Shown: positions 1 to 26,725 of the stretch, piece by piece
Layout of the letters: the number at the start of each line of letters is the position of its first letter
How positions within the stretch are numbered: position 1 is the stretch's first letter
Assembly (NCBI GenBank): GCA_041309745.1
Contig: JBFYYZ010000186.1
Span: 1-26,725 of the forward strand
Length of the DNA: 26,725 nucleotides
Source of the DNA: Bacillota bacterium
Lineage (GTDB): Bacteria; Bacillota; Dethiobacteria; DTU022
Direction of reading: 5' to 3'
The notes under the pieces: generated by a model
Databases searched by the model: none
Told to the model about the DNA's origin: nothing
The model's input: only the letters and a program-made list of their open reading frames with translations
Program-made: the position numbers and the translations under genes

Positions 1-1
1 A

Positions 2-613
2 ACTTCTCCGGTTACTCATGCCAATCCGGTTTACGGTAAACGTAAACCAGGCAGCATTGGCTTGCCGATGCCTGATACAGAATACAAAATTGTTGATGTT
101 GAAACAGGCAAACAGGAAATGCCAATCGGCGAAATTGGCGAACTCTGCCTGCGGGGACCACAGGTTATGGAAGGCTACCTGATCATGCCCGAGGAGACAG
201 CCCATAGCATTCGCGATGGCTGGTTCTACACCGGCGATATTGCCCGCGCCGATGAAGAGGGTTATGTGTTTATCGTTGATCGCAAAAAAGATATGGTTAT
301 CGCCGGCGGCTTTAACATTTACCCCCGTGATATCGAAGAAGTGCTCTACACCCATCCAAAAATCATGGAGGTTGCTGTTGCAGGGATAAACGATCCCTAC
401 CGCGGTGAGACTCTAAAAGCTTATATCGTCCTCAAAGATGGGGAAACGTTGACTGAAGCAGAGGCTATTGAGCACTGCAAAACTAACCTGGCCCCCTACA
501 AGGTGCCAAAGCTGATCGAATTCAGGGCTGAACTGCCGAAAACGATGATCGGTAAAGTTTTACGTCGCTTGCTCAGAGAAGAAGAGGAAGCCAAAAGCAA
601 ACAGCCTAAATAA
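2..613 (+). CDS. Long-chain acyl-CoA ligase / AMP-dependent synthetase, C-terminal part (5'-truncated by window edge)
   Basis: Frame is open from base 2 (TSPVTHANP...GSIGLP), upstream of the ORF-track start. ANL-family motifs [37 protein letters not shown], catalytic Lys in PKTMIGK. Confidence 0.93.
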
Positions 614-667
614 TGAGCCACTAATTAACAGTTTTTTCGTGTATGATTTAACTGACTGGTTAGCACT

Positions 668-700
668 GAGGATTCTCATTAAAAAGAGAGTCCTCTTTTT
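668..700 (+). terminator. Rho-independent terminator
   Basis: Stem GAGGATTCTC (668-677) / GAGAGTCCTC (686-695) with one G-U pair, 8-nt loop, then TTTTT, 55 nt after the ligase stop. Confidence 0.8.
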
Positions 701-701
701 A

Positions 702-730
702 TTGCCGCCGAAGGCCTTTACAGTTATAAT
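702..730 (+). promoter_or_regulatory. sigmaA-type promoter for the DUF294-exonuclease unit
   Basis: TTGCCG (702-707), N17, TATAAT (725-730), directly after the terminator. Confidence 0.7.
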
Positions 731-768
731 CCTAACAACAGGAATCTCCAAGAAACGGGGTAAAAATT

Positions 769-2703
769 GTGAGCGCTCCGGTTCCGGATTACAGCAATAA
801 TGCACTCTTTGATATTCTGAAAGTGACGACACCTTTTTCGTTTTTAGAAGATCAGGCCATCTCTGCGATCATTAATGAAGCCACCGTGAAAAGTTATGCC
901 AAGGACAGCTTTATTTTTCGCGAAGGAGATCCTTCCAAACAAACCCTTTTTTTTATCCTGGCCGGCAAGGCCAAGGCGCTGGCCAGGCTGGGCAGCGAAG
1001 AGTCTGTTACTACCATCAGGGGCAAAGGGGAAATTTTCGGAGTTACTGTGCTGCTTTCCGATGAAGCTTATCCCATATCAATGATCGCCGCTGATGATTT
1101 AACCTGCCTGCTAATCAGTCAGAAAGCCTTTCAGCAAACCCTGGCGGGCAACAGTCACTTTGCCGACTTCTTTACCAAGAACCTTGCTGCCAGATTAAAA
1201 GAACTTTATTTGACTTTTGCCGACAGCCGGTATGAAGAACAATTTTTTCAGGGCCAGAGTTTAAGGCGGCGGGTAGCCGATATTGCCCAGGACCAGGTTG
1301 TTACCTGTCTGCCGATGGACAAAATAAGCGATGTTGCCAGAAAGATGAATAAAAACAGGGTCAGCTCTGTGGTTGTTATGGCTTCCAACGGAAAGCCGTT
1401 AGGGATTATCACAGAAAAAGACCTGGTCCACAAAGTTCTCTCCACTGATAAACCAGACTTAAACCGGAGGGCACATGAAATAATGTCCGATAATCTGATT
1501 ACCGTTAAGCCCGATGATTTTAGTTACCGGGCTCTTTTGATGATGACCAAGTACAATATTAAACATATTGTCATTACTGACGATAACGACGTTTTACATG
1601 GCATAATCACTGTCAAAGATTTAATCCGCAATCGTAACAGTGGAGCGCTTTCGATTATCAGGCAGATTGAATATCAGGACAGCTTTGAGGGATTAGCGGG
1701 TTTAATCCGGGAAATAGACCAGGTTCAGCAGGCTCTGTTGACCGAACGGGCTTTTGCCTCTGAAATCTGTTCCCTGCTCTCTGAATTATATGATCGGATC
1801 ACACGGCGGGTAATCCAAATTGCCGAAGCAGAAATGATCAATGAAGGTTGGGGGAAACCTCCGGTGGATTACTGCTTCATCACGATGGGCAGCGCCGGGC
1901 GTAAAGAGCAGTATGGGCGAACAGATCAGGATCACGGCATTATTTATGCCGATCTAAACAACGAAGAACAGGAAAAAACTGCTGAATATTTTCTAGCCCT
2001 CGGCAAAAAAATAGTATCCGGCCTGGAAATGTGCGGTTTCAGGCGCTGCAGCGGCTTTGTGATGGCTGACAATCCCCAGTGGTGCCAGCCCCTCTCTGAT
2101 TGGAAAAACATGCTAAGCAGTTGGACAGCTGCCCTTGATCCGAAGGATATCCGCAACATGACAATTTTTCTCGACTATCGCTACCTCTACGGAGAATCCG
2201 CTCTTTGTGAACAACTAAAAGATTACAGCACCCGGCTTTTTAAAGACTCGAAGCACGCCCTCCTTTTCATGGCCGAAGACGATCTGAAACACCGGGTGCC
2301 CCTTAATATTTTTGGCAACATCATCACCCGCAGAACCAGCAGTAAAAAACGAAAAGTGAACTTAAAAGCTGAAGTTATGGTGCACCTGGTTGATTGTATT
2401 CGCCTTTTTGCCCTGCGTGAGGGAATCCGGGAAACAAACAGCTTCGACCGAATCCACAGTTTAAAGACCAGGGGAGTATTCAAGGCCGATGACGCTGAGT
2501 TTATCGAGGCGGCTTTTGAGTCTTTGTTGATGTTTAGAATCCGTAATTCTTTAGACCGTCTGCGGGAAGGGCACGACCCTGATAATGTTATCGATCTGAG
2601 CCAACTCAATAAAAAAGAACGCACTCTGCTTAAGGAAGCAATGTTGGTAGTAAATCGTCTGCAAACCCTTACTGATCATTCCTTTCATGTCCATAAAGCC
2701 TGA
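769..2703 (+). CDS. cNMP-binding + CBS pair + DUF294 nucleotidyltransferase (GlnD/GlnE-like) + DUF294_C protein
   Basis: 644 aa, GTG start. N-terminal Crp-like barrel (IFREGD...GEIFG), two CBS repeats (SSVVVM...GIITEKDL; KHIVIT...GIITVKDL), NTase motif MGSAGRKEQ...DQDHG, then SGLEMCGF..C.G.VMA.NP.W and DYRYLYG, and a C-terminal VNLK...IRLFAL..G region. Confidence 0.9.
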   Translation: MSAPVPDYSNNALFDILKVTTPFSFLEDQAISAIINEATVKSYAKDSFIFREGDPSKQTLFFILAGKAKALARLGSEESVTTIRGKGEIFGVTVLLSDEAYPISMIAADDLTCLLISQKAFQQTLAGNSHFADFFTKNLAARLKELYLTFADSRYEEQFFQGQSLRRRVADIAQDQVVTCLPMDKISDVARKMNKNRVSSVVVMASNGKPLGIITEKDLVHKVLSTDKPDLNRRAHEIMSDNLITVKPDDFSYRALLMMTKYNIKHIVITDDNDVLHGIITVKDLIRNRNSGALSIIRQIEYQDSFEGLAGLIREIDQVQQALLTERAFASEICSLLSELYDRITRRVIQIAEAEMINEGWGKPPVDYCFITMGSAGRKEQYGRTDQDHGIIYADLNNEEQEKTAEYFLALGKKIVSGLEMCGFRRCSGFVMADNPQWCQPLSDWKNMLSSWTAALDPKDIRNMTIFLDYRYLYGESALCEQLKDYSTRLFKDSKHALLFMAEDDLKHRVPLNIFGNIITRRTSSKKRKVNLKAEVMVHLVDCIRLFALREGIRETNSFDRIHSLKTRGVFKADDAEFIEAAFESLLMFRIRNSLDRLREGHDPDNVIDLSQLNKKERTLLKEAMLVVNRLQTLTDHSFHVHKA

Positions 2704-2722
2704 AGAAGGCGAGGAGATACGG

Positions 2723-3547
2723 ATGAAAAACAATAATATTCATTATGAACCGGATTACAACCTGCTGAACCGCAAAGCGAAAAAAAACGAAACGATGCCC
2801 CGGACCAGCAGTAGTGAAAGACTGATCAACCGCCTGTTAACCGGAGCAAAACAACCGGAACCGATCGCTAATGATCCTGCCATTTTTGAAAAGCTTTCAG
2901 AGGAAATATCGACGATCAAAGCGAACATCGATTGGGAACAAAACCTCATGGATGCATCGTATGTTGTTTTTGACACCGAGACCACCGGTCTGCACCCTTA
3001 CATGGACGACGAAATCATGGCCATCGGTGCGTTGACGATCAAAAACGCTAAAATATTCACGGATGATAATTTTTATCGCCTTGTCAACCCCAGGCGCCCT
3101 ATCCCACCGGTTGCCAGGCGCATCACCGGCATTGATGATGGCATGGTAAAAGATGAGCCGCAAATTATCCCTGCGCTGCTCGATTTTTTAAGGTTTTGCG
3201 GGCCGCGGATTCTCATTGCTCACAACGCGCCCTTTGATCTGGCCTTCATCAATATCAAGATCAGTGAATCCACCGGCAGGCGTTTTGTTAATCCGGTGAT
3301 TGATACCGTGCTGCTCACTTCAGCACTTCATTATTCAATAGGAGATTATTCGCTGGAGAACCTTTCAACTGTTTTCAAACTGGATTTAAGCGGCAGGCAT
3401 CACGCCCTTGGCGATGCTCGCATTGCAGCAGAGCTGTTCTTAAAGATTCTTCCCGAGTTGGCCAACCGCGGCATCACCAACCTCCACCAGTTAGCTGCTC
3501 TTTTCAGCGATTCAGACCTGACCAAAGGCTATCCGCTGATCTTTTAA
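2723..3547 (+). CDS. Stand-alone DEDDh 3'-5' exonuclease-fold protein (DnaQ/PolC-exo-like)
   Basis: ExoI VVFDTETTG, ExoII HNAPFD, ExoIII HHALGDA. SD GAGGAG at 2711-2716 supports the ATG at 2723 rather than 2687. 274 aa. Confidence 0.88.
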   Translation: MKNNNIHYEPDYNLLNRKAKKNETMPRTSSSERLINRLLTGAKQPEPIANDPAIFEKLSEEISTIKANIDWEQNLMDASYVVFDTETTGLHPYMDDEIMAIGALTIKNAKIFTDDNFYRLVNPRRPIPPVARRITGIDDGMVKDEPQIIPALLDFLRFCGPRILIAHNAPFDLAFINIKISESTGRRFVNPVIDTVLLTSALHYSIGDYSLENLSTVFKLDLSGRHHALGDARIAAELFLKILPELANRGITNLHQLAALFSDSDLTKGYPLIF

Positions 3548-4920
3548 AGTTTTAAAGACTCGATGGCCTTTTCGATCTGCACCTTCACCGCTGCGGGAGC
3601 TGTCCCGCCCCGACTGCTCCTGGCTTCAACCACCCGGGCCGGATCAAATAGCTCGTCAATTCTTTCGGCCAGGGTTGGGTGAAAACTGATCCGCTCCTCC
3701 TTGTTCAGTTCCCGCAGGCGCTTATTGTTACGGGCCGCGTAAGCAATCATTTCCCCGACAATGTGATGGGCATCCCTGAAAGCAAGCCCTTTCGAAGCCA
3801 GGTAATCGGCAATATCTGTCGCACATAGATAATCGTCATCAACCGCTGCTGACAGCCGTTCTTTTTTTATAACCATGGTTTGCAGCATCCCTGCAAAGAG
3901 GGGCAAGATCACTTTCAGGTGATCGATGACATCAAAAAGGCCTTCTTTATCTTCCTGCATATCCTTGTTGTAAGCCAGAGGGAGGCCTTTCATCATGGTT
4001 AACATTGCCAGCAGGGCCCCGTAAACCCGGCCTGTTTTGCCGCGAATGAGTTCAGCAACATCAGGGTTCTTCTTCTGTGGCATCATGCTACTGCCGGTAG
4101 TGTAAGCATCGTCAAGCTCAATGAAACCAAATTCAGCGCTGCTCCAGAGGATCAATTCCTCGCAGAATCTGCTTAAATGCATGATCAGAATTGATGCGAA
4201 AGCTAAAAAATCGATCAGGTAATCGCGATCGCTTACCGCATCAATGCTGTTTTCGTAGAGTGAACCAAAGCCAAGCTTTTCGGCAACAAACTCCCGATCA
4301 ATCGGAAAACCAGTTCCGGCCAAGGCGCCGGCGCCTAGCGGCATCAGATCGGTGCCTTTTGCTACCCCTTTAATCCGTTCACGGTCACGCCCAAACATCC
4401 AGAAATAAGCAAGCAGGTGGTGGGATAATAAAAGTGGTTGTGCTCGCTGCAGGTGGGTGTACCCGGGAATGATCAAATCTTCATTTTCCCGGGCCAGTTC
4501 AATTATTGTTACCTGCAGTTCTTTAAGCCGCTGATCGATGAGGGCAAGCTCTTCACGCAGGTAAAGGTGCATATCAAGCGCTACCTGGTCGTTGCGACTG
4601 CGTCCGGTGTGCAGTTTTCCTCCTGCCGGGCCGATTTTTTCGATTAGCCGTTTTTCAATATTCATGTGAATATCTTCAAAGGCAAGATCTTCCGGGAAAG
4701 TGCCGGCTTCGATTTCCGCTGCTATTTCTTTGAGTCCCCCGACAATAGCTGCCGCTTCGGCCACAGTAATAATGCCCTGCGCGGCGAGCATTTCAGCATG
4801 GACAATACTACCCTTAATGTCGAAAAGAGCCAGGCGCCGATCAAAAAGCAGTGATGCAGTAAACTCTAATACCCGATCGTCCAGTTCTTTTTCAAAACGG
4901 CCCTGCCATGGTTTTTTCAG
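3544..4920 (-). CDS. argH: Argininosuccinate lyase
   Basis: [12 protein letters not shown] signature, [20 protein letters not shown]. Frame is open upstream of the track start through ...KKPWQGRF to a CTG at 4920-4918, giving 458 aa. Confidence 0.96.
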
Positions 4921-6149
4921 CTTCCTGTCGCCTCCCTGCTCTTTTCTTTCTTCAGCCTCATCATGCCCTTAATAGTCAGCGGCAGCCCGTAGAGATTGAT
5001 AAAACCCTGGGCGTCTTTCTGTTCAAACAGCTCATCTTGTTCAAAAGTTACCATACCGTGATGATAAAGAGTATGCGCTGATTCGCGACTGCTGACCGCT
5101 ATATTGCCCTTGTAGAGCTTCATGCCAATTGTCCCGGTAACCGGTTCCTGGGTTTTTTGAATAAAACCGTCCAGCGCTTCACGCAGCGGTGTAAACCAAA
5201 GCCCATAGTAAATCATTTCTGCGTATTTAAGAGCTATCCCTTCCTTGTAATGGTAGGTTTCGCGATCAAGAGTATAATGTTCCAGCTCCCGGTGGGCAAA
5301 AGCAATCAGGGTCCCGCCGGGAGTCTCGTAGATACCCCGGGATTTCATCCCCAGGAGGCGGTTTTCAACCATATCGACCCGGCCGACACCATGCCTGCCG
5401 GCAATGGTATTAAGCTCCTCAACCAGCTGCACCGGTCCCAGAGCTTTACCATTAACGGCAACGGGAATACCCTGTTCAAATGTTATGGCAACTTCTTCGG
5501 GCTGGTCGGGTGCATCCATCGGATCTACAGTCAATTTGAACATATCTTTCTCCGGTTCCCGATCAGGATCTTCCAGGATCCCGCCTTCAAAGCTGATATG
5601 CCAGATATTGCGGTCGATACTATATGGCTTTTCAGCCGTAACCGGGATCGGTATGCCATGACTGCAGGCATAGTTCATGCAATCGGTCCGTGACTGAAGC
5701 TCCCACTCACGCCAGGGCGCAACTATTTTTAAGTACGGGTTAAGGGCCTTTACGGCAAATTCAAACCGCACCTGGTCATTGCCCTTGCCGGTAGCCCCGT
5801 GCGCTACGGTTGTAGCCCCTACTTTTTCAGCTATTTCAACCAGCCTCTTGCCGATTAGCGGCCTGGCAATAGCGGTGCCGAGCAGGTATTTACCTTCGTA
5901 TACCGCTCCCGACTGAACCATCGGGAAGATGTAGTCTTTAACCAGTTCTTCCCTGATGTCTTCGATAAAGATCTGCGAGGCACCGGTTTTGATCGCCTTC
6001 TCTTCTAAGCCTTCCAGCTCGCTGTCGCCCTGACCGACGTTAGCCGTCATTGCCACGATTTCGTAATTGTATTTTTCCTGCAGCCACTTAACAATAACTG
6101 ATGTATCCAGCCCTCCCGAGTAAGCAAGGACCACTTTTTCTTTAGCCAT
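4917..6149 (-). CDS. argG: Argininosuccinate synthase
   Basis: [49 protein letters not shown] at 6149 follows SD AGGAGG. 410 aa. Confidence 0.97.
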
Positions 6150-6193
6150 TAATAATTTCCTCCTTTTAATTAAACAGTTTGCTCTGCTTTCGT

Positions 6194-7378
6194 TTATGCT
6201 GATAAAATAGTACTTAAAATTGCCAGCCCTTGCTGTAACTCTTCCTGACTGACTGTTAAGGGGGGTAAAAACCTTAATGTTGTGTCCCCGATGGCATTGA
6301 TTAACAAACCTGCGGCCATGCACTTTTCCTGGATTTCTTTGGCCAGCGGCTGATGCAGCTCCAGGGCGCAGATTAAACCAAGGCCCCGAAATTCTTTGAT
6401 TAAAGCAGGATACTTATCTTGCAGCGCTTCACAATCTTTTTTAAATCTCTCGCCCTTGGCTTGTACCTCTGCTAAAAAACCTGGTGCATAAAGGATTTTT
6501 AAAACCGCCAGGGCAGCAGCGCAGACAACCGGGTTGCCACCAAAAGTAGATGCATGATCGCCCGGTTGAAATAGATCGGCATAGGGCTGAGCAACAATTA
6601 AAACGCCCAGTGGCAAACCCCCGCCAAGCCCTTTGGCAGCTGTTATCAGGTCGGGGCTGACTGCCCAATTTTCAGATGCCCATAGTTTTCCGGTTCTGCC
6701 CATGCCACACTGCACTTCATCAAAAATCAGCAGCAGACCCTCGCGATCACATAACTCACGCAAGCCTTTGATAAATGATGGCTCGGCCGGGTATATTCCG
6801 CCTTCTCCCTGGATCGGCTCAATGATAATCGCAGCGGTTTGATCGTCAACCAACTTTTCAAATGAAGCCAGATCATTAAATGTTGCGTACGAGAATCCTT
6901 CCACCAGCGGTTCAAATGCTTTACGGTATTTTACCTGCCCCGTTGCCGTCAGGGCCGCGAAAGTTCTGCCGTGAAAAGAACGCTCCGCGGCAATTACTTT
7001 GTAGCGACCGGGCTGAAGTTTTCTAACCAGCTTAAAAGCCGCTTCGTTTGCTTCCGCACCGCTGTTGGCAAAGAACACCTTACCGGAATTCCCGGTTTTC
7101 CCGATCAGCTCTGAAGCCAACTCCGCCTGAGGTCCGGTGTAATAAAGATTAGAAGTGTGGCTCAGCAAAGATACCTGCCGGCAAACTGCCTCGACAACCC
7201 GGGGGTGACAGTGGCCGAGAACATTAACCGCCAGCCCCCCTAACAGATCAAGGTATTTCTGGCCCTGGTCATCCCAGACATAGGAACCTTCGCCCCTAAC
7301 CAAACAGGGAGTGAATCCGGGCTGCCTGTTGTAAGTGTTAATGATAAATTCTTTTTCTAACTCCTGAATGTTTTTCAT
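6194..7378 (-). CDS. argD: Acetylornithine aminotransferase (class III PLP)
   Basis: [54 protein letters not shown]; arg operon context. Confidence 0.93.
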
Positions 7379-7404
7379 TTGTTAACTCCCTTATCTCTTT
7401 TCAA

Positions 7405-8307
7405 TCAACGAGTCACCATAGTGCCAATTCCGGCATCGGTAAAGATTTCAAGTAAAAGTGAGTGCGAAACCCTGCCGTCTATAATGTGGGTCCGCCTCAC
7501 TCCGCCATCCAAAGCCATCAGACATGACTCAACCTTCGGGATCATCCCTCCTTTAATGTTTCTGTTTACAATCAGATCGCGGATCTTACGCCTCGTTATC
7601 GATGATATAAATTCTCTGGTTTGGTCTTTCTCCTGGTAAACCCCTTCAACATCAGTAAGAATAATCAGCTTTTCTGCTTTTAAGGCAACCGCCAGTTCTC
7701 CCGCTACATGATCGGCATTAATATTTAAGCTTTCTCCGTTAAACCCCGCACCGATGGATGATATCACCGGAATATAGCCATTGTCACTTATCGTATGCAC
7801 GATCGCGGGATTAACCTGAAAAATTTCACCCACCCGCCCAAGGTCGGCCCTGGATCCATCAGTTGTACCTTCCATCAGGGGACCTTCTTTTCGTCTGGCC
7901 TGAATTAGCTCGGCATCCCGGCCACTTAAGCCTACTGCCTTGCCACCCTGCCGGTTAAAAAGGCTGACCAGATGCTGGTTCACCTTGCCCATCAGGACCA
8001 TCTCGACAATTTCCATCGTTTCGTCATCGGTCACCCGCAAGCCATCGACAAACTGAGGTTCTTTGCCCAGCCTCAGCATGACCTCGTTTACCTCTTTACC
8101 TCCGCCATGCACCAGAATCGGTTTAACCCCGATAAATTTAAGCAAAATCAGATCAACAATTACCGATTCCATTAAATCGGGGTTTACCATGGCCTGCCCG
8201 CCATACTTTACTACAAAGTATTTTCCCGTATAGGCGCGCATATAGGGAAGAGCTTCAACCAGCACTTCAGCTTTCTGGATACTCAGCAGCGCTTCCTGAT
8301 TCAACAT
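7405..8307 (-). CDS. argB: Acetylglutamate kinase (with N-terminal helix typical of Arg-inhibited forms)
   Basis: VVKYGG, LVHGGG, DGLRVTD, NINAD, GGMIPKV, HIIDGR, GIGT. Confidence 0.96.
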   Translation of the reverse strand: MLNQEALLSIQKAEVLVEALPYMRAYTGKYFVVKYGGQAMVNPDLMESVIVDLILLKFIGVKPILVHGGGKEVNEVMLRLGKEPQFVDGLRVTDDETMEIVEMVLMGKVNQHLVSLFNRQGGKAVGLSGRDAELIQARRKEGPLMEGTTDGSRADLGRVGEIFQVNPAIVHTISDNGYIPVISSIGAGFNGESLNINADHVAGELAVALKAEKLIILTDVEGVYQEKDQTREFISSITRRKIRDLIVNRNIKGGMIPKVESCLMALDGGVRRTHIIDGRVSHSLLLEIFTDAGIGTMVTR

Positions 8308-8320
8308 GACACCTGCTCTC

Positions 8321-9544
8321 TTATGTGCGATAATTACTGTTTATGTTGATATATTCATGGCTCAGGTCAGTTCCCCAGGCAGTTATCTCAGCCGGCCCCT
8401 GGTTCAGATTGACGAGAATATCGAGATCATGCCCCGATAGGTACAATTTCATTTTGCTTTCGCTGAAAGGGACAGCCCCGCCATTTCTGGCAACCTGGTA
8501 CGGGCCGATAAAGATATCTACCTTTTCCGGATCGAAATCAACTCCGGCATAACCGAGAGCCGCTATAATCCGGCCCCAGTTGGCATCCTCTCCGTAAAAA
8601 GCGGTTTTTACCAACGGTGAATTCAGGATGCTACGGGCCATAATCCTTGCACCTTTTGCATCCATTGCCCCGCTGATGTCTAGCTTGAGCAACTTGGTGA
8701 TGCCCTCACCATCCCCAACAATCTGCAGGGCCAGATCAAGGCAAACCCGGTTCAGGGCCTCTTTGAAATAGGTTAAAACAGCGCTTTCTTTGTCAATTTC
8801 AATCTTCGAAGCGCCATTAGCCAGCAGCAGAGCTGTATCGTTGGTTGATGTGTCACCGTCAACTGTGATGGCATTAAAAGAGGCATCAGCTGCCGCAGTA
8901 AAGATCTCCTGCAGCAGGGTGTGCTCAATCCTGGCATCGGTTGTCAGAAAGGCCAGCATCGTTGCCATGTTCGGGCAGATCATCCCCGAGCCTTTAGCCA
9001 TTCCACCGATCATAAATTCACCGCCGCCCGGTACTACAACCCGGCAGGCAGAACGCTTAACTGTTGTGTCAGTGGTCATTATTGCTGATGCTGCATCCAG
9101 ATCATCGCTGTCTGCCCTTGTCAGCAAGCCGGAAATCCTCTCAATACCGGTGACAATTTTATCCATCGGTAACTGCTCACCGATTACTCCGGTCGAACAA
9201 ACCATCACCTGGCTACTTTTTACGCCAAAACTGGCAGCAGTCTTTTCAGCCATCAGGACGGCATCCTGCCTGCCCTGTTCACCGGTGCAGGCATTGGCAT
9301 TGCCGCTGTTAACCACCACTGCCCGGATCGGGTTTAAGAGGTGCGCCCGGCAGAGATGCACCGGGGCGGCCTGCACAATGTTTTTTGTAAAAACGCCCGC
9401 CGCAACAGCATCATGCTCACTGTAGATCACGGTCAGATCCTTGCTGCCATTCCTGATACCGCAGGACATTCCCGCTGTTACATAACCTTTTGCGGCAGTA
9501 ATCCCTTTATCCTCAATCTTGCTGATACTGTAATCATTCTTCAT
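8321..9544 (-). CDS. argJ: Ornithine acetyltransferase / N-acetylglutamate synthase
   Basis: NSGNANACTG, STGVIG, IMTTDT, KGSGMICPNMATML (autoproteolytic Thr), VDGDTSTNDT, DGEG.TK, DANWGRI. Confidence 0.97.
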   Translation of the reverse strand: MKNDYSISKIEDKGITAAKGYVTAGMSCGIRNGSKDLTVIYSEHDAVAAGVFTKNIVQAAPVHLCRAHLLNPIRAVVVNSGNANACTGEQGRQDAVLMAEKTAASFGVKSSQVMVCSTGVIGEQLPMDKIVTGIERISGLLTRADSDDLDAASAIMTTDTTVKRSACRVVVPGGGEFMIGGMAKGSGMICPNMATMLAFLTTDARIEHTLLQEIFTAAADASFNAITVDGDTSTNDTALLLANGASKIEIDKESAVLTYFKEALNRVCLDLALQIVGDGEGITKLLKLDISGAMDAKGARIMARSILNSPLVKTAFYGEDANWGRIIAALGYAGVDFDPEKVDIFIGPYQVARNGGAVPFSESKMKLYLSGHDLDILVNLNQGPAEITAWGTDLSHEYININSNYRT

Positions 9545-9563
9545 TAGTGCACTCTCCTGTATG

Positions 9564-10598
9564 CTAGATAGCCAGCTGCTCTAATCCGGTTTCTTCCGGT
9601 AGGCCGAAGCTGATGTTCATGTTTTGAATTGCCTGGCCGGAAGCACCCTTCACCAGGTTATCAATGGCCGACATGATCACCAGTAGCCCGGTTCGTCGAT
9701 CTAACCTCAATGCCAGATCACAAAAATTTGTGCCCCTCACAAAACGGGTTTCAGGTAAACTTTTTTGATCATAAATCCGGATAAAATAGCTTTCCCTGTA
9801 GTAGTCTGTGTAAAGCGCTGTTATCTCTTCAAGACTTAACTCACCTTGAAGCTGCACATAGATGGTACTGAAAATACCCCTGATCATCGGCACCAGGTGA
9901 GGTGTAAAAGCAATTGTAGTTTTTTTGCCGGTAAGCCGGCCCAACTCCTGTTCTATTTCAGGTGTATGTTGATGAGAAAAAACCCTGTAGGCTTTAAAGT
10001 TTTCCGAGCATTCCGGAAAATGAAAAGGCTGCTTAGGTGCACGGCCAGCCCCTGAAACCCCTGATTTTGAATCAACAATAATCATTTCTAAATGGGCTAA
10101 CCGGTTTGCCAAAAGCGGCGCCAGGCCGAGGATGATCGAAGTGGGATAGCAACCGGGGTTGGCAATTAAATCGGCGCTCTTGATCTCTGCCCGGTAGAGT
10201 TCTGTTAACCCGTAGACAGCTGAAGAGAGCAGTGAAGGGTGCGGGTGCTTAAAATCATACCAACTTTGATAAAGGGCAGGATCTTTTAACCGGTAATCGG
10301 CGCTTAAGTCGATCACCTTTAAACCGCGTTCAAGCAGCGCCGGCACCACTGCTGCAGACTGTCCGTGGGGCAGGGCACAAAAAACCAGCTCGGCTGAGTC
10401 TGGTATGTTTTCAATTTTCAGGGCCTCCAGCTGCAGATTGATCCGCTTCTGAAACTGGGGGTGAACGCTGCTGTAGGGTTCACCGGCACTGCTTTCAGAG
10501 CTGAGAAAAACAAGATCCGCTTCCGGATGACCCTGGATGAGACGGACCAGCTCTGATCCCGTATATCCGGTTGCGCCAACTACTGCTACTTTAATCAT
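9564..10598 (-). CDS. argC: N-acetyl-gamma-glutamyl-phosphate reductase
   Basis: VAVVGATGYTG, IANPGCYPT, SGVSGAGR, AIDNLVKGASGQA. ATG at 10598 is best spaced from SD GGAGG (10610-10606); TTG codons at 10604 and 10601 are alternatives. Confidence 0.96.
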   Translation of the reverse strand: MIKVAVVGATGYTGSELVRLIQGHPEADLVFLSSESSAGEPYSSVHPQFQKRINLQLEALKIENIPDSAELVFCALPHGQSAAVVPALLERGLKVIDLSADYRLKDPALYQSWYDFKHPHPSLLSSAVYGLTELYRAEIKSADLIANPGCYPTSIILGLAPLLANRLAHLEMIIVDSKSGVSGAGRAPKQPFHFPECSENFKAYRVFSHQHTPEIEQELGRLTGKKTTIAFTPHLVPMIRGIFSTIYVQLQGELSLEEITALYTDYYRESYFIRIYDQKSLPETRFVRGTNFCDLALRLDRRTGLLVIMSAIDNLVKGASGQAIQNMNISFGLPEETGLEQLAI

Positions 10599-10610
10599 CA
10601 ACAACCCTCC

Positions 10611-10647
10611 AAATAAAATAACCCCTCATCCTAAAAAGGACGAAGGG
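10611..10647 (-). terminator. T-box attenuator terminator
   Basis: CCCTTCGTCC / GGATGAGGGG stem with a TTTTTA loop and a TTATTTTATTT tail immediately before the argC SD. Confidence 0.85.
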
Positions 10648-10880
10648 CTCGCGGTACCACCTTTATTGATCGGCAAATTATATGCCGAACCACTTAAACC
10701 GTTTTCATGAAAAACGGCCTTGATAACGGTATAAAACCGGGACAGCCTACACACCGGTATAAACCGGCTTCAACCACCACCTCCGGGGTGCGCTTCACCG
10801 CTTGTTTTAAGTCCGGACTTTCACCAACTCCGGCTCGCTGCTACCGCCACAATACGGTTACTCTCCCCATCACGGGCTTT
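10611..10880 (-). ncRNA. T-box riboswitch leader, Arg specifier (CGC)
   Basis: Minus strand reads GTGATGGGGAGAGTA (GA motif/AGTA), AGCGA...GGTGAAA distal loops, specifier loop GAA-G-CGC-A (CGC at 10792-10790), CCGTTA, stem III TCGGCA..TGCCGA, T-box AAGGTGGTACCGCG (GGTGGTACCGCG at 10661-10650), then a terminator. Confidence 0.92.
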
Positions 10881-10885
10881 ATAAT

Positions 10886-10925
10886 ATTGTAACAGATTCT
10901 ACAACAACAGCTTTAAAGCTGTCAA
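10886..10925 (-). promoter_or_regulatory. sigmaA-type promoter(s) for the arg leader
   Basis: TTGACA (10925-10920), N18, TAGAAT (10901-10896). Also an extended -10 TGtTACAAT (10894-10886), whose start site would fit the 5' end of stem I. Confidence 0.6.
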
Positions 10926-10954
10926 GGATTAATTGAACTTTATTTTTCTGCTTT

Positions 10955-12496
10955 TTATAGCGGTATATTGCCGTGCTTACGCATCAACCGCTGTTCGCGC
11001 TTGTTCTCAACCATTTCGAGCCCCCGGATCAGGTAAGCCCGTGTCTGGCGAGGATCAATTACCTCATCGATCCAGCCCCGGGCTGCCGCAATGTAGGGGT
11101 TGGCATATTTATCCCGGTACTGCTGGACCAGTTCCTGCCGTTTGGCATCTTGATCTTCAGCCGCCTCCAACTCACGCCGGTTAACAATGTTGACCGCCCC
11201 TTCAGGGCCCATAACTGCAATTTCGGCAGTTGGCCAGGCCAGGCAGAGATCGGCGCCCAGCGAGCGGGAGTTCATGGCAATGTAGGCGCCGCCGTAGGCC
11301 TTTCGCAATATAACAGAAATCTGGGGCACAGTCGCTTCTGAATAAGCATAAAGCACTTTTGCCCCGTGGCGAATAATGCCACCCCATTCCTGTTCTACTC
11401 CGGGCAGGTAACCGGGCACATCAACAAAAGTGATCAGGGGCAGGTTGAAACAGTCGCAAAAGCGAACAAAGCGGGCAATCTTATCGGAAGAGTTTACATC
11501 AAGACACCCGGCTTTGAACATTGGCTGGTTGGCAATCACCCCGACCGGTTTGCCGCCGAGGCGGGCGAAACCGACGACCGCATTCTGGGCATAACCCTCA
11601 TGCACTTCCATCAGATCGCTATTATCGACAACCCTTTTTATTACATCACGCACATCATAAGAACGATTTGGATTGTCCGGCATAATCGTCAACAGCTCTT
11701 CCTGATTTAATTCAGGCTCGCTGAATACAGCCAGCGGTGGATCGTCAACGTTATTGGAGGGCAGAAAACTGAGCAGGCGGCGAATCTGGGCAAAACACTC
11801 TTCCTCCTGATCGGCGTAAAAATGAGCAACGCCACTGGTCTGGTTATGGGTAGCAGCGCCACCCAGTTCCTCGGCAGAGACCTCCTCCCCGGTTACCGCC
11901 TTGATTACCTGCGGTCCGGTAATAAACATATTACCGATCTTACTGACCATAAAAACAAAATCAGTGATCGCCGGAGAATAAACTGCGCCACCGGCACAGG
12001 GGCCCATGATCACCGAAAGCTGGGGGATAACCCCCGAGCATAAAGTGTTGCGGTAAAAGATCGATCCAAAACCGTTAAGCGAATAAACCCCTTCCTGGAT
12101 CCTCGCCCCCCCGGAATCGTTAAGCCCGATAACGGGAGCTCCGTTCTGGGCCGCCAGGTCCAAAACCCGGCAGATCTTGGCTGCATGGACTTCACCGAGC
12201 GAACCGCCGGCAACTGTAAAATCCTGGGCATAAATATAAACGCGGCGACCTTCAATTGTTCCGTAACCGCTAACCACCCCTTCACCGGGATTGGGGTATT
12301 CAAGCGAGCTGGCATCCTCCAAACCGGTCTGGGCAAAGGTGCCAATCTCTACAAAACTGCCCTCATCTAAGAGCTTGTTCAGCCTTTCCCTGGCTGTCAG
12401 CTTGCCTTTGGCATACTGGTCTTCAATTCTTTTTTCGCCGCCACCCGCCATGGTCCGGTTTCTTCGCGCTTCGAGGTGTTCTAGTTTATCTTTCAT
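10955..12496 (-). CDS. Acyl-CoA carboxyltransferase beta subunit (propionyl-CoA carboxylase / methylmalonyl-CoA decarboxylase alpha type)
   Basis: GKLTARER, QDFTVAGGSLG, NDSGGARIQEG, MGPCAGGAVYSPA, DVPGYLPG, RKAYGGAY, KHGNIPL. ATG at 12496 follows SD GGTGAG. The direction of the reaction cannot be read from sequence. Confidence 0.93.
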   Translation of the reverse strand: MKDKLEHLEARRNRTMAGGGEKRIEDQYAKGKLTARERLNKLLDEGSFVEIGTFAQTGLEDASSLEYPNPGEGVVSGYGTIEGRRVYIYAQDFTVAGGSLGEVHAAKICRVLDLAAQNGAPVIGLNDSGGARIQEGVYSLNGFGSIFYRNTLCSGVIPQLSVIMGPCAGGAVYSPAITDFVFMVSKIGNMFITGPQVIKAVTGEEVSAEELGGAATHNQTSGVAHFYADQEEECFAQIRRLLSFLPSNNVDDPPLAVFSEPELNQEELLTIMPDNPNRSYDVRDVIKRVVDNSDLMEVHEGYAQNAVVGFARLGGKPVGVIANQPMFKAGCLDVNSSDKIARFVRFCDCFNLPLITFVDVPGYLPGVEQEWGGIIRHGAKVLYAYSEATVPQISVILRKAYGGAYIAMNSRSLGADLCLAWPTAEIAVMGPEGAVNIVNRRELEAAEDQDAKRQELVQQYRDKYANPYIAAARGWIDEVIDPRQTRAYLIRGLEMVENKREQRLMRKHGNIPL

Positions 12497-12532
12497 AACA
12501 CTCACCGCTTTCTTCACGATTCTTAATACTGG

Positions 12533-12931
12533 TTAACGTTCACAAATCTCTATTAACACCCCGCCTGTTGATTTGGGATGCAAAAAGGCGATCTTTGCCC
12601 CACCTGCTCCGTAGCGTGGTTTTTGATCAATCAGCGCTACTCCCTGCTGCTTCAACTGCTCAAGTTTTTCTTCAATATTTGAGACCCTGAAGGATAAATG
12701 GTGTACGCCGCCGCCTTTTTTTTCAATAAACTTACCGACCGGGCCTTCAGGGTCGGTTGATTCCAATAGCTCAATCTTACTTTCGCCAACCGGTAAAAAA
12801 GCAACTTTAACTTTTTGCTCTTCAACTACCTCTATGCCTTTACAGTTTAGACCCAGTTGATCGCGGTATAGTTTTAGAGCTTCATCAAGACTGGCAACTG
12901 CGATCCCGATATGATCTACCTTCTCAAACAT
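12533..12931 (-). CDS. mce: Methylmalonyl-CoA epimerase (VOC fold)
   Basis: [32 protein letters not shown]; mutase context. Confidence 0.93.
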
Positions 12932-12948
12932 TTATATCCCCCCATCCC

Positions 12949-13350
12949 TTAACTTAATTCAAGTTTGTTCCTGATGAAATTAACAATATCCACTGTTGAT
13001 GAACCGGGTGTAAAAACTTCAGCCACTCCGTGTTCTTTCAGGTAAGCAATATCATCGCGGGGAATAATACCGCCAACAAGAACGATTATATCACTGCTCT
13101 CCTGCTCGCGCAGCATCTCAACCACCGGCGGGATTAATTGCATGTGCGCTCCGGACAAGATGCTTAAACCGATCACCTGGACATCTTCCTGCAGTGCCGT
13201 TTCCACAATTTGTTCCGGTGTCTGTCGCAAACCGGTATAGATAACCTCCATACCGGCGTCCCGCAACGCCTGGGCTACGACCTTCGCCCCGCGATCGTGG
13301 CCATCGAGGCCAATTTTACCGACCAGGACCCGAACCAGTTTATCGGACAT
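12949..13350 (-). CDS. Cobalamin-binding small subunit of a split methylmalonyl-CoA mutase
   Basis: DxHxxG motif in [11 protein letters not shown], plus GLSILSGAH and VGGIIP. ATG at 13350 follows SD GGAGG. Confidence 0.94.
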
Positions 13351-13401
13351 CGTACTACCTCCTTCGCGATTCAAACTGCATTTGCAGTTATCCGCTTCAA
13401 T

Positions 13402-15075
13402 TTAAATCGTGATCTGCTGCTGGTACTCACCAAATACATCACGCAAAACCCCGCAAATTTCACCGAGAGTGGCGTAAGCTTTTACCGCTTCGAATATCGC
13501 GGGCATCAGGTTATCGCTGCCCTGAGCAGCTCGCCTCAGTTCCTGCAGGGTTTCTGCCACTTTGGCCTGGTTACGGCTGAGTCTGACTTCTTTAAGCCGC
13601 TCTACCTGTCTCTGGCTGGTAGCGGGGTCCATTTTTAAAAGATCGATCGGCTGTTCACCGCTGATCGTAAAGCGGTTTACACCAACCACCACCCGCTCCT
13701 CTGATTCGATCTCTTTCTGGTAACGATAAGCGCTGGCCTGAATTTCTTTTTGAATATAGCCTTTTTCAATTGCTTCGACAGCACCGCCGATCTCATCGAT
13801 TTTATCAATATAGCTTAAAATATCGTTTTCAACCTGATCGGTCAGTTTCTCAATGAAATATGATCCGCCCAGCGGATCGACCGTGTCGGTAACCCCGATT
13901 TCATAGCCGATTACCTGCTGGGTGCGCAAAGCCAGCAGCACGGAAGGCTCGCTGGGTAAAGCGAGCGCTTCGTCACGCGAATTGGTATGCAGTGATTGAG
14001 TGCCACCTAATACCGCGCTAAGCGCCTGGTAGGCTACACGCATCAGGTTAACGTCAGGCTGCTGGGCTGTCAGGGTGGAGCCTGCCGTCTGGGTGTGGAA
14101 CCGCAGCATCATCGAGCGCGGGTTTTTGGCTCCAAAACGTTCTTTCATCAGGCGGGCCCAAATCCTTCTGGCCGCCCTGAATTTTGCAATTTCTTCAAAA
14201 AAGTTCGAGTGGGCATTAAAGAAGAAGGATAAACGGGGAGCAAACTGGTCCACTTCCAGCCCCGCGGCTACTGCCGCTTCAACATAGGCAATGGCATTGC
14301 CCAGGGTAAAAGCCACTTCCTGGACCGCCGTGGAACCGGCCTCACGAATGTGATAGCCGCTGATGCTAATCGTATTCCAGTTTGGAATCATTTTGCCGGC
14401 ATAGGCAAAGATGTCAATAATAATGCGCATCGATTCCCGTGGCGGGAAAATGTAGGTGCCCCGGGCAACATATTCCTTTAAAATATCATTCTGGATGGTG
14501 CCGTTGAGCTGTTCCATCGCAATACCCTGTTTTTCGGCCACCGCCATATACATAGCCAGCAATACCACAGCCGGAGAATTGATCGTCATTGAGGTGCTGA
14601 CCTTGTCAAGGGGGATTTGATCCATCAAAATCTCCATATCCGCGAGCGAATCGATCGCCACCCCCACTTTACCCACTTCGCCGCGGGCCAGGGGGTGATC
14701 CGAGTCGTATCCGATCTGGGTCGGTAGATCAAATGCTACACTGAGGCCGGTTTGACCCTGCTCCAGCAGATAGCGAAACCTTTCGTTGGTTTCTTCAGCG
14801 CTGCCAAAGCCCGCGTACTGACGCATGGTCCAGAGGCGCCCGCGGTACATGGTCGGTTGAATCCCCCGTGTATAGGGATACTCACCCGGCCAGTTAAGCT
14901 GTTCTTGGTACTTAAATGATTCCAAATCCAGGGTATCGTAGACCCTTTCGATCTCATAGTCAGAATCAGTCTTGAATGTTTTGCTTTCCGGGTGCTTTTC
15001 CAAAGATTTATTTACTTTTTCACACCAGGCCTCTTTTGCTGCAGCGAGCTCCGTATTATTCTGCTGCTCACTCAT
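13402..15075 (-). CDS. Methylmalonyl-CoA mutase, substrate-binding (TIM barrel) subunit
   Basis: [53 protein letters not shown] at 15075 follows SD AAGGAGG. 557 aa. Confidence 0.95.
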
Positions 15076-15112
15076 TGTTGCTTCAGCCTCCTTTCTGATC
15101 ACCCAAAAATAC

Positions 15113-15979
15113 TTAAACTTTTTCTTTGATAAACCTGACAATTTCATCGGGTAAAGCCGCAACTTTAACCCCGGCTGCGGTAAGCGCTTTTACTTTACCG
15201 TCAAAGGTCCCTTTACCCCTCTCGATAATCGCCCCGGCATGGCCCATTCTTTTGCCCGGAGGAGCGCTTTTCCCAGCCAGGTAAGCGACAACCGGTTTAC
15301 TGATTTCCCTGGCAATAAATTCTGCCGCTTCTTCCTCGGCGCTGCCACCGATTTCTCCAACCAGCACAATCGCTTTCGTTTCCGGATCGGCTTCAAACTG
15401 TTTTAAAACATCGATAAAGTGCAAGCCAACCACCCGGTCTCCGCCAAGGCCGACTACGGTTGTGGTCCCGGTTTGATTGGCCGTCAGATGGCCAACTATT
15501 TCATAACAGAGGGTTCCACTGCGCGAAACCACCCCGACCGGACCGGGAATAAAATACTTGTTAGGCATAATGCCGATTTTGCAGTGACCCGATGAAACAA
15601 GGCCGAAAGTATTGGGGCCAACTACCACAGCATCCTTGGTTTTAGCATAAGCCATGATATCCATCGCATCATGAAGCGGGATATGTTCAGGGATCAGCAC
15701 CACTAGTTTAATACCGGCATCCAAAGCCTCAAGCGCGGCATCGCGGGCAAAGGGCGCAGGAATAAACAGAATCGATGCTTCAGCAGGCTGTTTCTCCATC
15801 GCTTCGAAGACTGTATCAAAAACCGGTACCCCTTCAACACTCTGCCCGCCTTTGCCCGGCGATACTCCTCCGACAATTCCGGTGCCGTACTCCAGCATCT
15901 GCCCGGTATGAAACGAGCCCTGTTTTCCCGTAATGCCCTGAACCAGGACCCGGGTCTGCTTATTTATGTAAATAGCCAT
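15113..15979 (-). CDS. sucD: Succinyl-CoA synthetase alpha subunit
   Basis: [28 protein letters not shown], phospho-His motif KRMGHAG. Confidence 0.93.
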
Positions 15980-16060
15980 TTAAACTACTCCTTTCAAACT
16001 TTTTGTCTGACCAACCTGAATCTTAAAAATTCAGGTAAACCATAATGCGGGAACGAGCGG

Positions 16061-17170
16061 TTAGTAAGCTTTGGCAGATTCCACTGCCTGGCGCACCGCA
16101 TCATCCATGGTGCTGAAAACCCTGATCCCTGCATTTTCTAAGATTGCCTTTCCTTCAGTTTCGTTGGTCCCAACGAGGCGAAATGATACAGGAAGATCAA
16201 ACCCTTTGCTTTCCCTGACCTTGATAAAAGCTTCAGCCACCACATCGCAGCGAGTAATACCGCCAAAAATGTTGATTAAAAGCACCTTGGGGTTGGTGCC
16301 AAGCAGAAGTTCAAGGGCCTGGGAAGTTCTTTCCACATCTGCCCCGCCCCCGAAGTCAAGGAAGTTAGCAGGCTGCCCGCCATAATGCTCCACGATATCA
16401 AGAGTAGCCATGGTAATCCCGGCACCGTTGGCCATGATCGCAATGTTGCCATCGAGTTCAACATAGGCCAGGTCAAGTTCTTCAGCGCGCAGCTCGAGAG
16501 CGGTTTTCTCCTTGATCTTCGGCAGGGTGGGATGGCGGTATAGTGCATCATCGTCGATGGTCACCTTGGCATCGGCCGCCACCAGGCCCTGCGGAGTGAC
16601 CGCCAGGGGGTTAATTTCAGCCAGTTCGGCATCCAGATCCCGGAAAAGCTGATACAGCTTGGGCATAAAAGATAAAAATTCTTTTTGCAGGCTGCCGCTT
16701 ACGCCCAGCCGGCGGCATATTTCACGGACCGTATAATCCTGCATGCCGATAGAAATATCGACAGGCCATTTAATCATCCGCTCTTCCGGAACATCCTCGA
16801 TATCCATTCCGCCGTCTAATGAGGCAAGGACGATCGGTCTTTTGGTTGAACCATCAACGGTCAAAGCCAGGTACAGTTCCTGTTCAATTTGCAGTTTTTC
16901 TTCAACCAGCAGTTTTTCCACGACCAGATCGTTTAGTTTCATTTGCAGAATACGTCCGGCCTCTTCACGGGCCTGATCCGGGCTGGAAGCAAAGGAGATA
17001 CCCCCTGCTTTGCCCCTTTTGCCGCTTAAAACCTGGGATTTAATAACCACATCACCCAGTCCGGCAGCAACCTCAGCAGCTTCTTCTGCGCTAGCCACAA
17101 CTTTACCGCGCGGTACCGGGATGCCATATTCCTTAAAAAGTTCTTTACCAAGATACTCATAAAGTTTCAA
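16061..17170 (-). CDS. sucC: Succinyl-CoA synthetase beta subunit
   Basis: MKLYEY.GK, RGKAGG, EINPL, NGAGITMAT.D, ANFLDFGGG, NIFGGITRCD. TTG start with SD GGAGG. Confidence 0.93.
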   Translation of the reverse strand: MKLYEYLGKELFKEYGIPVPRGKVVASAEEAAEVAAGLGDVVIKSQVLSGKRGKAGGISFASSPDQAREEAGRILQMKLNDLVVEKLLVEEKLQIEQELYLALTVDGSTKRPIVLASLDGGMDIEDVPEERMIKWPVDISIGMQDYTVREICRRLGVSGSLQKEFLSFMPKLYQLFRDLDAELAEINPLAVTPQGLVAADAKVTIDDDALYRHPTLPKIKEKTALELRAEELDLAYVELDGNIAIMANGAGITMATLDIVEHYGGQPANFLDFGGGADVERTSQALELLLGTNPKVLLINIFGGITRCDVVAEAFIKVRESKGFDLPVSFRLVGTNETEGKAILENAGIRVFSTMDDAVRQAVESAKAY

Positions 17171-17199
17171 TTTACTGCCTCCATTCTCCTGATCTTTTG

Positions 17200-18888
17200 C
17201 TAACTGCTGTATTTTTTCAGTTTATTATACAGAGTAGCGAGGGAAATATTCAAGGCCTGGGCCGCTTTTTTCTTGCCTTCCAGGTTTTCGCCATACCTGG
17301 TCAGAGCTAATTTAAGCATTTTTTCTTCCATCTTTTCAAGTGGCACGATCTCCTCAAAATCAGAGAGGTCATGTAAACCAAGGCGCCCAATGTAAGGCAG
17401 CAGATGATGGTATTCGATAACCGGTCCGTCTGCTTCAATCATCGCCCGCTCCAGGGCGCTCTTCAGTTCGCTGATATTGCCCGGCCACTCGTAGGCCATC
17501 AACTCCTGCATCGCCCTGGCCGAAATCTCATTAACTGACCTGCCAAGTTTGCGGTTAAGCCCGGCCATCAAATCTTCCGCCAGCAGCGGGATGTCATCCT
17601 GGCGCTTGCGCAGTGGCGGCAGATCAATCGACACCAGGCTCAGCTTGCGGTAAAGTTCTTCAGAAAAGTAGCCCTTGTAAGAGGCATCGAGCAGGTTTTC
17701 TCCGGCGGAAGCAACAATCCGTACATCGGTCGGAATCTCCTGTTCTCCGCCAATCCTGACAAATGAATGCTGCTCTAAAACTTGAAGCAGTTTTTTCTGT
17801 AGGAAAGGGTTCAGGGAATTGATTTCTTTGACAAAAAGGGTGCTTCCTTCAGCCAGTTCAAGCTTGCCCAGCCTGGTCCTCAAGATGCCCGGCATTGCTC
17901 CTTTTTCACAACCGAAAAGTTCTATCTCCTGCAGGGAATCAGGAACTGACGAACAATCAAAAACTATTAAGGGGCGCTTATTCCGTGAACTGCCACTGTG
18001 AATGGCCCGGGCAAAGAGGCTTTTACCGGTTCCGCTTTCACCGCTGATTAAAAGAGAGGATTCACTGCGCGCCGCCTTGCGGGCCTTTTCAACAGCAGCA
18101 CAAAAAATTCTACTTTGCCCGATTAGCATCTCAAAACTGCACCTGAATCCAGAAATCTGGTCAATCTGAGCATAGAGGTTATCAATAATCGTATTGCTGT
18201 GTTTCAACTCGTCCATCAGTTTTAAGATATCGCCAACCGACTGAAACACAACCACCGCTCCCATTATTTCACCATCAACAACAATCGGTGAAGCATTGGA
18301 GATGACGTCAGCGGCCGATCCGCCTACATAGGTCCGGTATCCGGTAACCGGTTTATGCTGGATTAAAGCCTGGGCGAGAGCACCATGGGGCGATACATCG
18401 AAGATCGAGCGGTTAATTCTTTTCTGCTCAGGGATTCCTGTAACCCGGCTGAAAGCCGGATTAACATACTTGATGATGCCCTTGGCATCAACCACCTCTA
18501 CTGCATCCTGGACCGAGTTTAGGATCGCCAGCAGCTCGCCTTTCAACAACCTGGTTTCTAAAAGTTTTTCGCGGGAACTGAAAATTGCATGCAGCACTGA
18601 ACCCGGAATCAATTGTTCATACTTAACATTTTTATTAATTCTCTGTCGCAGATATTCCCCGACCTTTGGTACGCCGGTTCCATCGATCACTGCGTCGAGT
18701 TCGCTCAGGGCGGTAACTTTATCCAGATCAGCGGTGATGAAATATTGCTTGCGTTCTAAATCCGATAACCAGTCGATCACACCGTCGGGGCAGGCCAGGG
18801 CAACCAACTCCAGTTCCGGGCATTGTTCGAGAAAATGAAACAGGTCCGGACCTTGATCACCACGGAGGACAAGGGCTGTTTTGATCAA
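17200..18888 (-). CDS. PAS-AAA+-Fis HTH transcriptional regulator (bEBP architecture) with degenerate sigma54-activation motifs
   Basis: PAS region (VEVVDAKGIIKYVNPAF), Walker A GESGTGKS, WPGNI.EL, C-terminal HTH AAQALNISLATLYNKLKKY. GAFTGA reads GAMPGI and Walker B reads LFVKE. Confidence 0.88.
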   Translation of the reverse strand: MIKTALVLRGDQGPDLFHFLEQCPELELVALACPDGVIDWLSDLERKQYFITADLDKVTALSELDAVIDGTGVPKVGEYLRQRINKNVKYEQLIPGSVLHAIFSSREKLLETRLLKGELLAILNSVQDAVEVVDAKGIIKYVNPAFSRVTGIPEQKRINRSIFDVSPHGALAQALIQHKPVTGYRTYVGGSAADVISNASPIVVDGEIMGAVVVFQSVGDILKLMDELKHSNTIIDNLYAQIDQISGFRCSFEMLIGQSRIFCAAVEKARKAARSESSLLISGESGTGKSLFARAIHSGSSRNKRPLIVFDCSSVPDSLQEIELFGCEKGAMPGILRTRLGKLELAEGSTLFVKEINSLNPFLQKKLLQVLEQHSFVRIGGEQEIPTDVRIVASAGENLLDASYKGYFSEELYRKLSLVSIDLPPLRKRQDDIPLLAEDLMAGLNRKLGRSVNEISARAMQELMAYEWPGNISELKSALERAMIEADGPVIEYHHLLPYIGRLGLHDLSDFEEIVPLEKMEEKMLKLALTRYGENLEGKKKAAQALNISLATLYNKLKKYSS

Positions 18889-18921
18889 AAGCTAACGCTC
18901 CTTCCTTCTTCACCTTAGAAT

Positions 18922-18948
18922 ATTCGTAAAAATTAGAAGAAATCCTGC
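18922..18948 (-). promoter_or_regulatory. sigmaH-type promoter for the regulator-suc-mutase cluster
   Basis: GCAGGATTT (18948-18940), N12, ACGAAT (18927-18922). AGGA and GAAT are 17 nt apart, matching the Bacillota sigmaH consensus. Confidence 0.65.
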
Positions 18949-19024
18949 CTACTGCATTCTTTTTTCCATAACCGGCAACTACTCAGGCTTTGATCATTCA
19001 GCTGATTCAGGATTGCAGAGCTTA

Positions 19025-19053
19025 TTGTTTTTCGATGGTAAAGTGTTTATAAT
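19025..19053 (+). promoter_or_regulatory. sigmaA-type promoter for tRNA-Leu
   Basis: TTGTTT, N17, TATAAT, ending 18 nt before the tRNA. Confidence 0.6.
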
Positions 19054-19071
19054 ATTAAATGGTGTAAAGTT

Positions 19072-19158
19072 GCGGGCGTGGCGGAACTGGCAGACGCGCT
19101 GGACTTAGGATCCAGTGGGAGCAATCCTGTGGAGGTTCAAATCCTCTCGCCCGCACCA
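19072..19158 (+). tRNA. tRNA-Leu (anticodon TAG), CCA encoded
   Basis: Acceptor GCGGGCG/CGCCCGC, D arm GCGGAACTGGCAGACGC, anticodon stem CTGGA-CTTAGGA-TCCAG, long variable arm, T loop TTCAAAT, terminal ACCA. Confidence 0.97.
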
Positions 19159-19187
19159 ATGTTAAAAATGGCCATTAGCTCAACCTG

Positions 19188-19217
19188 AAAAGCTCCCCTG
19201 CTCAGGCGGGAGTTTTT
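19188..19217 (+). terminator. Rho-independent terminator after the tRNA
   Basis: AAAAGCTCCC...GGGAGTTTTT hairpin with a U tract. Confidence 0.75.
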
Positions 19218-19329
19218 ATTTTGATTAGTCATAAACTGGTTTATGCTTGGATTTATAGCCTTTTAATAGGAGCAAAACACCACCTGGCAGGCATACCCCG
19301 GCACAGGCCAATAAAGGAGAAACACCCTG

Positions 19330-20253
19330 TTGAATAGTAGCAATAAACTGGCCGTATTAGCTTATCTCACAGTCTGTATTGTCTGGGGGTCCACCTACCT
19401 GGCAATCAGAATCGCCGTCACTGACATGCCCTTTTTATCATTTGCCGGAATAAGGTTTTTTAGTGCCGGCGTAATCATGTTGACGGTTTCGCTACTCAAA
19501 GGCTGGGCTTTCCCCAGGGGCTGGCGGGAGTATCAAACCTCTATTACTGCCGGTGCGCTGCTGCTGTTCGTCAGTAATGGTTTAATCTGTTGGGCTGAAC
19601 AGTGGATTGACTCCGGCCTGACCGCCCTGTTGGTAGCCTCGGTACCGCTCTTCATGGCGCTAATCGAGGTTATCTTTCCCGGCGATCATCAATTAAGTTG
19701 GTTGGGATGGTTAGGGCTGATTGTCGGCTTTTGCGGAGTGGCTTTCCTGGTCAGCCCCAACCTGTCACTGGAAGGCAATACTCTTCCCGCAATGCTGGCC
19801 GTTCTGGCCGCTTCGCTTAACTGGGCTGCAGCTTCAATCTATTTGAAGCGTAGAACAGTAAGCGGATCGATGCTGCCAAACGTTGGGATTCAGATGTTCT
19901 CGGCCGGCGTTGCCTTTCTGATCGCCGCTGCGGTGAGCGGTGGAATTTCACTAGCCGGCGCTTCAGCAAGCGGGATTGGAGCGCTGCTCTACCTGATTTT
20001 TATCGGCTCAATCTTAGCCTACAGCGCTTTCTATTATATGTTGAAGGTGATACCGGCCGCAAAAGCCGGTACTTACGCTTACATTAACCCGATTGTGGCT
20101 GTTATCCTGGGGGCATTGATCTTAAAAGAGGTTGTTACAGCGCAAACAGTAATCGCCGCCTCCATTATCCTGGCCGGCGTTGTGCTGGTTCAGCTGGCGA
20201 AGGTAAAACCGGTCAGCAGAAAAATACTGCCTCCTACCGCTCTTAAAACTTAA
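19330..20253 (+). CDS. EamA/DMT family transporter (YedA-like)
   Basis: About 10 hydrophobic helices in two repeats; VWGSTYLAI, WAEQWIDSG..AL, GSILAY, YAYINPIVAV.LG. TTG start with SD AAGGAG. Confidence 0.92.
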   Translation: MNSSNKLAVLAYLTVCIVWGSTYLAIRIAVTDMPFLSFAGIRFFSAGVIMLTVSLLKGWAFPRGWREYQTSITAGALLLFVSNGLICWAEQWIDSGLTALLVASVPLFMALIEVIFPGDHQLSWLGWLGLIVGFCGVAFLVSPNLSLEGNTLPAMLAVLAASLNWAAASIYLKRRTVSGSMLPNVGIQMFSAGVAFLIAAAVSGGISLAGASASGIGALLYLIFIGSILAYSAFYYMLKVIPAAKAGTYAYINPIVAVILGALILKEVVTAQTVIAASIILAGVVLVQLAKVKPVSRKILPPTALKT

Positions 20254-20261
20254 ATCAAAAA

Positions 20262-20696
20262 TTAATGCAGTTCTTCATCTCCGCCTTCGCGGGCGATGAT
20301 ATCCTGAAAATCATAAGTAAATTCCACCAGTTTCGCGACCATAAAAATTGGCGACTGGCAGCGAAGCGCCAGGGCAATAGCATCACTGGGCCTGGAATCC
20401 AAGATCAGGGTTTCCCCGTTTTTTTGCAAATAGATTTCAGCATAAAAAGTACTGTCAATAATGTCTGTTATAACAATTTTATTAATCTGCCCTTCCAAAT
20501 TGTCGCATACGGTTTTGAGCAGATCATGGGTCATCGGACGCGGCGGCAGTTCGCCCTGTAAAACTAAGGCAATTGCCTGTGCTTCAAGCGGCCCGATTGA
20601 TATGGGCAGTATTTTTTTCTCTTCATCATCAACTAACAAAACCAGGAAGTTGCCGCCCTGATCAGCCGTAACTGTTTTAACTTCCATCTTGATCAT
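20262..20696 (-). CDS. Bifunctional nuclease family protein (DUF151)
   Basis: LPISIGPLEA, RPMTHDL, FYAEI, DSRPSDAIALALR. SD AAGGAG abuts the ATG at 20705, so the ATG at 20696 is better spaced. Confidence 0.9.
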   Translation of the reverse strand: MIKMEVKTVTADQGGNFLVLLVDDEEKKILPISIGPLEAQAIALVLQGELPPRPMTHDLLKTVCDNLEGQINKIVITDIIDSTFYAEIYLQKNGETLILDSRPSDAIALALRCQSPIFMVAKLVEFTYDFQDIIAREGGDEELH

Positions 20697-20850
20697 TGCC
20701 AACATCTCCTTTTATCTTGTCTGCTATCATTTTAACACAGATTGACGGAGCAAAGAAGAAGTCTCAAATTCGCAATGAATATTATTATTTAAATTTTTAT
20801 GATATTATTTAGTTTAGTAAATATCTAATTGATATTAAAGGAGAATGATC

Positions 20851-21720
20851 ATGGGGCAAATAAAAATTGTAACTGACAGCACAGCAGACCTATCATCAGA
20901 ACAGGTTCAACGTTACGGTATAAAGGTGGTGCCGATCACCGTAAATTTCGGCTCGGATACTTACGCTGATGGCGTTGATCTGGATGCTGATCAGTTTTAT
21001 AAAAAGCTAACCTCTGAAAGCGTTTTGCCAAAAACGTCTCAGCCTTCGCCAGAAGCATTTCGCCAGGTTTATGATGAAATCGCCTCTAAGGGAGATACTA
21101 TTCTCAGTATCCACGTTTCCGGTAAATTAAGCGGCACGCTAAATTCAGCCGAATTGGCCTCTAAAATAGCAAAAGCAGAAGTTATCCCCATTGATACGAA
21201 AACAGCCTCCCAGGGCATCGGTCTTACTGTTATGGTGGCAGCTGAAGCAGTGAAGAGGGACCTGGCCAAAGACGAAATAATCGCTGTTACAAACAAATCA
21301 ATCCCCAATACTTTTAGCGTTTTTGCTGTTGACACCCTAGAGTATCTTCAGCGCAACGGTCGGATCGGCAAAGCGGCTTCACTGCTCGGATCTCTTTTGC
21401 AGCTCAGGCCAATCCTTTATGCCGATCCCGAAGGCATGGTAGCCCCTTACGATAAGGTCCGCGGCCGCTCACAGATCATCCCCAGTCTCGTAGCTGCCGC
21501 TCTAAAAAATGTATCCTCCGATTTGCCGGTTAATCTATCGGTAGTCCACTCCTGGAACAGGGAAGGCGCAGACGAACTTTTAAGCGAGCTAAAGAAACAT
21601 TATGAAATTGCCGACCTGCACATCGGGATGGTCGGCCCGGCAATTGGCGCTCATATCGGGCCGGGAGCGGTAGGCTTGATGATCCAACCCTCTTTTGAAT
21701 CGTTACTGAAAAGCCTATAA
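20851..21720 (+). CDS. DegV/FakB family fatty-acid-binding protein
   Basis: IVTDSTADL, PKTSQPS, SGKLSGT.NSA, LEYLQRNGRIG, IGAHIGPG. Second ATG (20851) is best spaced from SD AAGGAG. Confidence 0.93.
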   Translation: MGQIKIVTDSTADLSSEQVQRYGIKVVPITVNFGSDTYADGVDLDADQFYKKLTSESVLPKTSQPSPEAFRQVYDEIASKGDTILSIHVSGKLSGTLNSAELASKIAKAEVIPIDTKTASQGIGLTVMVAAEAVKRDLAKDEIIAVTNKSIPNTFSVFAVDTLEYLQRNGRIGKAASLLGSLLQLRPILYADPEGMVAPYDKVRGRSQIIPSLVAAALKNVSSDLPVNLSVVHSWNREGADELLSELKKHYEIADLHIGMVGPAIGAHIGPGAVGLMIQPSFESLLKSL

Positions 21721-21772
21721 AACAGGCTTTACAAAAAGCTTCAGAAAAACCCGGCAAAGCGTTAGCTTAATA

Positions 21773-21801
21773 TTGACATATATTAAAATATTCTTTACAA
21801 T
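21773..21801 (+). promoter_or_regulatory. Near-consensus sigmaA promoter for the dodecin gene
   Basis: TTGACA, N17, TACAAT. Confidence 0.8.
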
Positions 21802-21841
21802 ATAGATGTTAAGACTAATTCTGGCCGGGGAGGGCTAAATA

Positions 21842-22045
21842 ATGGAAAGTGTCTACAAGGTAGTTGATATCATTGGCACCAGCGATAAATCTTGGGAGGA
21901 AGCCGCCAAAAAAGCGGTTACTACTGCTGCAAAAACGTTGCGTGACCTGAGGGTTGCCGAGGTAAGAAAAATGGATATGAAGATTGAAGAGGGCAAGTTG
22001 ATCTACCGGGTAAAAATGAACGTTTCTTTTAAGTATGAGGACTAA
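21842..22045 (+). CDS. Dodecin-family protein
   Basis: 67 aa; VYKVVDIIGTS..SWEEA...A..A.KTLR.L...EV...YRV...VSFK; SD GGGAGG. Confidence 0.85.
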   Translation: MESVYKVVDIIGTSDKSWEEAAKKAVTTAAKTLRDLRVAEVRKMDMKIEEGKLIYRVKMNVSFKYED

Positions 22046-22082
22046 AAAGGAACGCTGTTAATCATTGAATAATTTGCCGACT

Positions 22083-22109
22083 AAGTGGCGCTGAGTACTA
22101 GCGCCACTT
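22083..22109 (+). terminator. Strong hairpin, probable terminator
   Basis: Perfect 10-bp stem AAGTGGCGCT / AGCGCCACTT with a 7-nt loop; the U tract is weak (GATCTTT). Confidence 0.55.
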
Positions 22110-22124
22110 GATCTTTACTGCCCA

Positions 22125-22153
22125 TTGCTGGTGACCATACGTTCTGGTAAAAT
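22125..22153 (+). promoter_or_regulatory. sigmaA-type promoter with extended -10
   Basis: TTGCTG, N17, TAAAAT, with TG one base upstream of the -10. Confidence 0.55.
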
Positions 22154-22195
22154 GATTTTAGATGCAGATAGTTATCTGCTAAGCGAGGTAACCTA

Positions 22196-23080
22196 TTGAA
22201 AGCTGCAACCTTTGGTCAGTTGGTCAGAGAATTACGCAAGACAACAAGCGACCCCCAGGGTAACCGCTGGACCCGGGAGACGCTGAGCAAGCAGATTCAT
22301 TTAAGCGTGGATCAGCTCGGCCGCTTGGAGCGGGGCGATCGCAAATATTATGATCAACAGACACTGGAGCTCCTTGCTGATACCTTTAAATTAAGCCCAA
22401 TTGAACAAAAAGAGTTGTTGATTGCAGCTGCGGGTATTAGCGATGAAGAGCGTTATCATTTCGCAAATCCGGATGAACAGTTAAATGATCTGCTGGATGT
22501 CTTAAATACCATGTGGCCCCCTGCCATGCTGGTTGATGCTTTTCAAAATGTAGTTGCGATAAATAAACCCTACCAGGATCTTTTTATGGTTACAAATGAC
22601 CTGATCGAATACTCAAGGCGGAACCCCATTAACTTCAATCTTCTATATGTCGCTTATTCAAAAGATCTTGGCATCAGAGATCTGCTGGGTCCCTACTGGA
22701 GGGAAATTGCCATTATGCAAATCCACCAATTCAAGCGCACTACCTTTCATTATCAACATCTTAAATATTACAAATCGCTGTTAAATCAACTATTCAAACT
22801 ACCACAATTCGATATCGATTGGTATAGCAGTTACCGGTCTCCTTTCAACAAGTATCAGCACTACGTGAAGTACAGCTACGAACATCCCGCTTACGGACCG
22901 CTAAACTATATTGGCGCGGTAACTACTAACGGCACTATCTATGGCGAATTACAACTTATTGTTTACACTCCAACCGATTTCCCAACATCGGACACTTTCT
23001 ACCAGTTTGCAATTGCAGGTGACCGCAAAGTGACAAGATTAAGCGAATGGCCGATAAAAACAAACACCCCAAAATCCTGA
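22196..23080 (+). CDS. XRE-type HTH + MmyB-like (PAS-like) ligand-binding regulator
   Basis: N-terminal FGQLVRELR...WTRETLS...LSVDQLGRLERG; then PAMLVDAFQNVVAIN, NLL and HPAYGPL segments resembling the MmyB/MltR domain. TTG start. Confidence 0.65.
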   Translation: MKAATFGQLVRELRKTTSDPQGNRWTRETLSKQIHLSVDQLGRLERGDRKYYDQQTLELLADTFKLSPIEQKELLIAAAGISDEERYHFANPDEQLNDLLDVLNTMWPPAMLVDAFQNVVAINKPYQDLFMVTNDLIEYSRRNPINFNLLYVAYSKDLGIRDLLGPYWREIAIMQIHQFKRTTFHYQHLKYYKSLLNQLFKLPQFDIDWYSSYRSPFNKYQHYVKYSYEHPAYGPLNYIGAVTTNGTIYGELQLIVYTPTDFPTSDTFYQFAIAGDRKVTRLSEWPIKTNTPKS

Positions 23081-23133
23081 ATAACCGCAAAGTATTGTGA
23101 CTTATCCACCCGACCGGTATTGATTAGATCCTT

Positions 23134-23162
23134 TTGACAAATGGCAGACTGAAGTTTAAAAT
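23134..23162 (+). promoter_or_regulatory. sigmaA promoter for the Rrf2 gene
   Basis: TTGACA, N17, TAAAAT. Confidence 0.78.
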
Positions 23163-23216
23163 ACAAGTGCGATATACAACTAATACTATTGTACTGCTTG
23201 TAAATATCGGAAGAGG

Positions 23217-23651
23217 GTGAACCTGCTGCAGCTATCCACTAAAGTACGTTATGCGGCGAGAGCTATGATTGAACTGGCAGTGCATTACAAGGGCGAGCCG
23301 GTACAGCTCAATGAAATTGCCTGTAGTCAAAACATTTCGGTTAAATACCTGGAGCAAATTATGGGGCCACTCAGGGCCAAAGGGATCGTTCGGACGCAAA
23401 AAGGAAGCAAGGGCGGCTACCATCTTGCCGTAGACCCTGAAGTGATCACCTTATATGATATTGTTGAAAGTATTGAAGGTTCTATGGCTCCGGTCAGTTG
23501 TGTTGACGACATATCTGCCTGTGAGCGTCACAATACCTGTGTAACCCGCCAGGTGTGGGTAAGAATGAAAGATGTGGTCAGTGAGGAGCTTAAGTCTAAA
23601 ACCCTGGCCGACCTGGCAGCGGATCAGCTAAAAGTGGAAAATGCTACTTAG
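23217..23651 (+). CDS. Rrf2 family regulator (IscR/CymR/NsrR-like) with three Cys
   Basis: STKVRYAARAM, YLEQI...L...G.V...KGSKGGY.LA, C-x6-C-x5-C (SCVDDISACERHNTC). GTG start. Confidence 0.92.
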   Translation: MNLLQLSTKVRYAARAMIELAVHYKGEPVQLNEIACSQNISVKYLEQIMGPLRAKGIVRTQKGSKGGYHLAVDPEVITLYDIVESIEGSMAPVSCVDDISACERHNTCVTRQVWVRMKDVVSEELKSKTLADLAADQLKVENAT

Positions 23652-23663
23652 CTTATTGGGGGG

Positions 23664-24791
23664 TTAATCCCTGATGTGGGTCGGATAGCCATTTTTCTTC
23701 AGCAGCTCCAAAGCCTTAAGACGGGTTTCGCGATCTCGAAAGCCGAGCCTGATGCTGCCACCTGACAGTTCACGGACGTGGATAATTTCAATTGCATCAA
23801 TGTTAATCTCTGCATCACCAATAAGTCCGGTTAGTTTGCCAATAGCACCCGGAGTATCTCTTGCCAAAACAATCAGCTCATGAATCTCCGGCAAGATGCC
23901 GCGCCCGCGGTGCGGGATTGAGCTTCTGTATTCCCGGGCCCGGAGAAGGTATTCGTATATAGCATCGCCATCTTGCTCCGTTAAAAATTTCTCCACTATG
24001 TCCAGGTTTTTTCTAAATCCCTTTAGGGCGGCCAGCAGCGCCCACCGATTACTGATACAGATATCACGCCACACTTCGGGGTTTCCGAGCGCAATCCTGG
24101 TGCTGTCCCTGAAGCCTCCGGCTGCCAGGGTGTCAATTAACTCTTTTTCACCGGCATCGGTTACACTTTGGACCAAAGATGCCGCTGCCAGATGCGGCAG
24201 GTGGCTGACCAGGGCAACAACCCGATCGTGGTTGAGGGGATCAATGATGATCGGCTCTGCTCCTATCTTCGAGATCATTTGACAAAGCTGATCAATAAGC
24301 GGTTTTGGGGTGTTCGGCCCGGGAGTTAAAACATAGATGGCATTTTCCAGCAAAGCCGGATCGGCTTCGCTGATACCGCTTTCTTCAGAACCGGCCATCG
24401 GATGACCACCGATATAATGAACTGAAGCGGGCAGCAGCTGTTCAACAGCTGCCATAATTGCCCCCTTGGTACTGCCAACATCGGTGATCAGCGCCCCTTT
24501 TTTAACAGCGGGCAGGATCTCTTTGATCAGCTGCAGTGTCTTGAGAACAGGAACAGCGATAATAATCAGATCGGCATCTTGAACCGCTTCGATCGCTGTC
24601 TGAGAAAAATAATCGGCTGCACCACATTCCACCGCTTCCCGGCTGGCTTCGTGGTTGAGGTCATAACAGTTAACTTCCTTAACCAGTTTTTGCTCCCGCA
24701 GGGCAAGGGCGATGCTGCCGCCGATTAAGCCAGCACCGATTAAGGCCACTTTATCGAAGTAAAAGCGATGATCAGATGAGCCGGCCGACAC
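23664..24791 (-). CDS. tyrA: Prephenate dehydrogenase with C-terminal ACT domain
   Basis: [51 protein letters not shown]-like DTPGAIG. GTG start overlaps the end of aroF. Confidence 0.93.
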
Positions 24792-25785
24792 TTAACGCCA
24801 CCCCTTTCAGTTCCTTCATCAGGGTCTGAAACTGTGCAGGGGTCAAAGACTGCGGCCCGTCGGAAAGCGCTTCCTGCGGGTTGGGATGAACTTCAATCAT
24901 CAGCCCGTCAGCTCCGGCGGCCAGGGCTGCTTTACTCATCGCCGGTACCAGGCCTGAAAGCCCTGTGCCATGGCTTGGATCGACGATCACCGGCAGGTGG
25001 CTCAACTGTTTCAACAGAGGCACGGCGCTTAAGTCCAGGGTGTTGCGGGTATAAGGCTCAAATGTCCGAATGCCGCGTTCGCAAAGGATTACATCGTAAT
25101 TACCACCGGATAAAATATACTCGGCGGCCATTAACCATTCTTCAATGGTTGCCGAAAGTCCCCGTTTAAGCAGCACTGGTTTTCTGATTCGCCCCAGCTC
25201 GCGCAACAAATAATAATTTTGCATGTTACGCGCCCCAACCTGGATAATATCGGCGCACTCAGCCACCTCTTCGACCGTAAACTGGTCCATAACTTCTGTA
25301 ACAATCAGTAACCCGGTTGTTTCTCTTACCCTGTTCAAAAACTTTAAACCCTGCTGTTCGAGGCCCTGGAAACTATAAGGAGAAGTGCGCGGTTTGAAAG
25401 CACCGGCTCTTAAAACCCTGGCGCCGGCTTTTTTAACGGCCTCAGCAGCCTGGATCAGCTGCTCTTCATCTTCGATGGCACAGGGGCCGGCCATTACCAC
25501 CAGCTCTGCGTCGCCAATGCTTAAGTCACCGATCCTGATTACTGTCTTATCGGGATGAAACTCCCGCCCCGCCAGTTTAAAGGGACGGGAGATAAAGACA
25601 ACCTTTTCAACCTCGGGCATCGCTTCCATCGCCTGGGCAACTTCTTCGCGGCGCTGCCCGATGACCCCGATTACGGTCCGGTTTTCACCGGTGGAAAGAT
25701 GTACTCCGTAGCCCATTTTTTTTAGCTTATCGGTTATCCTGGCAACCTCTTTTTCCCCGGCGCCGGGATTCATTACAACAATCAT
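24772..25785 (-). CDS. aroF: DAHP synthase type I-beta with N-terminal regulatory domain
   Basis: [58 protein letters not shown]. Confidence 0.95.
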
Positions 25786-25803
25786 CTAAGGTTTACTCCT
25801 TTT

Positions 25804-26724
25804 TTAAAGACCGCTAAATTGCTTGCGGGGCTGGAAGCGACCATGCCCCACTTTGCCGACGAACTTGCCGTTATCGATGACCAGGGTGCCGCGGGAAAAT
25901 ACTTTTTCAGGCACACCCTGACCGCTGTAACCTTCATAGGGGTTATAGTCAACATTCTGGTGCTGGGTCGCCTGTGAAAAGGTAAATGGTGCCTCCGGGT
26001 TAAAGATCACCAGGTCGGCATCGCTACCCGCAGCGATGGTGCCTTTTTGCGGATAGAGGCCGAACAGGCGCGCCGGTGCAGTACTGACCAGGTCAACGAA
26101 CTTATTAATGCTAAACCGCCCACCTAGGACTCCTCCATCGTAAAGCAGTTGAACCCTTGTTTCCACTCCCGGAGCCCCGTTAGGAATCTTAGTATAGTTA
26201 CCAAGCCCCAAATCTTTTTGGCCCTTAAAATTAAAGGAGCAATGATCGGATGCCACTACCTGTAAATTGCCGGATGCCAGGCCGCTCCAGAGAAACTCCT
26301 CGTTACCGGCTTCTCTGAGCGGTGGTGACATTACATATTTAGCCCCACCAAAATCCGGCTCGTTGTAACGATCTAGATTAAGAAAGAGGTACTGGGGGCA
26401 GGTTTCCGCATAAACCGGGTAACCCTGCAACCTTGCCTCGGCCACCCTGGCCAGGGCTCCGGCGTCACTGAGGTGAACAACATAAGCAGGTGCACCGCTC
26501 AGTTCCGCCATGGTTATGAAGCGATTGACTGCTTCCTCCTCAGCTTCCGGCGGACGGCTAAGCGCATGGTAAAGCGGCTCTGTATGACCAGCGGCAAGCA
26601 TCTCACTGCATAAAACATCGATTACATCACCGTTTTCGGCGTGCACAAGCACTAATCCGCCTGCTTCGCCCGACTTTTTCAGGACCTTCAGTAAAGTGGA
26701 GTCGTCGACCTGGAATACCCCCTT
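25804..26724 (-). CDS. Dihydropyrimidinase / D-hydantoinase (amidohydrolase), 5'-truncated by window edge
   Basis: Frame is open to the window end (KGVFQVDD...LVHAENG). Motifs YVVHLS, AETCPQYL, KYVMSPPLR, SDHC, IPNGAPGVE, PQKG.IA.GSDAD. Confidence 0.9.
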   Translation of the reverse strand, partial: KGVFQVDDSTLLKVLKKSGEAGGLVLVHAENGDVIDVLCSEMLAAGHTEPLYHALSRPPEAEEEAVNRFITMAELSGAPAYVVHLSDAGALARVAEARLQGYPVYAETCPQYLFLNLDRYNEPDFGGAKYVMSPPLREAGNEEFLWSGLASGNLQVVASDHCSFNFKGQKDLGLGNYTKIPNGAPGVETRVQLLYDGGVLGGRFSINKFVDLVSTAPARLFGLYPQKGTIAAGSDADLVIFNPEAPFTFSQATQHQNVDYNPYEGYSGQGVPEKVFSRGTLVIDNGKFVGKVGHGRFQPRKQFSGL

Positions 26725-26725
26725 G

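Follow-up and report, generated by a model that had tools for sequence, protein, structure and literature searches.

The closest described counterpart of the locus analyzed here is the gene pair pp_0354/pp_0353 of Pseudomonas putida KT2440, equivalent to PA3233/PA3232 of P. aeruginosa and to Pflu5625 and its neighbour in P. fluorescens, which encodes a nucleotidyltransferase (NT) with cNMP, two CBS, and DUF294 domains, followed by an RNase_T-type exonuclease. In P. putida, the pair forms an operon activated by ErdR of the MxtR/ErdR (CrbS/CrbR) system; deletion of the exonuclease gene impairs growth on pyruvate, as does deletion of actP-I, and is complemented in trans, deletion of the NT gene gives no phenotype on pyruvate, and in Pseudomonas no acetate phenotype is seen, the exonuclease being linked to ActP-I and not to Acs (PMC9927547). 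Growth on propionate is reduced by deletion of either the NT or the exonuclease gene (bioRxiv 10.64898/2026.09.07.749794), and one of the two genes shows cofitness with a DUF4212/SSS transporter in Shewanella and P. stutzeri; in the speculation of Price et al., symporter expression depends on the gene (bioRxiv 10.1101/072470). Henriquez et al. speculated on mRNA degradation (PMC9927547), and regulation by the NT through protein nucleotidylation has also been suggested (PMC5715377; bioRxiv 10.64898/2026.09.07.749794). The pyruvate genetics are compatible with an antagonistic pair of which one member writes a nucleotide modification and the other erases it, whereas the defects in the same direction of both mutants on propionate are not predicted by simple antagonism. 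The first-pass annotation of the present DNA proposed the same writer/eraser relationship, which is plausible; its own addition to the published idea is only the assignment of the DEDDh protein as the eraser.

The window, that is, the whole 26,725-nucleotide stretch of DNA analyzed (contig JBFYYZ010000186.1 of assembly GCA_041309745.1), derives from an uncultured Bacillota lineage and contains the two genes in the same order as in P. putida; the association with ActP/SSS symporters, acyl-CoA synthetases, and short-chain organic acid metabolism is likewise shared. The locus differs from pp_0354/pp_0353 in its distant NT (about 25–35% identical to proteobacterial NT domains), in a sigma-70-like promoter, in the loss of the canonical cNMP-binding residues, and in a neighbouring ligase of the FadD type instead of Acs. 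The 3′ end of this AMP-binding acyl-CoA ligase gene (last ~183 codons; 62–613, + strand; Pfam AMP-binding and AMP-binding_C) is followed by an intrinsic terminator found by scanning (668–700, + strand), in which a 10-bp stem (668–695) precedes a T-run. Its hairpin (−16.3 kcal/mol, z = −3.4) folds better than all of 200 shuffled sequences, and the most distant relative (L002) has a different hairpin sequence at the same position with the same T-tract. Directly downstream lies a sigma-70-type promoter (702–730, + strand; TTGCCG, 17-nt spacer, TATAAT; scan score 10/12). The scan gave seven promoter-like matches against 6.4 expected, so that a match alone is no better than chance; across six aligned relatives, however, reaching down to 59% protein identity, TTGCC, TTATTGCC, and TATAAT do not vary. 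Both ribosome-binding sites were read from the sequence, a purine-rich ACGGGG (755–760, + strand) 8 nt 5′ of the GTG of the NT gene, whose start position is kept among relatives as GTG or ATG, and GAGGAG (2711–2716, + strand) ahead of the exonuclease ATG (2723), located 19 nt past the NT stop. An in-frame ATG at 2687 was rejected as the exonuclease start, having no ribosome-binding site, and homologues align from 2723. The right-hand end of the unit is set by the convergent argH (3544–4791, − strand, from the ORF list), identified as the argininosuccinate lyase gene by the Lyase_1 and ASL_C2 domains in the gene calls of relatives. The terminator, the promoter, and the 19-nt spacing had all been noted in the first-pass annotation and are present at the coordinates given there, together with the catalytic motif described below.

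The NT gene (769–2703, + strand, GTG start) encodes a 644-residue protein of the COG2905/DUF294 family, whose AlphaFold model has a mean pLDDT of 85 and whose domains are all encoded on the + strand. In the N-terminal cNMP_binding-like domain (889–1146, aa 41–126; Pfam E 1e-14), the phosphate-binding cassette is degenerate, Val92 and Tyr101 replacing the canonical Glu and Arg in an alignment to PKG domains. The CBS pair that follows (1273–1638, aa 169–290; Pfam E 8e-24) conserves both G-x-x-T/S-x-x-D ribose-binding motifs, with G212, T215, D218, G278, and D284 invariant or nearly so, and from these motifs it may be supposed that the NT senses energy charge; across the family, the sensory input varies among cNMP, CBS, Cache, and PAS domains. 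The DUF294 catalytic domain (1711–2142, aa 315–458; Pfam E 1e-43) has a Pol-beta-type fold and carries the motif GSAGRKEQYGRTDQD (1888–1932, by exact mapping), which contains the G-S loop and, as metal ligands, D386-x-D388; the third catalytic carboxylate, D469 (codon 2173–2175), lies in an LDYR motif (FxDFR in the family) and is Asp in 88 of 89 family members, 85 of which retain the complete G-S/DxD/D set. The C-terminal helical domain DUF294_C (2257–2685, aa 497–639; Pfam E 1e-38) belongs to the KNTase_C clan (PMC3710099).

In a Foldseek search, the structure closest to the catalytic and C-terminal part among the matches listed was 3k7d, the adenylylation domain of GlnE (382 columns, E 1e-7), and DUF294 plus DUF294_C also superposes on DrrA bound to Rab8a (6yx5; 342 columns, TM 0.66 by target). 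The description of the NT as GlnD/GlnE-type in the first-pass annotation thus stands for motif and fold but does not extend to sequence membership: the Pfam GlnE model gives 16 bits, under its cut-off of 24, a profile of the NT domain matches no PDB sequence, and the likeness to GlnE and DrrA is one of fold only. With GlnE and GlnD the NT shares the Pol-beta core, the G-S loop, the D-x-D, a third Asp in a D-x-R context, the KNTase_C-clan helical domain, sensory control, and an opposing remover encoded alongside, here a candidate. GlnE and GlnD, however, have the remover in cis, where it is either an additional NT domain or an HD domain, whereas the candidate here is a separate DEDDh protein, and a protein acceptor is putative.

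The downstream gene (2723–3547, + strand) encodes a 274-residue DEDDh 3′–5′ exonuclease, with an AlphaFold model of mean pLDDT 88.5. RNase_T/DEDDh (2963–3439, aa 81–239; Pfam E 2e-30) is the sole domain found by Pfam, in agreement with the earlier statement that the protein has no polymerase domain, and all of 28 homologues retain D84, E86, D172, H226, and D231. It is preceded by a 75-residue N-terminal extension with conserved Y/F-E-x-D-x3-L-N and I-D-W motifs. The fold matches are the exonuclease domains of PolC, DinG, DnaQ, ExoX, and RNase T, all of the structural neighbours being nucleic-acid exonucleases. We know of no DEDDh enzyme that cleaves a protein–NMP bond.

The co-occurrence on which the first-pass proposal depended is borne out by a survey of 74 related NT loci with room downstream, in which a DEDDh gene was sought within 6 kb. 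Such a gene was found in 54 of them, immediately downstream on the same strand in 43, whereas chance would give about 1–2% by our estimate, assuming a few DEDDh genes per genome; the adjacency, as a co-oriented and closely spaced unit, is kept in at least seven phyla, in either gene order, and is not due to chance. RefSeq-annotated records of Vibrio, Paracoccus, and Hymenobacter have the same pair with 1-nt gaps or 7–8-nt overlaps. The DEDDh residues are intact in 54 of 56 partner exonucleases and, as judged from the conserved residues, both enzymes are under selection for catalysis. About a quarter of the NT loci contain no exonuclease inside the 6 kb, and the NT can therefore work without an adjacent partner. 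One lineage, represented on six contigs, has an 877-residue protein (P0390) that unites cNMP, CBS, DUF294, and RNase_T; four of the five catalytic residues of its exonuclease domain are lost, so that the fusion demonstrates association and not hydrolysis, although there is an intact copy two genes away. Other lineages join a DUF294 NT to a nuclease domain unrelated to DEDDh, namely a PHP domain of the TrpH/RNase AM type. Some partner exonucleases contain PAS domains or have an adjacent REC gene, and both enzymes can thus bear sensor domains of their own, as antagonistic signalling enzymes do. Altogether, the present pair is a typical copy of a widespread and already known two-gene module, and no new kind of system.

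The association with ActP-type symporters and acetyl-CoA synthetases mentioned in the first-pass annotation is likewise observed, an SSF symporter or an Acs-type ligase occurring at 35 of the 74 loci, accompanied by DUF4212/DUF485 small subunits and by two-component systems resembling CrbS/R. Immediately to the left of the window, close relatives have a sodium:solute symporter of the VC_2705 type, its small subunit, and additional CoA ligases; methylmalonyl-CoA pathway genes lie to the right. We propose, with about an even chance of being correct, a two-gene regulatory operon in which the NT adds and the exonuclease removes an NMP on a target in uptake or activation. The pair has its own conserved sigma-70-type promoter, directly after the ligase terminator, and its setting is a locus for monocarboxylate uptake and activation. 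In the predicted mechanism, the degenerate cNMP-like domain and the CBS pair, probably binding an adenosyl ligand, would gate the GlnE/DrrA-like catalytic domain and the helical domain presumed to bind the substrate, and the NT would then transfer either a single NMP or a short chain of them from NTP to a hydroxyl group in the uptake or activation machinery, tuning it down. The exonuclease, a catalytically intact DnaQ-like DEDDh phosphodiesterase, would cut the phosphodiester bond, releasing 5′-NMP and restoring activity, with metabolic signals driving the antagonistic cycle. The transferred group, its acceptor, and the removal step are our inference, beyond the observed gene structure, domains, catalytic residues, conserved pairing, fusions, and context and the phenotypes published for orthologues.

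Candidate acceptors are proteins, RNA 3′ ends, and small nucleotides. A protein, perhaps bearing a short oligo-NMP chain by analogy with HEPN-MNT, is slightly favoured. In HEPN-MNT, the MNT poly-AMPylates a tyrosine of HEPN, so that a short oligo-AMP chain linked to a protein has a precedent, and by analogy such a chain could be trimmed by a 3′–5′ exonuclease; neither enzyme would then need chemistry foreign to its own fold. In both systems, a nucleotidyltransferase (a minimal one in HEPN-MNT) works with a helical domain of the KNTase_C/HEPN clan, although the domain here is without the HEPN RNase motif (PMC3710099, table), neither toxin nor defence context is present, and HEPN-MNT has no known exonuclease partner. 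A further comparison can be made with DrrA/SidM, the Legionella Rab1 AMPylase, and SidD, in which writer and eraser are also separate proteins. DrrA, an effector that is secreted, contains GEF and P4M domains and no sensor module, and the remover SidD, a PP2C-like phosphatase, is of a different fold.

The nucleic-acid-type fold of the exonuclease and the PHP nuclease fusions are equally compatible with a substrate that is RNA or an oligonucleotide. It is possible, though in our judgement rather unlikely, that the NT tails, with non-templated nucleotides, the 3′ end of an mRNA, a small RNA, or a tRNA linked to the transporter or ligase genes and that the DEDDh protein trims it, so regulating RNA stability or expression, in the manner of poly(A) polymerase and exoribonucleases. 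To our knowledge, no nucleotidyltransferase is firmly established as the antagonist of a DEDDh enzyme apart from the CCA-adding enzyme, which RNase T opposes at the same tRNA 3′ end. That system resembles the present pair in combining a Pol-beta-superfamily NT with a DEDDh protein, RNase T being among the fold matches, but its genes are not paired in operons and its enzymes lack sensor domains, and the present NT lies outside the CCA/poly(A)-polymerase subfamily. RNA tailing suits the Pseudomonas phenotypes equally well, the exonuclease is of the canonical nucleic-acid 3′–5′ type by sequence and fold, relatives of the fused PHP domains are 5′–3′ exoribonucleases and oligonucleotide phosphatases, and the speculations of Price et al. 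and Henriquez et al. point the same way. Against it, the nearest structures of the NT are protein AMPylators and neither poly(A) polymerases nor CCA-adding enzymes, its C-terminal domain is of the KNTase_C/GlnE and not of an RNA-binding type, Pfam finds no RNA-binding domain in either protein, and no known RNA element was found in or beside the operon. More doubtful is synthesis by the NT, from NTPs, of a free oligonucleotide, short and either linear or cyclic, as by OAS and CD-NTases, which the DEDDh protein would degrade, as Orn does dinucleotides, and through which a receptor would control transport or metabolism. Sensors on both enzymes recall the logic of GGDEF/EAL pairs, the two NT-associated hydrolase types (DEDDh and TrpH-like PHP) have characterized relatives that degrade short oligonucleotides, and the degenerate exonuclease domain of P0390 could be a product-binding site; yet no conserved receptor or effector gene emerged from the neighbourhoods, the NT fold matches GlnE and DrrA, not cGAS or OAS, among the matches listed, no PADLOC or CBASS-type match was found, and the cNMP-like domain is without canonical nucleotide-binding residues in this lineage.

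That the two enzymes share no substrate at all, an ordinary DNA repair, proofreading, or RNA-maturation exonuclease being merely co-operonic with an unrelated NT, is hardly credible. Annotation pipelines do label the exonuclease "DNA polymerase III epsilon subunit", and in sequence it best matches the exonuclease domains of PolC and DnaQ, but it does not reach the cut-off of any equivalog model for DnaQ, PolC, or DinG, and the conserved adjacency, the natural fusion, the PAS/REC inputs, and the carbon-source-specific phenotype of the P. putida mutant, matching that of actP-I, all speak against this reading. The target named in the first-pass annotation, the neighbouring long-chain acyl-CoA ligase, also seems improbable; here energy charge would govern its NMPylation by the NT, which the DEDDh protein would reverse. 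In its favour, this lineage has the ligase gene directly upstream of the pair, 17 of the 74 loci have an acyl/acetyl-CoA synthetase nearby, and the conserved CBS motifs accord with such control. Acyl/acetyl-CoA synthetases are, moreover, known targets of reversible modification, by lysine acetylation. The fragment in the window is 90% identical to aa 357–559 of the 559-residue ligase of the relative L082, for which NCBIfam gives long-chain-fatty-acid-CoA ligase models as the best matches, none reaching its cut-off. However, the relatives L084 and L085, with an NT 86% identical to the present one, keep both the NT and the exonuclease intact but have only a ligase pseudogene, which makes the ligase a weak candidate; an identical in-frame stop occurs in two assemblies, and the L084 copy also carries frameshifts and a deletion. 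The promoter of the pair, bounded by the terminator, further places the ligase gene outside the transcription unit, as context, and the Pseudomonas exonuclease is tied to ActP-I. At many loci that lack a ligase, the pair is accompanied by transporters or polysaccharide-utilisation genes, and the link that recurs across phyla is to transporters, not to this ligase.

The window carries an ordinary copy of a conserved gene pair, already documented in the literature, in which a sensor nucleotidyltransferase (NT; ORF1, 769–2703 on the forward strand, 644 aa from a GTG start) is followed on the same strand by an exonuclease of the DEDDh type (ORF2, 274 aa, 2723–3547). The second gene begins with an ATG 19 nt past the ORF1 stop and is preceded by its own ribosome-binding site (GAGGAG, 2711–2716, forward strand). 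The copy is unusual at most in a degenerate cNMP-like domain and a sigma-70-type promoter. Its lineage is an uncultured Bacillota of 49% G+C; the closest named protein (89% identity) comes from 'Firmicutes bacterium ML8_F2', and more remote relatives occur in Syntrophomonadaceae and Dethiobacter metagenome-assembled genomes. All the features noted in the first-pass annotation, that is, terminator, promoter, two genes with their 19-nt gap, catalytic motif, and DEDDh residues, were found where it had placed them.

Scanning ahead of the pair on the forward strand gave a terminator hairpin with a T-run (stem 668–695), whose folding energy of −16.3 kcal/mol (z = −3.4) was equalled by none of 200 shuffles, and a promoter-like site (TTGCCG-17-TATAAT, 702–730). 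Consensus promoter matches numbered 7 against 6.4 expected, which is not above chance on the match alone. Six aligned relatives, the most divergent with 59% protein identity, all carry TTATTGCC and TATAAT unchanged, so that the scan and the alignment together identify a conserved element of the sigma-70 type; the most distant aligned relative has the same T-tract, preceded by a hairpin of different sequence. It is because this promoter/terminator arrangement is conserved in the relatives, and not because of the consensus match, that the earlier assignment of the pair to a predicted transcription unit of its own can be considered well supported. The argH gene is convergent on the 3′ end of the pair. 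The window sequence was found in DNA metagenomes only and in no RNA run, three metatranscriptomes of the same study holding 0% of its words, and the search for known RNA elements in and around the operon returned none, save a chance-level snoRNA match at E 0.76.

The NT consists, along the forward strand, of a cNMP_binding domain (aa 41–126, window 889–1146; Pfam, 54.3 bits), a CBS pair in two stretches (aa 169–290; Pfam, 84.1 bits), DUF294 (PF03445, aa 315–458; 148.5 bits against a cut-off of 21, E 1e-43), and DUF294_C (PF10335, aa 497–639; 132.8 bits against a cut-off of 22.5, E 1e-38). The succession of PF03445 and PF10335, both above the gathering threshold, places it in the DUF294/COG2905 family, and the architecture of cNMP-like domain, CBS pair, and DUF294 is common to all full-length homologues. 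The catalytic motif GSAGRKEQYGRTDQD maps exactly to 1888–1932 (forward strand), and the family-invariant G374-S375, R378, E380, Q381, D386, D388, and D469 are all present. Among them are the Pol-beta hallmarks, namely the G-S loop, D386-x-D388, and, as third Asp, D469 in its F-x-D-F-R context. The catalytic residues are intact in 85 of 89 family members and invariant over Bacillota, Nitrospirota, Desulfobacterota, Acidobacteriota, and Calditrichia.

When a confident AlphaFold model of the whole NT (pLDDT 85) was searched with Foldseek, the best structural matches, those to cNMP/CBS modules set aside, were two protein AMPylators, namely the adenylylation domain of Escherichia coli GlnE (3k7d; E 1.4e-7, 382 columns) and Legionella DrrA bound to Rab8a (6yx5; 342 columns, TM 0.66 by target). 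The Pol-beta fold and the KNTase_C-type helical domain of the NT superpose on GlnE in this whole-model search. The designation 'GlnD/GlnE-type' proposed for the NT thus stands for its fold and catalytic residues and does not extend to its sequence: the protein scores 16.3 bits on Pfam GlnE against a cut-off of 24 and is hence not a sequence member, no PDB entry for the DUF294 catalytic part was matched by the sequence itself or by a profile built from 21 NT-domain sequences, and kinship to GlnE at the sequence level is weak. A further difference is that GlnE and GlnD carry the removing activity in the same polypeptide, as a second NT domain or an HD domain, whereas ORF1 has no such domain.

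Both CBS motifs retain the G-x-x-T/S-x-x-D ribose-binding signature (G212/T215/D218 and G278/T281/D284), which is conserved across the 89 members, and the CBS pair is therefore likely to bind an adenosyl ligand. In the cNMP-like domain, alignment to PKG domains puts Val92 at the position of the cassette Glu and Tyr101 at that of the cassette Arg, and the canonical phosphate-binding cassette (F-G-E ... R-[ST]-A) was not found there. Because both residues are replaced, and a Tyr-Pro pair typical of the Bacillota clade is conserved instead, cAMP or cGMP is an unlikely ligand of this domain in the window lineage.

The exonuclease contains RNase_T/DEDDh as its sole domain (forward strand; 106.9 bits against a cut-off of 24). 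The Exo I, II, and III motifs (D, E, D, H-x4-D) are present, with D84, E86, D172, H226, and D231 invariant among 28 homologues; Pfam and this alignment thus bear out its description as a stand-alone DEDDh protein that keeps all catalytic residues and has no polymerase domain. Its confident AlphaFold model (pLDDT 88.5) matches the exonuclease domains of PolC, DinG, DnaQ, and ExoX (Foldseek E of 1e-12 to 1e-10), as well as those of RNase T and TREX. The best NCBIfam model is PRK07740, a 'hypothetical protein', and the score lies below the cut-off of every named equivalog. The protein falls outside both the DnaQ epsilon models (TIGR01406, 98 against 222; PRK05711, 95 against 196) and the PolC models (139–156 against cut-offs of 873–1043), and its 274 residues include neither a polymerase nor any other domain. 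In the Bacillota clade, a 75-aa N-terminal extension conserves the motifs Y/F-E-x-D-x3-L-N and I-D-W; the Tyr of the former was considered as a nucleotidylation site and rejected, as Tyr and Phe alternate among the homologues. An anti-phage role was likewise rejected, since PADLOC returned generic domain matches only (the cNMP part of Pycsar/TIR effectors and a generic CRISPR-associated DEDDh model).

Scanned by pattern, the GTDB species, each represented by one genome, gave more than 595 NT loci. The best 80 were retained, and in 74 of these the sequence continues for at least 900 nt beyond the NT on its downstream side. Among these 74, a DEDDh gene lies within 6 kb of the NT in 54 (73%) and directly downstream on the same strand in 43 (58%), where chance adjacency, given a handful of DEDDh genes per genome, is estimated at about 1–2%; the poor co-occurrence that would have spoken against a functional pair is not what the survey found. 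All five catalytic residues are kept in 54 of the 56 partner exonucleases. RefSeq-annotated records show the same pair in Vibrio (1-nt gap) and in reverse order in Hymenobacter (8-nt overlap), and the arrangement acs–DUF4212–SSF–DUF294–hypothetical–REC–long exonuclease in Paracoccus. About one quarter of the NT genes in the same 74 of the best 80 (of more than 595) loci have no exonuclease within 6 kb. Genes of this kind without an adjacent exonuclease adjoin other transporters or sensors (TRAP DctM, Na/Ca exchanger, Cache-PAS kinase), and no substitute hydrolase was found beside them, the neighbors being transporters, sensors, and unrelated genes.

The NT catalytic region served as query in an exhaustive HMMER search, which returned proteins of varied length in 3,650 clusters at 50% identity (of these, 1,158 at E ≤ 1e-30), and ten long members were scanned for domains. 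One of the proteins found, P0390 (877 aa, full length), is a natural fusion of cNMP, CBS, DUF294, DUF294_C, and RNase_T; it was present on six contigs examined, and P0251 is a partial copy. The existence of this fusion is strong evidence that the NT and DEDDh folds work in physical association, and the idea that the two are mere operon neighbors seems highly improbable to us. The RNase_T domain of P0390 is 34% identical to the window exonuclease and keeps one of the five catalytic residues, the other four being replaced (D84 to E, E86 to K, D172 to H, H226 to N). At locus L089, where the fusion gene occupies 4335–6968, the genes upstream encode an SSF symporter and an sCache_2 protein, and an intact stand-alone DEDDh gene (8902–9693) lies two genes downstream; as to hydrolysis being the essential role of the partner, the fusion is neutral.

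Four other members (P0326, P0327, P0333, and P0352; 1,064–1,198 aa), of a Phycisphaerae type named from the cluster of P0326, combine an N-terminal PHP domain and sCache_2, PAS, CBS, and DUF294. The homologs of this PHP domain are TrpH/RNase AM-type phosphoesterases (PDB 3e0f, 7ug9 ('5′-3′ exoribonuclease'), and 2yb1), and a second, unrelated nuclease-type hydrolase has therefore been recruited to the same NT. In many of the long NTs scanned, the cNMP module is swapped for sCache_2 and PAS sensors. The partner exonuclease also varies: in Desulfobacterales and Paracoccus it has 660–740 aa (L050:3653–5863, L065:3362–5578, L079:3534–5732, and L086:7890–9869), a stand-alone receiver (REC) gene precedes it in Paracoccus and in the Desulfobacterales loci L050 and L063, and the N-terminal region gives PAS matches in the Desulfobacterales copies scanned (L065 and L079). 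These features suggest that the long exonucleases are themselves signal-regulated; that each partner has a sensory input of its own is typical of antagonistic signaling enzymes.

Regulation by nucleotidylation has been predicted for the NT family since 1999 (Aravind and Koonin 1999, as cited in PMC5715377). In Pseudomonas putida KT2440, the NT gene pp_0354 and the exonuclease gene pp_0353 form an operon directly activated by MxtR/ErdR; neither is needed for growth on acetate, and on pyruvate the exonuclease deletion was impaired exactly like an actP-I deletion and could be complemented in trans, the NT deletion having no phenotype (PMC9927547). On propionate, growth was reduced by both deletions, and a protein modification was speculated (September 2026 preprint, bioRxiv 10.64898/2026.09.07.749794). 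Price et al. (bioRxiv 10.1101/072470) reported a pair member cofit with a DUF4212/SSS transporter in Shewanella and P. stutzeri, although the label 'COG2905 (RNase T domain protein)' mixes the names of both partners and leaves the cofit gene ambiguous. In P. aeruginosa, PA3232–PA3235, which include the pair, are co-induced on propionate. No biochemical study of any member of this kind of pair was found in the literature.

The pyruvate phenotypes are those predicted by an antagonistic cycle. If the NT product inhibited ActP-dependent uptake and the exonuclease removed that product, loss of the remover would lock the system off, and loss of the writer would be without effect under pyruvate conditions. 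We give about even credence to the general model that a phosphodiester made by the NT is removed by the exonuclease and that the pair thereby tunes organic-acid uptake and activation. Its subset with a protein as the acceptor is possible and, on balance, doubtful. A DEDDh enzyme cleaves the bond between the 5′-phosphate of a terminal nucleotide with a free 3′-OH and the preceding oxygen; because in a Tyr/Ser/Thr-O-NMP adduct the oxygen before the terminal NMP would belong to the protein, attack on protein-NMP may be regarded as formally analogous to the usual reaction. In its most specific form, which we consider rather unlikely as it stands, the DnaQ-like DEDDh protein would be a de-nucleotidylase, taking an NMP off, or trimming a short oligo-NMP chain on, an NT-modified protein of carboxylate uptake or activation, most likely the SSS symporter or its small subunit. 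The role of eraser assigned to the DEDDh protein in the first-pass annotation is accordingly best called putative, a reasonable extension of the published speculation.

Whichever the acceptor, one of the partners must depart from its subfamily norm: RNA would be an unusual substrate for a GlnE/DrrA-like NT, and a protein adduct for a DnaQ-like exonuclease. A scheme of RNA 3′ tailing by the NT and trimming by the exonuclease we judge unlikely. MNT is known to make a protein-linked short oligo-NMP chain on HEPN toxins, and a chain of this kind would keep both enzymes near their usual chemistry. That the two enzymes handle a free oligonucleotide messenger appears improbable.

The recurrence of nuclease-type phosphoesterase partners beside transporters and CoA ligases for acetate, propionate, pyruvate, and lactate suggests that organic-acid uptake is subject to a further kind of control, post-transcriptional or post-translational, that has not yet been described. 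The DUF294 NT family is large, with 3,650 clusters matching the catalytic region, and occurs in at least seven phyla; the use of organic acids is relevant to gut pathogens, soil pseudomonads, and anaerobic syntrophs. A protein acceptor, if true, would make a new class of reversible nucleotidylation, and the de-nucleotidylase reading a switch of this class in thousands of bacteria. The natural NT–exonuclease fusion, the PHP-nuclease fusions to the NT, and the epistasis prediction from the published mutants are handles that the present analysis adds.

The link to ActP-type symporters and acetyl-CoA synthetases, stated in the first-pass annotation, proved correct: among the same 74 loci (of the best 80 of more than 595), an SSF symporter is present in 32 and an Acs-type ligase in 17, together with a sigma-54 response regulator in 24 and a sensor kinase of one protein cluster in 12 (the scanned representative having a membrane N-terminal region, PAS, HisKA, and HATPase), and DUF4212 or DUF485 small subunits recur near the pair. 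The edge of the window cuts through the upstream ligase, the 3′ end alone lying inside. In relatives with an 86–89% identical NT, a PAS histidine kinase and a REC-only regulator, two PaaK-like ligases, and a VC_2705-family sodium:solute symporter with a 106-aa DUF4212-like subunit lie to the left of the pair on one strand, followed on the other strand by a 559-aa FadD-type ligase and then the NT and exonuclease, so that an SSF symporter, a DUF4212-like gene, and three ligases stand just upstream of the pair. The proposal that this neighboring ligase is the target of the NT fared badly. In two relatives with an 86% identical NT (L084 and L085), the FadD-type ligase is a pseudogene (L084:7383–8843; L085:3–728) with the same in-frame stop (GKRKP*STG) in both assemblies and, in L084, additional frameshifts and a deletion, while the NT and exonuclease are intact. 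Since, moreover, the terminator parts the pair from the ligase, the constant neighbors across phyla are transporters and not ligases, and the Pseudomonas genetics point to ActP-I (PMC9927547), the ligase is a poor candidate.

On the other side of the pair, argH-argG-argD-argB-argJ-argC lie behind a T-box, followed on the reverse strand by a methylmalonyl-CoA cluster (10955–18888; carboxyltransferase, glyoxalase-type epimerase, B12-binding subunit, methylmalonyl-CoA mutase, and succinyl-CoA ligase alpha/beta) and, beyond it, a PAS-containing sigma-54 activator. Judged by the symporter, the ligases, and the methylmalonyl-CoA cluster, the wider locus serves the uptake and activation of organic acids and the metabolism of propionate and succinate.

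The genes of 19072–26652 are ordinary housekeeping genes with no visible tie to the pair, comprising a tRNA-Leu (anticodon TAG; 19072–19158, forward strand) and, at 19330–26652, an EamA transporter, a bifunctional-nuclease-domain protein, DegV, MmyB-like and Rrf2 regulators, prephenate dehydrogenase, and DAHP synthase. As to the arginine genes, argD, argB, argJ, and argC (6194–10604, reverse strand) lie between argG and the carboxyltransferase, whereas in loci L081–L084 (NT 86–89% identical) argG leads almost directly to the carboxyltransferase, a gene-content difference of about 4.4 kb. The longest argG ORF (4917–6323, reverse strand; 468 aa) starts with GTG and shares about 130 nt with the end of argD; the protein has 410–411 aa in the relatives, and the true start is therefore probably further downstream. 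The T-box leader ahead of argC (10633–10882, reverse strand) scores 108 bits against a cut-off of 93; in register with the Rfam consensus it reads GAA-G-CGC-A, the specifier probably being CGC (Arg), in which case the arginine biosynthesis operon would be under the control of tRNA-Arg charging.

Follow-up and report, generated by a model that had tools for sequence, protein, structure and literature searches.

TyrR of E. coli and PhhR are sigma-70-dependent EBP-like regulators. TyrR acts without sigma-54; its AAA+ domain, which retains Walker B and hydrolyses ATP, provides ligand- and nucleotide-dependent oligomerisation at operators overlapping promoters. Together with PhhR, HupR, HsfA, NtrX and VpsR it is listed among the atypical, sigma-54-independent enhancer-binding proteins (EBPs) (PMC6158489). 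Two of these, VpsR of Vibrio cholerae and NtrX of Brucella, have no GAFTGA motif and a non-consensus Walker B; VpsR works with sigma-70 RNA polymerase and NtrX is a repressor (PMC6158489). NtrC of Rhodobacter capsulatus and Caulobacter is likewise missing the L1 GAFTGA loop and regulates sigma-70 promoters (Caulobacter NtrC preprint). PrdR of the Clostridia activates the sigma-54 promoters of prd genes, and GSFTGA, GAYTGA and GAFSGA are tolerated variants of the GAFTGA motif (PMC6615313). The regulator described here, REG, is encoded in the MAG of an uncultured Bacillota bacterium, in a window of 26,725 nt (the whole stretch of DNA analysed). Judged by its sequence, it is probably a member of the atypical group, with an EBP-type AAA+ domain and no functional GAFTGA.

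[quoted passage not shown] It begins with TTG, and a leucine-coded start is common to 26 of the 33 REG orthologues tabulated; the Shine-Dalgarno sequence GGAAGGAG (18898..18905, minus strand) lies 9 nt 5' of the start. The PAS domain (residues 119-216; 18241..18534, minus strand) and the AAA+ core (Sigma54_activat, residues 255-421; 17626..18126, minus strand) were assigned with Pfam, which also matched AAA_lid_14 at residues 427-500 and HTH_8 at residues 517-560, the latter at 21.3 bits, slightly below the cut-off of 22. The HTH (17209..17340, minus strand) contains LEGKKKAAQALNISLATLYNKLKKY, which is almost invariant throughout the family.

A Rossmann-like N-terminal sensor of the kind in BkdR-type regulators had been proposed, and the Rossmann-like part of the proposal is borne out for residues 1-97 (18598..18888, minus strand) by an AlphaFold2 model (pLDDT 89), by Foldseek against the PDB, in which NAD-binding domains rank at the top (best match 1nvm_F, E 7e-4), and by Pfam NAD_binding_3 (PF03447), which matches the N-termini of 19 of 35 REG orthologues. 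The dinucleotide loop GxGxxG is degenerate in REG (LRGDQGP) and the acidic residue after beta2 is gone, with Asp replaced by Cys (LACPDG), whereas canonical relatives retain VGAGDEG or VGGGIRG together with VAD. As modelled, the REG N-terminus is a Rossmann fold without the NAD(P)-binding motifs.

Downstream of REG and in the same orientation lie sucC, sucD, the large and B12 subunits of methylmalonyl-CoA mutase, an epimerase and a carboxyltransferase (10955..17170, minus strand), and the gap between REG and sucC is 29 nt, as previously noted. The suggested tie to propionyl-/methylmalonyl-CoA metabolism holds well beyond this genome. Of 38 informative GTDB loci, 37 have REG upstream of sucCD and of the genes for methylmalonyl-CoA mutase, epimerase and carboxyltransferase; only L049 departs from this order, and the loci of three further relatives have the same synteny. 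The distance from REG to sucCD in the informative GTDB loci is 25-62 nt, with 116 nt in one. Dozens of uncultured Bacillota carry a member of the family at the head of an operon for the succinate/propionate (methylmalonyl-CoA) pathway.

Equivalent motifs were located by HMMER alignment of REG to NifA and NtrC1, in which GAFTGA, FLDEIG, FREDLYYRL and NVRELEN stand opposite the L1, Walker B, arginine-finger and sensor II segments of REG. Walker A (GESGTGKS; 18019..18042, minus strand) is intact, in agreement with the preliminary description, and its residues G283, G286, G288 and K289 are invariant in 68 relatives. Six functional sites are substituted, all on the minus strand: the L1 loop, with GAMPGI for GAFTGA (17884..17901); Walker B, with Asp replaced by Lys in LFVKEI (17821..17838; canonical FLDEIG); the glutamate switch, with Asn replaced by Asp (17956..17958; canonical VNC, here FDC); the sensor I region, with ASAGE for AATNR (TN to AG; 17698..17712); the arginine finger, with Arg replaced by Ser in FSEELYRKL (17641..17667; canonical FREDLYYRL); and sensor II, with Arg replaced by Ser, giving ISEL for [VI]REL within WPGNISELKS (17464..17475). 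The first two had been reported before, and translation at their positions confirmed both; FSEELYRKL had also been reported correctly, except that its start was placed one codon short. The three altered motifs first listed are thus real, and four more had been overlooked, namely sensor II, sensor I, the glutamate switch and the GxGxxG of the N-terminus.

Chance is not an adequate explanation of these changes, because six other bEBPs of the same genome retain the motifs, with single-site variants only (GSFTGA, DD, ISC and ASN), and score higher on PF00158, at 227-246 bits compared with 166 for REG. In the Pfam assignment REG scores 162.7 bits on this model (Sigma54_activat), far beyond the cut-off of 20.2. 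The predicted AAA+ fold is intact and superposes on NtrC1 with an rmsd of 1.7-1.8 Å. Both the Phe and the Thr of GAFTGA are replaced in the REG loop, and GAMPGI is not among the tolerated variants reported in PMC6615313. REG could not plausibly function as a sigma-54 activator, and it has the features of a probable pseudo-ATPase.

Decay of the gene would offer one account of such losses, and another would be that REG still activates sigma-54 in the conventional way through an unusual loop; the P-loop is intact, and in one MAG, L049, REG has an internal deletion beside an intact operon, so REG may be dispensable there. Elsewhere the reading frame is unbroken, in all 32 GTDB loci where the gene is present in full. 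More than 60 orthologues, with 55-100% identity, carry the same degenerate motifs, and the dN/dS of REG is 0.04-0.08, similar to that of the adjoining enzyme genes. Values near 0.05 were obtained in all domains (PAS 0.024, AAA+ 0.047, HTH 0.019), with PAS and HTH the most constrained. The comparison of orthologues proposed earlier therefore points to strong purifying selection on substitutions that are not private to one strain. Since the substitutions are shared by over 60 orthologues at a dN/dS of about 0.05, REG is, on this comparative evidence, a functioning, repurposed regulator and not a decaying gene. With six catalytic or contact positions replaced, the replacements themselves conserved, and no -24/-12 element at hand, we regard decay or conventional activation as barely credible.

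The phylogenetic tree shows a nested, well-supported and stepwise loss of motifs from canonical relatives toward REG. The Rossmann GxGxxG and the glutamate-switch Asn were lost first, the Walker B Glu second, the Walker B Asp and the L1 loop third, and sensor II and the arginine finger last, and the intermediates are living relatives in the same genomic context. The canonical members P0122-P0125 have the same four-domain architecture as REG and a nearly identical HTH, and they too adjoin succinate, fumarate or methylmalonyl-CoA genes; unlike REG, they retain GxGxxG together with the catalytic and sigma-54-contact motifs (GAFTGA, DE, ATN, FRED and IREL). One of them, P0124, adjoins a good sigma-54 promoter, TTGGCAT-N5-TTGCT, upstream of sdhCAB. 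It appears that sigma-54 was abandoned before the ATPase motifs decayed step by step, the promoter being already of the SigH type.

The genome does contain rpoN, a point that had been left to be checked, and perfect -24/-12 promoters, which served as a positive control, are found elsewhere in the MAG, one of them immediately after a canonical bEBP gene. A window scan found no -24/-12 promoter before sucC, as had been stated, and none upstream of REG. Among 45 related loci, the same scan gave only weak, non-conserved matches (at least 8/11). The sequence TGGAAAAAAGAATGCA, about 80 nt upstream of REG, was rejected as a sigma-54 promoter, being weak and absent from the orthologues. The replaced motifs and the lack of a -24/-12 element near REG or sucC together support the original proposal that REG appears unable to activate sigma-54.

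The same proposal had allowed for a dominant-negative role, in which REG would poison or modulate the rings of an active bEBP as a heteromeric partner. REG is without the arginine finger and L1 loop, its oligomerisation is probable, and the MAG encodes at least six canonical bEBPs, all of which would suit such a role. It is nevertheless highly improbable and found no support: REG has its own near-invariant DNA-binding domain, a single-copy cis element and tight linkage to one operon that has no sigma-54 promoter, and the incomplete MAG yielded no paralogue with the REG recognition helix.

The cis element in question is a near-invariant stretch of about 37 nt, GCAGGAtTTCTTCTAAtATTTACGAATATTCTAAGGT (18912..18948, minus strand), upstream of REG, with the form AGGA-N17-GAAT, and is our candidate for the REG operator. 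While the absence of a sigma-54 promoter had been recognised from the start, this SigH-type promoter/operator had been missed. It is at least 90% conserved over its approximately 37 nt and its flanks are not, and the invariant block runs across the spacer and the -10 box to about +1. The spacer is itself invariant and contains AATATT-N4-AATATT and two copies of TTCTAA, repeats whose symmetry is imperfect. In 17 of 31 relatives the 25-nt core has a single genomic copy; it lies 24-53 nt upstream of the REG start where both are on one contig, and is absent from genomes without a REG orthologue. With a single copy in the MAG and relatives, a regulon of further element copies was discarded.

The published form of SigH promoters is AGGA-N17/18-GAAT (PMC12456013). 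Spacing enrichment was taken as the support for SigH promoters in this genome, AGGA/GAAT pairs upstream of genes numbering 16 at N17 and 8 at N18 compared with 1-5 at other spacings; the spo0A promoter could not be used as a positive control because the genus is without Spo0A. A sigH gene was identified in 24 of 31 relatives but not in this MAG, which comes from an uncultured organism and is 75% complete. In the G018/L052 lineage an extra A disrupts the GAAT box. A scan for the SigA consensus upstream of REG found none, and a sigma-70-like match at 17253-17224 was dismissed, as it lies inside HTH codons whose synonymous positions vary among orthologues. An Rfam search of 16900-19400 for RNA elements returned tRNA-Leu only, and the conserved block, since it ends at about the predicted +1, is more in keeping with an element acting as DNA than as RNA.

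The reading that we favour, and hold to be rather probable, is that REG is a hydrolysis-dead, sigma-54-independent bEBP descendant, an autoregulator comparable to TyrR and VpsR, dedicated to the operon of REG, sucCD, mcm, epimerase and carboxyltransferase genes, probably as a ligand-relieved repressor. Its near-invariant HTH would bind the invariant spacer and -10 region of the SigH-type promoter and most likely repress the promoter of its own operon, a negative autoregulation; repression is the most likely outcome because the candidate site lies within the core promoter, and it is from this position only that we infer the regulatory sign. Release of REG, or a change in its oligomeric state, would follow when the PAS domain senses a metabolite, with the AAA+ ring retained for oligomerisation and possibly nucleotide binding, as in TyrR. 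DNA binding by REG and its response to a ligand we infer likewise. A possible clue to the sequence recognised by the HTH comes from the P0124 locus, where a palindrome upstream of the sigma-54 promoter, ATTCTAA-N3-TTAGAAT, is similar to TTCTAA-TAT-TTAcGAA of the REG element; coming from one locus, it is only a lead.

The conservation of element and HTH would fit equally well with activation, in which REG recruits or remodels SigH- or SigA-RNA polymerase at the element independently of sigma-54, with positive autoregulation, after the manner of VpsR, of TyrR at activated promoters or of a spacer-binding activator of the MerR type; most characterised atypical EBPs do activate sigma-70 promoters (PMC6158489). 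Against this, the block covers the spacer, -10 and about +1 and is not located upstream of -35, a geometry usual for repression, and the weak TTG with which the operon's first gene begins suits a low-level repressor, which is not decisive. On balance we think activation unlikely.

The relative P0114, with nearly canonical ATPase and L1 motifs, is preceded by the identical invariant element, so the element alone does not mark loss of the ATPase and another factor could bind it. A different protein may then occupy the element, or the element may be simply a constrained promoter, with REG acting elsewhere or only sensing; covariation between HTH and element was not found, both being invariant. 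The strict single-copy co-occurrence of element and REG, and a spacer not common to the other SigH-type promoters of the genome, make this quite improbable. A bolder extension, to which we attach little weight, would have REG as a directly acyl-CoA-gated AAA+ transcription factor that closes an evolutionary series preserved in nature, beginning with the rewiring of a sigma-54 activator onto a SigH-type promoter and continuing with the stepwise loss of its ATPase. The P-loop pocket, with Lys for the Mg-binding Asp, and/or the degenerate Rossmann domain would sense the ADP moiety of an acyl-CoA, the ligand being succinyl-, methylmalonyl- or propionyl-CoA instead of ATP or NAD.

Atypical EBPs are known mostly from a few proteobacterial proteins, and REG adds a large, well-conserved family from Bacillota that has lost all its residues for hydrolysis and sigma-54 contact but preserves the P-loop, PAS and HTH. 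The series leading to REG offers a concrete, testable model for the conversion of AAA+ activators to passive oligomeric regulators, and it points to the way in which uncultured anaerobes control the methylmalonyl-CoA (succinate/propionate) pathway. For this family the annotation 'sigma-54 interacting transcriptional regulator' is misleading. A literature search turned up no paper on a regulator of the Pelotomaculum mmc cluster or on the REG family.

Among NCBIfam models PrdR is the best match, sharing the PAS-AAA+-HTH core (313 bits over residues 118-560), but REG is not PrdR: the score is far from the NF041552 cut-off of 795, the neighbours are sucCD and mcm instead of prd, and the sigma-54 activation motifs and a sigma-54 promoter are missing. 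VpsR and NtrX resemble REG in the missing GAFTGA and degenerate Walker B; they are, however, REC response regulators of Proteobacteria, VpsR requiring c-di-GMP, whereas REG, from Bacillota, combines Rossmann and PAS domains in a one-component protein and has lost more of the catalytic residues. In NtrC of Rhodobacter and Caulobacter a deletion has removed the loop, and binding or hydrolysis of ATP remains important, while REG keeps the length of the loop with its residues substituted and has lost the residues for hydrolysis. TyrR shares with REG the one-component sensor-PAS-AAA+-HTH layout, its NCBIfam model aligning to residues 119-561, and the lack of a functional GAFTGA. REG is not a TyrR orthologue (NF008085, 210.9 bits against a cut-off of 576), and it differs in having a Rossmann-like N-terminus in place of ACT, in the loss of the Walker B Asp, sensor I, sensor II and arginine finger, and in its SigH-like promoter.

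REG, the first gene of a methylmalonyl-CoA operon, is a single open frame of 562 codons (17200-18888, minus strand) with a TTG start and a Shine-Dalgarno sequence, GGAAGGAG, 9 nt before it. The start codon (18886-18888) is likewise TTG in every orthologue with a displayed start; 26 of 33 tabulated orthologues have a leucine-coded start, four GTG and three ATG, and sucC in the window also starts with TTG. Pfam assigns a PAS domain (residues 119-216), a Sigma54_activat AAA+ domain (PF00158, 255-421, 162.7 bits), an AAA+ lid (427-500) and, slightly below cut-off, a Fis-type HTH (517-560), with no match in the first ~100 residues. AlphaFold predicts (pLDDT 89) that residues 1-112 form a beta-alpha-beta, Rossmann-like fold, whose closest PDB folds are the NAD-binding domains of DmpF, DAP dehydrogenase, homoserine dehydrogenase and Gfo/Idh/MocA enzymes; Pfam NAD_binding_3 matches the N-termini of 19 among 35 orthologues, in line with the Rossmann-like domain proposed in the preliminary description. 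In the full-length model (pLDDT 80.6) the predicted AAA+ core lies within 1.7-1.8 Å rmsd of NtrC1. The top NCBIfam model is PrdR, far under cut-off (313 vs. 795), followed by TyrR, NifA, AtoC and others.

Translation gives GAMPGI, LFVKEI and FSEELYRKL, and HMMER alignment to NifA and NtrC1 places these opposite GAFTGA, FLDEIG and FREDLYYRL, with WPGNISELKS opposite WPGNVRELEN. Therefore the sigma-54 contact loop (L1), the Walker B Asp (to Lys), the arginine finger (to Ser) and the sensor II Arg (to Ser) are replaced, the first three as previously described. Family alignments add changes in sensor I (ATN to SAG), the glutamate-switch Asn (VNC to FDC), the N-terminal GxGxxG and the beta2 Asp. 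Walker A (GESGTGKS) is intact, as had also been noted, its Gly and Lys residues being invariant in 68 relatives. Two internal controls show that the losses are not noise. The six other genes for enhancer-binding proteins (bEBPs) found in the genome holding the window all keep GAFTGA/GSFTGA, DE (one DD), ATN/ASN, FRxDL and [VI]REL; one has Ser in place of the glutamate-switch Asn, and another is a partial frame without the motifs ahead of Walker B. PF00158 scores are 227-246 bits for the five full-length proteins vs. 166 for REG. The same genome (1.57 Mb, 75% complete) encodes rpoN, a point raised in the preliminary description, and has perfect TGGCAC-N5-TTGCT promoters, among them one that immediately follows a canonical bEBP gene.

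Public metagenomes hold more than 100 proteins of about 562 aa with 50-100% identity to REG, and GA[ML]PG[IV], F[IV]KE[IV], FSEE and ISEL are the rule in a 68-sequence alignment. Between close orthologue pairs dN/dS is 0.04-0.08 (Nei-Gojobori), the same as for adjacent enzyme genes; pooled values by domain are 0.128 (N-terminal), 0.024 (PAS), 0.047 (AAA+), 0.030 (lid) and 0.019 (HTH). The substitutions are thus neither private to this strain nor under relaxed selection, and a decaying gene is ruled out by the conserved degenerate motifs, the low dN/dS and the single internally deleted copy among 40 loci. That copy, in a soda-lake MAG (L049:695-1441), consists of an N-terminal 106-aa frame and then a 125-aa frame in which the Walker A/L1 part is joined to the HTH; PAS and the bulk of AAA+ are deleted, and the downstream sucCD-mcm operon is intact. 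It could be a real loss or a misassembly.

A maximum-likelihood tree (SH-aLRT 95-100 on relevant nodes) nests the REG clade inside relatives of the same four-domain architecture, with motif states changing stepwise. Relatives P0122-P0125 are fully canonical (GxGxxG, VNC, GAFTGA, FLDEI, ATN, FRED, IREL); P0114 and P0117 have GSFTGA and lack the glutamate-switch Asn; P0115-P0121 have lost GxGxxG and carry GAFSGA and FLDNL; P0118 has GAYPGA and FIKGV, and P0104 GALPGA, FIKNI and ISEL. The remaining ~59 sequences show GA[ML]PG[IV] (GAL[TS]GV in one six-member subclade), a Walker B of [LIVMF]K[EG][ILV], mostly F[IV]KE[IV], and mostly FSEE and ISEL at the arginine finger and sensor II. The genomic context is the same metabolism throughout: sucCD and mcm lie directly downstream of P0114, P0121, P0110 and P0122, a fumarase gene precedes P0123, and sdhCAB precedes P0124, with a strong sigma-54 promoter upstream of sdhCAB (TTGGCAT-GGATC-TTGCT; TTGGCATGGATCTTGCT at 823-839 of locus L060). 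Tree, contexts and this promoter together argue that the family descends from sigma-54 activators that served C4-dicarboxylate and propionate metabolism.

In 37 of 38 GTDB loci (those including the REG 3' end) sucC follows REG by 25-62 nt (116 nt in one), the sole exception being L049, where REG itself is deleted. Within the reach of each contig, sucD and the genes for the large and B12 subunits of MCM, the epimerase and the carboxyltransferase come after it, and argC often follows them. The gap in the window measures 29 nt, as described earlier, with no room for terminator or promoter, and no conserved -24/-12 element was found in the gap or upstream of REG, in the window or related loci, which agrees with the reported absence of one before sucC. 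A sigma-70-like match, TTGAAT-18-TATAAT (10/12; 17224-17253, minus strand), lies within the HTH-coding 3' end of REG, ~50 nt before sucC. Since its hexamers vary at synonymous sites among 41 orthologues (TATAAT in 25, TATAAC in 14), it is probably a by-product of Leu-Asn and Tyr-Asn codons, though in this strain it could still drive sucC independently of REG.

Upstream of REG lies a near-invariant element, GCAGGAtTTCTTCTAAtATTTACGAATATTCTAAGGT (18948-18912, minus strand), with conservation of 90% or more at virtually all positions in 36 loci, including those with REG of only 50-55% identity; its flanks are unconserved. Of 31 relatives scanned, 17, from several families, carry a single genomic copy of the 25-nt core, which is absent from genomes without a REG orthologue; REG starts 24-53 nt downstream where both are on one contig. 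A divergent tRNA-Leu gene (anticodon TAG; 19072-19158, plus strand) lies ~120 nt upstream of the element; this neighbour, EamA, BFN and DegV are kept only in the closest relatives (~40 kb of related loci).

The element reads AGGA-N17-GAAT, the SigH promoter form reported in Sporomusa, B. subtilis and C. difficile (PMC12456013). In upstream regions of the genome holding the window, AGGA-Nk-GAAT peaks sharply at k=17 (16 hits) and k=18 (8 hits) vs. 1-5 for any other k, with no such peak in a reversed-sequence control; these sites, several beginning GCAGGA like the REG promoter, form a candidate SigH regulon list. A sigH gene passes the equivalog cut-off in 24 of the 31 relatives and in five of six same-genus genomes, and was not found in the incomplete (75%) genome itself. 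Spacing peak and sigH in relatives support an apparent SigH-type promoter. Spo0A_C (PF08769) has no match in any of seven genomes of this genus, several 95-98% complete; SigH seems to persist there although the sporulation master regulator is absent, pointing to a role outside sporulation, possibly in metabolism.

The invariant spacer is more than a promoter by itself accounts for. Two AATATT hexamers, set 10 bp from each other, and a pair of TTCTAA motifs make this spacer a natural candidate operator for the REG HTH, LEGKKKAAQALNISLATLYNKLKKY, which is as invariant as the element. The element also precedes the nearly canonical P0114; in our reading the promoter switch came before ATPase decay, or else, as that same occurrence would allow, something other than REG binds it. 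At L060:620-850 a perfect palindrome, ATTCTAA-AAA-TTAGAAT, lies ~190 nt upstream of the sigma-54 promoter, with a half-site copy ~60 nt upstream; it resembles TTCTAA-TAT-TTAcGAA within the element and may be the family's ancestral UAS. The locus of canonical P0122 has an AGGA-N17-GAAT match (L055:5907-5931) in its 113-nt REG-sucC gap, and a -24/-12 search across its 13.9 kb gave nothing convincing.

All evidence here is computation on uncultured MAGs. It establishes loss of catalytic and contact residues, retention of P-loop, PAS, lid and HTH under selection, conserved operon linkage, and a conserved, single-copy promoter element not of sigma-54 type. REG would bind this element and, as the invariant stretch extends over the spacer, the -10 box and about +1, most likely repress, giving negative autoregulation of an operon with a weak TTG start on its first cistron; the main rival is an activator, VpsR-like or MerR-like. 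Under repression, a PAS-sensed metabolite would give relief, and, as in TyrR, the AAA+ ring would serve for oligomerisation, which nucleotide bound but not hydrolysed may stabilise. The dominant-negative or heteromeric partner of another bEBP, suggested in the preliminary description, is a weak proposal, as REG has its own HTH and predicted site and no paralogue in its genome shares its recognition helix.

Atypical EBPs are already known as a type: TyrR, PhhR, HupR, HsfA, NtrX and VpsR are established as sigma-54-independent (PMC6158489), as is NtrC of Rhodobacter and Caulobacter (Caulobacter NtrC preprint). VpsR and NtrX, the latter a repressor, share a non-consensus Walker B with REG (PMC6158489). 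By NCBIfam profile scores REG is an orthologue of none of these, and our literature search found no paper on its family. Four differences set REG apart within the type: its one-component Rossmann/PAS architecture in the phylum Bacillota, the completeness of its catalytic loss, its apparent SigH-type promoter, and the graded intermediates within the same synteny.
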